DNA of 64,000 bases from an uncultured bacterium. Its GTDB lineage: Bacteria > Patescibacteriota > Patescibacteriia > Magasanikbacterales > GWA2-37-8. Shown one piece after another: positions 1-64,000 of the stretch. Every line of letters begins with the position of its first letter. Position 1 is the stretch's first letter. The DNA is taken from NCBI GenBank assembly GCA_937903605.1, contig CALCZC010000025.1, forward strand, positions 3,275 through 67,274, read 5' to 3'. Both the position numbers and the translations under genes were made by a program. The notes under the pieces are model-generated. The model saw only the letters and a program-made list of their open reading frames with translations, had not been told where the DNA came from and ran no database searches.

Positions 1-363
1 AAATTCCAAAGCTTGGCGTTTACGAATTTCCAAATCATGAGTACCGATACGGATAGAAAGACGAACGCATTTAATCTTGGTTTCTTTTTGATGAGCTTTT
101 TTGATACGAGCAGCCTTTTCTTGTTGATACTGAAATTGTCCAAAATCCATGATTTTACAAACCGGGGGATTGGCTTTGGGGTTTATTTCCACCAAGTCCA
201 TTTCTTGTTCGTGAGCTGTACGAATTGCTTCGCCGGTTTTCATCACGCCTAAATTGTTATTTTCGTTATCCAAAACACGCACTTCCGGTGCGATAATTTT
301 TTCATTGAAAAAATAATTTTTTTCAATTATCTCTGGTTTTTTTCTTTTGCGTGATATGCGCAT
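1..363 (-). CDS. infC: translation initiation factor IF-3 (partial; C-terminus runs off left edge)
   Basis: Reverse-strand translation from the ATG at 361-363 reads MRISRKRKKPEIIEKNYFFNEKIIAPEVRVLDNENNNLGVMKTGEAIRTAHEQEMDLVEINPKANPPVCKIMDFGQFQYQQEKAARIKKAHQ... This matches the conserved IF-3 N-domain/linker (…REV…EALELA…LDLVE..PNA.PPVCKIMDYGKFKY…). It is absent from the ORF track only because it is edge-truncated. Confidence 0.8.
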   Translation of the reverse strand, partial: MRISRKRKKPEIIEKNYFFNEKIIAPEVRVLDNENNNLGVMKTGEAIRTAHEQEMDLVEINPKANPPVCKIMDFGQFQYQQEKAARIKKAHQKETKIKCVRLSIRIGTHDLEIRKRQALEF

Positions 364-475
364 AATAAAAAGTCAAAAGTCAAAATTCAAAAGTCAAAAC
401 TTTTGTGTCCCGATAAATCGGGACGATTTATTTTAATTGGGATGCTAAGCGTCCCGATTACAACGCTAAGCGTTG

Positions 476-867
476 TGGAGATGGCGAGAATTGAACTCGC
501 GTCCAAAAAGTTTTCAACAAACCCTCTACATACATAGTCAACTTATTATTTGTCGGCGATAAAATATTAAATTGACGAAACTTTTATCGCTTAGCCGAAT
601 TACTTTGGGTTTTTGATATACGGCGATATAAAAAACCTACACGAAGTAAGTGACACCGCAATTGACTACTTCGTCTTATCAACGCGATGGCTCATGAAAC
701 CTAAAATTAGGCCATGGCAGGCGCAAAACTCATCGTATTACCGAACATAGCTTTGGCTTTTGAAAATAAGTTTGCACTTATTATTTGCTATCAAGGTTTT
801 AACGAGGCCGATAGCCACCCCGGTATGCCAGCTTGTCAAGGAACTTTTGTCGAAACCAAACATCCCC
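476..867 (-). ncRNA. ssrA: tmRNA (ssrA)
   Basis: The minus-strand 5' end GGGGATGTTTGGTTTCGACAAAAG (rc of 849-867) is the canonical tmRNA 5' end. The 3' end GGACGCGAGTTCAATTCTCGCCATCTCCA (rc of 476-505) has a T-arm/TpsiC-loop (GTTCAATTC) and a 7-bp acceptor stem pairing with the 5' end, including a G3:U70 wobble (Ala identity). It is ~392 nt long and lies adjacent to smpB. A candidate tag reading frame ends …FAPAMA-TAA (rc of ~707-775). Confidence 0.8.
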
Positions 868-986
868 TCAAATTAAAATTTTCAATTTCTAATTTTCAAT
901 TTTTAATGAATTTTTAATTATCAATTACCAGTTGTAAATTGAAACATTGTAAATTCAATGAAAATTAAAAATTGTAAAATTAAAAA

Positions 987-1433
987 TTATTTGCCGCGTA
1001 CAGCTCTCCTCATCTCTCTTTCATTATCTTTCTTTTTTATACTTTCCCTTTTATCAAAAGTATGTTTGCCTTGTGCTACGGCGATCTCTATTTTAACCAA
1101 GCGGTTTTTAGTATACACGGAAAGCGGGACAATTGTCAAGCCCTTTTCTGCAAATTTTCCCTGTAAATAGCGAAGTTCTTTCTTATGTAAAAGAATTTCT
1201 CTGCTTCGGGTTGGATCGTAATCTTCCAATTTACCAGCTTGTTTGTATTTACTTATCGTAGCATTGGTTAAATATGCCTTGTTATTGTGGAAGGTAATAA
1301 AGGAACCTTTTAGGCTAATTTGTCCAGCTTTTGCTGATTTTACTTCATGCCCGAGTAATATCAAACCAGCCTCGAAGGTTTCGAGGATTTTATAATCAAA
1401 AAAAGCTTTTTTATTGTCGGCTAATTTAGGCAT
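987..1433 (-). CDS. smpB: SsrA-binding protein SmpB
   Basis: MPKLADNKKAFFDYKILETFEAGLILLGHEVKSAKAGQISLKGSFITFHNN…GKHTFDKRE… is the typical SmpB sequence. The ORF-track ORF extends to 1466; the shorter start at the MPKL Met is preferred. Confidence 0.9.
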   Translation of the reverse strand: MPKLADNKKAFFDYKILETFEAGLILLGHEVKSAKAGQISLKGSFITFHNNKAYLTNATISKYKQAGKLEDYDPTRSREILLHKKELRYLQGKFAEKGLTIVPLSVYTKNRLVKIEIAVAQGKHTFDKRESIKKKDNEREMRRAVRGK

Positions 1434-1512
1434 ATTGGTATGGGGTAATTTTAGCACAAAAATCAATAAAAATCAATATCAAAGCGGCTGTTTTTGTTTT
1501 TTTCGGAAAAAC

Positions 1513-1541
1513 TTGATTTTTTTCTCATTTTGTGCTATAAT
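1513..1541 (+). promoter_or_regulatory. sigma70-type promoter TTGATT-17-TGTGCTATAAT
   Basis: -35 ttgatt at 1513-1518, 17-bp spacer, extended -10 tgtgctataat at 1531-1541, ~20 nt upstream of the ATG at 1564. The same extended -10 recurs at 11901, 19985 and 23035. Confidence 0.5.
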
Positions 1542-1563
1542 ATGGGGTATTAAATAAAGCCAC

Positions 1564-2355
1564 ATGAAAAACATATCTTTTCACCCAAAATTAGCGGCTT
1601 TTATCGATATTGTAGCCAATTTAGCGATGTTTTGGGGTTTTTTTCGTCTGGATCATTGGCAAACCCTGTTAGCTTGGTTTTTTGTCAGAACTGTTTTGTG
1701 GGTATTTTTCATTCGTTTGGTTTATTATCCCAAAGAACTTTCTCGTTTGAGACATTTTATTTCTCTTTTGTTTTTTAACATTGGAGTTTTGTTTTCTCTT
1801 ATTTTTATGGAATGGGGACAGGCACTGGCTTTGACTGTCCTTATTTTTATTGTTTTTTCAGCGGTCAGTTTTTGGTTATTACCAACCAAGAGTGAGCCGG
1901 GTTTGATAACACACGTTATCAAACCTTATCGTCGTTGGTTATTTTTGATGGATGTTTTTGGCCTTTCCTTACTCTGGAGCTCACTTTATGCCGGATCTTC
2001 TTTTCAATTGATAAATTTCAATTATTTTTGGCTGGGACTTATTCTAACTTCTTTTTTAACCGCACTGATTTCATATTGGTGGTGGAAAGAATATTGGTTG
2101 GAAAATAGTGATAGACTTTGGTGGAGTGCTATAGTGTGTTTTTTGATTTTCTTGGAACTTTCTTTTGTTTTATGGCTATGGCCGTTAGGCTTTTTGGCCA
2201 ACGGATTGATCATTGTTTGGTTTTGGTATGTTTTTTGGTTAATGCTCAGATTTAATTTGAGTAAAGAAGGTATTGATTGGAAAAAACAAAATATTTTTTT
2301 ATTTATTAATGGTATTTTATTTATTGCGTTTTTATTTTTAGTAAAATGGAAATAA
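1564..2355 (+). CDS. polytopic membrane protein, W/F-rich, unknown function
   Basis: 263 aa with about 8 hydrophobic helices and many Trp/Phe; no recognisable catalytic motif. Confidence 0.5.
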   Translation: MKNISFHPKLAAFIDIVANLAMFWGFFRLDHWQTLLAWFFVRTVLWVFFIRLVYYPKELSRLRHFISLLFFNIGVLFSLIFMEWGQALALTVLIFIVFSAVSFWLLPTKSEPGLITHVIKPYRRWLFLMDVFGLSLLWSSLYAGSSFQLINFNYFWLGLILTSFLTALISYWWWKEYWLENSDRLWWSAIVCFLIFLELSFVLWLWPLGFLANGLIIVWFWYVFWLMLRFNLSKEGIDWKKQNIFLFINGILFIAFLFLVKWK

Positions 2356-2417
2356 AAAAAGATAGTAAGAGGTAAAGCAATAAAGCAGTAAAGTAAAATT
2401 AAAAATTTTAAATTGAT

Positions 2418-3509
2418 ATGCATCCTCCACATTTACCAAATCCTTCCTGCAGCTTATTGTTACGTCACCTTAGTCAGCGCTTGGGTATATTTTTGTTAGC
2501 TATTATTTCCGGTCTTATCGCCGGATTGGCCGGGGGGGCGATGGCTATCGGTTGGATTTGGCCTGATTTTGGCGGTGGTAACTATCTTTTTGTTTCTCAG
2601 GGGGAACGGGGGAATCAGCGGATAGAAATGGAAGAAGTTATCAAAAAAGAAACTTCACAAAAAATAATGACGGTTTATAAAGGTACACAAAAAGCTGGGG
2701 ATGTTACTTATCTTAATTCTCAAAATAAAATCGGCGAAGCGGTGTTGGTTGGGAGCGATGGTTGGTTGGCAATGTATTTGGAAAACGAAAGAGAACTAAA
2801 CACCGTTTATCTGTGGGCTGCGGTAAATCACGAAGGTAGCGTCTACCAGGTAGAAAAAAATCTTTATGACAAATTTACTAAAATAGTTTATTTCAAAATC
2901 AAAGGATCTTTGAAAAAAGACGGTGACCAAATAAAAAATGAACAGTTTAAAGTGGTTGGTTTTTCCGATGGAGAAAAATTTGGTTCTCAAGTTTTTGTTT
3001 TTCAAAACAATCAATGGCTATATAATTTTTTGGATTTTGAATATTTTACGACAGAAAAACCGCATCTTGATTCGGTTCCTTTGCGAGTCGTTTCTTTGGG
3101 CAATAAAAATACCCAAATTGGATCGTTGGTTTTTACCACGCAAGGAAGATTATTGGGTGTTATAAATAAAGACGGTGAGATGATAAGTAGTATTTATCTG
3201 ACCAGGGTTTTGCCTGGTGTGCTCAATAAACAAAAAATAATTTATCCGACACTTTCGGTTGAAGGTTGGTTTTCTACAGAACAAAAAATTATTATAAACA
3301 ATGAAGCGGTTAAAGGGTTTTTGGTGGTAAATATACTTAAAAATGAAGCTAAACTACAAAAAGGAGATGTTATTTTAGAGATAAATGGACAAATTGTTGA
3401 AGATGAAAATATATGGTATAATTTAAAAGGAGAAAAAGCCCGTTTGAAGATAATGAGACGAGGTACGTTTTTGGATTTAGAGGCTCAAATAAAAGAAAAT
3501 ATTTTTTAA
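2418..3509 (+). CDS. membrane-anchored PDZ-domain protein, HtrA-like architecture but no recognisable Ser-protease triad
   Basis: An N-terminal TM segment (GIFLLAIISGLIAGLAGGAMAIGWIW) and a C-terminal PDZ-like motif (KGDVILEINGQIVED, RLKIMRRG). No GNSGGPL/H/D catalytic motifs were seen. Confidence 0.45.
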   Translation: MHPPHLPNPSCSLLLRHLSQRLGIFLLAIISGLIAGLAGGAMAIGWIWPDFGGGNYLFVSQGERGNQRIEMEEVIKKETSQKIMTVYKGTQKAGDVTYLNSQNKIGEAVLVGSDGWLAMYLENERELNTVYLWAAVNHEGSVYQVEKNLYDKFTKIVYFKIKGSLKKDGDQIKNEQFKVVGFSDGEKFGSQVFVFQNNQWLYNFLDFEYFTTEKPHLDSVPLRVVSLGNKNTQIGSLVFTTQGRLLGVINKDGEMISSIYLTRVLPGVLNKQKIIYPTLSVEGWFSTEQKIIINNEAVKGFLVVNILKNEAKLQKGDVILEINGQIVEDENIWYNLKGEKARLKIMRRGTFLDLEAQIKENIF

Positions 3510-3537
3510 TAAAAAATAAAATTAAAATTTTTAATTT

Positions 3538-4149
3538 ATGATTTCACTTATTTTTAAACACTGGAAGTTGGTATTTTTTTGGGGGTTATTTTTTGCCGCC
3601 ATCAGTGTCGGTTTGAGTTTACTTTTTCCTAGACAATACAGCGCTGACAGTCAAATACTTATCATTACTCGAGATCGCTATGGAGTGGATCCTTATACTC
3701 AAGCCAAAGCCGCAGAGAGAATAGGCGAAAACTTGGCACAGATTATGAAAACCGCCGATTTTTATAACAAGGTAATGGCCAGTGAATTTACTTTTAACAA
3801 AGATTCTTGGAAAAATATTTCTACCGAGCGTTTGCGTCGTAAAAATTGGCAAAAAGACGTATTGGCCAATGTTGTTTACGGAACTTCTTTGATGAAAATC
3901 ACCGTTTATCGCGACAATATTCAAGAAGCGGCGGCACTCAGTAATGCTGTGACCCAGACTATCACCGCTCACGGTTGGGAGTATGTTGGTGGTGACGTGG
4001 TGATAAAAGTTGTCGGTGAACCGCTAGTATCACGATGGTATGCTCGACCAAATTTTGCGATGAATGGATTGTCCGGATTTATCGTCGGCGCTTTTTTGGC
4101 CGCACTTTGGACAGTACGTTACAAAAGACACCATGTTTTTGGTTCTTAA
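3538..4149 (+). CDS. Wzz/chain-length-determinant-like bitopic membrane protein
   Basis: An N-terminal TM, a central soluble region with a motif resembling Wzz (ITVYRDN..EAAALSNAV), and a C-terminal G-rich TM (GLSGFIVGAFLAALW). 203 aa. Confidence 0.4.
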   Translation: MISLIFKHWKLVFFWGLFFAAISVGLSLLFPRQYSADSQILIITRDRYGVDPYTQAKAAERIGENLAQIMKTADFYNKVMASEFTFNKDSWKNISTERLRRKNWQKDVLANVVYGTSLMKITVYRDNIQEAAALSNAVTQTITAHGWEYVGGDVVIKVVGEPLVSRWYARPNFAMNGLSGFIVGAFLAALWTVRYKRHHVFGS

Positions 4150-4188
4150 AATAAATTTTAAAATTATAATTTATATTTTTTTTAAAAA

Positions 4189-4564
4189 TATGCTAAATTT
4201 TGTAAAAAAAGTTTTTAATAATAAAGAAGAAGAAGTACCGGAAAATTTAGAAAATGTCGCAAATTACGTCGGTTTCAAATTAGCTTTTTATTTAAAAGCT
4301 TGTAATTTGAGCGAAGTGGAAAAAGAAAAAATATTTAAAACGCTAGAAGGAAAAACCTACCAAGAACTTGTAGAAATTTTGGATCGTTTTGATACCCTTT
4401 ATGCCGAAGGCAAGACCGCAGAATTGAATAAACAATTTGAAGATGGAGTCGCTAAGATAGTTGAAAAAACAAACCAGGATAAAAAATCCTTGGAAGAACG
4501 CACTGTTGCTAATATGAAAGAATTATTTATGCAAGCGAAAGCGATGGCTCAAGGTGAAAAATAA
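4189..4564 (+). CDS. hypothetical small protein (125 aa)
   Basis: Internal ATG at 4189 of ORF 4064-4564, chosen to avoid overlap with the upstream gene. The product (MLNFVKKVFNNKEEEVPENLEN…) is hydrophilic. Confidence 0.35.
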
Positions 4565-4602
4565 TTTTTATAAGCGAATTTTTGTAAGATAAAATTTTTA
4601 AT

Positions 4603-4806
4603 ATGGAGGAAAACAAAAAACAAAATTTAATAAAAAGTAAAGGTAAAGATAAAAAAGATAAAGTAGAAGAGGTGGTTAAATTGTTTCAGGAAACCATAAC
4701 TGTTGTGCGTCAAAGAATAATCGAACTGGAAGCCGAAATTAAAGAAAAAGAAGATTTGGAAAAAATTACTAAAATTAAAGAAAGAATAGGAAAAATAAGT
4801 GAATAA
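4603..4806 (+). CDS. hypothetical small K/E-rich coiled-coil protein (67 aa)
   Basis: ORF MEENKKQNLIKSKGKDKKDKVEEVVKLFQETITVVRQRIIELEAEIKEKEDLEK…; sits directly upstream of the giant gene. Confidence 0.3.
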   Translation: MEENKKQNLIKSKGKDKKDKVEEVVKLFQETITVVRQRIIELEAEIKEKEDLEKITKIKERIGKISE

Positions 4807-4840
4807 TTTTTTTAAAAAATGATTTTAATAATATAAAAAT

Positions 4841-7800
4841 ATGGCTAAAAAACCAGATCAAAATTCGCAGTTTGGCGATAGCTACCCGGAGCTAAAAGGT
4901 ATAGAAAAATCATTGTCTGATATTGAAAAAAACAAAGCCGAGGGCAATAAAGAAAAAATCAAACAAGAAATAGAAAATATAACACAGGCCTGCTTGGATA
5001 TTCAAGGTAAAGCCATTGTACTTTGGGAAAAAGCAAAAGGCCAAAAAGAGAAGAACAAGGCTACTGCGTTGATTGATTCTATCGTTGATCTCAAAAAAAC
5101 TGCTGATATGTTTAAGAATACTGACGAAGTAAACACGGAAGAAATCAAAAAGAAGCTAATTAAAATACAAGAAAAAACTAGAAATGTAGGAAATTTAAAT
5201 TCAAACAATAAAAAAGTTGAAATCGGTAATAAAAATAAAGTTAAAGTTGCTGAAGTAATTCCAGAGGCTAGTGCAGAAGACATGGCTAGATATGGTGGTA
5301 AAGGGGAACAAAAACCACCAGAAAAACAAGAAGAAGTTCAAGTAGACAATAATATAGATAGTAATAAAGAAGAAAATGAAAAGAAAGAAAAAGAAGCCTT
5401 GATTGCTGCAGCCAAGAATAAAGAAGATCTTTTTGCGGCTTTGGATAAAATCGGAGAAGTCAAAGGTTCTTCAAGAACATATTCTACGGAAGAAATCAAA
5501 GATGCTATTGAAGCTCTTTTTGCCGGTGTGGTTATTGCTGGAAAAGGCGTTACTAGGGAATTGGGTATTCGTGATAAAGCTGAAGAATTATTAAAAAAAG
5601 AAAAAACACCAAAAAATAAGAAAGATATTATAGAAAAAGCAGAAAATAGAAAAACCATAAACAAAGAAGAATTTAAAAAAATAATAGATGAAATCAAAAC
5701 CGCTCAAGGATTGATTGATTTTTTGAATTCTGCACCAGGTTGGATTGACGCCGGAGATGGATTATTTAATTTTGCGGATGATAAATCTGTTGAAAATAAC
5801 GTTAAAAAAGTTAAAGAGGGTTTTCTTGTAGGTTTTGGCAAAGAATATAAAGCCGGATATTTACCAGAGATTTTAAAAAATAAAATAGAAGAAATTCGAA
5901 ATTCAAAAAAAACCAGATCAAAAAAACCAAATACAGAGACTGTAAAATCAGATAATGATCCAGCTACAGAATCTAAACCAGAATCTGTGCCAACTTCACA
6001 GCCAGAATCTAAATCAGAATCTAAACCGGAGCCTAAACCAACTTCACAGCCAGATTTGGTTCCAAAAGAAAAAATTGGAGCAAGACAAAAAATTAAGATA
6101 GAAAAAATAAATATTAATAAACCTTCAGAAGGTAAGGAAGGAATCAGAATAATTGAAGAAACTACAGTAGAAAAGCCAAAAGCAGATGAAGTTCAGAAAC
6201 CAACTGAAAAAAAGAAGCCATTTGATCGAGCGGCTGCTTTTACTTCCATCATTGATTTTATGGATGAGCGAGAGTTTAAAAAGCAGAAAAAAGAAGTTCG
6301 TGGTGAGATAGATGCAATTCGCATGATGCTCGAAGCAAATAATATAGATTTGTTAAAAAAGTATTTTAAAAATGGAAATCTAGAAGAAGATACAGAAAAT
6401 ATTTTTAGAGCAGACGCTAGATTTAAATGGGTTTTTGAATTGATGGGTGAAACTGAAGAAAAAAAAGTAGAAGATAAGGGTGTTTTAACAGGGGAAAAAG
6501 GCGGTATTGAAAAAATAGGTCCTGCAAAAGCAGAAATTGTTCAAAAAGCTGAAAATGAAAGCAAAAAAGCGCAAGAATATGCGGCAGAAATAAAAAAAGT
6601 TCAAAGCGAAGAAAGTGACGAGAGTAAATTAAAATGGCTTTTAAATGGAGCTTTGGGAATAGGAAAGATGGCGCCTAATATGGTGTATAAAGTTGTAGGT
6701 ACAGTTCTTGGTTTCAAAGCGGGTACCGATCTTGCTATGTATGCAGCTGGAGAAGCTCTAGGTAAAGTTACTGGCAAAGAACATGTTTGGGGTGATTATG
6801 CTGAACACAAAAAAGGCGAAAGAGAAATACCTGAAGAACAAAAAAGATTATATAAATTGTTTGATGAATATGTCGCTTCTTTTCGTCAAGCTAAATTGGA
6901 TAAGATGGAAGGTAAATCGGATAAAGAAGTGACTCAAAATTTAAAGAAGAGCATCGCCGAACTTTATAAATTCATTGATAATAATCGCTATATTGACCCC
7001 AAAGAAAAAAATTTATTTAAGGATCGATTAAATGCTATTGCTAATGATTTTAATCAAGAAAATCAAGAAATAACTGAACAGCAACAAGAAGAAGTAAAAA
7101 AATTGGCCGAAGCTTTTTTGGCAAATAAAATTTCTAAAGTTCAAATAACTAGAGATTGGGCTAACTTTGCTTTAGCTTGTACTCCTTTAACCATGCTTCG
7201 TATCGGAACTATCGCCGGAGGTTTTGCGGCTGAAAGATTTAGAAAAGGGGCTCTGGAATACAATAAAAAAAGTAAAACAGAAATAGAAGTTAAACAAGAA
7301 AGTAAATTTGCACATCGTCTAAAGTTTATGACCATAGATGCGGCGGCAGATTGGGGAGCGGCGATTGCTGGGGGACACACTAGATCCACTCAGAAACTTG
7401 AAAATAGAAGACATGGTGGAGAATATGACTATGATAAACAAGTAGATACATTAAACGAAGTTAAGAAGGAATTAAAAAATAAAACTTACGAGGACTATGT
7501 AGAGGAGTGTAAAGATAAGGGGATAAAAGCCTTGATGGAAGAAAAACAATTTGATGATTGGAAAAAAACCTCTTTGCAAAAATTGACCAAAAAATTAAGT
7601 GGCACAAGTATGGCTAGGGTTGGTGTTTTTAGTAAAGCGGCTGGACAAGCATTTGTTGGTGCCGGCTTAGTTGGATTGGCAATAAATGCTGATTCACTTG
7701 CCAATGTGGAATGGCATGATGCGGCAACCAATTTTTCCAATAATGTTGATAAGGGGTTAGACGCCCTACAATTGAAACCACTTCGTGATTTAGCGGATAG

Positions 7801-10009
7801 ATATTGGTCCGGAGATGGTTCTTCAACTTTGAATATAGAAATTTCCAGTGAATACGATCAGATAGAAAAAGTAAGACAATTGATTTACAAAGATTATGGT
7901 TTTGATCCAGTGGAAGCATTGAGCCAAAATGTAGATATTAATGAACTCGGAATAAATGATTTTATTCAACTCGGTAAAGATTTGCAAGAATTAAGAGAAA
8001 CAGGAGTTTCGGTGGAAGCCATCAGAGCGATAATGGCTGATGGTATTCAAGAGGGTGAATTAGAAAATTTATTTCAACTAGCAGATGCGTTTAAGGAAAA
8101 TCCGGACATGCTGGCACAGTTTAATCATCACCTTGAAGGTGGAGGAGAAATGGGTGAATTTTGGGATAACATGTTAGTCAAAAAAGGCGATGGTATTACG
8201 CAAATAATTGCTAGGCAGATTAAAGCCGATCCGAGCTCTTTTGGAATTGATGCCCAAACTCAAGCTAATCCAGACTTACTTGATAAAGCAGCTGCTATGA
8301 TCGCCACCAAAATCGCCAAAACACAAGGTGCAATAGATTTGCCTTGGGGAGAAAAAACTGTAATAAATGAATATGGGGAAACTAGATTATTGATGCCCAA
8401 AAACGGTGAAACCGGTTTGGTATTTTACAATAGAAATACAGGTAAAATAGAAATATTTAATACTCAGACTTATGAAGAGATGAAAGGTGCCGGAGTTGAA
8501 GTTGAAGTAAAAGGAGACACAACAACGACTTTTGATGAAGCAGAGAGACAAAATGCAGAAACTCTACAAATCTTAAATGCGGAAGAAAGAATAAACGTAG
8601 ACGCACAGTATCTCAGAGCGGTTAATAGAATTAAAGCGGACTTTGGAGCCGAAGAAGCACAAAGGTTGATCAATAAAATGAACGGAGTTTATGAAAAATT
8701 GAAAGAAATGGAGGGTGTAGTTGATAAAAATCCTGTAGCTGGTGCGGACAATATGGCTGGTAGATTACACGATCTAAAAGAGACTTTTTTGAAAATTCAG
8801 ACAGATGTGGTTCCTTCTAACTATGGAAATTCTTTGAGAATGTTGGATGATATAGAAAATGCCGTAAAGAGTGATATATCTATAATAGATAGACAAACAA
8901 CCGGCGGAATATCATCAAAATTTTTGGAAGCAAATGCTGGAGTAATAGAAAGTGTCAAAGAGGATAAAAACTTTTTACAGGGTTTAATAGATCGTGATGA
9001 AAAAATATTAGACGAAGGAAACCTACCAAAAGGAGAAAGAATTGCCATAGAAGACCGTCTACTACAGTCTCGTCAAAATATGGCACAAATAGACCAAAGA
9101 CTGGAAGAAGAATTTGGTATTAGACCAGAATCTGCTCCAGTTAAAACCACAGCTGGTTTCAAAGGGGCGGAGCAGGCATTGAATGAAAATACGGAAATGT
9201 TGAATAAGGAAGCGCAGATGGTTGGTGCTGAACAAAAAATCAGCACAGAGACACCCGATGCCTCCAAAGAGACAACTGAAAGTCCAGAGAAATTTTTTGC
9301 TCATCGAGAAAAAACCATCAGAGCTTTGGAAGAAAGTGGTGGTATTGGGCAAAAAAATGTTGAAACAAATGTGCCTGTAGAAAAAACAACCAGTGCGACA
9401 GAAGACATAGAAAAAATCCAACAAGATTTAGCGGCCAAAGATTTGTTAGAAGTTGAAAATAGGGGTAATGGTGTGATTGCAGAAATTAATAGAAATATGA
9501 ACTCGGTGAGATATAGATTTGGCGGGCAGGACTTCACAGATAAATTTAACGAAGCGCGTGTTGCTTATGAAAGTGCTTTACTAAAAGGAGATAGTGTATT
9601 GGCTACAAATAAAATTGGTGAACTGGAAAATTTAAGAAATTTTCAAGAAATGATAAATAGTAAAAATACGGTGGATACGGTTGTGTTACATAATAGAAAT
9701 ATGGCAATACTAGAAGATTTGAGAGAAAAATATCCAACAGGCAGGTTTGCAGATCTTTATAAAGAAGGTGAAAAACTAGGGCTTGGCTATGGAAAACAAA
9801 CTGATATGTTTAAGACAGGTGATGTAAAAGAAATAATTTCTGACATGGCAAAGCTTAACCAGAAGATCAATGAAAATCTTACTAATTACGAACTACCTCC
9901 AAATGCACAGGGTTTTCTTGATAAAGTTCAAGAGGCTTCCAAAGAGATGTTAGCTGGTCAAATTTCAAAACAAGAAATAAATATGATCTTGAGCAGTGTA
10001 AAAAAATAA
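4841..10009 (+). CDS. giant K/E-rich hypothetical protein (1722 aa) with internal Gly-rich amphipathic/TM-like segments
   Basis: A single uninterrupted 5.2-kb ORF. It has N-terminal coiled-coil and low-complexity regions (PESKSESKPEPKPTSQP) and three or four Gly/Ala-rich hydrophobic segments (LNGALGIGKMAPNMVYKVVGTVLGFKAGTDLAMYAAG; ANFALACTPLTMLRIGTIAGGFAA; VGVFSKAAGQAFVGAGLVGLAI). No enzymatic motif was recognised. Confidence 0.7.
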   Translation: MAKKPDQNSQFGDSYPELKGIEKSLSDIEKNKAEGNKEKIKQEIENITQACLDIQGKAIVLWEKAKGQKEKNKATALIDSIVDLKKTADMFKNTDEVNTEEIKKKLIKIQEKTRNVGNLNSNNKKVEIGNKNKVKVAEVIPEASAEDMARYGGKGEQKPPEKQEEVQVDNNIDSNKEENEKKEKEALIAAAKNKEDLFAALDKIGEVKGSSRTYSTEEIKDAIEALFAGVVIAGKGVTRELGIRDKAEELLKKEKTPKNKKDIIEKAENRKTINKEEFKKIIDEIKTAQGLIDFLNSAPGWIDAGDGLFNFADDKSVENNVKKVKEGFLVGFGKEYKAGYLPEILKNKIEEIRNSKKTRSKKPNTETVKSDNDPATESKPESVPTSQPESKSESKPEPKPTSQPDLVPKEKIGARQKIKIEKININKPSEGKEGIRIIEETTVEKPKADEVQKPTEKKKPFDRAAAFTSIIDFMDEREFKKQKKEVRGEIDAIRMMLEANNIDLLKKYFKNGNLEEDTENIFRADARFKWVFELMGETEEKKVEDKGVLTGEKGGIEKIGPAKAEIVQKAENESKKAQEYAAEIKKVQSEESDESKLKWLLNGALGIGKMAPNMVYKVVGTVLGFKAGTDLAMYAAGEALGKVTGKEHVWGDYAEHKKGEREIPEEQKRLYKLFDEYVASFRQAKLDKMEGKSDKEVTQNLKKSIAELYKFIDNNRYIDPKEKNLFKDRLNAIANDFNQENQEITEQQQEEVKKLAEAFLANKISKVQITRDWANFALACTPLTMLRIGTIAGGFAAERFRKGALEYNKKSKTEIEVKQESKFAHRLKFMTIDAAADWGAAIAGGHTRSTQKLENRRHGGEYDYDKQVDTLNEVKKELKNKTYEDYVEECKDKGIKALMEEKQFDDWKKTSLQKLTKKLSGTSMARVGVFSKAAGQAFVGAGLVGLAINADSLANVEWHDAATNFSNNVDKGLDALQLKPLRDLADRYWSGDGSSTLNIEISSEYDQIEKVRQLIYKDYGFDPVEALSQNVDINELGINDFIQLGKDLQELRETGVSVEAIRAIMADGIQEGELENLFQLADAFKENPDMLAQFNHHLEGGGEMGEFWDNMLVKKGDGITQIIARQIKADPSSFGIDAQTQANPDLLDKAAAMIATKIAKTQGAIDLPWGEKTVINEYGETRLLMPKNGETGLVFYNRNTGKIEIFNTQTYEEMKGAGVEVEVKGDTTTTFDEAERQNAETLQILNAEERINVDAQYLRAVNRIKADFGAEEAQRLINKMNGVYEKLKEMEGVVDKNPVAGADNMAGRLHDLKETFLKIQTDVVPSNYGNSLRMLDDIENAVKSDISIIDRQTTGGISSKFLEANAGVIESVKEDKNFLQGLIDRDEKILDEGNLPKGERIAIEDRLLQSRQNMAQIDQRLEEEFGIRPESAPVKTTAGFKGAEQALNENTEMLNKEAQMVGAEQKISTETPDASKETTESPEKFFAHREKTIRALEESGGIGQKNVETNVPVEKTTSATEDIEKIQQDLAAKDLLEVENRGNGVIAEINRNMNSVRYRFGGQDFTDKFNEARVAYESALLKGDSVLATNKIGELENLRNFQEMINSKNTVDTVVLHNRNMAILEDLREKYPTGRFADLYKEGEKLGLGYGKQTDMFKTGDVKEIISDMAKLNQKINENLTNYELPPNAQGFLDKVQEASKEMLAGQISKQEINMILSSVKK

Positions 10010-10027
10010 TATTTAAATATATTTAAA

Positions 10028-10060
10028 AAACACTTCGTTTAAAAACGAAGTGTTTTTAAT
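10028..10060 (+). terminator. Rho-independent terminator
   Basis: aaaaaacacttcgttt-aaaaa-cgaagtgtttttaat: an 8-bp stem followed by a T-run, just downstream of the giant ORF stop. Confidence 0.55.
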
Positions 10061-10185
10061 TTTTAACTGTATTATTTTCAGTTTTAGAAATCTGTGACGA
10101 CTATGATTGACAAAACTCTTAAATTAAGGTACTTTAGATAGTCGTTCGTTTACAATTTTATAGTCATTTTATAAGGGAGTTCGTC

Positions 10186-11718
10186 ATGAACACGTTTATC
10201 GCTCAGCAATCGTTGATCTGGATCCTCCTTTGTCTTTGCCTGATTCTTTTGGCGCTTCATTTCAAAAATGCGATCAAAAAGAAGAAAGAAAAACAAAGAC
10301 AGGATTTGGCTTTGGCAGAAGCCAAGAAAGAAGAAAAGCGTATGCTGGATTTACGAGAAGTATTACCCAAGCTTTTTACCGGCGCGCAACTAGATCATTT
10401 ACGGGCTAGACATTTCATTTTCAATGTCATGACGGCCGAAGAAAGAGACACAATGGCGCAGTGGTTTGAAACTCATGTGGAAATTTTCGGAAAATTTGAT
10501 TTTGAAACAGTCATTTCTGAGGAAAAAAGACCGCTGTTGAGCTTCGATGAATTTCAAGCTCTTTTTATGGTCGTTTTTAACGAAGGTTATTTTGATGCGA
10601 ACAAATTGCCTTTTGGTGGACAGTTGGAAATGTCTCAGAAGCTCAAATGGGCACAAATCCGTTTACGCTCTTCCATGCCGTCCAAAGAAGCAGAGGATGA
10701 AATGGACCGCTTAACCAAACAGGTGCGGTTTAGCCTGGAAGATCTCAACAGAGTGCGTAAATTGGCGGTCGCTGAGTTTGAAGCTCTGCAAAAAAAATCT
10801 CTGGAATTTGACCAGGTATTGGATAGATCGGAAAAAGCGGAAAAAGAGCGCTGGGAACTGTTTGTAGATACCAGGGAATTTTTGAAAGATTGGCCGGAAA
10901 TGAAAAAGGCCCTTTCCTTAGCTCGGTCTGAATACGAAGAACATCTCAAGGAATTGCTTGGTATCAAGAAAATGGGGATAGTTCAGATTCTCAAGGATAT
11001 TGCCGGTCACACCGAGGATCTGAACAAAATCAAAAAAGCCCTCGTTGACATGGAGAAGTGGCGTAAAGATAAGGAGAGTCTTCTGGAAAATAACCTGAGC
11101 AACCATCTGAACAAGATGTTTGAGCAGGCCAAAGACGATGCTGCTTTGCAACGTAAGCAGGCTCTGGATGAAATATCCAAAGTTGTGCATCAAGAGCTTG
11201 ATAAAATGGGTGAAGAAATTGCAGAACTACGTCAGAAGTTTGAAATGGTCCCTTCCGTGGTTGAAAAAAAGAAGGAAGAAGGACAATTCAACTGGTCTGC
11301 GACTATCTATGCTTTTTTTTCCATTTGCCTCATTGTTTTCATCTGGAGAGATCTTTCCAGAGAGAATGACCAATCGATGGTGGTTTTGGATAAGATCGCT
11401 CCGGTGGTGCAAGAAAATAATCTACTTTCCGATTCTGATCCGGAGGAATTTATTACAGTAGAGGAAAACGAGATACCGCCTTTTTATTCCGTTAACGAAG
11501 AAGAAGAAACTTCTTATGTTGAAGAAAAAGAATATTTGGAAAAAGAAACTAATTTTAATGAAGAGCCGAAATTGGTTCCAGTGCCGTTGATAGAAAAAAA
11601 GATAGCAAAAAAAGTTTTGGCTTTATGTCAGGACAAGAAATGCTGTCTTGATAGGTTCGGCAAGGACACTAAGACTTGGCCGCAGGCCATAGAGTGTATG
11701 CGATCAGTAAAAAAGTGA
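10186..11718 (+). CDS. hypothetical bitopic membrane protein with coiled-coil and Cys-rich C-terminus (510 aa)
   Basis: An N-terminal TM (LIWILLCLCLILLALHF), a long coiled-coil/charged region, a second TM (WSATIYAFFSICLIVFIW) and a C-terminal CQDKKCCLDRFG…ECM. GC content is intermediate (~42%). Confidence 0.55.
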   Translation: MNTFIAQQSLIWILLCLCLILLALHFKNAIKKKKEKQRQDLALAEAKKEEKRMLDLREVLPKLFTGAQLDHLRARHFIFNVMTAEERDTMAQWFETHVEIFGKFDFETVISEEKRPLLSFDEFQALFMVVFNEGYFDANKLPFGGQLEMSQKLKWAQIRLRSSMPSKEAEDEMDRLTKQVRFSLEDLNRVRKLAVAEFEALQKKSLEFDQVLDRSEKAEKERWELFVDTREFLKDWPEMKKALSLARSEYEEHLKELLGIKKMGIVQILKDIAGHTEDLNKIKKALVDMEKWRKDKESLLENNLSNHLNKMFEQAKDDAALQRKQALDEISKVVHQELDKMGEEIAELRQKFEMVPSVVEKKKEEGQFNWSATIYAFFSICLIVFIWRDLSRENDQSMVVLDKIAPVVQENNLLSDSDPEEFITVEENEIPPFYSVNEEEETSYVEEKEYLEKETNFNEEPKLVPVPLIEKKIAKKVLALCQDKKCCLDRFGKDTKTWPQAIECMRSVKK

Positions 11719-11734
11719 CTATATAAATTTTACA

Positions 11735-11765
11735 AGGTCGGCCCATAAAGCCGACCTTTTTTATT
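11735..11765 (+). terminator. Rho-independent terminator
   Basis: aaggtcggc-ccataaa-gccgacc followed by ttttttat. Confidence 0.65.
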
Positions 11766-11880
11766 TGAGTAACATTTGGATGATAAAAAGTATTATATAT
11801 GTATAATTTAAAAATATAGGATTAAATACTCAATATTTAACTAAATTTAGCCTTAAATTAGCCAAAAAGAGTAGGGGGTA

Positions 11881-11909
11881 TTGACAAAATTGTCTATTTG
11901 TGCTATAAT
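11881..11909 (+). promoter_or_regulatory. sigma70 promoter TTGACA-17-TGTGCTATAAT, with a ~235-nt leader
   Basis: Consensus -35 at 11881-11886 and extended -10 at 11901-11909. It is nearly identical over ~50 nt to the promoter at 19967-20016. A long untranslated leader runs to the ATG at 12146 and contains inverted repeats (tttgatcc…ggtgatcaaa). Confidence 0.6.
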
Positions 11910-12145
11910 ATGTCGTTACAATCAAAAAGGATTTTGATCCACTGTGGAAGAGGGTGATCAAAAGAACTATGAAAATAACTCCTTCCCGGGAGCGTTTTTT
12001 GTTCTTAAAATAAATTTTCTTTTTAACTGCACGGTTTAAAACATAAACCTTGTTAATAAGGAGAAAATTGTTCATTAAAATTAAAGATTTCGTTTATATA
12101 GGAAGTCCAGGATATTAACAACAGGAAAACACCAGGAGGTGTACG

Positions 12146-13129
12146 ATGAAGAAGATGATGCTTTTTGTCGCGATAGTTTTCGCGATGGTTACCGTGACTG
12201 CGCAGCAGAGCGTGTATCCCCTTAATCCCAGTTCCACAATCACGGTGCAGGAATGCATCGATCTGATGAACGCTGCCAAAACCGCCCAGACCAAAACCAC
12301 CGAAATGAAAAAGAAAGTGGAAGGGGTGGTCGCTGCTGTCAAAAAGGGTAACAAGACTCCGGAAGATGGGTCCAAAGAGATCTCCAAAGAGATCAAGGAG
12401 AACCCCGAAGTTCCTCTGGAAAGCAGAAAGGCGGCTAACGAAGTTGCCAGGAAAGTCCTTTATAAAAAGGATCTGACCGAAGCAATGGAAGCTTTCGAGA
12501 CCACTTTCAAGGCGGACCTCGCCAGATTGGAGGAGAAAATCTCCGGTCTTGAGGAAAGGATGGCAAAGCTTGAAGAAAGCGATGCTAAACAGAATGAACG
12601 CCTTGGCAATGTCGAGGAGGTGGTCGCAGATCATGAAAACCGGCTGGATAACCTGGAAGAGGGAATATTCTCCGGTTACTTCGGTGCAAAGTTTCTCACT
12701 TCTTCGGTGTTCGATACTGCCGGTGGTGGCGAACTGGGTATGACCGTGAAAATCGGCAAGCTCAATGGCCCGTTCAAAGCCGACTTCGGCGCAACCCTGT
12801 ATGGTTCGGAGATCAAAAATCTCATAGGAATCGAAGGCAGGGGCATAATCACCTGGATGAGCGACGATTTCAAATTCGTCAAGCTCGGCCTTGGTGGTAT
12901 GGGCGGTGGCATGTTTGATGTCAATAACGCCGGAAGAGTTTCCACTTCCTACGGCGGTGGGCAGTTCGAGATTTCGGCCGTTTACAAACGGTACGAGCTC
13001 TATGCCGATGTCAACCTCGGCGCAAGGGACATGCGCAAGATAAGCGGCCAGCACGAAACCAGTTTCTACTGGGGAGTGATAACTGGCGTCCGCATAAACT
13101 TCGGCGGTCCGTTCGAGACCGTCAAGTAA
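12146..13129 (+). CDS. secreted protein: signal peptide, coiled-coil stalk, C-terminal beta-rich (barrel-like) domain
   Basis: Signal peptide MKKMMLFVAIVFAMVTVTA-QQ. A heptad-like region (LARLEEKISGLEERMAKLEESDAKQNERLGNVEEVVADHENRLDNLEE) is followed by ~170 aa of alternating hydrophobic/Gly-rich strands (GMTVKIGKLNG…YELYADVNLGA…FYWGVITGVRINFGG). GC ~50%; RBS aggagg. Confidence 0.65.
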   Translation: MKKMMLFVAIVFAMVTVTAQQSVYPLNPSSTITVQECIDLMNAAKTAQTKTTEMKKKVEGVVAAVKKGNKTPEDGSKEISKEIKENPEVPLESRKAANEVARKVLYKKDLTEAMEAFETTFKADLARLEEKISGLEERMAKLEESDAKQNERLGNVEEVVADHENRLDNLEEGIFSGYFGAKFLTSSVFDTAGGGELGMTVKIGKLNGPFKADFGATLYGSEIKNLIGIEGRGIITWMSDDFKFVKLGLGGMGGGMFDVNNAGRVSTSYGGGQFEISAVYKRYELYADVNLGARDMRKISGQHETSFYWGVITGVRINFGGPFETVK

Positions 13130-13147
13130 AACGAATATCTTTAAAAC

Positions 13148-13171
13148 GGGAGGGTGAGTTCTTCACCCTCC
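13148..13171 (+). terminator. GC-rich hairpin (possible terminator; no T-run)
   Basis: gggagggtga-gttct-tcaccctcc: a 9-bp stem immediately after the stop at 13129, with no U-tract. Confidence 0.35.
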
Positions 13172-13322
13172 TATCCCAATCCTTGTCAATAACTTGTTTG
13201 TTGACAGAGTAATGGGAAACCATTAACTGCTCTTTGAAAATTTGCTGTAGAAAAAACCCTTTGAGAGGGTTTATATATAGAGGTTACAGGTAGTTTCATA
13301 ACAAACATCTTTGGAGGATGCC

Positions 13323-14174
13323 ATGAAGAACGTACTTTTTTTCTTTGCCGTCGTGTGTGCGATGGTTTTCACCGTTTCCTGCGCCAACTGCACTTACAAT
13401 GAGAAGCTCGGCGCGTGTATCGAAGACATGCCCGAAGAGACCGATGACGCCAAGACCGACATCGACGACGCCAAGACCGACGACGAAAAGTCGGACACCG
13501 ACACTGTCGAAGGTCCCAAACAGGGTGAAGAAGGCGGAAAATGCTTCGCCAACAAGTCCTGTATGGAAGGGCTGGAATGCATTAAGCTCAATGAAGACTA
13601 TATCTGCATCGTAGCAGAAGAAGTCGATGACGACCTCGCAAGCGACGACGAAGAGACCGACGACGAAACCAGCGATGATGACGCAGTCGATCCCGACCTT
13701 GGAAAAGAAGGTCATGGCTGTCTTCCGAACGGAACCTGCAACGAAGGTCTCGTATGTGACCAGGCTTCCGAGAACGAAACCGATGTCTGCGTAAAAGCGG
13801 TCGGCGTAGTCGGAGATAAGGACGGCTCGTGTAAGCCCGATCGGACTTGTAACACAACCTCACTGGTTTGTTACCGTGAAGACTTCGTCTGTCATAATAT
13901 GCCGACCGTCGGCACACGCACCGTTTGCTGGTCGCGTGAACTCAATACCTCACCGGTGCAGGATTCCTGCTCGAAAGAAGGGGGCATCGCTCCCGCGGTA
14001 TTTGAGTATGTCAGCGGGACAAAAACCCCGAACTGCGAAGGACTCGTGAATGTGGACCCGGAGTTCGAATGCGTGCGTATCAACGCAACGGTCGAAACCT
14101 TCCGTAATTCCACACCGGCCGAGCGAGATGACCTCGCCCTCACTTCGTCGTTCTACCTTCCGCCCATAAATTAA
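13323..14174 (+). CDS. acidic Cys-knot secreted lipoprotein, family member 1
   Basis: MKNVLFFFAVVCAMVFTVSC-ANCTYNEKLGACIEDMPEE: a signal peptide ending in Cys, then D/E/T-rich linkers and repeated knots G.C.PN.TC.EGL.C (KCFANKSCMEGLECI; GCLPNGTCNEGLVCD; SCKPDRTCNTTSLVCY). An RBS (ggagga) lies 5 nt before the ATG at 13323. Confidence 0.65.
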   Translation: MKNVLFFFAVVCAMVFTVSCANCTYNEKLGACIEDMPEETDDAKTDIDDAKTDDEKSDTDTVEGPKQGEEGGKCFANKSCMEGLECIKLNEDYICIVAEEVDDDLASDDEETDDETSDDDAVDPDLGKEGHGCLPNGTCNEGLVCDQASENETDVCVKAVGVVGDKDGSCKPDRTCNTTSLVCYREDFVCHNMPTVGTRTVCWSRELNTSPVQDSCSKEGGIAPAVFEYVSGTKTPNCEGLVNVDPEFECVRINATVETFRNSTPAERDDLALTSSFYLPPIN

Positions 14175-14181
14175 CGGCGGA

Positions 14182-14250
14182 CCCCAAGTGCTTTTGGGGT
14201 GACTACAGCAACTTTTACTTGACAGCCGATGCACCGGCTGTCTTTTTTTT
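14182..14250 (+). terminator. tandem hairpins with a strong Rho-independent terminator
   Basis: ccccaa-gtgctt-ttgggg (14182-14199), then gacagccg-atgcac-cggctgtc followed by tttttttt (14221-14250). Confidence 0.7.
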
Positions 14251-14331
14251 ATCAATTTTCCCCTCCTTTTGATAAGAGGAGGCCTGCCTGCCGGTAGGCA
14301 GGACTAGGGTGGAGTCAAGTGGAAAAAATAG

Positions 14332-14360
14332 TTGACAAATTATAAATTTTATGCTACATT
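14332..14360 (+). promoter_or_regulatory. candidate promoter TTGACA-17-TGCTACATT
   Basis: -35 ttgaca at 14332-14337 and a TG-extended -10-like tacatt at 14355-14360, upstream of the EF-hand repeat gene. The -10 is weaker than consensus. Confidence 0.4.
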
Positions 14361-14525
14361 TAGCTGTTAAAAGATTTTCCTTTTTCGGCGCTTTTAATGG
14401 GTTTTTTGTATTTATTTTGAAAGTGCAAAAAAGAGGGAAAGCTCTTTGAAAAATTAGCAACTTTAGATAGGGAGAACAGAATGAAAAACGGTTTTAACAA
14501 CAGCAACTGCACGGAGGTGCACGCA

Positions 14526-17500
14526 ATGAAGAACTACTTCGTTTTTTTCATCGCCGTAGCGATGATGCTCATGCTTGCTTGTGAAAGCAGCAAAGACGGT
14601 CGTGATGGTCGTGATGGTCGCGATGGTATCGCGGGCCAGGACGGCCAGGATGGTCAGGACGGGGAAGATGCTCCGGTTTCGCTTTCGCGCTCCGAAAAAG
14701 CGAGTGAAGAAGAAGCGCGTGAGAACTGTGGCGAGGACATCGTCAACGCCAATTGGATCTGTACCGGCGTGGACGAAAATGAAAATGGCTATCTCGACGA
14801 TTATGAATTCGCCGAATGCCATATTGAATGCGCGGGTGCGCCCGGTCACAGTGCATTGGTTGCAAAAACCGATACCACACAAACCGAGTGTCCCAACGGC
14901 GGATTTCATTTTCTTTCCGGTATTGACACCAACGACAATGGCGAGCTTGATGCCGAAGAAGTTTTGGTTGATGAGCTCGTTTGTAACGGCGTTGATGGTC
15001 AGGATGGTATCGGTGATGTAGTTCGTACCAGTACGGAACCCGCCGGCACCAACTGCCAAAACGGTGGTCAGAAAATCGAGCGTGGTCGCGATCTCAACCG
15101 CAACGGTCAGCTGGATGTGTCCGAGATTACCAGTACAAATTATGTATGCAATGGTATTGACGGTACGAACGGGCATGATGCGAGGACTCGCACCAGTATT
15201 ACCAATGATCCGACATTGTGTGCCAGCGGTTCCGGAGTTATTTTTGAATCCGGTACTGACAACAATGACAACGGAGTGCTCGATGATCCGGAGGTTTCCA
15301 CTACGGATGTTATCTGTGATGGTGCCAACGGTAAGACCACACGCATGATCGTGGCCACAGAACCCGCAGGAACAAACTGCGCAGTCGGCGGTTTTTCCGT
15401 CGTTTATGGCGTAGATGAAAATGACAATGGACTTCTCGATACTACCGAGCAGTCGCCCGCACAGTACATCTGTCATGGACAAGACGGTTACAGTGTCGTG
15501 ATGAGAGTCACGGCTGATATTGCTGTTTGTTCATGGAACGGATACAGGTTGCAGTTCGGTCAGGATCTTGATCGTAATGGTATCTTGGATACCGGCGAGG
15601 AAACATCCGACTTTTATATCTGCAACGGATCCGATGGTCTCATTTCCCGCATCAATATTTCCGACGAGCCCAATGGTGAAAACTGTGCGGCCAGCGGAAA
15701 AAGAATAGATACGGGGATGGACATCAATCGCAACGGCCTGCTTGACAGCACCGAGATTACCACGACCAACTATGTCTGCAACGGTGTGCAGGGTCCGCAG
15801 GGAGTTCGGGGATACAATTCGCTTTCGCGGATAACTCCGGATCTTGGCGGAACAGTCTGCACCTGGGGTGGATATTATTTGGAAGTCGGCACAGACATCA
15901 ATGAAGACTGGATCTTGGATCTGGATGAAGTTGGTCACAGTGCTTATGTCTGCAACGGTATAGATGGTAAGACCTGCAGTTCCATACTCAACGATGAACC
16001 CATCGGTACGAACTGTGCTTACGGCGGAAAAATCGTGTATTCCGGTTGTGACGATGATTACAACGGTGTGCTGGACCTCTACGAGGTCGTTCATACCGAC
16101 TACATCTGTAACGGCGCCACCGGTGCGATAGGTCCTGCCGGGTACAATGCCCTGACCAATATGCAAATAGCGGTCAGCGGTTGTCCCAATGGCGGATATG
16201 TTTTCACTGCCGGCACAGACGCCAATGATGATCAGATCCTTGATCTCACGGAAGTGACGGTCACGAATCTTATCTGTCATGGTGTCAATGGCCAGGATGG
16301 TTATACCTATCGTGTGCAGATGGTTGATGAACCCGTGAGTACAAATTGTGTTCAAGGTGGCAAGGCTATCAGTGGAGGTATAGACAGCAACCGTAATGGT
16401 GTGCTCGATCCTTCCGAAGCCGATGATCCGGTTTACATCTGTCATGGTGCAAACGGACTGCCCGGCGCCAATGGTCAAAACGGTCTAAGTATGGCTTTTG
16501 TCATCAGCGTGGCGAGCATTTCCGAATGCCCGGCCGGTGGTGAGAAGCTGGAGCTTGGATTGGATATTGATGCCAGTGGCGTGCTTGAGCTCGTTGAAGT
16601 TACTAGCACGGTTCTCATCTGCAATGGTCAGAACGGTCAGAACGGTAAAAATTCTTTGACCACTATGACCGTGGAGCCCATAGGTACAAACTGCGCCAAA
16701 GGCGGCCATCTCTTGTTGGTCGGTATTGACGACAATGAAAACGGTATTTTGGATTCCAGTGAAGCCGGGGTTCCGCAGTATGTCTGCCATGGTTTGGATG
16801 GCATCAATGGTGCCAACGGGACCAACGGCCACAATGCTTTGGCGATGGTTACCACATCCACTTTGGGATTCTGTCCCAATGGCGGATCCGAACTGCGGAC
16901 CGGAACTGATCTCAATGATGATGGGGTTTTGAATGCGGGCGAAGTTTCTTCGTTTGCGCTTATCTGTAACGGCCAGAACGGCGCCAATGGTGCCGACGGT
17001 TACAGCTCCAGAACTACGATGATCAGTGAGCCCGCAGGTGCCAATTGCCAGGCCGGAGGATTTTTTATTATCTCCGGTACTGATACCAACAACAACGGCG
17101 CGTTGGATGTTACGGAAATTGAATATTCCGGATACATCTGCAACGGCATAAATGGGAATCCCGGCAGTAATGCCGTAACCCGTGGCCGTCTCGCGCTCGT
17201 TTCTGAATGTCTTAATGGCGGAAGCATCGTGGAAACCGGTACGGATAGTAACAACAATGCTGTACTGGACGATGTGGAAGTCATGACGATAAGTTATCTC
17301 TGCAACGGTGATCCGGGAACAAATGGCCAGGATGGCATTTCCTATCGTGTTATCATCACCAATGAATCCGCTGGAATTAATTGTCAGGCCGGTGGAAAAA
17401 AATTGGAAGGTGGTTACGATACTAACAGGAATAATATCCTGGATCCAGGCGAAATCGTAATGACCGAGTATGTCTGCAACGGCATGGACGGTCAGGATGG

Positions 17501-18296
17501 TCAGGATGGTGTGAACGCACTGCTGCGTATGGAAGATGAACCCGCAGGGGTAAATTGCGAACGCGGTGGCAAAGCAATCCTTTCCGGTTACGATCTGGAT
17601 AGTGATAATTACCTGGATGACACCGAAGTGCTTGCACAGAGTTATCTCTGCAACGCCAAGATCGTTTACTCGGTTGGCGCAGAAAGCACCTATGGTACAT
17701 TCACGGCCTATACAGCCAGCACGGTTTCGTATTGCAAAATATATGGTACGACTCTTGAAGCCGTTGCTTACATTAGCGATGTGGGTAATGCGGCGGTAGT
17801 GGCTACGGATTGGGAAGCGGTGGAGTGTTTCAACACTTCCCATGTCCGGGTGAACATCATTTCTTGTTCCGGTAGCGGTTTTGCGCAGAGCAATGTCGGT
17901 GTGTGCACTTATGACGGATCCGTGTATGCGCGTGGCGGTTTGGGGCAGACTTGTAAGCCCAATCGTGCGTGTGATAGCGGTGTCTGCCGACTTCTGGACA
18001 CGACCTGCATTACCAAACCCTCTCCGGGAGCGGGCGAATACGCTTTTTATTGGGACGGCACTATGAACTCCGGCGGAACCACTTGCGAAAGCTATGGTGG
18101 TAACTACTACTCACCGGTGGTGGGTCAGTGGGATATTTCCGGAGTGCCCAACTGTAATGCCGATCTCGGTGATCCGGTTAGGGGACTCAAGTTCTACACC
18201 GGGTGCATCACGGATCAGAGTGATTTTGATACTCTTGATCCTGCCACTCGTCATTGCACCGGTCCGGCTTATGCCACGGTGCTGGCGCCCTGGTAA
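14526..18296 (+). CDS. giant secreted lipoprotein with ~18 tandem EF-hand-loop repeats and collagen-like GXY runs (about 1257 aa from the preferred start)
   Basis: The preferred start is the MKNYFVFFIAVAMMLMLAC Met at 14526 (RBS ggaggtg); the ORF-track start is 14481. After the Cys come 8 GXY triplets (GRDGRDGRDGIAGQDGQDGQDGED). Then come ~60-aa repeats, each with a canonical 12-residue EF-hand loop D-x-[DN]-x-[DN]-G-x-[LI]-D-x-x-E, for example DTNDNGELDAEE, DLNRNGQLDVSE, DNNDNGVLDDPE, DENDNGLLDTTE and DINRNGLLDSTE. Each repeat is flanked by Y[VI]C[NH]G and EP.GTNC Cys motifs and short GXY runs (CNGVQGPQGVRG, CHGANGLPGANGQNG). The C-terminal ~215 aa is Cys-rich and has a YWD…GGTTCES module. 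Confidence 0.75.
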   Translation: MKNYFVFFIAVAMMLMLACESSKDGRDGRDGRDGIAGQDGQDGQDGEDAPVSLSRSEKASEEEARENCGEDIVNANWICTGVDENENGYLDDYEFAECHIECAGAPGHSALVAKTDTTQTECPNGGFHFLSGIDTNDNGELDAEEVLVDELVCNGVDGQDGIGDVVRTSTEPAGTNCQNGGQKIERGRDLNRNGQLDVSEITSTNYVCNGIDGTNGHDARTRTSITNDPTLCASGSGVIFESGTDNNDNGVLDDPEVSTTDVICDGANGKTTRMIVATEPAGTNCAVGGFSVVYGVDENDNGLLDTTEQSPAQYICHGQDGYSVVMRVTADIAVCSWNGYRLQFGQDLDRNGILDTGEETSDFYICNGSDGLISRINISDEPNGENCAASGKRIDTGMDINRNGLLDSTEITTTNYVCNGVQGPQGVRGYNSLSRITPDLGGTVCTWGGYYLEVGTDINEDWILDLDEVGHSAYVCNGIDGKTCSSILNDEPIGTNCAYGGKIVYSGCDDDYNGVLDLYEVVHTDYICNGATGAIGPAGYNALTNMQIAVSGCPNGGYVFTAGTDANDDQILDLTEVTVTNLICHGVNGQDGYTYRVQMVDEPVSTNCVQGGKAISGGIDSNRNGVLDPSEADDPVYICHGANGLPGANGQNGLSMAFVISVASISECPAGGEKLELGLDIDASGVLELVEVTSTVLICNGQNGQNGKNSLTTMTVEPIGTNCAKGGHLLLVGIDDNENGILDSSEAGVPQYVCHGLDGINGANGTNGHNALAMVTTSTLGFCPNGGSELRTGTDLNDDGVLNAGEVSSFALICNGQNGANGADGYSSRTTMISEPAGANCQAGGFFIISGTDTNNNGALDVTEIEYSGYICNGINGNPGSNAVTRGRLALVSECLNGGSIVETGTDSNNNAVLDDVEVMTISYLCNGDPGTNGQDGISYRVIITNESAGINCQAGGKKLEGGYDTNRNNILDPGEIVMTEYVCNGMDGQDGQDGVNALLRMEDEPAGVNCERGGKAILSGYDLDSDNYLDDTEVLAQSYLCNAKIVYSVGAESTYGTFTAYTASTVSYCKIYGTTLEAVAYISDVGNAAVVATDWEAVECFNTSHVRVNIISCSGSGFAQSNVGVCTYDGSVYARGGLGQTCKPNRACDSGVCRLLDTTCITKPSPGAGEYAFYWDGTMNSGGTTCESYGGNYYSPVVGQWDISGVPNCNADLGDPVRGLKFYTGCITDQSDFDTLDPATRHCTGPAYATVLAPW
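14760..17650 (+). repeat. tandem ~185-195-bp coding repeats (about 18 copies, diverged) within the EF-hand lipoprotein gene
   Basis: Protein-level periodicity of ~60-65 aa seen directly in the translation. The DNA copies are diverged, so these are old repeats. Confidence 0.7.
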
Positions 18297-18315
18297 GTTG
18301 CTTTAGTTCATTTCA

Positions 18316-18343
18316 GGCGGTCCTTCTAGGACCGCCTTTTTTA
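18316..18343 (+). terminator. Rho-independent terminator
   Basis: ggcggtcc-ttct-aggaccgcc followed by tttttt. It is a structural paralog of the terminator at 19876. Confidence 0.7.
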
Positions 18344-18353
18344 TTATAGGTAT

Positions 18354-18382
18354 TTGACATACATTGATGAGTGATATATAAT
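18354..18382 (+). promoter_or_regulatory. sigma70 promoter TTGACA-17-TATAAT
   Basis: -35 ttgaca at 18354-18359 and tataat at 18377-18382. Confidence 0.55.
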
Positions 18383-18447
18383 GGTTTGTTAAAAGTTCTT
18401 TGATATTTTAGACAGATAATAAACCATAATTCATGATGGAGGTTGTC

Positions 18448-19854
18448 ATGAAAAGTGTAGTTTTGACCGCGGTTGCGATCTTTTTTGTTTCCATGTTTTT
18501 CATTTCCGGATGTGCCAACTGTAATTATTCCGAACAGTTGGGAGCGTGTCTTGAAGAGACACCGGATAATGGTGTTGACAAAGAAAATAATGACAATTTT
18601 GTTTCAGACAAAGAAATGACTGATGAAGAAGCCAACAATTTGCCAAAAATCGGTGAAGAAGGCGGAGGGTGTTATCCAAACGATACTTGTGACTCCGGTT
18701 TGAAGTGTATCAAGATCAATGAGAAGATGATGTGTATCAAATTGTCCGAAGAAAAAGATGCAGAGGTTGAAGTTCAGGATTTTGCTGTTGAAAACGAATT
18801 ACCTGATAATGATACTGCATCAAACACTGAGAATGATTCTTACTATCAAGATGACACTGAATCATCTGATTTTGAAAATGAGATACCGGATGTTGATCAT
18901 GTTATCAAATGTGATAAACCGGTTGTAGCCGTAGCCTTCAAAGGACCGCAAGGTTATTGTGGTGGCCAATTTCCTTTTGGCCGTTGGCATGACAATGCGG
19001 TTGTTAAAACCGGACAAGAAGTGACCATAGTAGTTGCCAACCCGTTGGGGACTATTCCGACAGGATACAATCTTGCCAATGAGCTCAAGATAATGGTAAA
19101 AATTTCCCAAGATACGGATTATCTCAACAGTAACTTATCTAATGGATTTTTTATTGGAAACAACGCGCTGACCATGGGTCTTACACCGGGTGGTGGTAAC
19201 AAAACGGAAATGAAATTGATTTTTGCAAAAAAATCATCTTCCATTATGGAGCCACAGAAAGTGATTGTCTCCATAGTTCAAACCACCGGTTATGACGGAT
19301 ATGTTGCCCTTGAGAAAGATAAGTTCGGCGGAGTCTATTGTAGCCCCCATGGAACCTGTCCCGTTTTTAGCGAAGTGATTTTGTGGGTAGTCGACTCTTC
19401 CGATTCCATTCAATGGGGTGAACTGAATCAGAGATGTTTGCCGGATAAAAGATGCTCGCGAAATTATTCCGACCAGTGTGTATCCGGTGACGATCAAGAA
19501 TACTTTTGTACCCAATATGGAAATACTTGTGTTTCCAAACCAAAATTGGAAGTGGATCAGGAATATCGCTATTGGGATGCTACCATAGATTGGTATACAG
19601 GTTCGAACTCCGTTTATAACGGTAAAACCACCTGTGAAAGCAAAAGTTCGAGCAATCGTTTTTGTTATCCACCCGATCCATGGACTTGGAATAACGATAG
19701 TGTTTTACCTGCCTGCCAATGCAGTGACAACTCCTTGTTTAAGCCGGCTGGTGCAATGGGATGCGTTGTTGATAAAGGAAGTCGGTGGGTAGATTGTAAA
19801 AGCGATATTTTTTGGAAATACAATTTTTACTCACCCTCCTATATCTGTCAGTAG
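18448..19854 (+). CDS. acidic Cys-knot secreted lipoprotein, family member 2
   Basis: Preferred start MKSVVLTAVAIFFVSMFFISGC-ANCNYSEQLGACLEETPD (RBS ggaggt). The N-terminal module is near-identical to the 13323 protein. It has the GGGCYPNDTCDSGLKCIKI knot and a C-terminal YRYWDATIDWYTGSNSVYNGKTTCESK module. Confidence 0.7.
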   Translation: MKSVVLTAVAIFFVSMFFISGCANCNYSEQLGACLEETPDNGVDKENNDNFVSDKEMTDEEANNLPKIGEEGGGCYPNDTCDSGLKCIKINEKMMCIKLSEEKDAEVEVQDFAVENELPDNDTASNTENDSYYQDDTESSDFENEIPDVDHVIKCDKPVVAVAFKGPQGYCGGQFPFGRWHDNAVVKTGQEVTIVVANPLGTIPTGYNLANELKIMVKISQDTDYLNSNLSNGFFIGNNALTMGLTPGGGNKTEMKLIFAKKSSSIMEPQKVIVSIVQTTGYDGYVALEKDKFGGVYCSPHGTCPVFSEVILWVVDSSDSIQWGELNQRCLPDKRCSRNYSDQCVSGDDQEYFCTQYGNTCVSKPKLEVDQEYRYWDATIDWYTGSNSVYNGKTTCESKSSSNRFCYPPDPWTWNNDSVLPACQCSDNSLFKPAGAMGCVVDKGSRWVDCKSDIFWKYNFYSPSYICQ

Positions 19855-19875
19855 TTGATAATATAGTTCTTTTTA

Positions 19876-19903
19876 GGTGGCTCTTCTAGAGCCACCTTTT
19901 TTA
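19876..19903 (+). terminator. Rho-independent terminator
   Basis: ggtggctc-ttct-agagccacc followed by tttttt. Confidence 0.7.
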
Positions 19904-19966
19904 TTTAGTAAAAAATGGCTTAAATAAGCAAAATTTATTTTGGCTAAGATTAGCTAAGTTTACCCC

Positions 19967-19995
19967 TTGACAAAATCGTCAAAATGTGCTATAAT
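19967..19995 (+). promoter_or_regulatory. sigma70 promoter TTGACA-17-TGTGCTATAAT, with a ~205-nt leader
   Basis: -35 at 19967-19972 and extended -10 at 19985-19995. The promoter and leader start (…tataatatcacgttacaatcaaaaag) are paralogous to 11881-11930. The leader contains gagagag/ctctctc inverted repeats. Confidence 0.6.
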
Positions 19996-20201
19996 ATCAC
20001 GTTACAATCAAAAAGCGTTGGAGAGAGCGCGGAAGTAATAAAAGGCCAAATTCCGTATCTCTCTTTATCAAAAGAGAGTTTTGTTTTTCTAGCCCATTAT
20101 CCCATCAACTAGATTGATTGGATAAAGGAGAGAAAAAATAAAAATCAGGTTCCTTACAATATAGAGTTAGAGTCCAAAAAACCAATAAGTGGAGGAAAAC
20201 C

Positions 20202-21362
20202 ATGAAAAAGCTCATCACCACGGTTGTGGTCGCCTTCTTTTTCGTCGCCTGTGGCGGCAGCAATGTCAACAATGTCAATGACGAATTCGTCGGCAACGAC
20301 GAAAGCATCAATGATGAAATCACCGACAACGAGACTCCCGATGAGATCGTCAGCGATGACGAGATTAACTGGGATGAAGTCGGCCATGAAGGGGAGCCAT
20401 GCTTCCCGAACAATACTTGTCACGAAGGGCTTAAATGCCGTGACGGCAAGTGTGTGGACGACGGTGGCATGTCCGATACCGGTAAACTCAATCATGAGTG
20501 TTACCCGGACGGTTCATGCAGATCAGACGACATGATCTGTGAGGAAGGAATTTGCGTCGAGCGTAAAGCCGATGCGGATGAAACTCTCACGGATAATGAA
20601 GTCGCGGATGATGTTGTGACTGATGACGAAACTTCGGATGAAATCATTTCCGATGAGGAAGTGGTGGATGAAGAAGTGATGACTGACAACGACATCGTTG
20701 ACAATCCCGTGGTCGACAATGACACGGCCGAAGATCCTCTGACCGGGATTGAAGCGGGACATCCCTGCTACCCCAACAACACCTGCGATAGTATCAAAGG
20801 TCTTGTATGTCAGAACGGTCTCTGTCAGTATCCTGGCACCACGCCGGATGTTGATACTGCGACTCCGGACGAGGACGAAGTCCTTGTCGATGATGAGACA
20901 GTCACTGATTCCGACGTTGCTTCTGATGAAGAAGTGACAGACGATGATGTGCTTCTCACAGAAGAAGAACCGGTGGTTGATAATGATACCACTGAAGTTC
21001 CGGATCAGGACAATCTGCCGTCCGACATCGGAAACAAGGGGCAGAGTTGTTACCCCAACCACACCTGTAATGGTGTGCTGGTCTGTATCGTTGGCACTGA
21101 AATATGTGCTGATGAACCGATTGCTGTCCTCGGACAGTATGAGGGCAGATGTTGGGACTACAAGGATCCTCTTACAGGAAAAACCACCTGTGAAAAAGAG
21201 GGCTGGTACTGGTCTCCTGCTATCTGGGCCGAGACTTCGGACCAATTCCCGCTTTGTATCGGTAGCAGCACCAGACGTCCGTATCTTGCGGAATGTCAGT
21301 TGCAAACCAACAGCGGAGAGCCTCGTAGTTCGGTGTGGTATAAATATCCGACCACGCCGTAA
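20202..21362 (+). CDS. acidic Cys-knot secreted lipoprotein, family member 3
   Basis: MKKLITTVVVAFFFVAC-GGS lipoprotein-like signal. Four knots (EPCFPNNTCHEGLKCRDGKCV; HECYPDGSCRSDDMICEEGICV; HPCYPNNTCDSIKGLVCQNGLCQ; QSCYPNHTCNGVLVCIVGTEICA) are separated by long D/E/T/V-rich linkers. C-terminal module CWDYKDPLTGKTTCEKEGWYW. Confidence 0.7.
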   Translation: MKKLITTVVVAFFFVACGGSNVNNVNDEFVGNDESINDEITDNETPDEIVSDDEINWDEVGHEGEPCFPNNTCHEGLKCRDGKCVDDGGMSDTGKLNHECYPDGSCRSDDMICEEGICVERKADADETLTDNEVADDVVTDDETSDEIISDEEVVDEEVMTDNDIVDNPVVDNDTAEDPLTGIEAGHPCYPNNTCDSIKGLVCQNGLCQYPGTTPDVDTATPDEDEVLVDDETVTDSDVASDEEVTDDDVLLTEEEPVVDNDTTEVPDQDNLPSDIGNKGQSCYPNHTCNGVLVCIVGTEICADEPIAVLGQYEGRCWDYKDPLTGKTTCEKEGWYWSPAIWAETSDQFPLCIGSSTRRPYLAECQLQTNSGEPRSSVWYKYPTTP

Positions 21363-21641
21363 ATTCTAACTCTAGGATTTAACATAATGGACCGGGCACC
21401 TGACTTTACGTCAAGGCCCCGGTCCAATCTTTATATGAGATTGTCACATTCTCTCCTGATGACGATCTCAGATAATATCAAAAAACCTTTCACTTTTCGT
21501 GAGGGGTTTTTTGTTTTATAAGAGGGGAAAGTGTGATATAATATATTTAAATAATAAATTCAAAATCTCAAATCCCAAATTATTTGGAACTTGTGATTTT
21601 TAATTTGTAATTTATTTTAAATATTAATATTTAAAATCTCT

Positions 21642-22964
21642 ATGTTTATTCGAAAAATTGTTTTTTTAACGGCAGTGTTTTTATTTATGCCGTTGGTTGT
21701 TTCTGCTGAAACAACTTCTACCACGTCAACGGTAGAAACTATTGTGTTCAAGGTTTTTAACGCTGATTGTGAAAATATCTCCGAAGGCCTTTTGGCCAAT
21801 AGTTGTTATGTCAAAAAAGCCGCTGATAATCTGGATTGTTCGTATTGTGAAAAAATAAATTGGTTTGGCGGGCGTGTTTCTTGCTGTGTCGGTGTGATAA
21901 ACAGTTTCACTCGAGAGGGATTGTGTGACAATTTGACCGAAACAAAATTGAAAGAAAAATGTTTATTACATTTGGCAGTCAAAACCAAAAACGGAGCTTT
22001 GTGTAAACAAATAAAAGATAAAAATGAAAATTTTGCTTGTCGAGCTGAGATAGCCAAGCAAGCTACTGATTTGAAGCAGTGCGATAAAATGAATAAAATA
22101 GAAAAAGATTATTGCCTTTTGAAATTTGCAGAAACGCAAAAGAATGAAAAAATTTGCGCCAAAATAGGTGAACGCGGAGTTAAAAGATTTTGTTACAATA
22201 AATTGGCGGTGTTAAAAAACAATGAAAAGCTTTGTCCTTTAACTGCTAATGCGGATAAATGTTATTTGGCAGTAGCGGAAAGTAAAAAAGATGGAGCGCT
22301 TTGCGCTAAAATCAAAGACGGGTCTTTGGTTGGGTATTGTTTGGACAGAGTGGCAATAGTTAAAAAAGATTATAATGCTTGCAATTTGATAAAAGGAAAT
22401 TATAAATTTGATTGTATTTTTGATGTTGGTAAAGCAAAAGGTAGCGCCATGTCTTGTGAAAAAATAACGGATAAAGAAAAAAATTATACATGTGTTACGC
22501 ATTTTGCGACAGAACGTGAAGATTTGAGTTATTGTAATTATCTGAAAGATAAAACTAAACTTACTGCATGTACCGACGAAGTAGCAAAAACCATAAATGC
22601 CAGAGTTCAAGACGCTCAACGGATATCCGATTTAAAATCTATGCAAACGGCTTTGGAACTTTATTTTATGGATAATAATGAATATCCAGAAGGAAAAGAT
22701 ATTGTTCTTGGTGGTTCAAATGGAGTTTGTTTGATAAATACCGGAATTGAAGGAGAAAATTGGACCTGTCCGGAAAATCCGACAGTTGTTTATTTTAATA
22801 GTATTCCCGCAGACCCTATTAACACTGGTATTTATACTTATACCTATACCAAAACCTCTGGAGTCTCACCTTGTTATCATATTATTGCCAGATTTGAAAC
22901 AAATTATGGCGAATATAAGGCCGGGCCGTTTTATGTAAGTTGTGAAGGTGGAATTTTTCAGTAA
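21642..22964 (+). CDS. secreted Cys-repeat protein with a C-terminal type IV pilin / T2SS pseudopilin-like domain
   Basis: Signal peptide MFIRKIVFLTAVFLFMPLVVSA. About 7 tandem ~35-aa repeats carry spaced Cys (…K.GALC.KIKD….C….A). The C-terminus (ARVQDAQRISDLKSMQTALELYFMDNNEYPEG……CPENP) resembles the pilin-like globular domain (RDA.R..DL……LE.Y..DNG.YP). Confidence 0.6.
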   Translation: MFIRKIVFLTAVFLFMPLVVSAETTSTTSTVETIVFKVFNADCENISEGLLANSCYVKKAADNLDCSYCEKINWFGGRVSCCVGVINSFTREGLCDNLTETKLKEKCLLHLAVKTKNGALCKQIKDKNENFACRAEIAKQATDLKQCDKMNKIEKDYCLLKFAETQKNEKICAKIGERGVKRFCYNKLAVLKNNEKLCPLTANADKCYLAVAESKKDGALCAKIKDGSLVGYCLDRVAIVKKDYNACNLIKGNYKFDCIFDVGKAKGSAMSCEKITDKEKNYTCVTHFATEREDLSYCNYLKDKTKLTACTDEVAKTINARVQDAQRISDLKSMQTALELYFMDNNEYPEGKDIVLGGSNGVCLINTGIEGENWTCPENPTVVYFNSIPADPINTGIYTYTYTKTSGVSPCYHIIARFETNYGEYKAGPFYVSCEGGIFQ

Positions 22965-22988
22965 AATTTAAGTTATACCTTTGAAAAC

Positions 22989-23016
22989 TCGGCTTCGTAA
23001 AAAGAGCCGAATTTTC
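22989..23016 (+). terminator. candidate terminator hairpin
   Basis: ctcggcttcgtaaaaagagccgaa followed by a T-rich run. Confidence 0.4.
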
Positions 23017-23045
23017 TTGATTTTTAGCGAAAAATGTGCTATAAT
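23017..23045 (+). promoter_or_regulatory. sigma70 promoter TTGATT-17-TGTGCTATAAT
   Basis: -35 at 23017-23022 and extended -10 at 23035-23045. The ORF-track ATG at 23034 lies inside the promoter, so the true start is 23055. Confidence 0.55.
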
Positions 23046-23054
23046 TTAGATAGT

Positions 23055-24521
23055 ATGACAAATCTTTGGGAAACATACAAAGAAGAGTTATGGTGGTCGG
23101 TTTTGGCTATATTTACGATGTCTGGCTATCTTTTATATTACTTGAATATAGGCCAAAATCTTTGGATTTATGCTTTTGCTGTTTTGGTGGTCGGATTGGC
23201 TATTTTGAAATTTCCTCAAATAGGATTATATGTTATATTTTTTTGTACTTTGATTTTTGAGCGACATTTTACTTTACAAACGTTGGTATTTAGAGAAATT
23301 GAATACAAATTATACCCACTTGATATTGTTATTCTTATCATAATTCTTTCAATTTTTCTGAAATTTTTTGCTCAACACGATAAAGAAGAAAATATAATCT
23401 TTAATAAATTTGATTATCCGATATTTCTCTTCGGTTTATCCGCTACTTTATCCTTTATTTATGCGATGTTGATAAGAGTTGATCCGGCAACAGCTTTCGG
23501 GGCTTATAAAAATTATTTTCTTTACGCTATCATTTATTTTATAGCTCTTGTTGTTTTAAAAACAAAAGAGGATTGGGAAAAAATGATGTTCTGGATAACT
23601 CTGGGAGCAGGTTTGATGTTTTATTTTCTGGGTTATGGATTGTTGACCGGACATGGATTATGGAGTGAATATACACCGCTTTCTACCGCTGGTGAAAGAT
23701 TGATAGCCGGGACGCACGCCTTTTATTTTATGATTTTTGGTTTTTGGTTGACAGCTCTTTATTTTTGGAAAAAAGAAGAAAAAAAATTATTTGGAAAAAA
23801 AGAAATATTGATAGCTATTTTTCTTATATTAGCAGCCCTGCTAGTTTCTCTGGTACGTCATTTATGGTTAGCGTTGATTTTGATTTTGCTGCTGTGGTTG
23901 ATCTTTTTACCTTCAAACAAAAAAAAGATTCTATACAATATATTTACCAGAACTATTTTGGTTGCTGTTACAGCATCAGTCGTTTTTATTTGGCTTTATG
24001 GTTTATTTTCCGGAGATTTTCCTTCTTTCATAAACAAATATATTTATGTTTTTAAGGAAAGAGCCAGTATAGTCAATGTGGTCAATTTACAAGACGAGAG
24101 CTTCCGTTGGCGTATTTCTGCTTGGGTGGCAGGATTATCTTTGTGGCAAACTTCGCCTGTCTGGGGAATTGGTTTAGGTCATCAAATAGTAGGATATGAC
24201 GAACTTTTCTTTTTTGATATTCCGCCGCGCGATCTCCATAATAATTATTTAGGTATTTTTATTCAGATGGGTATTCTGGGAATTTTAGCGGTAATTTATT
24301 GGTTTATTTATTTATTAAATAGTTTACAAAAAATCTGGTTGTCCGTAAGAGAAAAAGGGGATTTTAACACTCAATTATTTTTTATTTGGGGAAACACGGT
24401 GATATTGTTTATGATCGTATTTTTCATCTCTGTTTACTGGGACATAAATCTTTTTGTTATTTGGTGGTGGCTGTCTTTGGCGGCTATAAGATTTTTGGCA
24501 AAAGAAACCGAAAATATATGA
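23055..24521 (+). CDS. O-antigen ligase/polymerase-like (Wzy_C family) membrane protein
   Basis: A polytopic protein with the periplasmic-loop motif RWRISAWVAGLSLWQTSPVWGIGLG…HNNYLGIFIQMGILG, typical of the O-antigen ligase domain. Confidence 0.6.
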   Translation: MTNLWETYKEELWWSVLAIFTMSGYLLYYLNIGQNLWIYAFAVLVVGLAILKFPQIGLYVIFFCTLIFERHFTLQTLVFREIEYKLYPLDIVILIIILSIFLKFFAQHDKEENIIFNKFDYPIFLFGLSATLSFIYAMLIRVDPATAFGAYKNYFLYAIIYFIALVVLKTKEDWEKMMFWITLGAGLMFYFLGYGLLTGHGLWSEYTPLSTAGERLIAGTHAFYFMIFGFWLTALYFWKKEEKKLFGKKEILIAIFLILAALLVSLVRHLWLALILILLLWLIFLPSNKKKILYNIFTRTILVAVTASVVFIWLYGLFSGDFPSFINKYIYVFKERASIVNVVNLQDESFRWRISAWVAGLSLWQTSPVWGIGLGHQIVGYDELFFFDIPPRDLHNNYLGIFIQMGILGILAVIYWFIYLLNSLQKIWLSVREKGDFNTQLFFIWGNTVILFMIVFFISVYWDINLFVIWWWLSLAAIRFLAKETENI

Positions 24522-25729
24522 AAATTTTACAGATAAATAAATTTTATTATCGCAAAGGCGGAGCAGACCAGCATTTTTTGGATTTGGTTTCTTTGTTGAA
24601 GGAGCAGGGGAATGAAGTTTCGGTTTTTTCCATGCGCGATAAAAATAATGAAAAAACTGAAGATGAAAAATATTTTGTTTCACATCGCGAGTTCGGTAAG
24701 TTCAATCTAAACGCCTATCTGAGACCTCTGAAAACAATTTATTCTTATGAGGCTAAAAGAAAAATTACCAAATTAATTAAAGATAAGAAACCAGAAATAG
24801 CACATTTGCATCTCATTTATCATCATCTTACCCCTTCCATTTTGCCGGTATTGAAAAAAAATAAAATTCCGGTAGTGGCTACCATTCACGATTGGAAATA
24901 TCTTTGCCCAAATTATTTATTATTTACACAAGACAAAGTTTGTGATCGTTGTAAGGGTGGAAAATATATAAATTGTTTTAAATATAGATGTCTGCACGGG
25001 AGTTTGCCACAAAGTTTTCTCGCTACGATGGAAGCCTATTTTCATCATGCAAAAAAATATTATGAAAATTACATAGATCTATACATAGCGCCAAGTGAAT
25101 TTGTTAGAAATAAATTCATTGAATTTGGTTATCCGGCGAAAAAAATTATTGTTCTACCTCATTTTTTACCAAATGAATTTTTGAAAATAAAAAAAGGAAA
25201 TACCCCAACATCTCTACCTTTGAGTTTTGCCTATGTTGGTAGATTATCTCCGGAAAAAGGTATTGTTCGTTTGGGTCAAATTTGGTTAGAACAAAACATT
25301 CCGTATCGTTTAGAAATTTTTGGTTCCGGTCCGGAAGAAGAAAAAATAAAAAAAATAGTGGAAAAAAGTCACGGGAAAATAGTTTGGCACGGTTTTATGC
25401 CACGAAAAGATATTTTCAAGAATTACGGACGTTTTTGCGCCACTATTTCTCCAAGTGTTTGTTACGAAACATTTGGATTGTCTGTTTTGGAATCTTTGAG
25501 TTTTGATGTTCCGGCTATAGTTAACAGCCTAGGTGGTTTACAAGAATTTACCCGAAAAACTCCGGCGGTCTTGGGTTTTGATATGGAGAAACCGGAAACT
25601 TTATTACCCACTCTTCAAAAATCTTTGGAACCAAAAATCCGAGAAGAGGCGATAAAATTTTGTTTGAATTATCCTACGATGAAAGATTATTATCAAAAAA
25701 TAACGGCTACATATCAAAGTTTGTTATGA
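24518..25729 (+). CDS. glycosyltransferase family 4
   Basis: MKILQINKFYYRKGGADQH… with the GT4 C-domain (…FGLSVLESLSFDVPAIV…). The start overlaps the upstream stop (ATGA). Confidence 0.75.
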   Translation: MKILQINKFYYRKGGADQHFLDLVSLLKEQGNEVSVFSMRDKNNEKTEDEKYFVSHREFGKFNLNAYLRPLKTIYSYEAKRKITKLIKDKKPEIAHLHLIYHHLTPSILPVLKKNKIPVVATIHDWKYLCPNYLLFTQDKVCDRCKGGKYINCFKYRCLHGSLPQSFLATMEAYFHHAKKYYENYIDLYIAPSEFVRNKFIEFGYPAKKIIVLPHFLPNEFLKIKKGNTPTSLPLSFAYVGRLSPEKGIVRLGQIWLEQNIPYRLEIFGSGPEEEKIKKIVEKSHGKIVWHGFMPRKDIFKNYGRFCATISPSVCYETFGLSVLESLSFDVPAIVNSLGGLQEFTRKTPAVLGFDMEKPETLLPTLQKSLEPKIREEAIKFCLNYPTMKDYYQKITATYQSLL

Positions 25730-27729
25730 AATTTTTGAAATTAAAATTTATAATTATATTTTTGATAAGCTTGTTTTTGTTTCCGCAGGAAATTTTTGCG
25801 GCTACGGATAAAAACCCTTCTTTAGCCAATTTTTATTTATATACCCCTATAAACGAGGTTGATGCCAGGGAGTTGGCGAAATGGGACATACTCGTGTTAC
25901 AAATGATTGCTCAAGAAAATAGTGCCGAACAATTGAAATTAATAAAAAAACTTAATCCCAAGATTATTATTTTAGCCTATATCGCTTCCGAAGAATTTCC
26001 GGTAAGTATGTATAAACAATGGGACAAACCAGGTGGTCTTTTCTATCGATTACTTTCGGGGATTACTGATGAGATGTGGTTAAGAGATAGTTCCGGTAAT
26101 CATGTTGCATTTTGGAAAGATAATTGGATGCTCAACGCAACTGACTACCCGACCAAAAATAAAAGATGGAATGAATATTTGGCTGAATTTGTAAACAAAG
26201 AAATTTTATCCACCGGTTTATGGGACGGTGTTTTTTATGATAATGTTTGGGAAAGTGTTGATTGGATAAATGATAAAATTGATGCGGATAATAATAAAAT
26301 TACCGATAAAGCCGATGTCTTAAATAAAAACTGGAGCAATGGTATGAAAAAACTTTTTGCTTTGACCAGGCAGAAGGCTAACAAAAAAATTTATATTATC
26401 GGTAATGGAGACAGAGGGTATTATGGAGACATAAACGGTATTTACTTTGAAAATTTTACCATAAGTCCTTATCTATCTTGGGAAGAAAAGATGAAATTGT
26501 ATCGTCGTTCTTCTTTGACACATGCTTTACCAACAACCCCGATAGTGGGTAATACCGCCCCCAAAGCCAACGGTCAGTTTGATTATAGAAATATGCGTTT
26601 TGGCTTAGGGAGTGCTCTGCTTGAAAATGGTTATTATGCACTTGACGGCGGAGATCAAACTCACCGTGAACGTTGGTGGTATGATGAATACGATTTGAAT
26701 TTGGGCAAACCGTTATCAGAAGCAGCTTCACTTACCGGTTTAAAGGATTATGCCAAAGATTTGTGGCGTCGTGATTTCGAAAATGGAATTGTTTTGGTAA
26801 ATCCAACCGCAAAAGCCATGGAAATTGATTTGGGTGGAGATTTTGAAAAAATATTTGGACGTCAAGATTCTTATGTGAATGACGGAAAAATAGTAAATAG
26901 AGTAAAAATAGGTGCGCGAGACAGTTTGATTTTATTAAAAACTTTTCAAACCCTGACGGATGCTTTTTTTGTTAACGGTGATTTTGTTAGATTTTATTCA
27001 AAAGAGGGGAATAAGGCTAGAAATGGTTTTTTTGCTTTTGACAGTAATTATCCTGGCGGGGCAAAAATATATTCCGGCGATCTTAATGGTAACGGAAAAA
27101 ATGAAAAAGTTATTGTGGATAAGAAAAAACTGGAGATTTTAAACAGCGACGGCGGTAGATGGTTTAATGATTTTCCTTTGGGTTTTGCGATAAAGAGCGA
27201 TTTACAAGTGGCGGTTGGTAAAATATATCCAGGAAAAGAAAAACAAATGTTGGTTACTAGTCAAACATCAAATAAAATTTCTTTCTTAAATTATCACGGA
27301 AAAACACTTAAAGAAAATTTTTATCCGTTAGGAAAAAAATATACAGGAGGATTTACCGGAGCCGTAGGTGATTTGGAAAATGACGGAGCTGGAGAATTTG
27401 TTTTTGGAACAAGTAAAGGTAAAATAGGAGAAGTTGTTGTTTTTGATCAGAATTTAAGTAGAATAAAATTACGTTTTTATCCATACGGAAATAAATATCT
27501 CAGCGGGGTTTATGTAGCGGTTGGTGATATTAACAAAGATGGTAAACAAGAAATTATAACATCGCCGATAGATAGTAACCGAGTGAATATCAAAGTATTT
27601 AGCAATAAAGGAAAGTTACTTCACGAATTTAAAGATCAAACAAGCTTCAATAATAAGACGGGAATTTATACCGAAACTATAGATGTGGATTATGATGGTT
27701 CGATGGAAATTATGGCGATAAGTTTATAA
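25726..27729 (+). CDS. secreted glycoside-hydrolase-like (TIM-barrel GH114-like) protein with C-terminal FG-GAP/VCBS-like repeats
   Basis: Signal peptide MKFLKLKFIIIFLISLFLFPQEIFA. The N-domain has WDILVLQM…GLWDGVFYDNVW, resembling putative polysaccharide hydrolases. The C-terminal repeats are GDLNGNGKNEKVIV, GDLENDGAGEFVFG, GDINKDGKQEIITS and DVDYDGSMEIMAI. The start overlaps the upstream stop. Confidence 0.5.
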   Translation: MKFLKLKFIIIFLISLFLFPQEIFAATDKNPSLANFYLYTPINEVDARELAKWDILVLQMIAQENSAEQLKLIKKLNPKIIILAYIASEEFPVSMYKQWDKPGGLFYRLLSGITDEMWLRDSSGNHVAFWKDNWMLNATDYPTKNKRWNEYLAEFVNKEILSTGLWDGVFYDNVWESVDWINDKIDADNNKITDKADVLNKNWSNGMKKLFALTRQKANKKIYIIGNGDRGYYGDINGIYFENFTISPYLSWEEKMKLYRRSSLTHALPTTPIVGNTAPKANGQFDYRNMRFGLGSALLENGYYALDGGDQTHRERWWYDEYDLNLGKPLSEAASLTGLKDYAKDLWRRDFENGIVLVNPTAKAMEIDLGGDFEKIFGRQDSYVNDGKIVNRVKIGARDSLILLKTFQTLTDAFFVNGDFVRFYSKEGNKARNGFFAFDSNYPGGAKIYSGDLNGNGKNEKVIVDKKKLEILNSDGGRWFNDFPLGFAIKSDLQVAVGKIYPGKEKQMLVTSQTSNKISFLNYHGKTLKENFYPLGKKYTGGFTGAVGDLENDGAGEFVFGTSKGKIGEVVVFDQNLSRIKLRFYPYGNKYLSGVYVAVGDINKDGKQEIITSPIDSNRVNIKVFSNKGKLLHEFKDQTSFNNKTGIYTETIDVDYDGSMEIMAISL

Positions 27730-27734
27730 AAAAT

Positions 27735-27764
27735 ACCCTTGACTTGAAGTCAAGGGTATTTTTT
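27735..27764. terminator. bidirectional Rho-independent terminator
   Basis: acccttgac-ttgaa-gtcaagggt flanked by A- and T-runs, between convergent genes. Confidence 0.7.
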
Positions 27765-27777
27765 ATTTAATTTTTTA

Positions 27778-28692
27778 TTATTTTCCTGTAAAAATACAAA
27801 CAACCGCTCCGGAAAAAACAATTTCGTTTTTCAATTCTTGCATCAATCCGGCCAGAGAAAGCAAAGAGTTATAAGAAGGTTTTTCGTTAGGAAAATAAGA
27901 ATGATAAATTTTTTCTGCTTCCAAAAGTTCGCTGTTTTTGATAATTAAAACTTTTCCTTGATTGTTTTTTATTAATTCGTTTATTTGCGGTTTTCTTCGG
28001 GCGATTTTGTCAACTATGGCTTTGGCCAAAGACGGGTCAGAAGGTAATGAATTTTCAGCAAACGGGTGACAGGAGGTTGTTTGAATCGGATATATTTTTG
28101 GTTTAAGATTTTTTTTGTTAAATCCAAGATAAAGACCTTGGGCGGCAGTACCCGAACTGGTAGGTATAAAAATAGCTTCCAAATTCGGAATTTGCGAAAG
28201 CTCTTCACTGAGTTCCTCATAACCCAAAAGAGAGGTATCATCCGTGCTTTGTCTCAGGTTCTTACCTTTGCCGTTTTTTTCAAATAAAAAAGCACTTTGA
28301 CGAGGATTGAGAGTTTGCCGAATTTTAATCTCCGGACTTATCCCTTTAAATAAGTTTTTAATTTTTTGCAACAATGGTAGATGAGTTACTTGCAATAAAC
28401 GAGCAAGTTTTTCTTTATCTATTTTGTAACCGATATATATTTTTAAATACAATTTATTTTGGGGATTTTTTTCATTATATTCTTTGATAAACAAAGCAGC
28501 GCTCAATGCGGCATTTCCTGAAGAAGAAATAACAAAATTTTTCCAACCGTTTTTTGCATAAAATTCAATCATTTTAGGTATAGATCTACCCTTGTGCGAG
28601 CCATAAGGGTGCAGATCTTCACGTTTGAAATATAAAGCCGGTAAACCCAGTTGTTTGGCCAAATTTTCAGCATTTATTAATGGAGTTTTCAT
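27778..28692 (-). CDS. PLP-dependent enzyme of the Trp-synthase-beta fold (threonine synthase / cysteine synthase-like)
   Basis: …LYFKREDLHPYGSHKGRS… corresponds to the …K.E..NPTGSFKDRG… PLP-lysine motif. ~304 aa. Confidence 0.5.
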   Translation of the reverse strand: MKTPLINAENLAKQLGLPALYFKREDLHPYGSHKGRSIPKMIEFYAKNGWKNFVISSSGNAALSAALFIKEYNEKNPQNKLYLKIYIGYKIDKEKLARLLQVTHLPLLQKIKNLFKGISPEIKIRQTLNPRQSAFLFEKNGKGKNLRQSTDDTSLLGYEELSEELSQIPNLEAIFIPTSSGTAAQGLYLGFNKKNLKPKIYPIQTTSCHPFAENSLPSDPSLAKAIVDKIARRKPQINELIKNNQGKVLIIKNSELLEAEKIYHSYFPNEKPSYNSLLSLAGLMQELKNEIVFSGAVVCIFTGK

Positions 28693-28804
28693 ATATAATA
28701 TCCAATATTTAATATTTATTATTTAAACCTCGGTCTATTGCATTTTTTCTTAAAATCAGTTATAATGTGTCCAGTCTAAAAGATTTTAATTTATCAAAAT
28801 AAAT

Positions 28805-28969
28805 ATGTTATTAATTTGTCCAGAATGTAAAAATGAAGTTGATCTTTCCACTTATCCGAATTTGGATGTTGAACATATTGTAGAATGTGATGTTTGCGGT
28901 ATTACTTTGCAAGTAAAATCTATTGCTGAAGGAAAAATTGAAGCTGAAGTGGTGGATGAAGGAAAATAA
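28805..28969 (+). CDS. LysW-like zinc-ribbon small protein (54 aa)
   Basis: MLLICPECKNEVDLSTYPNLDVEHIVECDVCGITLQVKSIAEGKIEAEVVDEGK. Two CxxC pairs are spaced as in the LysW/amino-group carrier (…CPECGAE.EL……GELV.CEDCGAELEV…), and the tail is acidic. It is below the ORF-track size cutoff. Confidence 0.4.
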   Translation: MLLICPECKNEVDLSTYPNLDVEHIVECDVCGITLQVKSIAEGKIEAEVVDEGK

Positions 28970-29015
28970 AAGTCCGTAAAGTCTCTAAAGTCTGTAAAGT
29001 CCATAAAGTCAAAAT
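28967..29015 (+). repeat. tandem 9-bp microrepeat (TAAAGTCYN, five copies)
   Basis: taaaagtccg taaagtctc taaagtctg taaagtcca taaagtcaa, immediately after the stop codon; exact 9-bp phasing. Confidence 0.7.
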
Positions 29016-29041
29016 TGACGACTTTAAGGACTTGATGGGCA

Positions 29042-30415
29042 TTATGAACTTTCGACTAATCGGTCAATCATTCCTCTAAATCCGTGACTACCCAAGAAAA
29101 CTATTGCGTCTCCCGTGATAGTTTTTTGTTTTAAATAGCTTATTAATTCCTCGTCGTTTTCCAAATAAACAGTATTTTGGTGAGTTTGCGCAATAACAGA
29201 AGTAAGTTGCGACCCGTCCATAACTTTATCTTCTTCTCCTTCTTTTATTTTTATTTTTGTCAAACGCGGGATAATAACCTCGTCGGCATCTTTAAACGCA
29301 TCTTTGTATAAAGGTATTGCTTCTGTTTGCCTATTGCCGGAATTTGGCTCAAATACGGCATATATATTACCCGGATATACTTGTTTGAGGGTTAAAAGAA
29401 TAGATTTGGCTTTAGTCGGAGAATGGGCAATATCATCGTACACAGTAGCGCCACGTGGAGTTGTTCCGCGTTTTTCCAATCGTCTTTTTATTCCCGTAAA
29501 TTTTGATAAAGCGGAAATTATTTTTTCTATCGGTACACCAAGCTCACATGCCATGGCAAAAGCGGCGCAAATATTTTCTGCCATATAAATACCGAGCATC
29601 GGCGAGTTTATTGGATAAGTAGTTTTATTATGATTTATTTCAAAATGTAACCCGCTTTGATCTTGAACAATATTTCCATAAACATAATCACAGGTATTAT
29701 CTATGCCATATGATTTATAAAAAGGAATTTTAAGGGGTTTATTTTTTATTTTTTCTGAAATTAAAATAAGTCCGCTTTGAGGAATGCTACCGATTAATTT
29801 ATTAAAAGCTTCAAAATAACTTTGTTCAGTCGGATAAACGTCCAGATGATCCCAGATCGCATCAGTCAAAAGCAGATGGGTCGGAGCATAAGAAAAGAAC
29901 TTGGCTCTGTCATCCCAACGCGCGGTTTTGTATTCATCTCCTTCTACCACACTTATAATACTGCCTTCCGGTTCATCGGCGCTTACCCCAAGAGAATCGG
30001 ATAATCCGCCAAACATGTAAGTCGGTTTGAAACCCGCGTCTTTTAGGATGAAAGATAGTAATGCGGTGGTGCTAGTTTTACCGTAAGTGCCGGCACATAC
30101 AACAGAAGTTTTTTTGATAAGGTTTTTTGCAATAAGTTCCGGATAAGAAACAAAAGGAATTTTTTCATTTTGTACTTTTTGCCATTCCGGATTTTCACTT
30201 CCTGCCACGTTACCAACTACCACTAAATCAGGCGTTCCCATTTTTTCAGGATGCCAACCGGGATAAAAATTTATTTTGTGATCTTCTAAGTGTGTAGAAA
30301 CAGGCGGATAAAACCCAACATCGCTCCCGGTGACTTTCCAACCTTTTTGTTTCCAGAGTATGGCGAGTGAACTCATCCCGACTCCGCAAATACCGATAAA
30401 GTGGATGTGTTGCAT
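29042..30415 (-). CDS. Mur ligase (UDP-N-acetylmuramate--L-alanine ligase MurC / Mpl-like)
   Basis: MQHIHFIGICGVGMSSLAILWKQKGWKVTGSDVGFYPPVST… is the N-terminal Rossmann motif of MurC/Mpl. The Mur ligase middle domain contains GTYGKTSTTALL. Confidence 0.8.
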   Translation of the reverse strand: MQHIHFIGICGVGMSSLAILWKQKGWKVTGSDVGFYPPVSTHLEDHKINFYPGWHPEKMGTPDLVVVGNVAGSENPEWQKVQNEKIPFVSYPELIAKNLIKKTSVVCAGTYGKTSTTALLSFILKDAGFKPTYMFGGLSDSLGVSADEPEGSIISVVEGDEYKTARWDDRAKFFSYAPTHLLLTDAIWDHLDVYPTEQSYFEAFNKLIGSIPQSGLILISEKIKNKPLKIPFYKSYGIDNTCDYVYGNIVQDQSGLHFEINHNKTTYPINSPMLGIYMAENICAAFAMACELGVPIEKIISALSKFTGIKRRLEKRGTTPRGATVYDDIAHSPTKAKSILLTLKQVYPGNIYAVFEPNSGNRQTEAIPLYKDAFKDADEVIIPRLTKIKIKEGEEDKVMDGSQLTSVIAQTHQNTVYLENDEELISYLKQKTITGDAIVFLGSHGFRGMIDRLVESS

Positions 30416-30418
30416 ATA

Positions 30419-31162
30419 TTATATCTTGATTTTTTTATCATTTTTGGCCAAGAAAGTTTTTGGAAAAAACTTTCTTGCTGTTTTTAGAGCCAAACCAAAC
30501 TTATCTTTTGTTGCGTATTGACCCGCATCAAAATGGGTTAAAAAAAGTTTTTTAACTTTTGACGATATTGCAACTTTACTTGCTTGCTCGGGAGAAGTAT
30601 GTCCCCACCTAAAATCTTTATCATTTGGTAATAAACCACATTCATGAATAAGAATGTCTGCATTTTGTGCCAATTTTATCTCATTTAAACATGGGGCTGT
30701 ATCGCAACAATAAACAACAACCTTATTGTTATCTTTTATTTTTATACCCAGAGTTGGAACAATATGTTTTAGCGCAGTCACTTCAAAATTAAATGGCAAA
30801 ATATAATTTCCGGGTTTTACCACCTTATATTTGATTGGAAATTTATAATTTTTTAACGGGACGGTGAATGGTTTAGAAATTATTTTTGTAATATTATCTT
30901 TGCTTACCTTACTGCAAATAATAGTTAATCCCCGTTTCAATCTCAAACCAGACAAACCATGAAGGCCACAAATATGGTCTATATGTGTATGTGAAATAAA
31001 AAGATAAACAGGTTTGTTTTTTATGATATAGTTTTTAACTTTATATAATCCGAAACCGGCGTCTAAAATAATATATTCTTTGGACGTTTCAACGAGTGTG
31101 CAAATAGTGCTGCCGTTTTTATTATCAAACCAACCATTGGTTCCTAAAAATGTTATTTCCAT
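30419..31162 (-). CDS. metallo-beta-lactamase fold hydrolase
   Basis: MEITFLGTNGW… ISHTHIDHICGL (HxHxDH motif). Confidence 0.65.
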   Translation of the reverse strand: MEITFLGTNGWFDNKNGSTICTLVETSKEYIILDAGFGLYKVKNYIIKNKPVYLFISHTHIDHICGLHGLSGLRLKRGLTIICSKVSKDNITKIISKPFTVPLKNYKFPIKYKVVKPGNYILPFNFEVTALKHIVPTLGIKIKDNNKVVVYCCDTAPCLNEIKLAQNADILIHECGLLPNDKDFRWGHTSPEQASKVAISSKVKKLFLTHFDAGQYATKDKFGLALKTARKFFPKTFLAKNDKKIKI

Positions 31163-31163
31163 A

Positions 31164-31820
31164 TTATTTTTTTTGTAAAATTTCTTTTAATTTTTCAATA
31201 TTATTTTGCCAAATTTTTCCATCAAACCATTCAAATCCCGCAAATTGTGTTTTATAAATTGCTTTTTCATTTTGAGCGCTTCCTAAATAAATATATTTTA
31301 AACCTTGTTCTTTCGCCCACATAATTGCTTTGGTCATCATGCCAATACCTAGATTATTTAGATTATTTTCCAAATTATAAAAAGGATAGGCATAATGCAA
31401 AATATCCGTATTTTGATAGCAGATGCAATAACCGACTGGATCATTATTATATTTATATTCCAATAATAAATTAAAATTATTATCATCACTTGTCAGGAGC
31501 TCTTTGATTTTGTTGGCGGAAAAAGTTTTTTCACCGAATTTTTTGGTGTAAAAATCAACTCCGAGTTTGTGAATATGCCAATCATAATCGGGGTGGGGAA
31601 GTACCACAGTATTTAATTTTACATCTTCGGTTTTGCGTAAAACCCTTTTATTTTCACTACTCAATTCGAATTTATCTAGATTTACACGTACACTCCTGGT
31701 TTGTGTCATTATGCCTTTTCCCAGACGTGTAAAAACAAAACCTTGTTCATACATGGTGTTTATATTATTTTCGGAAAAATCAGAAATAGTTTTTTCTTCC
31801 CAAGACAAGTAGCCGTCCAT
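31164..31820 (-). CDS. aminoacyl-tRNA-protein transferase-like (Bpt / ATE C-terminal domain-like)
   Basis: The C-terminal GLKYIYLGSAQNEKAIYKTQFAGFEWFD resembles the ATE_C/Bpt signature (YxYLGYxxxxSxKMxYKxxFxPxE). 218 aa. Confidence 0.45.
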   Translation of the reverse strand: MDGYLSWEEKTISDFSENNINTMYEQGFVFTRLGKGIMTQTRSVRVNLDKFELSSENKRVLRKTEDVKLNTVVLPHPDYDWHIHKLGVDFYTKKFGEKTFSANKIKELLTSDDNNFNLLLEYKYNNDPVGYCICYQNTDILHYAYPFYNLENNLNNLGIGMMTKAIMWAKEQGLKYIYLGSAQNEKAIYKTQFAGFEWFDGKIWQNNIEKLKEILQKK

Positions 31821-31899
31821 ATTTTTTTAACCTCAATGGATAATTGATAAATTGAAAATTAATTTAAAATTGCAAAATTTAAAATTAAAAATTTTCGTT

Positions 31900-33033
31900 T
31901 TAGTTCATCGACAGCCAAATGGCGATAAGTACAAAAAAGAAATGGATAAGCCAAAAACGCATTACAATTCTTTCTTCACTCCAACCTTTAAATTCAAAAT
32001 GGTGGTGTAGGGGAGACATTTTGAAAAGTCGACGACCCAAAAAACGGCGAAAGAAAACTTGTAAAATTACAGAGATTGCTTCAATATAAAAAATAAATCC
32101 TAAAACTGGTAAAAGAATAGTTTTGTTGATAGCCATGACGTTTATTGCCAAAAGCGCACCAAGACCCAAGGTACCGACATCACCCATTTGGAATCTCGCC
32201 GGTTTTACATTGAAATAAGTATAAGCTATCAAAGCGCCCATAACCGTGGCGTTAAGCAAAGTGAAAGCTGCTCTACCCTCTATCCAGGAGATGGCGGTCA
32301 AACCGGCAAAAGTTATCAAAAGCGAACCTCCGGCTAAACCGTCCAAACCATCAGCTATATTTACGGCATTCGCGGTAAACATAACCAAAAATATTACCAA
32401 AGGAATTATCCACCAAGATAGAGACACAAAGCCGTCAAAAGGGATCCAGAGAGTATGCCACTGTGGTCCTAATTTAAAATAAATCCACCAAGCAGTGATA
32501 GCGCCAGCTAAAAATTGTAGCAAAAGTTTTTCGTGAACCAGTACGCCTTTTCCTGGGTGAGATCCTAAAACAGAGGTACTGCGTTGAAAGATAGTCCAAG
32601 GTAAAGTTAAAATATACCACAAACGCACGTACCATTTTTTATGGACGCGAATAAGGGTTAAAGTCATCGGTAAGGTACGGTTACGTCTTTTTTTACCAAA
32701 AATATTTAATAGGTCGTCGGCCGCGCCCAAAAAAGCGGAAATTCCCATTACCCCGATAGGAACATAAGTATAACTTCGCTCCCAATTAAAAAGTAAAGTA
32801 ATAGCGGTTACTACGATTATTACGAGTAAACCACCCATTATCGGTGTGCCGACTTTGAATAATCTTTCACCGCCTTTCAAAGTAAAATCATATTCAGCGC
32901 TACGAGTTATTTTAAATTTCAAAAGTAGACGCACCAAAATCGGCGCCAAAATAAAAGCACCCATTGCCGCTAAGATTGCATAAAGCAAAGCTTGTTGTAG
33001 GAGATTGGGAGAAAAAGGAAGAAAAGACATCAT
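31900..33033 (-). CDS. mraY: phospho-N-acetylmuramoyl-pentapeptide transferase MraY
   Basis: KVGTPIMGGLLVII, NAVNIADGLDGLAGG, MGDVGTLGLGALLA and a C-terminal HHHF motif. There is a ~40-aa K/R/W-rich insertion in a cytoplasmic loop. Confidence 0.8.
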   Translation of the reverse strand: MMSFLPFSPNLLQQALLYAILAAMGAFILAPILVRLLLKFKITRSAEYDFTLKGGERLFKVGTPIMGGLLVIIVVTAITLLFNWERSYTYVPIGVMGISAFLGAADDLLNIFGKKRRNRTLPMTLTLIRVHKKWYVRLWYILTLPWTIFQRSTSVLGSHPGKGVLVHEKLLLQFLAGAITAWWIYFKLGPQWHTLWIPFDGFVSLSWWIIPLVIFLVMFTANAVNIADGLDGLAGGSLLITFAGLTAISWIEGRAAFTLLNATVMGALIAYTYFNVKPARFQMGDVGTLGLGALLAINVMAINKTILLPVLGFIFYIEAISVILQVFFRRFLGRRLFKMSPLHHHFEFKGWSEERIVMRFWLIHFFFVLIAIWLSMN

Positions 33034-33080
33034 AATTAGTATACAGTATTTAGTATTAAGTATTTAAAATTGGATAAGAC

Positions 33081-33887
33081 CTAGAATTTAATACGACGGA
33101 CTTCAAAAACTTTGGCGTTTTTGGCCTCAAGATATGTCTCATTATTTTCATTAATTGTACCAAATTCCACCCATTCTTGATTTAGTAACGGTTTATCAGG
33201 TTTGGTGATACGAATTTCTCCGCGGGCTACACCATGATCATATTGACCCTCCATACTCCAAGCACGAGCATGTACATACTTTATGGTTTGACCATTATTA
33301 TCAGTTATCAATATTATGTGGTTACGGTTTTTTTGCGGACCGGTTTCTATCATAATCATCAGATCGCCCGGGGCAATATCTTTTATCGCTTCTATTTTTT
33401 TTGTGTTTTTATCGGAAGCGTAATGTTTGACCGACATATTTTCTATTGGTCGCAACCAACTTATAAAATAGCGAACGGAATTTTTTATCGGGACAAAGAA
33501 AAATTTGTTGACAATATCTATTTTTCTAGTTTCTTTGAAATGTTCACGTAATACATGAGAAACAAAACCCGAGCAATCTATACCCAAACCATTATCAACT
33601 AAAAATTTTTTTATACATTTGGCTGGAGGGTTGATACTATCATAATCTGGCAAGTTGGTGATCAAGCACTTTCCTTCGCAGTCAAAAATACCATGATGAT
33701 ATTGAATAGAAATTATTTTGGCTTCCTCTACTATTTCTTGTGGTAACCCCTTACCGATAAGCGCGCGCAATTGTGCTCGCTGTTTGGAGCGAGAATTTAT
33801 AAAATAAGGACAACGTACTCCCGGCACTTCTAAAAACGGCAGGTTCAAATATTCTTCAATAAGTTGTTCAGCTTTGGGAGAAAGCAT
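33081..33887 (-). CDS. NlpC/P60-superfamily cysteine peptidase-like protein (cytoplasmic)
   Basis: GIDCSGFVSHVL (catalytic Cys motif) and a downstream His (NRNHIILITD); no signal peptide. Confidence 0.45.
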   Translation of the reverse strand: MLSPKAEQLIEEYLNLPFLEVPGVRCPYFINSRSKQRAQLRALIGKGLPQEIVEEAKIISIQYHHGIFDCEGKCLITNLPDYDSINPPAKCIKKFLVDNGLGIDCSGFVSHVLREHFKETRKIDIVNKFFFVPIKNSVRYFISWLRPIENMSVKHYASDKNTKKIEAIKDIAPGDLMIMIETGPQKNRNHIILITDNNGQTIKYVHARAWSMEGQYDHGVARGEIRITKPDKPLLNQEWVEFGTINENNETYLEAKNAKVFEVRRIKF

Positions 33888-33900
33888 ATTTTGACAATTT

Positions 33901-35133
33901 TCAATTTTTATTTTTTAAAAAAGTTAATATTGTTTTTCCTAAACTATTTAGTTGCTTCGGGTTTTTCATTATACCGTTTAAGCTTTGGATACGGAGTAAA
34001 TCAGCTCCTAGTTTTGTGTTTTTATATTTTATAAAATTAAAATATTTGTTTTTTTTCGGAGTTTTTATTTCAGCTGTTTTTTTAGTAACACGTTGAATAA
34101 TTTGCGCTCCTCTATCTATCTTTATCAATTGATATTTGTTTTTTATTTCTAATAAAGACCCAAGATGTGCTTCAAAAGTAGTAAGGCCTTCATTTAAACC
34201 ATTTTTTTGTTGTAATTGTGATTCAAAAGTTGTACTGGCCGGTTGTCGGGCGTTGATTTCTATCAGATATAATTTTCCAGTTTTTATCTCAAGTACTGTA
34301 TCAATACCATACAATCCTTTCCAACCAGCTTTGGCCATGCGGATTCCAACTTCACCGGCGATTTTTATATACTGATTGAATTGTTCTTCAGTTAAACCAA
34401 CATGAGGTGCTGCCCAATCATTACCTATGGTGGCAAAGGGATTGTCGGTAAAAGGTTTTAAACCGGTAATTTGAAAATTAATGTTTCCAAGCATTATTTT
34501 ATCGTTCCAAACACAATTGTTGTTAGTAAAAAAAGGCCCTTCTATATAGTCGCTAATTCTGATTTCACGATTAGGAAATATTTTTTTGATTTTATTCAAT
34601 TGTTTGACGGAAGTGATAAGAAAAGTGCCGCTTCCGGTATGAGCACGATTGTATTGTAAAATAAACTTTTTACCAGACCATTTTAAATTTTTTCCTAAAA
34701 CTATTTTTGTATTGGGTAAATATTTTTTTAGCGGCCCTAAAAAGTTTACCTGACTAATTTTTTCTTCAATTTGTGAAGCCAGAGAAGCTTTTGGGTTCAA
34801 GAGTTTCCACTTATTGTCGGAACAAATTTTTTCTATAACTTCGGTATTTTTAAAAACCACGATAAAATCTTTTTTGGTAATGATTTTTTTTACTTTCTGG
34901 TGGTTGAGCAATTCGTGAGTGTCAAGAGCTACTTTATTTTTTATTATTTTTATATTCGAATATTTTTTACTAATTTTAGCGGCGAGAGGGGATTGATTGG
35001 TAATAATAAAAAAATTCGGGATATTGGAATCCAAACCACCTATAGCTCTTTCTAAATCACGACAAACATAAAAAATACGGCCGGATTTTATCGCTTTTTT
35101 TACGGCTTTTTTATACTCAGTTGCAGAGTCCAT
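33901..35133 (-). CDS. ATP-grasp domain protein (possible peptide/amino-acid ligase, in the ddl position next to murB)
   Basis: The C-terminal GLYGIDTVLEIKTGKLYLIEINARQPASTTFE matches the ATP-grasp E.N.RP motif. The ~110-aa N-terminal extension lacks the Ddl GG.S.EHEVS motif. Confidence 0.45.
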   Translation of the reverse strand: MDSATEYKKAVKKAIKSGRIFYVCRDLERAIGGLDSNIPNFFIITNQSPLAAKISKKYSNIKIIKNKVALDTHELLNHQKVKKIITKKDFIVVFKNTEVIEKICSDNKWKLLNPKASLASQIEEKISQVNFLGPLKKYLPNTKIVLGKNLKWSGKKFILQYNRAHTGSGTFLITSVKQLNKIKKIFPNREIRISDYIEGPFFTNNNCVWNDKIMLGNINFQITGLKPFTDNPFATIGNDWAAPHVGLTEEQFNQYIKIAGEVGIRMAKAGWKGLYGIDTVLEIKTGKLYLIEINARQPASTTFESQLQQKNGLNEGLTTFEAHLGSLLEIKNKYQLIKIDRGAQIIQRVTKKTAEIKTPKKNKYFNFIKYKNTKLGADLLRIQSLNGIMKNPKQLNSLGKTILTFLKNKN

Positions 35134-35167
35134 AGTTTTCTTTTATAATGAATATATTACGCTAAAT

Positions 35168-36127
35168 TTGAAAAAAATTCAAGTTATGAACGAATTATAT
35201 AAAAAATTGAAATATTTTGGCTCAGTTAAGGCAAATATGCCTTTATCTCGGTTTTCTACCTTCAAAATAGGCGGACCAGCCGAATTTTTGGTTGAAATTA
35301 AAGAAAATTCCAAGCTAATACAGTTATTAGACTTTTTAAATGAACAAGGTCTAGATTTTTTTGTTTTAGGCAGTGGCTCAAATGTTTTATTTCCGGACGA
35401 AGGTTTACATAAAATAGTTATAAAAATTAATACTTCAAACACCCAAGTAACGAAAAATATTATAGAAATTGATTCCGGGGTTTTGCTTTCTACCCTAGTT
35501 AATTTAGCGGTAAAAAATGGATTAAGTGGTTTAGAGTGGGCAGCAGGGATTCCTGGAACCGTAGGAGGAGCAATAAGGGGAAATGCCGGAGCAATGGGGG
35601 AAAGTATGGGACAATGTATACAAGAGGTGTCGGTTTGGCAAGATGGTCAGGTATCATTGTTTGGTAAAGAAGATTGTCGGTTTGCTTATCGAGAGAGTTT
35701 TTTCAAAAATAACCCGCAAACAGTCATTTTGAAAGCCAAAATAAAACTACCAAAAGGAGAAAAAGCAGAAATTTTAGAAAAAATTTCTCGAAATTTGTCA
35801 AATCGAAAGAAAAATTCTACTTTACCATCAGCGGGTAGTTTTTTTAAAAATATCCGTTTGGAAGATTGGCCGGGAAAAAAGGATAGTTTACCTGAATTAT
35901 TTAAATCTCGCGGGACTATTCCGGCTGGTTGGTTGATAGAAAATTGCGGTTTGAAGGGTTTTAAGATAGGTGATGCTGGAGTTTCGCAAGAACACGGAAA
36001 TTTTTTGGTAAATTTTGGATCAGCTACCGCCGATCAGGTTTTACAAGTGGTTGAAGAAATTCAAAAAAAGGTATATAATGAATATGGAGTGGGCTTGGAA
36101 CCCGAGGTCCAAATCGAGGTTTCCTGA
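35168..36127 (+). CDS. murB: UDP-N-acetylenolpyruvoylglucosamine reductase MurB
   Basis: FKIGGPAEFLVEIKENSKLIQLLDFLNEQGLDFFVLGSGSNVLFPDEG is the FAD-binding domain; the C-terminus is MurB_C-like. Confidence 0.85.
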   Translation: MKKIQVMNELYKKLKYFGSVKANMPLSRFSTFKIGGPAEFLVEIKENSKLIQLLDFLNEQGLDFFVLGSGSNVLFPDEGLHKIVIKINTSNTQVTKNIIEIDSGVLLSTLVNLAVKNGLSGLEWAAGIPGTVGGAIRGNAGAMGESMGQCIQEVSVWQDGQVSLFGKEDCRFAYRESFFKNNPQTVILKAKIKLPKGEKAEILEKISRNLSNRKKNSTLPSAGSFFKNIRLEDWPGKKDSLPELFKSRGTIPAGWLIENCGLKGFKIGDAGVSQEHGNFLVNFGSATADQVLQVVEEIQKKVYNEYGVGLEPEVQIEVS

Positions 36128-36149
36128 ATAATTAAATAATTTTAAATAT

Positions 36150-36506
36150 ATGCAAGTCATCATCTCCGGTAAAGGTATAGACTTAACTGAAGCTATAAAA
36201 GATTATACGGAAAAAAAGATTTCTTCACTTGAGAAGTTTTACGACAATATTCTACGGGCCGAAGTAGTGGTAGGACTTGAAACCAGACATCATTTGAAAG
36301 GTAAAAATTTTGTTTGTGAATGTAAATTGATTGTTCCTGGAAATGATTTGTTTGCCACCAAAGAAGAAGCCAATTTATATAAAGCCATTGATAAAGTCCG
36401 TGATTACTTGGAAGGAGAATTAAAAAAACACAAAGTTAAGGAACGTGAAAAAGAAAAAAAATTAAAAAGAAAAGTTCGTGAAAGTAAAGAATATAAAGCA
36501 GAATAA
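36150..36506 (+). CDS. hpf: ribosome hibernation promoting factor (HPF/RaiA)
   Basis: MQVIISGKGIDLTEAIKDYTEKKISSLEKFYDNILRAEVVV… is the typical HPF sequence. Confidence 0.85.
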   Translation: MQVIISGKGIDLTEAIKDYTEKKISSLEKFYDNILRAEVVVGLETRHHLKGKNFVCECKLIVPGNDLFATKEEANLYKAIDKVRDYLEGELKKHKVKEREKEKKLKRKVRESKEYKAE

Positions 36507-36512
36507 TAAATT

Positions 36513-38744
36513 ATGGTTTTAGTTTGGAAAAAGATAATTTTAAAAAAGATTGTGCCCGGTTTATATTCTATAGCCGGGCCTTTTATTATTGCTTATTGTT
36601 GGAATTGGTATCACTTAACCGGTCCGCAAAGGCAGGTGGAATTGTGGTGGTTGACCATGCTTTATACAGGATTGATTTTTTTTGTTTTCTTCTTTTTTAA
36701 AGGACTTTTTCGTTTTTTAACAGTTAAATTCAAATGGCATACTTTTTGGGTAGGCGAATTTGTTATTTATTTAGATGAATTGTTTTTTTTAGGCGCGCTT
36801 GCTTTTCCAGTTTTGTTTTCTAAAACCGAATTATTTAGCTTGTTTTATATTTTTTCAATCTTGGCTTTTATTTTTTTACGATTAGATAATATTTTAGGTA
36901 AACACAAGGAAGATTTGTCTTGGCAAAAAGTCAATAGAATGGTTTTTTTAATGGCGAGTTTTATTTTTACATTAACTGCCGTTTTTCAATTTATTGCATA
37001 TACCTACTATTTGTTTGATAGTAACGCCAAATATCACAATATTGTACTTTTTCGTTCTTTTTCTTTGACGATGTTTTGGTTGGGCGGTTTTTCTTTGGCC
37101 AGTTTATTTTATTTTTACTTGAAAAAAAAGAAACAACTATTTTTGTTTTTTTGGCTAGTTTTATTTACAGCGATTATTTTTTTGGATTTGGTTAATACCG
37201 GAATAGTAAGCAACTCCGGTCTTTATCTTAGTCCGGTAATTTTTGAACATTTTAGTTTTACGGGGTTGAAAATTTTTGCTTTTCCGATAATATCTTCCTT
37301 CGTCGTTTTTTTCTTGTTATTGTTTGTTTCGTCTTTAATTTTTAAGAAAGTGATAAAAGCGCACGAGCAAACCACCAAAAGACATTGGTTGTTTTATAAT
37401 TTTGCATTGCTTTCCATTGCTTTTGCGGCAATTTTTTCTATAAGCTCTTTTTGGAACACTCCGCAAATGATGACTTTCAAGAATTTTTTTGAATTTGATT
37501 CAAATGGAAAATCGGTGTTGTCTGAGGAAATTTTGAAAAAACTTGAAAATTTTGGTTTAAGTTATAAAACAAGCGATTTTTTTGTGATGCGCAAAGATCA
37601 ACCGAAAGAAGAAAAATTGGATTTGAAAATTAAAAAACCGAATATTGTTTTGATATATCTGGAATCTTTTTCCGCGCGTTTAACCGGGCCTTATAATGAA
37701 AAATATAAAGAGGTCACACCAAATCTAAATGATTTTGCACAGCATAAAAATACAACAATTTTTAAAAAAGTCTATAATGCTTCCACACCAACTATAACTG
37801 GATTGATTTCGTCACTCTGTTCTTTCTTGCCACCAACTGGTCATCAGGAAATAGAAAGAGAAAAAATGCTCAAAAGACAATATTTAACCTGTTTACCGGA
37901 AATTTTGAAAAACAACGGTTATCAAAATACTTCTTTTGTCACCGCGGTGAATAAAGAATTTGCCAATAAAAATACAATTTTAGAAAGTATGGGGATAGAT
38001 AAAATTTACGGTCAGGAAGAGTTACAAAAAAAGATAAAGGAAGCACCGAAATCTTGGGGCTATTCTGATCAACAGTTATTTCCTTTTATTTTTGAATTGA
38101 TGCAAGAAAAACAAGAGCCTTTTTTATTGGGATATTCTACGGTTGATACACATCCGCCTTTTAACTTGCCGCAGGATTTAGTGCCTTTTGGAGACGGAAG
38201 CGGTTGGGTTTTAAATACTTTTCACACTACTGACTTTGCTTTTGGTGATTTTTGGAAAAAATTTAAAAATAGTTCTTTTGCGGAAAATACTATTTTGATT
38301 TTGATGGCTGATCACGCTATTTTCCCAGCCGCTTTAGAAAAAAAGTATTTTCCCGATTTTGGTGGTCAAACCACTTTTTATGATGAACTGTTTTTTGGAA
38401 TTTATTTACCAGAAAATACTTTATCAAAAGAAATCGAAGTGTATGGTAGTGGCATTGATTTGGCGCCTACAGTTTTACATTTATTAGATTTATCCGCCCC
38501 CGAATCTTTTGAAGGTTATTCGTTACTTGGAAGTAGAAAAAAATACCCCAATTTGATAGGGATGCACGAGTTTGGGCTTTATTTAAATCAAGAGCTTACC
38601 GACAAAAGTCGACAAGAAAATTTTGCCATGCCAAATGATATAGATTGCGAAAAAATTTCTTCCAGCAACCTTCTAACTTTGTGTGAATTAAAAAAATATT
38701 ACGATTGGAAAAGACAAATGTTAATATCTGGTAGATTGTGGTAA
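36513..38744 (+). CDS. LtaS-like membrane sulfatase-family transferase (N-terminal polytopic domain plus alkaline-phosphatase-superfamily domain)
   Basis: About 8 N-terminal TM helices, then PNIVLIYLESFSARLTGPYN…VDTHPPF. Confidence 0.65.
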   Translation: MVLVWKKIILKKIVPGLYSIAGPFIIAYCWNWYHLTGPQRQVELWWLTMLYTGLIFFVFFFFKGLFRFLTVKFKWHTFWVGEFVIYLDELFFLGALAFPVLFSKTELFSLFYIFSILAFIFLRLDNILGKHKEDLSWQKVNRMVFLMASFIFTLTAVFQFIAYTYYLFDSNAKYHNIVLFRSFSLTMFWLGGFSLASLFYFYLKKKKQLFLFFWLVLFTAIIFLDLVNTGIVSNSGLYLSPVIFEHFSFTGLKIFAFPIISSFVVFFLLLFVSSLIFKKVIKAHEQTTKRHWLFYNFALLSIAFAAIFSISSFWNTPQMMTFKNFFEFDSNGKSVLSEEILKKLENFGLSYKTSDFFVMRKDQPKEEKLDLKIKKPNIVLIYLESFSARLTGPYNEKYKEVTPNLNDFAQHKNTTIFKKVYNASTPTITGLISSLCSFLPPTGHQEIEREKMLKRQYLTCLPEILKNNGYQNTSFVTAVNKEFANKNTILESMGIDKIYGQEELQKKIKEAPKSWGYSDQQLFPFIFELMQEKQEPFLLGYSTVDTHPPFNLPQDLVPFGDGSGWVLNTFHTTDFAFGDFWKKFKNSSFAENTILILMADHAIFPAALEKKYFPDFGGQTTFYDELFFGIYLPENTLSKEIEVYGSGIDLAPTVLHLLDLSAPESFEGYSLLGSRKKYPNLIGMHEFGLYLNQELTDKSRQENFAMPNDIDCEKISSSNLLTLCELKKYYDWKRQMLISGRLW

Positions 38745-38793
38745 AGCTTCAAAAATATTATAATATTTTGTGTAGATAATTAATTTTAAGATT

Positions 38794-41040
38794 ATGCCTT
38801 ATCAATTACTAACCAAAGAAAATTTGAAAGATTTGATAAAATCTCAGCCAGATAGATTTTTTCATCAAAGCAACGGAGGTGGTTATTTGAATTTGAAAAA
38901 TTTGGATTTAGACGAAGTAGATAATATTGATTTTGGAAAATTGCAAAAATATGCGCAAATTATTCGCGCAATGATTTTTACTACTGTTTCTGCTTCACAA
39001 AACGGACATCCTGGAGGTAGTAGTTCCAAAGTTGAACAATGGTTGGCCTTAACTCTGACTGGCTTAGTGTCTTTTGATCCGCTAAATCCTAAAAACCCTT
39101 CCCGCGATAGAATAGTTTGGAGTGCCGGACATTGCACGCCTTTGTTGTATGCCGGACAAGCGCTTTACTACGAAGCTTTACGTCGAGAGGGGCGACAATT
39201 TTCTCAAGCAGTGATAAAAAATATTTTTCCCGAAGATTTGATACGTTTTCGTCGAATTGACGGACCAAGCGGGCACGCGGAAGGTGTTGTACCTTACAGT
39301 GATTTTTCTGCCGGACCTTCGGGTCATGGATTTTGCGCAGCCGGAGGTATGGCAATAGCGCATAAAAGTTGCGGTTTACCGACCAACGTATATGTATTTA
39401 TGGGGGATGCGGAAAGCGAAGAAGGGATGACATATGAAGCACGTAATGTTTTGTCATCTATTGGAGCGGACAATCTGGTGGTTAGTTTGGATTTTAATAA
39501 ATACGGGTTAGATGGCAAGATAAACGAAGTTATTTCTTCCGATTATCTTACTCACTGGCAAGGCCTAAATTGGAACGTTATTGAAGTTGATGGACATAAT
39601 CTCAAAGAGCTTTATTATGCCTATCGTTTGGCCAAAGAAAAAGTTTTTGCTAATAATTTACCAACTGTTGTTGTTACCCATACTGTAAAAGGAAAAGATT
39701 ATGGATCTCTGCAAGATAGTGAAAAATCTCATGGACAGGTTTTGAACGCAGAAGAATATGTGGCGGCTCTAAATAAATTGGGTTTTAAGATTTCAGGAGA
39801 AAAAGAAAATTCTTTTAAAGATCTGGAAGAAATTTTAGCTGTTTTGAAAGATGAAGATGAAAAATATATTGTGAAAAATTTGGATTTTGGCGCGCAAAAT
39901 ATTTTGTCGGAAAATAAAATATTACAAAAAATGAAAAAAGATTTGTCCGGTCGGTCGTTAATTTCTGCGATTCATCTGAAAAGACCGAAAAAATTACCGC
40001 CAGAGTTGGATTTTAAAGTCGGAGACAACATATCCACCCGTCAAGCTTTCGGTTTATGGCTCAAGTGGGTGATGGAAAATAGCGCCTTTGTTTATGCCGG
40101 AGCCGGGGATTTGGGACGTTCAATAATGACTACAGAAGCGGAAAAAGTTTATGGTTTGATAGACAAAGAAAATCCATTTGGTCGGGGAATAAAATTTGGA
40201 ATTGCAGAAAACAACATGGCGATGATGATGGCTGGTTTGAGTGCTGATATTTTACCCGGCGGTTTTCGACCGATTTCTGTTTTTGGGACATTTGGTTTGT
40301 TTTTAAATATGGCTAGTAACAGTATTCGCTTAGCAACTATAAATAACGCCACACACCCGGAATCTGCTGGATTTTTTATTGCTGTATCATCGCATGATGG
40401 TCCGGATACTGCGCAGGATGGACCGACTCATCAGGGATTGGATAACCTCAGTATTTTTAAAGCTATGCCCGGTATCAAAGTATATAAACCCAATAGTGCA
40501 CCGGAACTCGTGGAAATGTTATTTTCCGCTTTGGAAATTGGCGAGCCGATAGTGTTATCTTTAGCCAGACCTGTTTTCCCGATTACGGAAAATTCATTGC
40601 AGTGTTTGGGTCAAACAAACAACGGAGCTTATGTCTATTATCAAAGCAAAACAAGTAAAAAGAAAAAAGTTGTTTTGGTAGTTTCAGGAATGCAAATTTT
40701 ATTGAATTGCGAAAAAATAAAAGAGCAATTGGAAAAAGACAGTTATGGTGTAAAAATAGTAGCTGTCACTTCACCCGAACTTTTCAAAGAATTGTTGCAA
40801 AACAATCCGGAAAAATCTGCAGGAATTTTATCTGCGCAAGAAAGAGAAATCGCTATTACCATCAACAACGGTTATCCGGAATTTTTGAGCGATTTTATTG
40901 ATGGTTTTGATTTGAATAAACGTATGTTGGGTACAGGTGGCTATTTGAAATCCGGCACAGCGGAAGAAGTTTATGATTATGCCGGATTATCACCGGAAAA
41001 ACTTTATCAAAAGATAAAAAATATTTTGGCTAATGTTTAA
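38794..41040 (+). CDS. tkt: transketolase (long form, 748 aa)
   Basis: GHPGGSSSKVEQWLALTLTG, DRIVWSAGHCTPLLYAGQALY and GPSGHGFCAAGGMAIA (ThDP-binding motifs). Confidence 0.7.
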   Translation: MPYQLLTKENLKDLIKSQPDRFFHQSNGGGYLNLKNLDLDEVDNIDFGKLQKYAQIIRAMIFTTVSASQNGHPGGSSSKVEQWLALTLTGLVSFDPLNPKNPSRDRIVWSAGHCTPLLYAGQALYYEALRREGRQFSQAVIKNIFPEDLIRFRRIDGPSGHAEGVVPYSDFSAGPSGHGFCAAGGMAIAHKSCGLPTNVYVFMGDAESEEGMTYEARNVLSSIGADNLVVSLDFNKYGLDGKINEVISSDYLTHWQGLNWNVIEVDGHNLKELYYAYRLAKEKVFANNLPTVVVTHTVKGKDYGSLQDSEKSHGQVLNAEEYVAALNKLGFKISGEKENSFKDLEEILAVLKDEDEKYIVKNLDFGAQNILSENKILQKMKKDLSGRSLISAIHLKRPKKLPPELDFKVGDNISTRQAFGLWLKWVMENSAFVYAGAGDLGRSIMTTEAEKVYGLIDKENPFGRGIKFGIAENNMAMMMAGLSADILPGGFRPISVFGTFGLFLNMASNSIRLATINNATHPESAGFFIAVSSHDGPDTAQDGPTHQGLDNLSIFKAMPGIKVYKPNSAPELVEMLFSALEIGEPIVLSLARPVFPITENSLQCLGQTNNGAYVYYQSKTSKKKKVVLVVSGMQILLNCEKIKEQLEKDSYGVKIVAVTSPELFKELLQNNPEKSAGILSAQEREIAITINNGYPEFLSDFIDGFDLNKRMLGTGGYLKSGTAEEVYDYAGLSPEKLYQKIKNILANV

Positions 41041-41043
41041 TTT

Positions 41044-42084
41044 ATGTTCTTGGAAGAGATTTTAAAAAACGAACCAAAATATAAAATAGATCAAATTTGG
41101 CAGGGTAAATTTAACCCTGCTTTGAATTCGTTTGCGGAAATTACCACTTTGTCCAAAGATTTGCGAGAAAAAATCAAAGATTTTCCATGGCTTTCTGTAA
41201 AGCAGATTTTATTACAAAAAAGTAAATCTGATAATACACAAAAAGCTTTACTTGAATTATCCGACGGTCAAACTATAGAAACCGTATTGATGAGTAGAAT
41301 CAACAAACGAGAAACTCGCGAAGACGATTTTCGTAATACGATTTGTTTATCCACTCAAGTCGGTTGTGCGATGAATTGCGCTTTTTGCGCTACCGGCAAA
41401 ATGGGATTCAAACGCAATTTGACCGTGGATGAACTGGTAGATCAATATCGTTTTTGGCAAAAATATTTATTACAAAACGGCGGGGGAGAAGTGGATAATA
41501 TTGTCCTCATGGGACAAGGTGAACCACTACTAAATTATGAAAATGTCAAAGAAGCATTAAATTTATTTATCAAGTATGGGGAGATAGGGCAAAGCAAAAT
41601 CACCATGTCTACCTGCGGGATAATCCCGGGGATGAAAAAGATGATTGAAGACAAAGATTTTCCTCCGGTTCGTTTTGCGCTTTCATTGCACAGTGCTATT
41701 GATGATGTTAGAAAAAAATTGATGCCAAGCCACACGGATAATTTCTTTGAATTTTTGATAGATTGGTCCAAACAATATCATGCTAAATTCACTTCGCGCA
41801 CTCAGTTTATCGGTTTGGAATATGCTTTTCTTGCCGGCATAAACGATGATGATAAAAATCTCAAAGCTCTTATTAAGTTGGCAAGTAAACTTGGCCGAGT
41901 CAGAATTAATTTGATTCCGTACAACGACACCACGGGAATATTTGTTGGCTCTGATATGGAAATTTTAAAAAAATGGCAGAAGAAATTGATGGAAAGCGGG
42001 TTCACGGTAACTATCCGTTTGTCGCAAGGACAAGATATTGCGGCGGCTTGCGGACAATTGAGCAATAAAGCTAGAAAGCAGTAA
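41044..42084 (+). CDS. rlmN: 23S rRNA (adenine2503-C2)-methyltransferase RlmN (radical SAM)
   Basis: CLSTQVGCAMNCAFCATGKMGFKRNLTVDELVDQ; C-terminal GQLSNK. Confidence 0.85.
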   Translation: MFLEEILKNEPKYKIDQIWQGKFNPALNSFAEITTLSKDLREKIKDFPWLSVKQILLQKSKSDNTQKALLELSDGQTIETVLMSRINKRETREDDFRNTICLSTQVGCAMNCAFCATGKMGFKRNLTVDELVDQYRFWQKYLLQNGGGEVDNIVLMGQGEPLLNYENVKEALNLFIKYGEIGQSKITMSTCGIIPGMKKMIEDKDFPPVRFALSLHSAIDDVRKKLMPSHTDNFFEFLIDWSKQYHAKFTSRTQFIGLEYAFLAGINDDDKNLKALIKLASKLGRVRINLIPYNDTTGIFVGSDMEILKKWQKKLMESGFTVTIRLSQGQDIAAACGQLSNKARKQ

Positions 42085-42105
42085 AACTGTAAAGTAAATT
42101 AAAAA

Positions 42106-42134
42106 AGCTCTCGCATTGGATAGCGAGAGCGTTA
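42106..42134. terminator. hairpin terminator (T-run on the minus-strand side)
   Basis: gctctcgc-attggata-gcgagagc, with aaaaaa upstream on the plus strand, which is a U-tract for the minus-strand gene 42139-42354. Confidence 0.45.
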
Positions 42135-42138
42135 TTGT

Positions 42139-42354
42139 CTAAACAGTGGAATTAACAGCTTTGACATCAAACGCGTGTATGGGCTTTTCAAAGCCTTCGA
42201 GTTTCAACATCAAAACATCGGTGTTGTGAGGACCTCCTCCACTAGGGGAAGTGAAGAAGTAATCTTTCACAACAACTTCTTTTCCTTCATAAAGAACTTT
42301 TTTGCCTTTTTCAATGAAGCTCGGTACGTGTCCGCTCATGGGATCCTCCGTCAA
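42139..42354 (-). CDS. small hypothetical protein (71 aa)
   Basis: ORF MTEDPMSGHVPSFIEKGKKVLYEGKEVVVKDYFFTSPSGGGPHNTDVL…; no motif recognised. Confidence 0.3.
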   Translation of the reverse strand: MTEDPMSGHVPSFIEKGKKVLYEGKEVVVKDYFFTSPSGGGPHNTDVLMLKLEGFEKPIHAFDVKAVNSTV

Positions 42355-42395
42355 AAATGAATATAATGCTTTTATTTAAGCACCAAAAATCGTTT

Positions 42396-42440
42396 TTGTC
42401 AATCTTTTAATCTTTTTAATCTTTAAATCTTTGTAATCTT
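42396..42440. repeat. tandem 7-9-bp microrepeat (AATCTTT, five copies)
   Basis: aatctttt aatcttttt aatcttt aaatcttt gtaatcttt. It lies downstream (on the minus strand) of the stop of gene 42475-43854. Confidence 0.6.
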
Positions 42441-42451
42441 TAAATAATAAA

Positions 42452-42478
42452 AAAGTTCGCTTTTGCGAACTTTTTTAT
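42452..42478. terminator. bidirectional terminator hairpin
   Basis: aaaaaa-gttcgc-tttt-gcgaac-tttttt. Confidence 0.55.
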
Positions 42479-43854
42479 CTCCCCATCATCTTGAGCACTA
42501 CGGCCACGGTTTTGAGCATAATCATCAGATCCAGAGTCGGGGAGCGGTGTTTGATGTAGTATAAATCGTATTCTAGTTTTTTGAGATTTTCTTCAATATT
42601 GCCATAATAAGAATTTTGTAATTGTGCCCAGCCGGTAAGTCCGGGTTTGGTCAGATGGCGTAAACGATAATAAGGCATGGCATTTACAAGTTCAGCGACA
42701 AACTCTGGTCGTTCCGGTCGCGGACCGATGAATGACATTTCGTTTTTGAGAATATTGATAAACTGCGGGATTTCATCCAATCGAGTGGCGCGCATTATTT
42801 TCCCCAAAATAGTGATGCGGTCGTCTTTTTGTTGTGCAAATTGCGGACCATGAGTTTCAGCACTACCATCAGCGCTGAGCGCGCGCATAGTGCGATATTT
42901 ATACATTTTGAAAGGTTTGCCGAGCAATCCGGTTCTGGTTTGAGTGAAAAATATAGGCCCTTGTGATGTAATTTTGATGAGCAGAGCCAAAACAGGGAAG
43001 GTGATGATAAAAAATAGACCCATAAATAATCCGGCGATATAATCAAAAATTATTTTTACTCGATCGTAAACTTTTTTCTCTTGCTCGGGCAGATTGTTTA
43101 AAAACCAATTTTCCGAAAAAACAAAAGGCGGTAGTCTACCAAACATTTTTTCATAAATATCATTTAAACTAACAACGCTTTTGCCGGAAAAAAACTCGGC
43201 ATAAACTTCTCTGGCCAGATTTTCGTCGCCGGTAATTTGAGGCGATAAAATTATCAAATCGCAATTTACATTACTTTGTTTTAAGTTTTCAAAAGTTTTA
43301 AAAAGAGGATAAGAACGAAGATTTTCCGGTAAAATAATATTTTCATTTTTTTCCAAAAAACCGCAAAGCACAAAACCTCTTTCCGGTTCTCTAACAAAAA
43401 GATTTGCTAATTCCAGAGATTCGCAAGTGACACCAATAATTAAAACTCTGGTCTTCAAAATATTTTTAGCCAAATATCGCAAATGAAAATATCGCCACAA
43501 AACGGAAAAAAGAGCGTAAAAAATGGCGGTTAAAAATAAAATAGTTTTTGGACTACCTATTGGGCTTTGTTGAAAATAAAAATAAGCAAATCCCAGAAAC
43601 ATCCAGAGCATAGTGGAAATAATAGAGTTTTGGATCAATTCGCCAAAACTTTTCTTTTTGCTCACATCATACAGACTGGCGATATAAAAAATAACCACTG
43701 ACATTAAAAATAAGGGTAAAAAACTGTCCAAAAGTAAGTTAAATCGATGTAAAGGAAATTCTAGATAACGTATGGCTAAAGCAAAAAATAAGCTTAAATA
43801 AAGCCAAAAAAAGTCACCAAGTAAAATAATTAGTTGTTTAAAACGATAAAGCAT
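42475..43854 (-). CDS. polyprenyl-phosphate sugar phosphotransferase (bacterial sugar transferase, WbaP/EPS-initiating PGT)
   Basis: N-terminal TM helices; C-terminal …PQFINILKNEMSFIGPRPERPEF…KPGLTGWAQL (Bac_transf domain). Confidence 0.8.
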   Translation of the reverse strand: MLYRFKQLIILLGDFFWLYLSLFFALAIRYLEFPLHRFNLLLDSFLPLFLMSVVIFYIASLYDVSKKKSFGELIQNSIISTMLWMFLGFAYFYFQQSPIGSPKTILFLTAIFYALFSVLWRYFHLRYLAKNILKTRVLIIGVTCESLELANLFVREPERGFVLCGFLEKNENIILPENLRSYPLFKTFENLKQSNVNCDLIILSPQITGDENLAREVYAEFFSGKSVVSLNDIYEKMFGRLPPFVFSENWFLNNLPEQEKKVYDRVKIIFDYIAGLFMGLFFIITFPVLALLIKITSQGPIFFTQTRTGLLGKPFKMYKYRTMRALSADGSAETHGPQFAQQKDDRITILGKIMRATRLDEIPQFINILKNEMSFIGPRPERPEFVAELVNAMPYYRLRHLTKPGLTGWAQLQNSYYGNIEENLKKLEYDLYYIKHRSPTLDLMIMLKTVAVVLKMMGR

Positions 43855-43906
43855 AAAACCAGTTGTTTTCTCTTTATTTTTTTGTTATAATAAGGGGGTC
43901 AAAACT

Positions 43907-45880
43907 ATGTTTCAATTTTATCCCAATTTATCAAAAAAATCAATTGTGGCCATTTTTTTGGCTAGTTTTGTATTATTGCAACCAATAGCAGTTTTGGCTT
44001 TGGAACCAAATGATCTTTTTTATTCTCAGCAAGCAAAAATTTGGCAACAGATAAAAGCGCCACAAGCGTGGGACCTAACTACCGGAAATAAAAAAATAGT
44101 AGTTGCGGTTATAGATATTGGAGTTGACACTTGGCACCCGGATTTATATCAGAATATTTGGGCAAACCCTAACGAAATAGAAGGTAATGGCTTTGATGAC
44201 GATGGAAATGGCTATATTGATGATATCAACGGATGGAATTTTGTAGAAGAAAATAACGATCCCCGGGTGAGCGTAATGGAAAAAAATTTAGATAAAGATG
44301 CTATTTCGCATGGCACTATTGTTTCTGGAATAATTGGAGCGGTAGGTAATAATAGACAGGGTGCTGCCGGATTAAACTGGGATGTCAGTATTATGGCGTT
44401 ACGAGCTATCAATAATAACGGTGTGGGTTCATATAGTAACATAGCTCGGGCGATAAACTATGCCATAGATAATGGAGCAAACATCATTAATTTGAGTTTT
44501 GTAGGCAATGATCCGGACGAAGAATTCAAAAAAGTTTTGAAAAATGCCTATAGCAGAGGAATTTTTATTGTAAGTGCGGCTGGCAATTCTGGTCACATTA
44601 TTTATCAAGACGGAAAAGAAAAATTTAGTTATCCGGCTTGTTATGATGTGGGAGAAGAAAATTGGATCATGGGAGTTTCTTCGGTCGATAGTAAAGATGC
44701 TATGAGTTATTTTTCAGCCTATGGAAAATGTGTTGATATTTTGGCACCAGGAGAGGGTATATATAGTTTACAGAGATTTTCACCACAGTATGATTTTTTT
44801 GAAGAAGTCGGCGGACCTTGGCAAGGCACTTCTTTTTCCACCGCTTTTATTTCCGGTGCTGCTGCCTTGATTAAAAGTTTACATCCCGAATGGACTCCGG
44901 CCCAAATCAGAGACAATCTCATTCAAACCGCGGACGATTTATTTTTTGATATCAATGGTTCAGGTTCGCGTTTATACAAAAGATTAAATGTCGGCAGAGC
45001 CGTAGAAATAGCCAACCAATCAAAGGTGGGCTTGGATAATTTGGACGGATTTTATTTTTATCGTAATGGAAAAAACAATAACGCTGAAATTTTGAGATAT
45101 GATTTAGGCAAGAGAGAAACAACCTCCACGATTCGATTAGCAGGTAAAATAGTAGCGCTATCCTCTAAAGATATTGATAACGACGGGAGTAAAGAATCGA
45201 TTATTGTCCTACAACAAGGTAGTACTTTTTCGCTGAAAGCTTATACTCAAAAAGGAGTGTTGGTTAGAGATTTTGTATTAGCCAAAAATGTTAAAGACCA
45301 TGAAATTTACGGAGTTAAATTTGATTTGGATGGAAATAAACAAATAGATTTTGTGGTTGCTAAATATTATCCGGCTCAAAAAGTGACTAAGTTTGTCAAA
45401 TACAATTGGCACGGTAAATATTTAAATGAATTTGGATTGGTGGGTAAGGTGGTTGGTTGGGAAACGAACAATATGTTTTTATATGCAGCTACTCTGGTAA
45501 ACAGAAATTTATTTATTCGAGAAATAGACTGGGGTGGAAATATTATTTCAGAAATAAAATTTTCCAATATTTTTGGAGTCGATTCTTTTAAGGTTGGTCA
45601 TGTAGATAGCCTGAAAAGTGATCAAATTGTGTTTATAGCCCGTAAAAAAGAAGATACAGAATTGTATACGGTTGATTGGAATAGTTTGAGTTTTTATCGT
45701 AAAAAAATAGAAAATAAAATTCAAAAACAATATTTACTTTTGGGTAAATACCAAGATGATTTATTGCAAAATATATTTATATTTAATTTGAAAAAAGGGG
45801 AATACAACATTCAAAATTCTCAAGGAAAAATTTTAAAAACTTATACTTTGCCCGATATTATCGGCTCAGTTGAACAATAA
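43907..45880 (+). CDS. secreted subtilisin-like serine protease (S8) with C-terminal FG-GAP-like repeats
   Basis: Signal peptide, then VAVIDIGVDTWHPDL (Asp), HGTIVSGIIGA (His) and GTSFSTAFISGAAALI (Ser). C-terminal repeats are DIDNDGSKESIIV and DLDGNKQIDFVV. Confidence 0.85.
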   Translation: MFQFYPNLSKKSIVAIFLASFVLLQPIAVLALEPNDLFYSQQAKIWQQIKAPQAWDLTTGNKKIVVAVIDIGVDTWHPDLYQNIWANPNEIEGNGFDDDGNGYIDDINGWNFVEENNDPRVSVMEKNLDKDAISHGTIVSGIIGAVGNNRQGAAGLNWDVSIMALRAINNNGVGSYSNIARAINYAIDNGANIINLSFVGNDPDEEFKKVLKNAYSRGIFIVSAAGNSGHIIYQDGKEKFSYPACYDVGEENWIMGVSSVDSKDAMSYFSAYGKCVDILAPGEGIYSLQRFSPQYDFFEEVGGPWQGTSFSTAFISGAAALIKSLHPEWTPAQIRDNLIQTADDLFFDINGSGSRLYKRLNVGRAVEIANQSKVGLDNLDGFYFYRNGKNNNAEILRYDLGKRETTSTIRLAGKIVALSSKDIDNDGSKESIIVLQQGSTFSLKAYTQKGVLVRDFVLAKNVKDHEIYGVKFDLDGNKQIDFVVAKYYPAQKVTKFVKYNWHGKYLNEFGLVGKVVGWETNNMFLYAATLVNRNLFIREIDWGGNIISEIKFSNIFGVDSFKVGHVDSLKSDQIVFIARKKEDTELYTVDWNSLSFYRKKIENKIQKQYLLLGKYQDDLLQNIFIFNLKKGEYNIQNSQGKILKTYTLPDIIGSVEQ

Positions 45881-45885
45881 AAAAT

Positions 45886-46908
45886 ATGGAAAATGTCATT
45901 TTTGAAAAGAAAAATATTTTAGTGACCGGCGGCGCCGGTTTCATCGGTTCGCATTTGTGTGAACGATTACTCAAAGAAGGTAATGTAATTTGTTTGGATG
46001 ATTTTAGTAATTCTGATCCGCAAAATATTAACCACCTTTTGCAATACCCGGATTTTGAATTTATCAACTGGGATATCAATAATCCGATAAATTTGGAAGA
46101 TTTTGATGAGCTCAATAAATTCAAAATAAAATTTCAAGGTATTCAAGAAATTTATCATTTGGCTTGTCCGACCAGTCCCAAAGATTTTGAAAAACTCAAA
46201 ATTCATTCTCTGCATGCCAATTCTACTGCCGTGATAAACACCTTGGAATTAGCGGTAAAATATAAAGCCAAATATGTCCTTGGCGGCAGTTCAGTGGTTT
46301 ATGGTGATGCCACTGATGAAAGAATCATGTTTAAAGAAAGTGATTTGGGTATAGTCAATCAATTATCTGCACGTGCTTGTTATGATGAAGGTAAACGCTT
46401 TGCAGAAACTTGTGTACAAACCTACCGTGATTTTTATGGTATAGATGCCAAAATTGCTAGAATTTTTACAGCATATGGACCCAAGATGCATTTATTTCAG
46501 GGTCTTTTAATTCCGGATTTTATAATTAATGCTTTGGATAATAAAGATGTAATTATTTTTGGCGATGAAAAACTATCAACTTCGCTTTGTTATGTTTCGG
46601 ACATAGTTACCGGAATATGCAATTTGATGTCTTCTGATCCGGAAGTAAAAGTTGTTAATTTGGGTTCGGAAGACATGTATACATTTACTCAGGTGGCGGA
46701 AATGATCATCAAAATGACCGGCTCAAAATCAAAGATAGTCTACGACAAACCTCTTTTATTTTTGACACGAAAAGGAGCTCCGGATTTAAAATATACCAAA
46801 AAAACCCTAGGTTGGATGCCATTGGTTAGACTAGAAGATGGTTTAGAAAAAACTATAGAATATGTGACAGCCAACAAGGAGGCTTTACTTTATAGTAATA
46901 ATAAATAA
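45886..46908 (+). CDS. NAD-dependent sugar-nucleotide epimerase/dehydratase, UDP-glucuronate decarboxylase (UXS)-like
   Basis: ILVTGGAGFIGSHL…; CYDEGKRFAETCVQTYRDFYGIDAKIARIFTAYGPKM matches the UXS catalytic region. Confidence 0.75.
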   Translation: MENVIFEKKNILVTGGAGFIGSHLCERLLKEGNVICLDDFSNSDPQNINHLLQYPDFEFINWDINNPINLEDFDELNKFKIKFQGIQEIYHLACPTSPKDFEKLKIHSLHANSTAVINTLELAVKYKAKYVLGGSSVVYGDATDERIMFKESDLGIVNQLSARACYDEGKRFAETCVQTYRDFYGIDAKIARIFTAYGPKMHLFQGLLIPDFIINALDNKDVIIFGDEKLSTSLCYVSDIVTGICNLMSSDPEVKVVNLGSEDMYTFTQVAEMIIKMTGSKSKIVYDKPLLFLTRKGAPDLKYTKKTLGWMPLVRLEDGLEKTIEYVTANKEALLYSNNK

Positions 46909-46933
46909 GCCCATAAGCGGGTTATTAATAATT

Positions 46934-47596
46934 ATGACTTGGATAGTTGTTCCGGCCTTTAACGAAGAAAAAAATATTAAAAAAACAATTTTGGGTCTTT
47001 TGGAAAACGGCTATAGAAATATAGTTGTGATTGATGATGGTTCAATGGATAACACGGCTGGTTTAGCAAAAGAAACCGGGATAAAGGTGATCTCACATCT
47101 TATCAATCGCGGTCAAGGCGCGTCTTTGCAAACCGGTCATGAATATGTTTTGAAAGCCGGAGCCGAAATCATAGTTGATTTTGATGCAGACGGACAGTTT
47201 GATCCTATGGATATTTCTTCCGCAATTGAAAAACTGAAACAGGAAAACCTGGATGTGGTATTGGGCTCGCGTTTTTTGGATGATCGTTCACAAATGCCTT
47301 TTTCTAAAAAATATTTTATTTTACCGTTCGCTAGGTTTATTAATAGATTTTGTACCGGTATAAAATTAACGGATGTTCATAACGGTTTTCGCGTTTTTAC
47401 TCGTAAAGCCTTGGAAAAGATAGAGATTACTCAGGATAAGATGGCACATAATACGCAAATCGTATCACAAATCAAAAAAAATAAATTTTGTTTTGCCGAA
47501 GTGCCGGTAAAAGTTTCTTATACGAACTACGGTCAGAGATGGTATGGTGGTTTGGAAATAATCAAAGATTTAATTGTTAATTTTTTTATAAAATAA
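46934..47596 (+). CDS. GT2 glycosyltransferase (dolichol/polyprenyl-phosphate hexosyltransferase-like)
   Basis: WIVVPAFNEEKNI…VVIDDGSMDNT…FDADGQ (DxD). Confidence 0.8.
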   Translation: MTWIVVPAFNEEKNIKKTILGLLENGYRNIVVIDDGSMDNTAGLAKETGIKVISHLINRGQGASLQTGHEYVLKAGAEIIVDFDADGQFDPMDISSAIEKLKQENLDVVLGSRFLDDRSQMPFSKKYFILPFARFINRFCTGIKLTDVHNGFRVFTRKALEKIEITQDKMAHNTQIVSQIKKNKFCFAEVPVKVSYTNYGQRWYGGLEIIKDLIVNFFIK

Positions 47597-47600
47597 ATTT

Positions 47601-47936
47601 ATGATATTTGCGCAAATAATTTTATTTCTGATTTTTATTTTTTTGTTTTTCAAAACCGGTTTGAAGTGGAAGAAAAAGGAATTGTCTTTTGGTGAAACTT
47701 TTGGTTGGTCTTTAATCTGGTTTTTCGGACTTGTTTTGACTATCAAACCGGACACAGCTTCTTATTTTGCTAAAATATTAGGAATCGGCAGGGGAGTGGA
47801 TCTGGCTATTTATACGGCGCTTATCATTTTGTTTTATCTACATTTTACCCTAATAGTTCGTTTAGAAAAAACAAATCGTGAGATTACTCGTTTGACTAGG
47901 GAAAAAGCTTTGGAGGATAAAGAAAAAAAGGTATGA
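47601..47936 (+). CDS. small membrane protein (DUF2304/GtrA-like partner of the GT2)
   Basis: 111 aa with 3 TM helices, immediately downstream of the DPM1-like GT2; a typical gene pairing. Confidence 0.5.
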   Translation: MIFAQIILFLIFIFLFFKTGLKWKKKELSFGETFGWSLIWFFGLVLTIKPDTASYFAKILGIGRGVDLAIYTALIILFYLHFTLIVRLEKTNREITRLTREKALEDKEKKV

Positions 47937-49048
47937 AGATAGCGCACATAGTTTCTACATTTTATCCGCATCTGGGTGGAATGGGCGAGGTTTGTCTTTT
48001 GGAAAGTGAAAATTTAAAAAAGCAAAAAATTGATGTTGAAGTTTTCACTTTATTTTACAATAATACCAGTTATCAGGACGAAGTTTTTTCGTTTAAGATC
48101 CATCGTTTGAAGCCTGTTTTTAAATTTGGCGATGCCGGATTTTTGTACGGATTGAAAGAAAAACTAAAAGATTTTGATATTGTTCATTTGCATTTTCCCT
48201 TTTATGGTGCGGAAAGGGATATAATAAAAGCCAAAAAAGAGTTTGGTTTTAAACTGGTTCTGACTTATCATATGGATGCTCAGGTTAAGGGTATCAAAAA
48301 AATAATGAAAAATATTTTTGATTTTTTTTATGGTAAAAAATTATTTGATTTGGCAGATAAAGTTATGTATGTGGATGAAGAACGCTGGCACAGCTTCAAG
48401 TTTTATAATGAAATTATAAAATTGAAATCAGTTTATTTACCAAATGCCGTAGATACCGATATCTTCAAAATAAAAAAAGTTGATTTTTCCGAAGTTGGTT
48501 TGGAAAAATATAATCAAAATAAAATCATTTTGTTTGTTGGAAATTTATTACCGGTAAAAAATTTGGAAATATTGATAAAAGCCATGTTAGGAGTAGATAA
48601 AAAGACCGTTTTGTTGATAGTCGGCGGAGGATATAAAGAGCTGAAATACAAAAAAATGGTAAAAGAATTAGGTTTACAAGATAGAGTTGTTTTTTATGGT
48701 CCGGTGAGAAATAAAGAAAAATTGGCAAAAATTTATAATTTATCAACAGTGGTGTGTGTACCGAGTTTTTATGAATCTTTTTCTTTATCAGCAGTAGAAG
48801 CATTGGCTTGTGGCATACCTGTTATTGGTAATAATATACCCGGTATTAGAGGAAGAATTGCTAATGGGGTTGACGGAATTTTAATAACGGAAAATAATCA
48901 GTATGTTTGGCAAGACGCCATCAATAGTGTAGTTGATTATTCACAGGAGCAAAGAGAACTGATTGCAGATAAATCTGTTAAAAAAATAAATTTAAATTAT
49001 AATGTTCAGAAACATCTAGAAAAATTATTGGAAATTTATAATGGTTAA
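47933..49048 (+). CDS. glycosyltransferase family 4
   Basis: MKIAHIVSTFYPHLGGMGEV… with the GT4 C-domain (SFYESFSLSAVEALACGIPVI). The start overlaps the upstream stop. Confidence 0.75.
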   Translation: MKIAHIVSTFYPHLGGMGEVCLLESENLKKQKIDVEVFTLFYNNTSYQDEVFSFKIHRLKPVFKFGDAGFLYGLKEKLKDFDIVHLHFPFYGAERDIIKAKKEFGFKLVLTYHMDAQVKGIKKIMKNIFDFFYGKKLFDLADKVMYVDEERWHSFKFYNEIIKLKSVYLPNAVDTDIFKIKKVDFSEVGLEKYNQNKIILFVGNLLPVKNLEILIKAMLGVDKKTVLLIVGGGYKELKYKKMVKELGLQDRVVFYGPVRNKEKLAKIYNLSTVVCVPSFYESFSLSAVEALACGIPVIGNNIPGIRGRIANGVDGILITENNQYVWQDAINSVVDYSQEQRELIADKSVKKINLNYNVQKHLEKLLEIYNG

Positions 49049-49874
49049 AATTATGCAATTTGATTACGAAAAAAATTTATGGGGCAAAGAAGAAGCGACT
49101 CTATCGCTTTTTTCCCCGACTTATTTTCGTCTCAAAAAAGCACTTCAAATCTTGAAAAAAACTCAGCCTGGAGAAAATATTTTAGATTTTGGTTGCGGAG
49201 TCGGGCGTTTTATACGTGCATTACGTAATCGTCGCCCGGACTTACATGCATATGGCTGCGATATCAGTGTCTCGGCAATTTCTTTGGCTTCACGTGTCAA
49301 TGATAATGTAAATTATGTAGTCAATAAAGCGGAGGAAAAACTTCCTTATAAGAATGAATTTTTTGCTAACATTTTTATTTTTGACGTTTTGGAACATGTG
49401 GCGGATGTCGGAGATATATTGAAAGAATTAAGCCGGGTACTCAAAAAAGACGGAACATTATTTTTACAAGTTCCTTGCGAAAAAGATTGGTTATCACTTT
49501 GGTTTTGGCTTGATAAAATGGGTTTAAAAAAAGAAATTACCAAAAGATTTGCCGGACACGTTAATTTTTTTTCACGTAAAGAGCTAAAAGATATTTTACA
49601 AGAAGCCGGTTTTGAAATAGATAAAAAATATTATTGTGATCATTGCTTGGGACAAAAAGCGGGGATACTGGCTTTTTATTTGACAGCTGTGCAAGCCAAG
49701 AAAAAGAATTTACCTGTTTATAACAATGAAACTTGCATGAGCGAACTCAAAGAAAGTCGGGGAATGGGATGGTCTTTTTTGGGCAAAGTAGCTAATTTTT
49801 TAATAAATTGCGAAGCTTTGTTGTTGCAAAAAACCCCCTCAGCCAATGTTTTTTACATATTGAAAAAGAAATAA
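49041..49874 (+). CDS. class I SAM-dependent methyltransferase
   Basis: ILDFGCGVGRF (motif I) and LKKDGTLFL (post-I). Confidence 0.7.
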   Translation: MVKIMQFDYEKNLWGKEEATLSLFSPTYFRLKKALQILKKTQPGENILDFGCGVGRFIRALRNRRPDLHAYGCDISVSAISLASRVNDNVNYVVNKAEEKLPYKNEFFANIFIFDVLEHVADVGDILKELSRVLKKDGTLFLQVPCEKDWLSLWFWLDKMGLKKEITKRFAGHVNFFSRKELKDILQEAGFEIDKKYYCDHCLGQKAGILAFYLTAVQAKKKNLPVYNNETCMSELKESRGMGWSFLGKVANFLINCEALLLQKTPSANVFYILKKK

Positions 49875-49877
49875 GCT

Positions 49878-50522
49878 ATGATCAAAGTTTTACACATTGT
49901 TCCATCAGCTTTCGATTATTTTGAAAAAATAAGAAAAGAAGCTTTTTTATTGGTTGATAGTTTGAACGAACTGGGGTTTGATAATTATGTTTTTACTTTG
50001 CAGTATCAAGCGGTAAACAAAAGATTGGAAAAAAAAGTTCAAGGAGAAACCAGGGGAAAAATGGGTTTTGAAAAAATTTATAACATTGTGGAAATAAAAG
50101 AAAAAATGGATGAAGCCGACATTATCCATTTACACGTACCTTTTTTGGGGATGGGTAAAAAAATATTGGAATATAAAAAAAACAACCCTCAAAAAAAATT
50201 TATTGTCACTTTGCATCCGGGCTTGCCATATGTTGATTTTTTTACTATAATTATTTGGCTGTATAATAGTTGGTATTTAAGCAGGGTTTTTGCAATAGCT
50301 GATTTTGTGGTGGTAGAAAATGAGGATATTTTCAAAAAGGCCGGGGGATTCAATAAACTAAGGGATGGAAAAAAGTTGGTTTTAATAAACGATTTTATTA
50401 ATTTTATCAAGGAGAATAATCCGACAATTACGGAAAAGCTTGGTGAATTGAAAAAAGATGATTCATCAACCTATAGTGCTTTGGCCTATGGTGAACTTTA
50501 CCGTCTTTTGCGCGGAGAATAA
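49878..50522 (+). CDS. GT4 N-terminal-domain-only paralog (no catalytic C-domain)
   Basis: It aligns by eye to the N-half of the 47933 GT4: VLHIVPSAFD/IAHIVSTFYP; DNYVFTL/DVEVFTL; DIIHLHVPFLG/DIVHLHFPFYG; KFIVTLH/KLVLTYH. It ends after ~214 aa without an EX7E domain. Confidence 0.4.
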   Translation: MIKVLHIVPSAFDYFEKIRKEAFLLVDSLNELGFDNYVFTLQYQAVNKRLEKKVQGETRGKMGFEKIYNIVEIKEKMDEADIIHLHVPFLGMGKKILEYKKNNPQKKFIVTLHPGLPYVDFFTIIIWLYNSWYLSRVFAIADFVVVENEDIFKKAGGFNKLRDGKKLVLINDFINFIKENNPTITEKLGELKKDDSSTYSALAYGELYRLLRGE

Positions 50523-50548
50523 TCTAATAATTTAATTTATATATTTCT

Positions 50549-51370
50549 ATGGAAAACAAGAAAAATTTTTTTGAAGCACTAACCCCAAAGACCGCGGCGA
50601 TTGTCGGTGTTTTGGCCGGAATCGGTTTGTTAAGCTTTTTGGCTTGTTTAATTTTCATTTTTATTTTTGTTCAAGGTAAAATGGATTTAAACACAAAACC
50701 TTCAAAAAATACTGTTACTACTCAAACTCCAGATATTCAAACTCCGGAAGTGGCAAAAGCTGAAAAGCCGGTGGTTGATTTATTTATTATGTCTTATTGT
50801 CCGTACGGATTACAGATGCAAAAAGCCGTCTTGCCTGTAATGGAATTGTTTAAAGATAAAATTGATTTTAATATTCGTTTTGTCTCATATATCATGCATG
50901 ATAAAATAGAGATAGATGAAAATAATTTGCAATATTGTTTACAAAACGAACAAGATGATAAATTGGTGGAATATTTAAAATGTTTTACTGTTAGCGGAGA
51001 TTCCAAAAGTTGTTTGAAAACAGCCAAAGTTAATGAAAGTAAGCTAAATAGTTGTATTAGTGCTACGGATAAAAAATTCGGTACTACCGCCGCCTATAAT
51101 GATAAAGCATCTTGGCTTTCTGGTCGCTACCCGCTTTATTCGGTTGATCAAGAATTAAATGATTTATACGGAGTGCAAGGTTCGCCAACCATGGTTATTA
51201 ATGGAGCCCAAGCCCAAGTTTCTAGAAGTCCTGAAGCTGTCAAACTCGCTATTTGCGCCGCTTTTAACAATCAACCAAAAGAATGTGAAGAAACCTTGAG
51301 TACTCTTTCTGCTTCACCGAGTTTTGGCGCTGGAACCGGAACTGACACAGCGGTTGAGTGTGGAACATAA
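50549..51370 (+). CDS. membrane-anchored thioredoxin-fold DsbA-like oxidoreductase
   Basis: An N-terminal TM, then MSYCPYGLQ (CxxC) and several additional Cys; the tail is Gly/Thr-rich. Confidence 0.5.
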   Translation: MENKKNFFEALTPKTAAIVGVLAGIGLLSFLACLIFIFIFVQGKMDLNTKPSKNTVTTQTPDIQTPEVAKAEKPVVDLFIMSYCPYGLQMQKAVLPVMELFKDKIDFNIRFVSYIMHDKIEIDENNLQYCLQNEQDDKLVEYLKCFTVSGDSKSCLKTAKVNESKLNSCISATDKKFGTTAAYNDKASWLSGRYPLYSVDQELNDLYGVQGSPTMVINGAQAQVSRSPEAVKLAICAAFNNQPKECEETLSTLSASPSFGAGTGTDTAVECGT

Positions 51371-51445
51371 AAGCCAGAAAGCAGAAAAGCTGTAAAGCAC
51401 AATTTAATTTTAAATATTAAATTTTAAATATTAAATAAAAATTGT

Positions 51446-51757
51446 ATGGGAAATTTTAAAAAAGGTTTGTTCTTGGGTGGATTGCTCGGTGCGGGATTGA
51501 TGTGGCTCAATGTCACACCCAAAGGCAGAGAAATGCGCGCTAAGCTCATGGCTTATGCCGAACCGATGTATAACGAGCTCAAGGAAAACATCAAGACACT
51601 AGAAGGTCCAACTAAAGAAATGTACGAAGCTCTTGTGGAACGGGCTACCGAAGAATTGGCGGCTAAAAAAGAAATGGCTATGGAGATGAAAATGATGTTG
51701 GTAAAAGAGCTTAAGAAAAGATGGAGTAAGTTGGAGAAAGAATTGAAAAAGAAATAA
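51446..51757 (+). CDS. YtxH-like (DUF948) small membrane-associated protein
   Basis: GLFLGGLLGAGLMWL, then a charged coiled-coil; 103 aa. Confidence 0.45.
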   Translation: MGNFKKGLFLGGLLGAGLMWLNVTPKGREMRAKLMAYAEPMYNELKENIKTLEGPTKEMYEALVERATEELAAKKEMAMEMKMMLVKELKKRWSKLEKELKKK

Positions 51758-51760
51758 AAT

Positions 51761-51790
51761 AAAAAAAGCGGCTAGTCGCCGCTTTTTTTA
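51761..51790. terminator. bidirectional Rho-independent terminator
   Basis: aaaaaaa-gcggc-tagtc-gccgc-ttttttt between convergent genes. Confidence 0.6.
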
Positions 51791-53553
51791 ATATCTTCTA
51801 TAGTCAATTGTAATTCCCGGTTTCCATTCCACTGGTTCACGCCGATGCGGAAGACCATATCTATTTTATCTCCGGGTTTTAAGACTTCTTTCCAATTGAG
51901 TGGATGTTTATTGCAATCACCTAGTCCAAAGCCGATAGTTTTTTTGATGAGATGTGAATTGTGTTTGACCATCAAGCGAAGATGTTTGCCATCATTGCCA
52001 ACCGGCACGACAGATGAAACAGTTAAATTGCGTGCTAGATATTTTGGCTCTTCGTTGCCCACACCAAACGGTTCAAATTTTTGTAATAAATCATAGAGGT
52101 TCCAATTTACTTCATCCAAATCAACTTCCGCATCAATAGTGATTTGTGGAACGAGTTCTACATTTTTTAATTTAGCTTCCGCATATTTAAAAAATCTTTC
52201 TTTAAATTCAGTCAAAGCTTTTTTATCTTTCAAAGTAAAACCGCAAGCTTGAGGATGTCCGCCGAATTTTTCAAACAAGTCAGCGTTGTCTTGTAGAGAT
52301 TTGATAAGGTTAAATTCGGGAATGCTACGGCCAGAACCGGTGATTTCTTCGTCTGTAATTCCCATGACCAAAGCCGGTTTATAAAATTGTTCACGAACTT
52401 TACCGGACACTAAACCCAAAATTCCGGTCGGCCAGTTTTCTTTAGCAATGATTAGTATGTGTTTATCTTCTTGTTTTTCTTCTTTTACTTGCTTGAGAGC
52501 CTCGTTGACTATTTTTTCTGTGAGCTTTTGACGATCAATATTATTTTTGTTGAGCTGAAGAGCCAGGGTGTCAGCTTCAATTTCATCGGTTGTCGAAAGC
52601 AGGGCAAATGCGCTATTGGCATGATCCATGCGTCCGGCAGCATTGAGGCGGGGGACTATCTGGTAGGAAATATTTTCTGAACTTAATCCTGAAATATTTT
52701 TTAATTTATCATTGTCATCCAAAAGTCCGGCGTATTTGAAAAGTTTTTTCAAGCCAAAATTTTTTGTTTTGTTTAAGACAGTCAAACCATAGCGAGTGAG
52801 AGTACGACTTTCGCCCAAAAGCGGAACCATATCGCCAATACTCGCAATAGCCACCAAGTCAAGCATCCATTTTTCATATGCTTCATGAGTCTGACCGTCA
52901 GGTAAAAGTTCATTGGTTTTTTTATGTTCTTTGAGCAATCCTTGTGCCAATTTAAAAGCCACAGCCGCGCCACAAAGGCCTTTATCAGGATATGGCTCGT
53001 TTGGCATCAAATGATGGATAATAGCGTCAGCCGGAGGAATATTTTCCGGGACTACATGGTGGTCGGTAATAACCACCTGCATGTTATAATTTTTTACCAA
53101 CTCTATTTCTTTGAAATTACTTACTCCGCAATCACAGGTGATAATCAAATCAATTTTTTGTTCTTTAAAATATTCTACGGTATTTTCGTTTAGCCCGTAA
53201 CCATCAATTTCACGGTGAGGGATAAAGACATTGATGTTTTTTCCGCCGAGTTTTTTTAAAGTATTTATGAGAATCGTGGCAGCGCAAACTCCATCTGCAT
53301 CATAATCTCCATGAACAACGATGTTTTTATTTTGCGCGATAGCGTTTAGGATAATTTTGACCGCTTTGGCCATTTGTGAAAATAAAAAAGGATCATGGAT
53401 ATCCATCCCATAATCAGGGTTCAAAAATTCATCAATTAGTTTTTGGTCGCGTAAATTTCTATTCCAAAGCAAAGTACTGACAATGCCGGGAAGCTCCGGA
53501 TGAGAAGATAGAAATTCTGCTGGCGCCGAAGGTAAAACTACCCACTTTTTCAT
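51772..53553 (-). CDS. recJ: single-stranded-DNA-specific exonuclease RecJ
   Basis: DHH motifs (VVHGDYDADGVCA, VITDHHV), DHHA1 (GGHPQACGF) and a C-terminal OB-like region. The preferred start is MKKWVV (53553); the ORF-track start is 53580. Confidence 0.85.
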   Translation of the reverse strand: MKKWVVLPSAPAEFLSSHPELPGIVSTLLWNRNLRDQKLIDEFLNPDYGMDIHDPFLFSQMAKAVKIILNAIAQNKNIVVHGDYDADGVCAATILINTLKKLGGKNINVFIPHREIDGYGLNENTVEYFKEQKIDLIITCDCGVSNFKEIELVKNYNMQVVITDHHVVPENIPPADAIIHHLMPNEPYPDKGLCGAAVAFKLAQGLLKEHKKTNELLPDGQTHEAYEKWMLDLVAIASIGDMVPLLGESRTLTRYGLTVLNKTKNFGLKKLFKYAGLLDDNDKLKNISGLSSENISYQIVPRLNAAGRMDHANSAFALLSTTDEIEADTLALQLNKNNIDRQKLTEKIVNEALKQVKEEKQEDKHILIIAKENWPTGILGLVSGKVREQFYKPALVMGITDEEITGSGRSIPEFNLIKSLQDNADLFEKFGGHPQACGFTLKDKKALTEFKERFFKYAEAKLKNVELVPQITIDAEVDLDEVNWNLYDLLQKFEPFGVGNEEPKYLARNLTVSSVVPVGNDGKHLRLMVKHNSHLIKKTIGFGLGDCNKHPLNWKEVLKPGDKIDMVFRIGVNQWNGNRELQLTIEDIKKSGD

Positions 53554-53560
53554 AATAATT

Positions 53561-53656
53561 TTAATAGAATATTGGCGCAATAGTAAAAAGCAACATGGCC
53601 AAAATTCCCAAGAGGGAAATGATTATCCAAATTGATTTTGCTGTTTTGTGTTTCAT
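53561..53656 (-). CDS. tiny hydrophobic ORF (31 aa)
   Basis: MKHKTAKSIWIIISLLGILAMLLFTIAPIFY, between lepA and recJ. It is speculative; it may not be expressed. Confidence 0.15.
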   Translation of the reverse strand: MKHKTAKSIWIIISLLGILAMLLFTIAPIFY

Positions 53657-53724
53657 ATAAATAAAATTACAAGATTTAAAGATTACAAGATTGCAAGATT
53701 TAATTTAAAATTGATAATTTAAAA

Positions 53725-53765
53725 TTAATTAAAAATTGCAAAATTAAAAATTAAAAATTTTTGAA
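53725..53765. repeat. 41-nt AT-rich intergenic repeat, copy A
   Basis: aattaattaaaaattgCaaaattaaaaattaaaaatttttg. It matches 58052-58092 at 40 of 41 positions; a partial third copy lies at 961-990. Confidence 0.6.
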
Positions 53766-53769
53766 AAGC

Positions 53770-55578
53770 TTATCTTTTTAAAACTTCCAGGTATGTCTCT
53801 GTTGGTATATCCACCTTCCCGTGCGCAACCATACGCTTCTTACCTTTTTTTTGTTTTTGTAAAAGTTTTAATTTTCTGGTGTAATCACCGCCACTCATAG
53901 TTTCAATAACATCTTTACGTAGAGCTGACAGTCTTTCCGAAGCGATCACTTTTCCGCCAACTGCGGCCTGTATTTTTACTTCAAAATGTTGACGGGGTAA
54001 AGATTCTTTGAGAGATTCGGTGATTTTTTTACCTACTTTATAAGCATCTTCTTTCCAAACCAGAGTTGATAAAGATTCTACTGGATCTTCAGCAATAAGA
54101 ATATCCAATTTTATTACTTCTGTCTCTTCATAATCCAAATATTCATAATTCATAGAGGCATATCCGGAAGTAACCGTCTTCAGTTTATCATAAAAATCGG
54201 TGATAAGAGATGCCAGTGGAACTTCATAATGAAGCATGGCTCGTTGGTCAACTCCGGTACTCAAATATTCGGTAGTAATATATCTACCTTTACGTTCTGA
54301 AATTAGACCCATTACATTACCAACGTAATCTTTTGGGGTGATTATATCTAGTTTCATCCAAGGCTCAGAAATAGATTTTAGATGACTGGGGTCAGGCATT
54401 TCTTGAGGAGAATGAATGGTAAGTTCTTGACCGTTATTTTTGATAATTTTATAAGCAACACTTGGAACGGTAATAATAATTTCAATTTCATATTCACGTT
54501 TCAAACGTTCTTGAAAAATATCCAAATGAAGCATTCCTAAGAATCCGCAACGAAAACCAAAACCGAGAGCTTGAGAATGCTCCGGTTCGAAAAACAAAGC
54601 GGAATCGCTAAGCTTTAATTTTTCTATGGCATCACGCAGAGATTGATATTCATCACCTTCTTTAGGAAAAATCCCGGCAAAGACCATAGGCTTAACCTCT
54701 TTGTAACCGGGCAGAGGCGATAGATTTTTGTTTTTTTCAATTATTTCTTTGGTAGTAATAGTATCACCGACTCTACAATCACGAACTTCCTTCAACCCCG
54801 TGACGACATAACCGATTTCACCATTTCCGATTTTTTCATTACTTATAAATTTGGGTGTGTAGTAACCCACGTCCAGAGTATCGGCCGGAGTTTGGGTACC
54901 CATCAAATAAATTTTGTCACCTTTTTTTATTTCTCCATCTACCATCCGAACCGAAGCCACTACTCCTTTGTATTCATTATAAGTAGAATCAAAAATCATG
55001 GCTCGAGGAGGCAGTTCAGAAGTGTCATTTGGTGGCGGTACTTTTTCTATAATTCTTTTTAAAATTTCTTCTACACCGACACCGGTTTTTCCGGAAGCTA
55101 GGATAATATCATTTTCAGCACAGCCTATCAAATGTATTATTTCCGCTTTAGTTTTTTCGATATTAGCCATGGGCATATCTATTTTATTTATCACCGGAAT
55201 AATGGTTAGATTTTGTTCCAATGATAAATAGAGATTGCCAATGGTTTGCGCTTGAACTCCTTGAGTTGCGTCCACCAATAAAATAGCGCCTTCTACTGCG
55301 GCCAATGAACGGGAAACTTCATAAGTGAAATCTACATGTCCCGGAGTATCGATAAGATTGAGAATATAATCTTGATTTTCAAAACGATATTTCATCCTCA
55401 CAGGAGTAAGTTTGATAGTTATTCCGCGTTCGCGTTCAAGTTCCATGGAATCCAGGAGTTGAGCCTTCATCTCTCTTTTTTGTACCGTATGAGTAAATTC
55501 CAAAAAACGATCTGCCAGCGTGCTTTTGCCGTGATCAATATGAGCGATAATACAAAAATTACGAATGTTTTTTTTCAT
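53770..55578 (-). CDS. lepA: elongation factor 4 (LepA)
   Basis: NFCIIAHIDHGKSTLADR…DTPGHVDF…NKID… and the LepA-specific C-terminal domain. Confidence 0.95.
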   Translation of the reverse strand: MKKNIRNFCIIAHIDHGKSTLADRFLEFTHTVQKREMKAQLLDSMELERERGITIKLTPVRMKYRFENQDYILNLIDTPGHVDFTYEVSRSLAAVEGAILLVDATQGVQAQTIGNLYLSLEQNLTIIPVINKIDMPMANIEKTKAEIIHLIGCAENDIILASGKTGVGVEEILKRIIEKVPPPNDTSELPPRAMIFDSTYNEYKGVVASVRMVDGEIKKGDKIYLMGTQTPADTLDVGYYTPKFISNEKIGNGEIGYVVTGLKEVRDCRVGDTITTKEIIEKNKNLSPLPGYKEVKPMVFAGIFPKEGDEYQSLRDAIEKLKLSDSALFFEPEHSQALGFGFRCGFLGMLHLDIFQERLKREYEIEIIITVPSVAYKIIKNNGQELTIHSPQEMPDPSHLKSISEPWMKLDIITPKDYVGNVMGLISERKGRYITTEYLSTGVDQRAMLHYEVPLASLITDFYDKLKTVTSGYASMNYEYLDYEETEVIKLDILIAEDPVESLSTLVWKEDAYKVGKKITESLKESLPRQHFEVKIQAAVGGKVIASERLSALRKDVIETMSGGDYTRKLKLLQKQKKGKKRMVAHGKVDIPTETYLEVLKR

Positions 55579-55580
55579 AA

Positions 55581-57212
55581 CTATTCATTGGGTTTGATGA
55601 TTTCTTCATTGGGTAAATTACGGATTTTGAGCCACTGTCTCTTGAGAGTGGAGAAAAGATAGAAAAGTTCCGGTAGTCTTAGAAGATAGCACATAAATAG
55701 GTAAGAAATCAAGCCGATGGTAGAACAAAGAATTGTTTGCAAAAAGACACCGTAAAATTTAGTTTGGTCAAAAATATTTTCGAAAATACCGATGAAATAA
55801 TAAATAATAGTGTAAGTTAAAAAACTGGAGCCGACAATTTTTAATAAAAAGATAAATAACCCGGATAAACCGAATTTTTTTAGTCGTAAACGTAAAAAAA
55901 TAAATAATAATAACATGTTTAGAGTTGCGCCTGTTGAGGCGGCTATTGCCAAACCATAAACACCTAATCTTCTCATGAGGAAAATAGCAACGCCGATAGT
56001 AATGATTTCGGCAAAAATTCCAATCAGAAAAGGTGTTTTGGTATTAGCTAGCGAATAAAAAGTGCGAGCTAAAAGAGGAATGAGACTTTGAGCTAACATA
56101 CCAAGAGAAAAATAGGCCAAAGTTTGTGCGGTCAAGATGGTGGCGTGCCAATCAAAAGAACCGCTACCCAAGATCAAACGAACAATTTGTAGATTTAAAG
56201 TTAAAAATATTATTAAAAGGGGAGTGATCAAAAAAATGATTTGTTTGGCAGTAGCCAGATATTGTTTGGTAAAAGATTCAAGATTATTTTCAGCGGCCAG
56301 TTTTGATAAAACCGGAAAAACTGCCAAGGCAAAGGGTATACCAATAAGTCCTATGGGCACAGCCTGTAAATTGTTGGCCAAAGTATAAACAGCGAGACTA
56401 CCGGAAGGTAAAAAAGAAGCCAAAAAAGTTATGATTAATAAATCGATTTGGGATATTGCCAGCCCGGCAGTACGCGGTAACATCAATTTGCCTATCAATA
56501 AAGTATCCTTGTCTTTAAAATTTAATATTTTTTTAAAGCGAAAACCGGCTTGATAAGCTCCATAAAATTGAATGAGCATGTGAACAAAGGCACCAAATAC
56601 TACACCGAGAGCCAGGCCGGAAATACCGAAAATTTTGGTTAAATAAGCTGCGCCAAAAATAATTCCTAAATTATAAAATAAAGGTGCGACAGAAAAAAGA
56701 AAAAATCTTCTCAAGGATTGTAATATACCGCCAAAAACCATAGATAAACCAAACAACAAAGGCGATAAAAACATTATCCGCATCAATGTGATGGTCAACT
56801 CTTTGTTTTCAGGAGAAAATCCAGGTGCAATAAAGGGAACTAAAAAAGAAGTAAAAATTACTCCGACAAAACCAAGTGCTAGCATCAATAAAGTTATAAT
56901 ACTGATTACATTATTGGCTAATTCCCAGGCTTGATTTTTATCTGTTTCGTTTTGATAAAATAATTTGGTAAAAACAGGTATAAACCCGGCAGAAAGAGCT
57001 CCAACCACCAGCAAATTGTAAATCAGATCAGGGATTTTAAAAGCCGCGTAATAAGCATCTAAAACAGGGCCGGCTCCAAAATAATATGCCAGGACACGAT
57101 CTCGAAATAACCCGATGATACGAGAAAGTAAGGTGGCGCCAGATATTACCAAAGCCGAACCGGCAATGGTCTTAAATTCAGTATTTAAATTAAGAATGGT
57201 TTTTTTAATCAT
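55581..57212 (-). CDS. murJ: lipid II flippase MurJ (MviN)
   Basis: LLSRIIGLFRDRVLAYYFGAGPVLDAYYAAFKIPDLIYNLLVVGALSAGFIPVF; about 14 TM helices. Confidence 0.85.
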   Translation of the reverse strand: MIKKTILNLNTEFKTIAGSALVISGATLLSRIIGLFRDRVLAYYFGAGPVLDAYYAAFKIPDLIYNLLVVGALSAGFIPVFTKLFYQNETDKNQAWELANNVISIITLLMLALGFVGVIFTSFLVPFIAPGFSPENKELTITLMRIMFLSPLLFGLSMVFGGILQSLRRFFLFSVAPLFYNLGIIFGAAYLTKIFGISGLALGVVFGAFVHMLIQFYGAYQAGFRFKKILNFKDKDTLLIGKLMLPRTAGLAISQIDLLIITFLASFLPSGSLAVYTLANNLQAVPIGLIGIPFALAVFPVLSKLAAENNLESFTKQYLATAKQIIFLITPLLIIFLTLNLQIVRLILGSGSFDWHATILTAQTLAYFSLGMLAQSLIPLLARTFYSLANTKTPFLIGIFAEIITIGVAIFLMRRLGVYGLAIAASTGATLNMLLLFIFLRLRLKKFGLSGLFIFLLKIVGSSFLTYTIIYYFIGIFENIFDQTKFYGVFLQTILCSTIGLISYLFMCYLLRLPELFYLFSTLKRQWLKIRNLPNEEIIKPNE

Positions 57213-57217
57213 GTTTT

Positions 57218-57889
57218 TTATTTCTCCAAGGACGGCATATTTAGCATCAAAAAGGCGTAAGAAGTTTTATTTTTTTCATCAGTTGTGTTTTCCGTATAGA
57301 TAGTGCCTGTATAACCATCAGAACGGGAAAAATCAATTTTTCTATAATTTGTTCCTTCACCGGTGGCGTCTATGATAAAACCGCTACGCTGTAGTTCGTT
57401 TCGATAATAATTGATAAAAGTATTATAGCCGTTATCTACGTCTTTCCATTCGATTTTAAAATTATCTTTTTTATCCGTAATCGGAGTTATAAGAGTTTGA
57501 AAAAAGGTTTTAAAATTCACTTTTTCTTTTGTTTGGACAGAGGTTTCGTCGTTTCCAGATAAAAATGGAATCATCACTATTTTGGGAAGTAGAGCGGCCA
57601 ATTCTACACGACGACTTTTGTATTTACCGGAAATAAAAGTCATTTTATCTATTTTTTCTTTGTGATAAAGAGGTATTTCATCAAGAGGAAAATTTTGTGG
57701 AATGACAGTAACTGTTTTTGGCCCGATGCCGATATAAAATTTTATACCTATCAATAAGCCTAAAAGTATTAAAAAAATAAAACCACAGCTGAAAAAACAG
57801 GACTTCTTTAGGCCAGAAGATCCTTTGTTAAGCTCGATAATAGGTGGTTCTACGATTTTTACATCTTGAATTAGGTCTTTTCGTCGCAT
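57218..57889 (-). CDS. hypothetical membrane-anchored extracytoplasmic protein, co-oriented with murJ
   Basis: A single TM (FFSCGFIFLILLGLLIGIKFYIGI) and a 170-aa soluble domain; 5 nt upstream of the murJ start. Confidence 0.45.
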   Translation of the reverse strand: MRRKDLIQDVKIVEPPIIELNKGSSGLKKSCFFSCGFIFLILLGLLIGIKFYIGIGPKTVTVIPQNFPLDEIPLYHKEKIDKMTFISGKYKSRRVELAALLPKIVMIPFLSGNDETSVQTKEKVNFKTFFQTLITPITDKKDNFKIEWKDVDNGYNTFINYYRNELQRSGFIIDATGEGTNYRKIDFSRSDGYTGTIYTENTTDEKNKTSYAFLMLNMPSLEK

Positions 57890-57968
57890 ATTTAGCTTTA
57901 AATTGTTATCAACAGTTTACCAAATAATTCAGGTTTTGTATAGTTTTTAAATATGATACAATAAGTTC

Positions 57969-58035
57969 GTAAAGTTTATAAAGTTTGTAAAGTTAAATAG
58001 GATACGAAATACGAAAATATACGAAATTACGAAAT
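57969..58035. repeat. tandem microrepeats (TAAAGTTYN three copies, then ACGAAAT four copies)
   Basis: cgtaaagttta taaagtttg taaagttaaa … atacgaaat acgaaaat atacgaaat tacgaaat, in a divergent intergenic region. Confidence 0.55.
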
Positions 58036-58051
58036 GAAGAATTGAAAATTA

Positions 58052-58092
58052 TAAATTAATTAAAAATTGTAAAATTAAAAATTAAAAATTTT
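58052..58092. repeat. 41-nt AT-rich intergenic repeat, copy B
   Basis: aattaattaaaaattgTaaaattaaaaattaaaaatttttg. It abuts the start codon of the downstream gene. Confidence 0.6.
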
Positions 58093-59474
58093 TGGTTATG
58101 AAAGTTTCTTTTCACGGCGCAGCGGGGGAGGTTACCGGTTCTTGCACCATGCTTGAAACCCAGGGACAAAAAATTTTGATAGACTGCGGTCTTTTCCAGG
58201 GTAGTGATTTTGCAGATGGTAAAAATTTTGAAGATTTTTCTTTTGATCCCAAAGAGATCAGCGCGGTGATTTTAACTCACACCCACCTTGATCATATCGG
58301 CCGATTACCCAAACTGATTAAAAACGGTTTTACCGGCCTTATTTATGCTACTCCGCCAACTGCGGATTTAGTTGGTTTAGTTTTAGAAGATGCTTATGAA
58401 ATCATGGAATATAACCACAAAAAGTTTGGTGCACCGCTTTTGTACGCTTTGGAGGATGTAAATGCCGTGACTGCTAGGATGAAAACATATCACTACGAAA
58501 ACAGTTTTAACCTGGGACGAGGTGGATTGTTTAATAAAAATAAGATCATCGTCACTTTCCATGAAGCTGGACATATTTTTGGTTCAGCGTTTGTAGAAAT
58601 AAAATCAGAAGGCAAAAAGCTGATTTTTTCCGGCGATATTGGTAATGTAAGTGTGCCGATTTTGAAAGATACGGCAGATTTGCCCGAGGATGTTGACTTT
58701 TTACTTTGTGAATCTACTTACGGCAATAGGTTACACCCAGCCGGTTTGGATAGAAAAATCGTTATTGAAAATAAGATTAAAGAAGCGATGAGTCGGGGCG
58801 GCACGCTTATGATCCCGGCTTTTTCCATTGAACGTACCCAAGAATTGCTTTATATTTTGAACAAACTGATTGACGTACAAAATAAATTTAAAAATATTCC
58901 TATATTTTTGGATAGTCCTTTGGCTATTCGCGCTACCAGAGTTTTTGAACATTATACGCAATATTATGACGAAGAGGCGGCTAAATATCTGAAAGCTGAT
59001 GAAAATATTTTTCATTTTTCCAACCTAACTATTTGTGAAAGTCGGGAAGATTCCAAAAAAATCAATGCCGTGCCCGGGAGTAAAATTATTATCGCCGGCG
59101 CCGGGATGATGAATGGTGGTCGTATTTTGCATCACGCGTTGCGTTATTTGACCGATGAACGCAGTACATTGATGTTTGTAGGTTTTCAGGCGCCGGGAAC
59201 TTTGGGTAGAAAAATTTTGATGGGCGAATCACCGGTTAAAATATTGGGCGAGAGATTACCGGTAAAGTGTAGATTGGACCATATTGATGTGTTGTCGGCT
59301 CACGCTGATCAAAAAAGACTTATTCATTGGATAGGGAGCGCTCGCACTTGGCCGAAAAAAATATTTTTAAATCACGGTGAGACCGAAGTAACCACCGCTT
59401 TTGCGCAGAAAATAAATGATGAATTTGGTATAGAGCCGGTTTTGGCCGCTCCATATACGGAGTATGAAATATAG
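58092..59474 (+). CDS. MBL-fold beta-CASP ribonuclease-like protein
   Basis: ILIDCGLFQG…ILTHTHLDHIGRLP…YATPPT…. Its length (~460 aa) and motif order fit RNA-metabolising beta-CASP MBLs. Confidence 0.65.
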   Translation: MVMKVSFHGAAGEVTGSCTMLETQGQKILIDCGLFQGSDFADGKNFEDFSFDPKEISAVILTHTHLDHIGRLPKLIKNGFTGLIYATPPTADLVGLVLEDAYEIMEYNHKKFGAPLLYALEDVNAVTARMKTYHYENSFNLGRGGLFNKNKIIVTFHEAGHIFGSAFVEIKSEGKKLIFSGDIGNVSVPILKDTADLPEDVDFLLCESTYGNRLHPAGLDRKIVIENKIKEAMSRGGTLMIPAFSIERTQELLYILNKLIDVQNKFKNIPIFLDSPLAIRATRVFEHYTQYYDEEAAKYLKADENIFHFSNLTICESREDSKKINAVPGSKIIIAGAGMMNGGRILHHALRYLTDERSTLMFVGFQAPGTLGRKILMGESPVKILGERLPVKCRLDHIDVLSAHADQKRLIHWIGSARTWPKKIFLNHGETEVTTAFAQKINDEFGIEPVLAAPYTEYEI

Positions 59475-59513
59475 TAAGTAAATTAGTAATAAATACTTAG
59501 CTTTAGTAGGGAA

Positions 59514-59549
59514 TCACGCTGAGCGTGACTAATCCGACGCTGAGCGTCG
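59514..59549. promoter_or_regulatory. two tandem 15-bp palindromes (candidate operator pair)
   Basis: tcacgc-tga-gcgtga (59514-59528) and cgacgc-tga-gcgtcg (59535-59549). They share the core ACGC-N3-GCGT, have centre-to-centre spacing of 21 bp, and end 2 bp before a -35 TTGACA. Confidence 0.35.
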
Positions 59550-59551
59550 GG

Positions 59552-59580
59552 TTGACAAAATAGGGAACTTTTGCTTAAAT
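59552..59580 (+). promoter_or_regulatory. sigma70 promoter TTGACA-17-TGCTTAAAT
   Basis: -35 at 59552-59557 and TG-extended -10 ttaaat at 59575-59580; RBS aaggagg before the ATG at 59627. Confidence 0.5.
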
Positions 59581-59626
59581 CAAGGTAGAAGTTCTTTTTA
59601 TTTTACTTCTTTAGAAGGAGGTTATT

Positions 59627-60256
59627 ATGGCTTTAACAAAGCATGTAGTCGATTTTGTTCTGAAACATCTGGAACAAAGAAATTATTTGGTAAAATTTCT
59701 GTCTCCGCTTATCAAGGACTCAGTCATTTTGCCGGAAGAAGAAAACGATGACGGGACTAGCTTCTTTGCAGCTTTTGTATCAATCGGAAATCTCGTTTTT
59801 TTGACAGAAGCCTATTCCAAGCTCAATCCTGTTAAGCGCAAAGACGTGCTTAACAAAGTGGACAGAACCGGAGCGTCAGTGCTCGACAGGGCCTATCTCT
59901 TGTCGGTTGATGAAGCCGATCGGGAGAAAATCATCCAGTTTCTGCAAAGCCAGGGTGCGGAAATTATCGGGTACAAAGCTCTGAACCATTTTATCGAAAG
60001 AGGAAATCTCGCAATAGTGGAAACACTCTGTCGACATTGTACGGACTTTTCTGCTTGTAATAAGTCGGGCAAAACCCTTTTGATGTTGGCGGCAAAAACC
60101 GGACAGATGGAAATCGTTCGTTATTTGGTGGAAGAGTTAGCTGTTAATCCGAGAGAAAAGAACAAAGAAGGAGAGACAGCTGTTGATTTTGCTCAAACTA
60201 TGGAACACAAGGAAGTATACGAATATCTGAAGAAGAAAATTTCAGATACCCTCTGA
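59627..60256 (+). CDS. ankyrin-repeat protein
   Basis: Three or four ANK repeats (…GKTLLMLAAKTGQMEIVRYLVEELAVNPREKNKEGETAVDFA…). Local GC (~44%) is higher than in neighbouring genes. Confidence 0.7.
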   Translation: MALTKHVVDFVLKHLEQRNYLVKFLSPLIKDSVILPEEENDDGTSFFAAFVSIGNLVFLTEAYSKLNPVKRKDVLNKVDRTGASVLDRAYLLSVDEADREKIIQFLQSQGAEIIGYKALNHFIERGNLAIVETLCRHCTDFSACNKSGKTLLMLAAKTGQMEIVRYLVEELAVNPREKNKEGETAVDFAQTMEHKEVYEYLKKKISDTL

Positions 60257-60261
60257 AAGGG

Positions 60262-60295
60262 TCAAGGATCGCCATCAAGCGGTCCTTTTTTATTT
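60262..60295 (+). terminator. Rho-independent terminator
   Basis: aaggatcgcc-atcaa-gcggtcc followed by ttttttatttttt (one mismatch in the stem). Confidence 0.55.
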
Positions 60296-60454
60296 TTTAA
60301 TATTTAATAATTTTAAATATTAAATCTTATAGGTATATTTAAGTCGGTAAATAAGTTTAAGTGGGGGGAATAAGTTATCCACAAGCAGTTGTTTATCTTA
60401 ATTTTTTTATCTAAAATTAGCCAAAATATAGGCTGATTTTTTGTTTCCAATCAT

Positions 60455-60510
60455 TTGACGTTATTTTTAAAGTGGTGTAAAATGGAAACAAGTGGGGAAA
60501 AGTGGAAAAT
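60455..60510 (+). promoter_or_regulatory. mraZ promoter with phased GTGG[GTA] direct repeats (candidate MraZ operator)
   Basis: -35 ttgacg at 60455-60460 and TG-extended taaaat at 60476-60483. Repeats GTGGT (60472), TGGAA (60483), GTGGG (60492) and GTGGA (60502) fall at ~10-bp spacing, like the MraZ-box arrays in other bacteria. Confidence 0.35.
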
Positions 60511-60548
60511 TGAAAAAACATGCTTGTCTTTTTCAATAACATTTTTTT

Positions 60549-60980
60549 ATGTTTATCGGTGAATATTCTCATAATTTAGATGATAAGTTTCGCTTGGCCA
60601 TTCCGGTCAAATTTCGACGCGAACTTGAGGAGGGGGCGGTTATTACCAAAGGTTTGGATAACTGTTTGTTTTTGTATACCAAAAACGAATGGAACAAACT
60701 GGCGGAAAAATTGGCAACATTACCATTTTCTCAAGCCAATAGCCGCGCGTTCGCTCGACATATGTTATCCGGAGCTGTTGAAGCGGAAATAGATAAACAA
60801 GGTCGTGTTGTTATCCCTGAATACTTGAGAAGTTTCGCCGGCTTGAAAAAAAGTTTGATTATTGCCGGCTTATATAGTCGAGTGGAAATCTGGGATGCAG
60901 AGTCTTGGAATGTTTATAAAACCAAAACTGAAAAAGATAGTAATGAGATTGCTGAAAACATCAGCGATCTAGGAGTTTAA
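60549..60980 (+). CDS. mraZ: transcriptional regulator MraZ
   Basis: MFIGEYSHNLDDKFRLAIPVKFRREL… has two DXXXR/SpoVT-AbrB-like halves; it is the first gene of the dcw cluster. Confidence 0.9.
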   Translation: MFIGEYSHNLDDKFRLAIPVKFRRELEEGAVITKGLDNCLFLYTKNEWNKLAEKLATLPFSQANSRAFARHMLSGAVEAEIDKQGRVVIPEYLRSFAGLKKSLIIAGLYSRVEIWDAESWNVYKTKTEKDSNEIAENISDLGV

Positions 60981-60981
60981 T

Positions 60982-61905
60982 ATGAGACATATTCCTGTTC
61001 TTTTAAATGAAGTGCTTGAAGGTTTGAACTTAAAAAAAGGTGCCAAAGTTATTGACTGTACATTGGGTGATGGTGGGCACAGCGAAGCTATCATGGAGGT
61101 TATCGGTCCGCGTGGAAAATTGCTCGGACTTGATGCTGATCCGGAATCATTACTTCGTGCCAAAAGATTTTTGTATCGCTTTGAAGATCAAATAGTTTTT
61201 ATCAGAGAAAATTTCGCCAACTTGAAAAAAACGGCGACAGAAAATGATTTTTTGCAAGTTGATGGAATTTTGTTTGATCTGGGTTGGAGTAGTCCGCAGT
61301 TTGCGGAGCGCAGTCGCGGTTTTAGTTTTGAAAAAGATGAACCGCTCAATATGCGCTATGACAATAAATGCAAGGTCTTTGGTCAAGATAATTGTATAGA
61401 TGCTGCTCATATTATCAATAACTATAGTCTAGAAGATTTGATTTGGATTTTTAAAAATTACGGAGAAGAAGATCTCAGTATAGAAATAGCCAAAGCCATA
61501 GTAGAAGAAAGAAAAAAAAGACAGATCAAAACCACCGGAGATTTGACAGAAGTGATTTTGCAAGTTTATCGACAAAAATTACGTACGGAAAAAGAAATAC
61601 CTTGGGTAGGCGGCCTTCATCCGGCCACCAAAATATTTCAAGCTTTACGTATTGCTGCAAACAATGAATTGGAGATTTTGAAAAATGTATTACCGGAAGC
61701 TTTTGAAATATTAAATAAAGGCGGTAGGTTGGCGGTTATCAGCTTTCATTCGCTAGAAGATAGAATAGTCAAACAGTTTTATCAAAGTCTGCCTTATGCT
61801 ACAGCAAAAATTATTACCAAAAAACCCGTTGTTGCCAGCGAGGAAGAGATAAAAAATAATCCTCGAGCGCGCAGTGCTAAATTGCGGGTTATTGAAAAAA
61901 TATGA
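60982..61905 (+). CDS. rsmH: 16S rRNA (cytosine1402-N4)-methyltransferase RsmH (MraW)
   Basis: MRHIPVLLNEVLEGLNLKKGAKVIDCTLGDGGHSEAI…FDLGWSSPQF…. Confidence 0.9.
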   Translation: MRHIPVLLNEVLEGLNLKKGAKVIDCTLGDGGHSEAIMEVIGPRGKLLGLDADPESLLRAKRFLYRFEDQIVFIRENFANLKKTATENDFLQVDGILFDLGWSSPQFAERSRGFSFEKDEPLNMRYDNKCKVFGQDNCIDAAHIINNYSLEDLIWIFKNYGEEDLSIEIAKAIVEERKKRQIKTTGDLTEVILQVYRQKLRTEKEIPWVGGLHPATKIFQALRIAANNELEILKNVLPEAFEILNKGGRLAVISFHSLEDRIVKQFYQSLPYATAKIITKKPVVASEEEIKNNPRARSAKLRVIEKI

Positions 61906-62285
61906 TTAGATATATTATAAATTTAAAAAATAGAATTAATTATTTTTTTAGCGAAGTTCATGAATCAACCATGTTTTTTTTGCGAATGCCAGGCTGGTTA
62001 TTTGGAACACGTTGCCGTTGGTGTTTGGTCGGGGTGAATATTTTTTTGATAATCGCTTTTGTTTTACAGATAGCCGCCGCTTCCGGTACCGGTTATGAAT
62101 TAAAAAGGTTAGAAATAGCAATTAACGACATTAATAAAGAACAACAAAAACTAGATGCCGAAATTGCTGTTGTTAGTTCACTGGCCACTTTGAAAGGTAA
62201 GGTCGATAGTCTAGTCATGGTAAATGCTCCACGTCTAAAACATGTAGATATTCCGGCAACTATCGTGGCTATAAATCCGCGCTAA
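61902..62285 (+). CDS. ftsL: cell division protein FtsL-like (TM plus coiled-coil)
   Basis: Position after rsmH; a single TM (LVGVNIFLIIAFVLQIAAA) followed by a coiled-coil (LKRLEIAINDINKEQQKLDAEIAV). The start may be at an internal Met. Confidence 0.5.
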   Translation: MIRYIINLKNRINYFFSEVHESTMFFLRMPGWLFGTRCRWCLVGVNIFLIIAFVLQIAAASGTGYELKRLEIAINDINKEQQKLDAEIAVVSSLATLKGKVDSLVMVNAPRLKHVDIPATIVAINPR

Positions 62286-62302
62286 TTCTTCTTTTTTAAC
62301 CG

Positions 62303-62330
62303 ATCGCCAAATATGTTTGGCGATTTTTTG
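62303..62330 (+). terminator. Rho-independent terminator
   Basis: atcgccaaa-tatg-tttggcgat followed by tttttt. Confidence 0.6.
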
Positions 62331-62387
62331 TTTTTTGTGGTAAAATATAAGTTGATAGAATATTTACATTTAGCTATTTTTTAAGAT

Positions 62388-62741
62388 ATGTTTCTTTTGG
62401 TTTTACCCAGATTATTGACCGAAGCTTTTTTGGATTTATTATATTTTCCACTCTGGTGGTACACGGGCGGGGCTTATAGAGCCGGAGCCTGGTGTTTTGA
62501 TTTAGCGCTTTCCGGTAACGATCATTTTGCTCCCGGTTTATGGTTGAAAAATATTTTTGTGCCAATGTATGGACAATATGATTTTGAAGGCAGGCTCATC
62601 AGTTTTTTTATGCGCTTGTTTCAGTTTATTGTCAGATCCTTGGCTCTGTTTATATGGTCGATCATTTGTCTGTGTTTATTTTTATGTTGGTTGGCTTTAC
62701 CGATTATAACGATATACGGTTTTTGGGGGATTAAAAATTAA
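62388..62741 (+). CDS. hypothetical small membrane protein (117 aa)
   Basis: Hydrophobic segments at both ends (LALFIWSIICLCLFLCWLALPIITIYGFW). Confidence 0.35.
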   Translation: MFLLVLPRLLTEAFLDLLYFPLWWYTGGAYRAGAWCFDLALSGNDHFAPGLWLKNIFVPMYGQYDFEGRLISFFMRLFQFIVRSLALFIWSIICLCLFLCWLALPIITIYGFWGIKN

Positions 62742-62744
62742 TTT

Positions 62745-64000
62745 ATGGATTTTAAAAAAATAAAATCTTTACCGCTTTTATATTGCGAAGATTGCAAACA
62801 AACCGGCGTCAAAAATAAACGTCGTTGTTCTCACTGTAGAGGAACCAGTGTTGTTTTTAAACCACGTCACAAATTGCTTTATTGGAAATTTCCGCTTACT
62901 TATTATCATCTGGCTTTGTTGCAAGCTCGTTTATGGTGGAATCGCGGTCGACGTATTTTTTTGATTTTGTTATTTTTGAATTTTTGGATTTGGGCCGGAC
63001 TTTCTATATATAAACAAGGATTTTTTACGAGTTTGTTACGTGGTCCGGATTATTTTAATCTTTTTTTATCGCAACTATCTTCTCTGCAAAAAACACTTTT
63101 CTGGGCCGGGTTTTTAACATTACTTTATCTGTGGTCGCGGATTATCCGAGAAAGAAAACACTACAAGGAAGTGGAAAAACATGATTATCGCGACGAAGAA
63201 AACATCATACCAGAAGACGCTTTTTTTACTTGGGAAGAACTTTTGAAAACATCCCGCCGACAACGTTTGAATATTGAAAAATCTTTTACTGATGAAGCCG
63301 TGTGGTCAATAGTCAAAACATTCAAAGAAGCTCGCGAACTCGGTCATAGTGAAGTTACGCCGTTACATCTTTTTTATACACTTCTTTCATCCAATCGCAT
63401 CGCCAACGTTTTTATCCGTCTAGGCTATCCAACGGATTTTTTGCGTAAAAAAGTTGAAAGTGAATTGTTGTTCAAAAACAATAATACAGGAATTTTTCCA
63501 TTACCCGATAGAGATTTCTTTCAAATTTTATTTTTGGCCTATGAAGAGGCTTACAACAATCATCAAGAATATGTCAGTGTAGTAGAACTTCTTTTTGGTG
63601 CCATATTTTTTACCCCGAGAATTCAGGAATTTTTATTTGATCTTGGTCTAGAAGCACCAAAAGTAAAAAATGTTATTATGTGGGCGCGTATTCGAGAAAG
63701 ACTTTATCGTCAATATGTGAGTTACGCTCGAGTCGGCGCCACTAAATCAAAACACGGTTTAGACAGAGCAATGACCGCGATAGCGACACCATACTTAAAT
63801 AATTTTAGCGAGGATATGACGATGATGGCTCGTTATAACCATTACGACCCTTGCTTAGCGCGAGATAAAGAAATAGAAAATATGTTTCGAGTTGTTGAGG
63901 GTGGTGTAGGAAATATGATTTTAGTCGGTGAAAATGGAACTGGTAAAATGAGTATTTTGGAAGGAGTAGCCCAAAAGATGTCGGGAGACGATGTGCCAAA
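62745..64000 (+). CDS. Clp/Hsp100-family AAA+ ATPase (ClpC/ClpB-like) with an N-terminal Zn-ribbon and TM segments; partial, runs off the right edge
   Basis: N-terminal CEDC…CSHC, then hydrophobic helices (IFLILLFLNFWIWAGL; TLFWAGFLTLLYLW). Clp_N repeats follow (EAVWSIVKTFKEARELGHSEVTPLHLFYTLLSS; FFQILFLAYEEAYNNHQEYVSVVELLFG). Walker A is MILVGENGTGKMSILEGVAQKM. There is no stop before 64000, and it is absent from the ORF track because it is edge-truncated. Confidence 0.7.
   Translation, partial: MDFKKIKSLPLLYCEDCKQTGVKNKRRCSHCRGTSVVFKPRHKLLYWKFPLTYYHLALLQARLWWNRGRRIFLILLFLNFWIWAGLSIYKQGFFTSLLRGPDYFNLFLSQLSSLQKTLFWAGFLTLLYLWSRIIRERKHYKEVEKHDYRDEENIIPEDAFFTWEELLKTSRRQRLNIEKSFTDEAVWSIVKTFKEARELGHSEVTPLHLFYTLLSSNRIANVFIRLGYPTDFLRKKVESELLFKNNNTGIFPLPDRDFFQILFLAYEEAYNNHQEYVSVVELLFGAIFFTPRIQEFLFDLGLEAPKVKNVIMWARIRERLYRQYVSYARVGATKSKHGLDRAMTAIATPYLNNFSEDMTMMARYNHYDPCLARDKEIENMFRVVEGGVGNMILVGENGTGKMSILEGVAQKMSGDDVP

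Follow-up and report, generated by a model that had tools for sequence, protein, structure and literature searches.

The question raised by this locus is what a protein does in which a lipoprotein-like start is followed by 18 calcium-type loops in tandem, and whether these loops belong to EF-hands at all. In the window, i.e. the whole 64,000-nt stretch of DNA analyzed, the open reading frame spans 14481..18296 on the forward strand, and its start at the in-frame ATG 14526 gives a protein of 1,256 aa. Shine-Dalgarno-like sequences are found 5' of this ATG (GGAGG) and 5' of the upstream ATG 14481 (GGGAG), an alternative start which would give 1,271 aa and place the lipobox Cys at position 34. 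The extra N-terminal residues of the longer form are not conserved in P0002, an ortholog of 77% identity at the syntenic locus of another sample; the lipobox Cys is kept in both P0001 and P0002. The gene is composed of the following elements:

14332..14360, forward strand: candidate sigma-70-like promoter, TTGACA-17-TACATT with a TG extension, a consensus match only (10/12 positions)
14526..14582, forward strand: putative signal peptide with lipobox MKNYFVFFIAVAMMLMLAC; lipidation would be at Cys19
14598..14669, forward strand: eight uninterrupted G-X-Y triplets GRDGRDGRDGIAGQDGQDGQDGED, aa 25-48
14676..14855, forward strand: conserved N-terminal segment including a degenerate first repeat with four Cys and the loop DENENGYLDDYE
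14859..17660, forward strand: 17 further DUF7151 units, aa 112-1045 (PF23657, 18 stretches in all, E = 8.4e-210)
17661..17915, forward strand: head part a, aa 1046-1130, predicted to be beta-rich, four Cys
17916..18293, forward strand: head part b, aa 1131-1256, Cys-rich module C-x5-C-x4-C-x6-C ... W ... TTCE ... C ... C
18315..18347, forward strand: intrinsic-terminator-like hairpin, 10 bp stem with seven GC pairs, then a T-run

A preliminary description of this DNA had noted a lipobox-like Cys near the N-terminus followed by eight uninterrupted triplets, and both are present as described. The lipobox, judged by direct reading, fits the PROSITE PS51257-type rule and makes the protein a candidate lipoprotein that would be lipid-anchored through Cys19. 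Gene annotations include no lgt or lsp within the window. The mature protein has 52 Cys, an even number, and a net charge of -121.

The protein is a member of a catalogued but uncharacterised family, Pfam DUF7151 (PF23657), whose model (cut-off 27.2 bits) matches it 18 times with a score of 679 bits; no functional or structural study of DUF7151 was found in the literature, nor a solved structure. Of 284 relatives 120 are listed, and the conservation figures given below derive from 943 units of 118 other proteins. Named organisms among the listed matches include Myxococcota, Ekhidna, Alcanivorax, Polaribacter, Pelomonas and Ferrimonas, with the proteins labelled "DUF7151 family protein". The architecture, earlier thought to be undescribed, is thus a recurrent one: the 120 listed relatives typically have a lipobox, interleaved GXY runs, a DUF7151 array at the N-terminus and a C-terminal head that varies. 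The array starts at most 70 aa from the N-terminus in 96 of the 118, and in 77 of the 79 of those with a lipobox-like start, while at least 150 aa follow it in 102 of the 118. These tails include, among others, RCC1, BNR/sortilin, Ig-like and PD40 domains, which shows that across the listed family an N-terminal array is combined with variable heads.

In this protein the 18 loops are spaced by 50-60 aa. All of them keep D1, [DN]3, [DNS]5, L8 and E12 (the loose motif D-x-[DN]-x-[DNS]-x-x-L-x-x-x-E), and 11 conform to the strict form D-x-[DN]-x-[DN]-G-x-[LI]-D-x-x-E. Shuffling the protein 2,000 times never produced the strict motif, against 11 observed, and gave the loose one at a mean of 0.0045 per shuffle. 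The earlier count of about 18 repeats therefore stands, but "a perfect EF-hand loop" in each is slightly overstated, because five loops have a residue other than Gly at position 6 and two have E or N at position 9; some of the five without Gly6 may bind weakly. Each of the 17 further units has Cys9, a Dx[DN]x[DN]G-type loop of 12 residues, Cys40 and a CNGxxGxxG linker. The Cys reported to flank each loop are found in units 2-18 as two residues about 31 apart (32 in unit 4, through a one-residue insertion), and in the degenerate unit 1 as four, arranged differently. Two unit types, one with "EPAGxNC" and one without EPAG, alternate along the array, with 42% identity between units i and i+2 and 34% between i and i+1. 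Among the 943 units of the 118 listed relatives conservation is 100% for D1, 95% for N/D3, 92% for N/D5, 74% for G6, 95% for L8, 83% for D/E9 and 99% for E12, and the two Cys are practically invariant (Cys9 100%, Cys40 99%).

Structure prediction of four units (aa 169-378) with AF2 gave an all-beta model with pLDDT 76, in which each unit runs as a strand (13-19), the loop (21-32) with a terminal one-turn helix, and a second strand (33-40). The loop foreseen by the preliminary description is thus present, but two beta-strands flank it. Mean-field covariation over 581 units independently shows an antiparallel ladder (pairs 18-34, 14-38, 14-37, 15-37 and 18-35), so that model and covariation together show each loop as the tip of a predicted beta-hairpin. 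Positions 3, 4, 6 and 8 are coupled with 37/38, therefore Cys9 should lie near Cys40, and the two presumably form a disulfide. The pTM of 0.44 does not fix the orientation of one unit to the next, hence neither the shape nor the length of a rod. That the ligand positions are precisely what is conserved throughout the family strongly suggests that the loops bind calcium, probably one ion per repeat at the tip of a disulfide-clamped hairpin. The loops also resemble loops of known structures for which calcium binding has been verified by experiment. Calcium binding by Dx[DN]xDG loops set in strand-loop-strand contexts has been described (Rigden et al. 2011, PMC3123361).

The host is, judging from its LepA, which has 93% identity to that of Candidatus Magasanikbacteria MAGs, a Candidatus Magasanikbacteria, in agreement with the placement in the ultrasmall Patescibacteria. 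The gene lies in an island whose other relevant members are paralogous lipoproteins:

10186..21362, no strand assigned: island of high GC3 with genes for secreted proteins and lipoproteins, inside a low-GC cell-envelope locus
13311..14174, forward strand: paralogous lipoprotein, 287 aa, with C-terminal Cys module
18433..19854, forward strand: paralogous lipoprotein, 473 aa, with Cys module
20202..21362, forward strand: paralogous lipoprotein, 386 aa, with several "GxxCxPNxxC..GLxC" mini-modules and C-terminal Cys module

GC3 is 0.52 in the gene and 0.39-0.62 in the island against 0.24-0.35 in flanking genes, and the same contrast, even stronger, is seen at the ortholog locus L001. Causes besides gene transfer could underlie such a shift. 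The closest non-orthologous relatives lie on contigs of 61-65% GC, with GC3 matching that of the contigs, and the island was probably acquired by a Magasanikbacteria lineage from a high-GC bacterium. Each island gene has promoter-like and terminator-like sites of its own, and the cassette 18345-19909, which holds the 473-aa paralog, is strain-variable, being missing from three other loci (L001, L002 and L048).

The final ~214 aa carry 12 Cys and share a module of ~90 aa with these three neighbors (BLASTP E = 3e-4 to 3e-6; eight invariant Cys and an invariant Trp in the alignment), which bears out the earlier claim of a Cys-rich C-terminal region with a family module. No Pfam family matched head part b. 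For head part a, orthologs aside, the sole match among 1.84 billion representatives searched is the fragment P0122 (34% identity), where DUF7151 units also precede the similar region. Since the head has no recognisable relatives and the AF2 model of part a is unusable (pLDDT 34), its binding of a ligand is purely our inference.

The best explanation of the whole, which we favor with modest confidence, is a stalk anchored by lipid and stiffened by calcium, which would present an orphan head and work in the manner of the staphylococcal Sdr B repeats. The secreted protein would be anchored by lipid at Cys19 on the outer face of the cell membrane. Each unit would be a small beta-hairpin clamped at its base by the invariant Cys9-Cys40 pair, with one Ca2+ held at its tip by side chains 1, 3, 5, 9 and 12 and the backbone of 7 of the 12-residue loop, and the short CNGxxGxxG runs would link one unit to the next and not behave as collagen. 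Calcium and disulfides would turn the 18 units into a stiff, strongly acidic rod (the rigidity is here presumed), which would keep the lineage-specific Cys-rich head off the cell surface and let it contact a ligand, which plausibly belongs to a host cell. The earlier suggestion of an adhesin relevant to an episymbiotic lifestyle is conjecture. The gene sits in an island of lipoprotein cassettes, each presumably transcribed on its own.

It could alternatively be supposed that three chains are held together by their GXY runs in a segmented triple helix with DUF7151 units as beads, i.e. a homotrimeric fibril and not a monomeric rod. Of 121 family members listed, 98 have runs of at least five triplets, Pfam Collagen matches are found in many listed relatives, the CNGxxG linker keeps G42 and G45 in 95-99% of the 943 units, and identical chains would hold runs of unequal length in register. 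In this protein, however, the short stretches noted between loops, although real, amount to 3-5 triplets after the second Cys in 12 of 18 repeats, the longest run is the N-terminal one of eight, and Pro is nearly absent. The Collagen model (PF01391), whose cut-off is 27.2 bits, reaches 16.2 for the whole protein and 21.9 for the N-terminus by itself, NF038329 (SclB) matches weakly (18 bits), and the linkers are modelled as coil with pLDDT 62-64, so that "collagen-like" is a weak designation. Bacterial collagens of the Scl1/Scl2 kind build stable helices from much longer GXY runs together with a trimerisation domain. We therefore regard the fibril as unlikely.

The 18 acidic loops could also serve without any stalk, as a calcium reservoir or envelope-matrix protein that buffers divalent cations or cross-links surface glycans via calcium. 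The composition of the protein (D 108 and E 69 versus K 20 and R 36) is in accordance with this, as is its place in a surface-polysaccharide and peptidoglycan locus with Wzz, Wzy (Wzy_C), glycosyltransferases and Mur genes including MurJ. However, in the comparison with P0002 the N-terminal segment (95%, the most conserved part) and head part b (89%) are better conserved than the repeats (75%), which points to specific interactions at the ends, and the coupling of the array to diverse globular heads across the listed family fits a scaffold. Such a reservoir seems to us quite improbable.

That the repeats are true helix-loop-helix EF-hands acting as calcium sensors is very improbable. The consensus of the loops does not differ from that of canonical EF-hand loops, and in relatives EF-hand_5, _6 and _1 pass whole-protein cut-offs, through summation of loop-only matches. 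In this protein, however, profile searches gave 11-12 bits against cut-offs of 25-26, confined to profile positions ~8-23, i.e. the loop. A PDB search with a profile of the protein's own units matched only calcium-binding EF-hand loops, in the loop region only, among them those of the calcium-dependent kinase 3l19 (E = 0.003), of the all-beta B repeat of SdrD (4jdz, E = 0.012) and of lanmodulin, and no EF-hand domain aligned past the loop. Considering also the strands on either side of the loop and the extracellular, disulfide-rich nature predicted for the protein, the loops are, by model, covariation and sub-threshold profiles, EF-hand-type but not EF-hands, contrary to the first naming.

An assembly artefact or a non-functional repeat expansion has a negligible chance, because the gene recurs in several independent assemblies (an identical 1,271-aa protein, P0123, on five contigs from NCBI/Logan/ENA, and copies of 95-97% identity in ENA and JGI assemblies), repeats with a mean DNA identity of only 46-51% are unlikely to collapse or expand during assembly, and orthologs of 95% and 77% identity also have 18 units in an intact frame, with ligand positions mostly kept where variable loop positions differ.

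Returning to the proposed lipid-anchored stalk, its nearest counterparts are the DUF7151 relatives themselves, which share the 46-aa unit with its invariant Cys pair and loop (30-43% identity to units of this protein). This protein differs in having the highest number of units, 18 against 5-17 (median 7) in the 120 listed relatives, in an orphan Cys-rich head instead of RCC1, BNR or Ig, in a compositionally foreign island, and in a low-GC patescibacterial host, to which no organism-named listed relative belongs. With Scl1/Scl2 it shares G-X-Y triplets adjoining a surface anchor and weak PF01391 matches, but here only eight triplets are consecutive, scores stay below curated cut-offs and no trimerisation domain was recognised in the protein. 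Thrombospondin type 3 repeats and Excalibur domains are likewise Cys-bracketed, Asp/Asn-rich, extracellular and calcium-binding; neither has a Pfam match here at E <= 1, and DUF7151 has regular beta-strands with one EF-type loop per unit. The non-EF-hand Dx[DN]xDG contexts, e.g. the integrin-like "calcium blade" (PMC3123361), also have an extracellular loop between beta-strands, with probably a structural role for calcium, while DUF7151 keeps the full 12-residue pattern (Glu12 99%, Leu8 95%) in a free-standing, disulfide-clamped tandem hairpin and not in a propeller blade. The B repeats (CnaB-type) of S. aureus SdrC/D/E are also tandem all-beta surface repeats, each with a consensus EF-hand loop, and our unit profile aligns to two loops of SdrD; the similarity is loop-only, with no fold match found. 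The Sdr repeats are 110-113 aa long and without a Cys clamp, and the polarity is opposite, with a C-terminal LPXTG anchor and an N-terminal binding domain. In SdrD the EF-hand loops of the B repeats are functional and calcium binding compacts the protein, and the B domains have been hypothesised to space the binding domain from the cell surface (PMC3775735).

On sequence grounds, the large protein encoded at 14526-18296 (+) adds a new member to the known, uncharacterised family DUF7151. The Pfam model PF23657 matches it in 18 stretches with 679.1 bits (E = 8.4e-210), and its lone units score 40-68 bits, the gathering threshold being 27.2 bits. Both Cys, G19, D21 and E32 (unit numbering) are present in 18/18 units and the GG at 12-13 in nearly all, in agreement with family frequencies of 96-100% for the Cys9/Cys40 pair, GG 12-13, G19, D21 and E32. 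Searching 5.8 billion proteins yielded 284 relatives, several of which already carry the name 'DUF7151 family protein'; the named ones belong to Myxococcota, Polyangiaceae, Ekhidna, Alcanivorax, Polaribacter, Pelomonas, Ferrimonas and Nitrospirae. Literature searches found no paper on DUF7151 or PF23657 and nothing relevant on Magasanikbacteria, and a PDB sequence search with the whole protein gave no match at E <= 1. Membership in the thrombospondin type 3 or Excalibur families was rejected because neither these nor dockerin gave a Pfam match (whole protein E <= 1, lone units E <= 10). The preliminary description had taken the architecture, an anchor followed by GXY triplets, repeats and a C-terminal tail, to be unusual, which it is not, since among the matches listed this layout is the norm of the family.

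Layout of DUF7151 proteins among the matches listed
Lipobox-like N-terminus: 82/121
Five or more GXY triplets in a run: 98/121
Array starting at most 70 aa from the N-terminus: 96/118
At least 150 aa beyond the array: 102/118

The C-terminal tails of the relatives are often RCC1, BNR/sortilin, Ig-like or PD40 domains. What is unusual in our protein is its unit count, which at 18 is the highest among the matches listed (others 5-17, median 7), an orphan head common to neighbouring cassettes, and its occurrence, with signs of gene transfer, in a Patescibacteria host.

About 18 Cys-bracketed repeats had been described, and 18 were counted, their 12-residue loops spaced 50-60 aa apart. Each of units 2-18 has two Cys with a spacing of about 31 residues; the number of Cys in the mature protein is even (52), and two unit types alternate along the array. 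The loops were also said to be perfect in every repeat, which is true for 11/18 that exactly match the strict pattern D-x-[DN]-x-[DN]-G-x-[LI]-D-x-x-E (0 occurrences when the protein was shuffled 2,000 times), while Gly6 is missing from five and Asp9 from two. D1, [DN]3, [DNS]5, L8 and E12 are kept in all 18, so that the protein conforms to the 12-residue consensus of the canonical EF-hand loop, D-x-[DNS]-x-[DNS]-G-x-[ILV]-[DSTNE]-x-x-E (PMC3123361). For 943 units taken from 118 other proteins, the corresponding frequencies are 100% for D1, 95% for N/D3, 92% for N/D5, 74% for G6, 95% for L8, 83% for D/E9 and 99% for E12, so that family-wide conservation falls exactly on the ligand and structural positions of the canonical loop. 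Between orthologs the intervening loop positions vary and the ligand positions are mostly retained. When a profile of the protein's own units was compared with the PDB, only calcium-binding loops were matched, among them those of a calcium-dependent kinase (E = 0.003), SdrD (E = 0.012) and lanmodulin, and all matches were limited to the loop. From the conservation of the ligand positions, binding of Ca2+ by DUF7151 loops is predicted.

The domain around the loop is a different matter. No EF-hand family (EF-hand_1/5/6/7) matched the whole protein at E <= 1, and lone units gave loop-only matches of 11.4 bits to EF-hand_5 (cut-off 25.9) and 12.2 bits to EF-hand_6 (cut-off 25). In three relatives (P0003, P0021 and P0011) EF-hand models clear the whole-protein cut-offs solely by summing such loop-only matches. 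For four units (aa 169-378), AF2 with a 31-sequence alignment gave an all-beta model (pLDDT 76, pTM 0.44), with a strand at 13-19, the loop at 21-32 ending in a 3-residue helical turn, and a second strand at 33-40. Independently of the model, mean-field covariation over 581 distinct units (effective number 442, gap columns left out) gave an antiparallel ladder of the pairs 18-34, 14-38, 14-37, 15-37 and 18-35, whose sums near 52 confirm an antiparallel hairpin, and the EPAGxNC segment couples with 37/38, which places Cys9 near Cys40. The helix-loop-helix flanks of an EF-hand were found neither in the model nor in the covariation, both of which give strands on either side of the loop. A true EF-hand was therefore rejected on its sub-threshold, loop-only profile matches and on the beta-strand topology. 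Of the original EF-hand assignment the loop, with its consensus and conservation, stands and the domain does not: the DUF7151 loop is EF-hand-type, the surrounding domain is not an EF-hand.

The GXY triplets allow for a rival form of the protein, a homotrimeric collagen-type triple helix. The longest run does consist, as had been described, of exactly eight triplets (residues 25-48), and runs of 3-5 triplets lie between the units. However, the Collagen model (PF01391) stays below its cut-off of 27.2 bits, with 16.2 bits for the whole protein and 21.9 bits when only the N-terminus is scored, and with a longest run of eight triplets membership in the collagen family was rejected. The CNGxxG motif is a conserved domain edge (G42 95%, G45 99%), and the linkers between units are lower-confidence coil in the AF2 model. 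The protein is collagen-like weakly at best. That the array is an assembly artefact can be dismissed, since the identical 1,271-aa product was found on five contigs (NCBI, Logan, ENA; the longest 348 kb), ENA and JGI assemblies hold copies 95-97% identical to it, another sample has, at a syntenic locus, a 77% identical ortholog with the same 18 units, and DNA identity between units averages only 46-51%; absence from independent data, named in the preliminary description as grounds for doubt, was checked, and the gene recurs in several assemblies.

The open reading frame extends from 14481 to 18296 on the + strand, with a Shine-Dalgarno-like sequence before its first ATG and another before the in-frame ATG at 14526, the start used originally, which gives 1,256 aa. 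From either start the hydrophobic segment closes with L-M-L-A-C, the candidate Cys being at 19 or 34. Read directly from the sequence, the N-terminus MK...IAVAMM-LM-L-A-C19 agrees with a PROSITE PS51257-type bacterial lipoprotein signal (basic n-region, hydrophobic h-region, [LIVMFWSTAG]2-[LIVMFYSTAGCQ]-[AGS]-C, Cys at 15-35), and the Cys is kept in both orthologs (P0001 and P0002), which together bear out the lipobox-like Cys noticed at the outset. A weak NCBIfam match to a lipoprotein N-terminus also backs this signal. Neither Lgt nor LspA is among the annotated genes within the 64-kb window. A Saccharibacteria/TLR2 paper, considered as evidence of lipoproteins in such bacteria, was dropped because the lipoproteins in it are those of the Actinomyces host.

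The C-terminal head had been described as a Cys-rich module common to neighbouring genes, and this was confirmed. There are 12 Cys in the last ~214 aa, and a ~90-aa head module, in which eight Cys and one Trp are invariant, is common to three neighbouring, paralogous genes for acidic, Cys-rich lipoproteins, for which, as for the C-terminal 221 aa of the large protein, no Pfam family was found.

Neighbouring lipoprotein genes with the shared ~90-aa module
13311-14174
18433-19854
20202-21362

In the last of these, a 386-aa paralog, there are several 'GxxCxPNxxC..GLxC' mini-modules, with a weak EB-module match (21 bits, below cut-off). A word-indexed search with the head gave no match and missed the orthologs too. 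Exhaustive phmmer on 1.84 billion representatives matched only the ortholog, P0122, which is a 200-aa fragment with DUF7151 units ahead of its head match, and P0121, rejected as a spurious, low-complexity match. An AF2 model of the head, built from a 6-sequence alignment, reached pLDDT 34 and was discarded. Between the 77% identical orthologs, identity is 95% in the N-terminal segment, 89% in the Cys module of the head (aa 1131-1256) and 75% in the repeats. Ends more conserved than the repeats fit with specific interactions at both ends and a scaffold between them. Two JGI metagenome contigs, L047 (Ga0208040_1000752) and L048 (Ga0116172_10001323), stop within the head, at residues 133 and 191 of 221, respectively, which may reflect strain variation just downstream of the gene.

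The gene lies in a cell-envelope region (Wzz, Wzy_C, glycosyltransferases, GHL15, Mur ligase, MurB, MurJ, MraW, sugar transferase), and LepA from the window is 93% identical to that of Candidatus Magasanikbacteria / Patescibacteria MAGs.

Island and cassette
10186-21362: GC3-rich island with six genes for secreted proteins or lipoproteins within the low-GC Magasanikbacteria cell-envelope locus
18345-19909: complete cassette with promoter-like site (12/12 match at 18354), 473-aa lipoprotein gene (18433-19854) and terminator-like site (19875)

GC3 is 0.39-0.62 in the island and 0.24-0.35 in the flanking genes, with a like shift in codon choice, and at the ortholog locus L001 the contrast is stronger (0.47-0.81 versus 0.27-0.42). 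The nearest non-orthologous DUF7151 genes are on contigs of 61-65% GC whose own GC3 agrees with that of these relatives' genes. The GC3 contrast and the high-GC relatives point to a high-GC donor, from which, judging by composition, the island was probably taken up horizontally. The island's genes are bounded by five terminator-like hairpins, and most have a promoter-like site ahead of them. The cassette at 18345-19909 is missing from three related assemblies (L001, L002 and L048), which have 0.1-0.7 kb of unrelated sequence instead; in L002, the sole assembly inspected, this sequence has no convincing ORF.

Other features of the window
473-867 (-): tmRNA gene (Rfam RF00023, 150 bits), tag peptide ANLFSKAKAMFGNTMSFAPAMA
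4841-10009: 1,722-aa protein just upstream of the island, host-like GC3 of 0.24, no Pfam match; 1,425-aa counterpart in L001
12146-13129: 327-aa protein with signal peptide, coiled-coil middle and Gly-rich, possibly beta-rich C-terminal part, GC3 0.62, conserved in L001 and L047; Pfam and NCBIfam gave weak coiled-coil noise only
14243-14330: intergenic GC-rich inverted repeats upstream of a promoter-like site, e.g. 'cctccttttgataagaggagg' and 'gcctgcctgccggtaggcaggac' (read directly); no Rfam family matched
21642-22964: 440-aa secreted protein with 28 Cys, no Pfam match; its C-terminal part has 'DAQRISDLKSMQTALELYF', which we take to be typical of type IV pilin-like proteins

The large protein is most likely a lipid-anchored, calcium-stiffened stalk that presents the orphan head. 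It would be anchored at the membrane by its lipid, the DUF7151 array would form the stalk, clamped by disulfides and stiffened by calcium, and the stalk would hold the head at a distance from the membrane. From strands of 7-8 residues in the model we guess that each unit measures a few nanometres and the whole rod tens of nanometres, a length that the inter-unit geometry of the model, with its pTM of 0.44, does not fix. For a widespread repeat, the assignment proposed here is that of a stalk module with one calcium ion per disulfide-clamped hairpin and, if true, it adds a new context to Dx[DN]xDG calcium sites. In Patescibacteria, ultrasmall bacteria that recognise and hold host cells, a surface lipoprotein of this size may reasonably be considered as an attachment factor. 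The candidate here has a lineage-specific head and lies among lipoprotein cassettes in an island that was apparently acquired; three of these cassettes have the head module in common with it and one is strain-variable. The protein itself is an instance of a catalogued family; its function in attachment is what we infer. It is a tentative and, taken as a whole, rather doubtful proposition that DUF7151 is a hitherto unrecognised structural context of the EF-hand-type calcium loop, a free-standing, disulfide-clamped beta-hairpin repeated up to 18 times in calcium-dependent stalks of bacterial surface lipoproteins, and that a Patescibacteria lineage captured such a stalk through gene transfer and joined it to the orphan Cys-rich head for host contact.

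Among known systems, the B-repeat region of staphylococcal Sdr proteins comes closest as a functional analogue; its repeats are all-beta with functional EF-hand loops and a spacer role has been hypothesised (PMC3775735). Outside the calcium loop no sequence or fold similarity to the Sdr B repeat / CnaB fold was found, and DUF7151 units differ from the B repeats in fold, size, Cys clamp and polarity.
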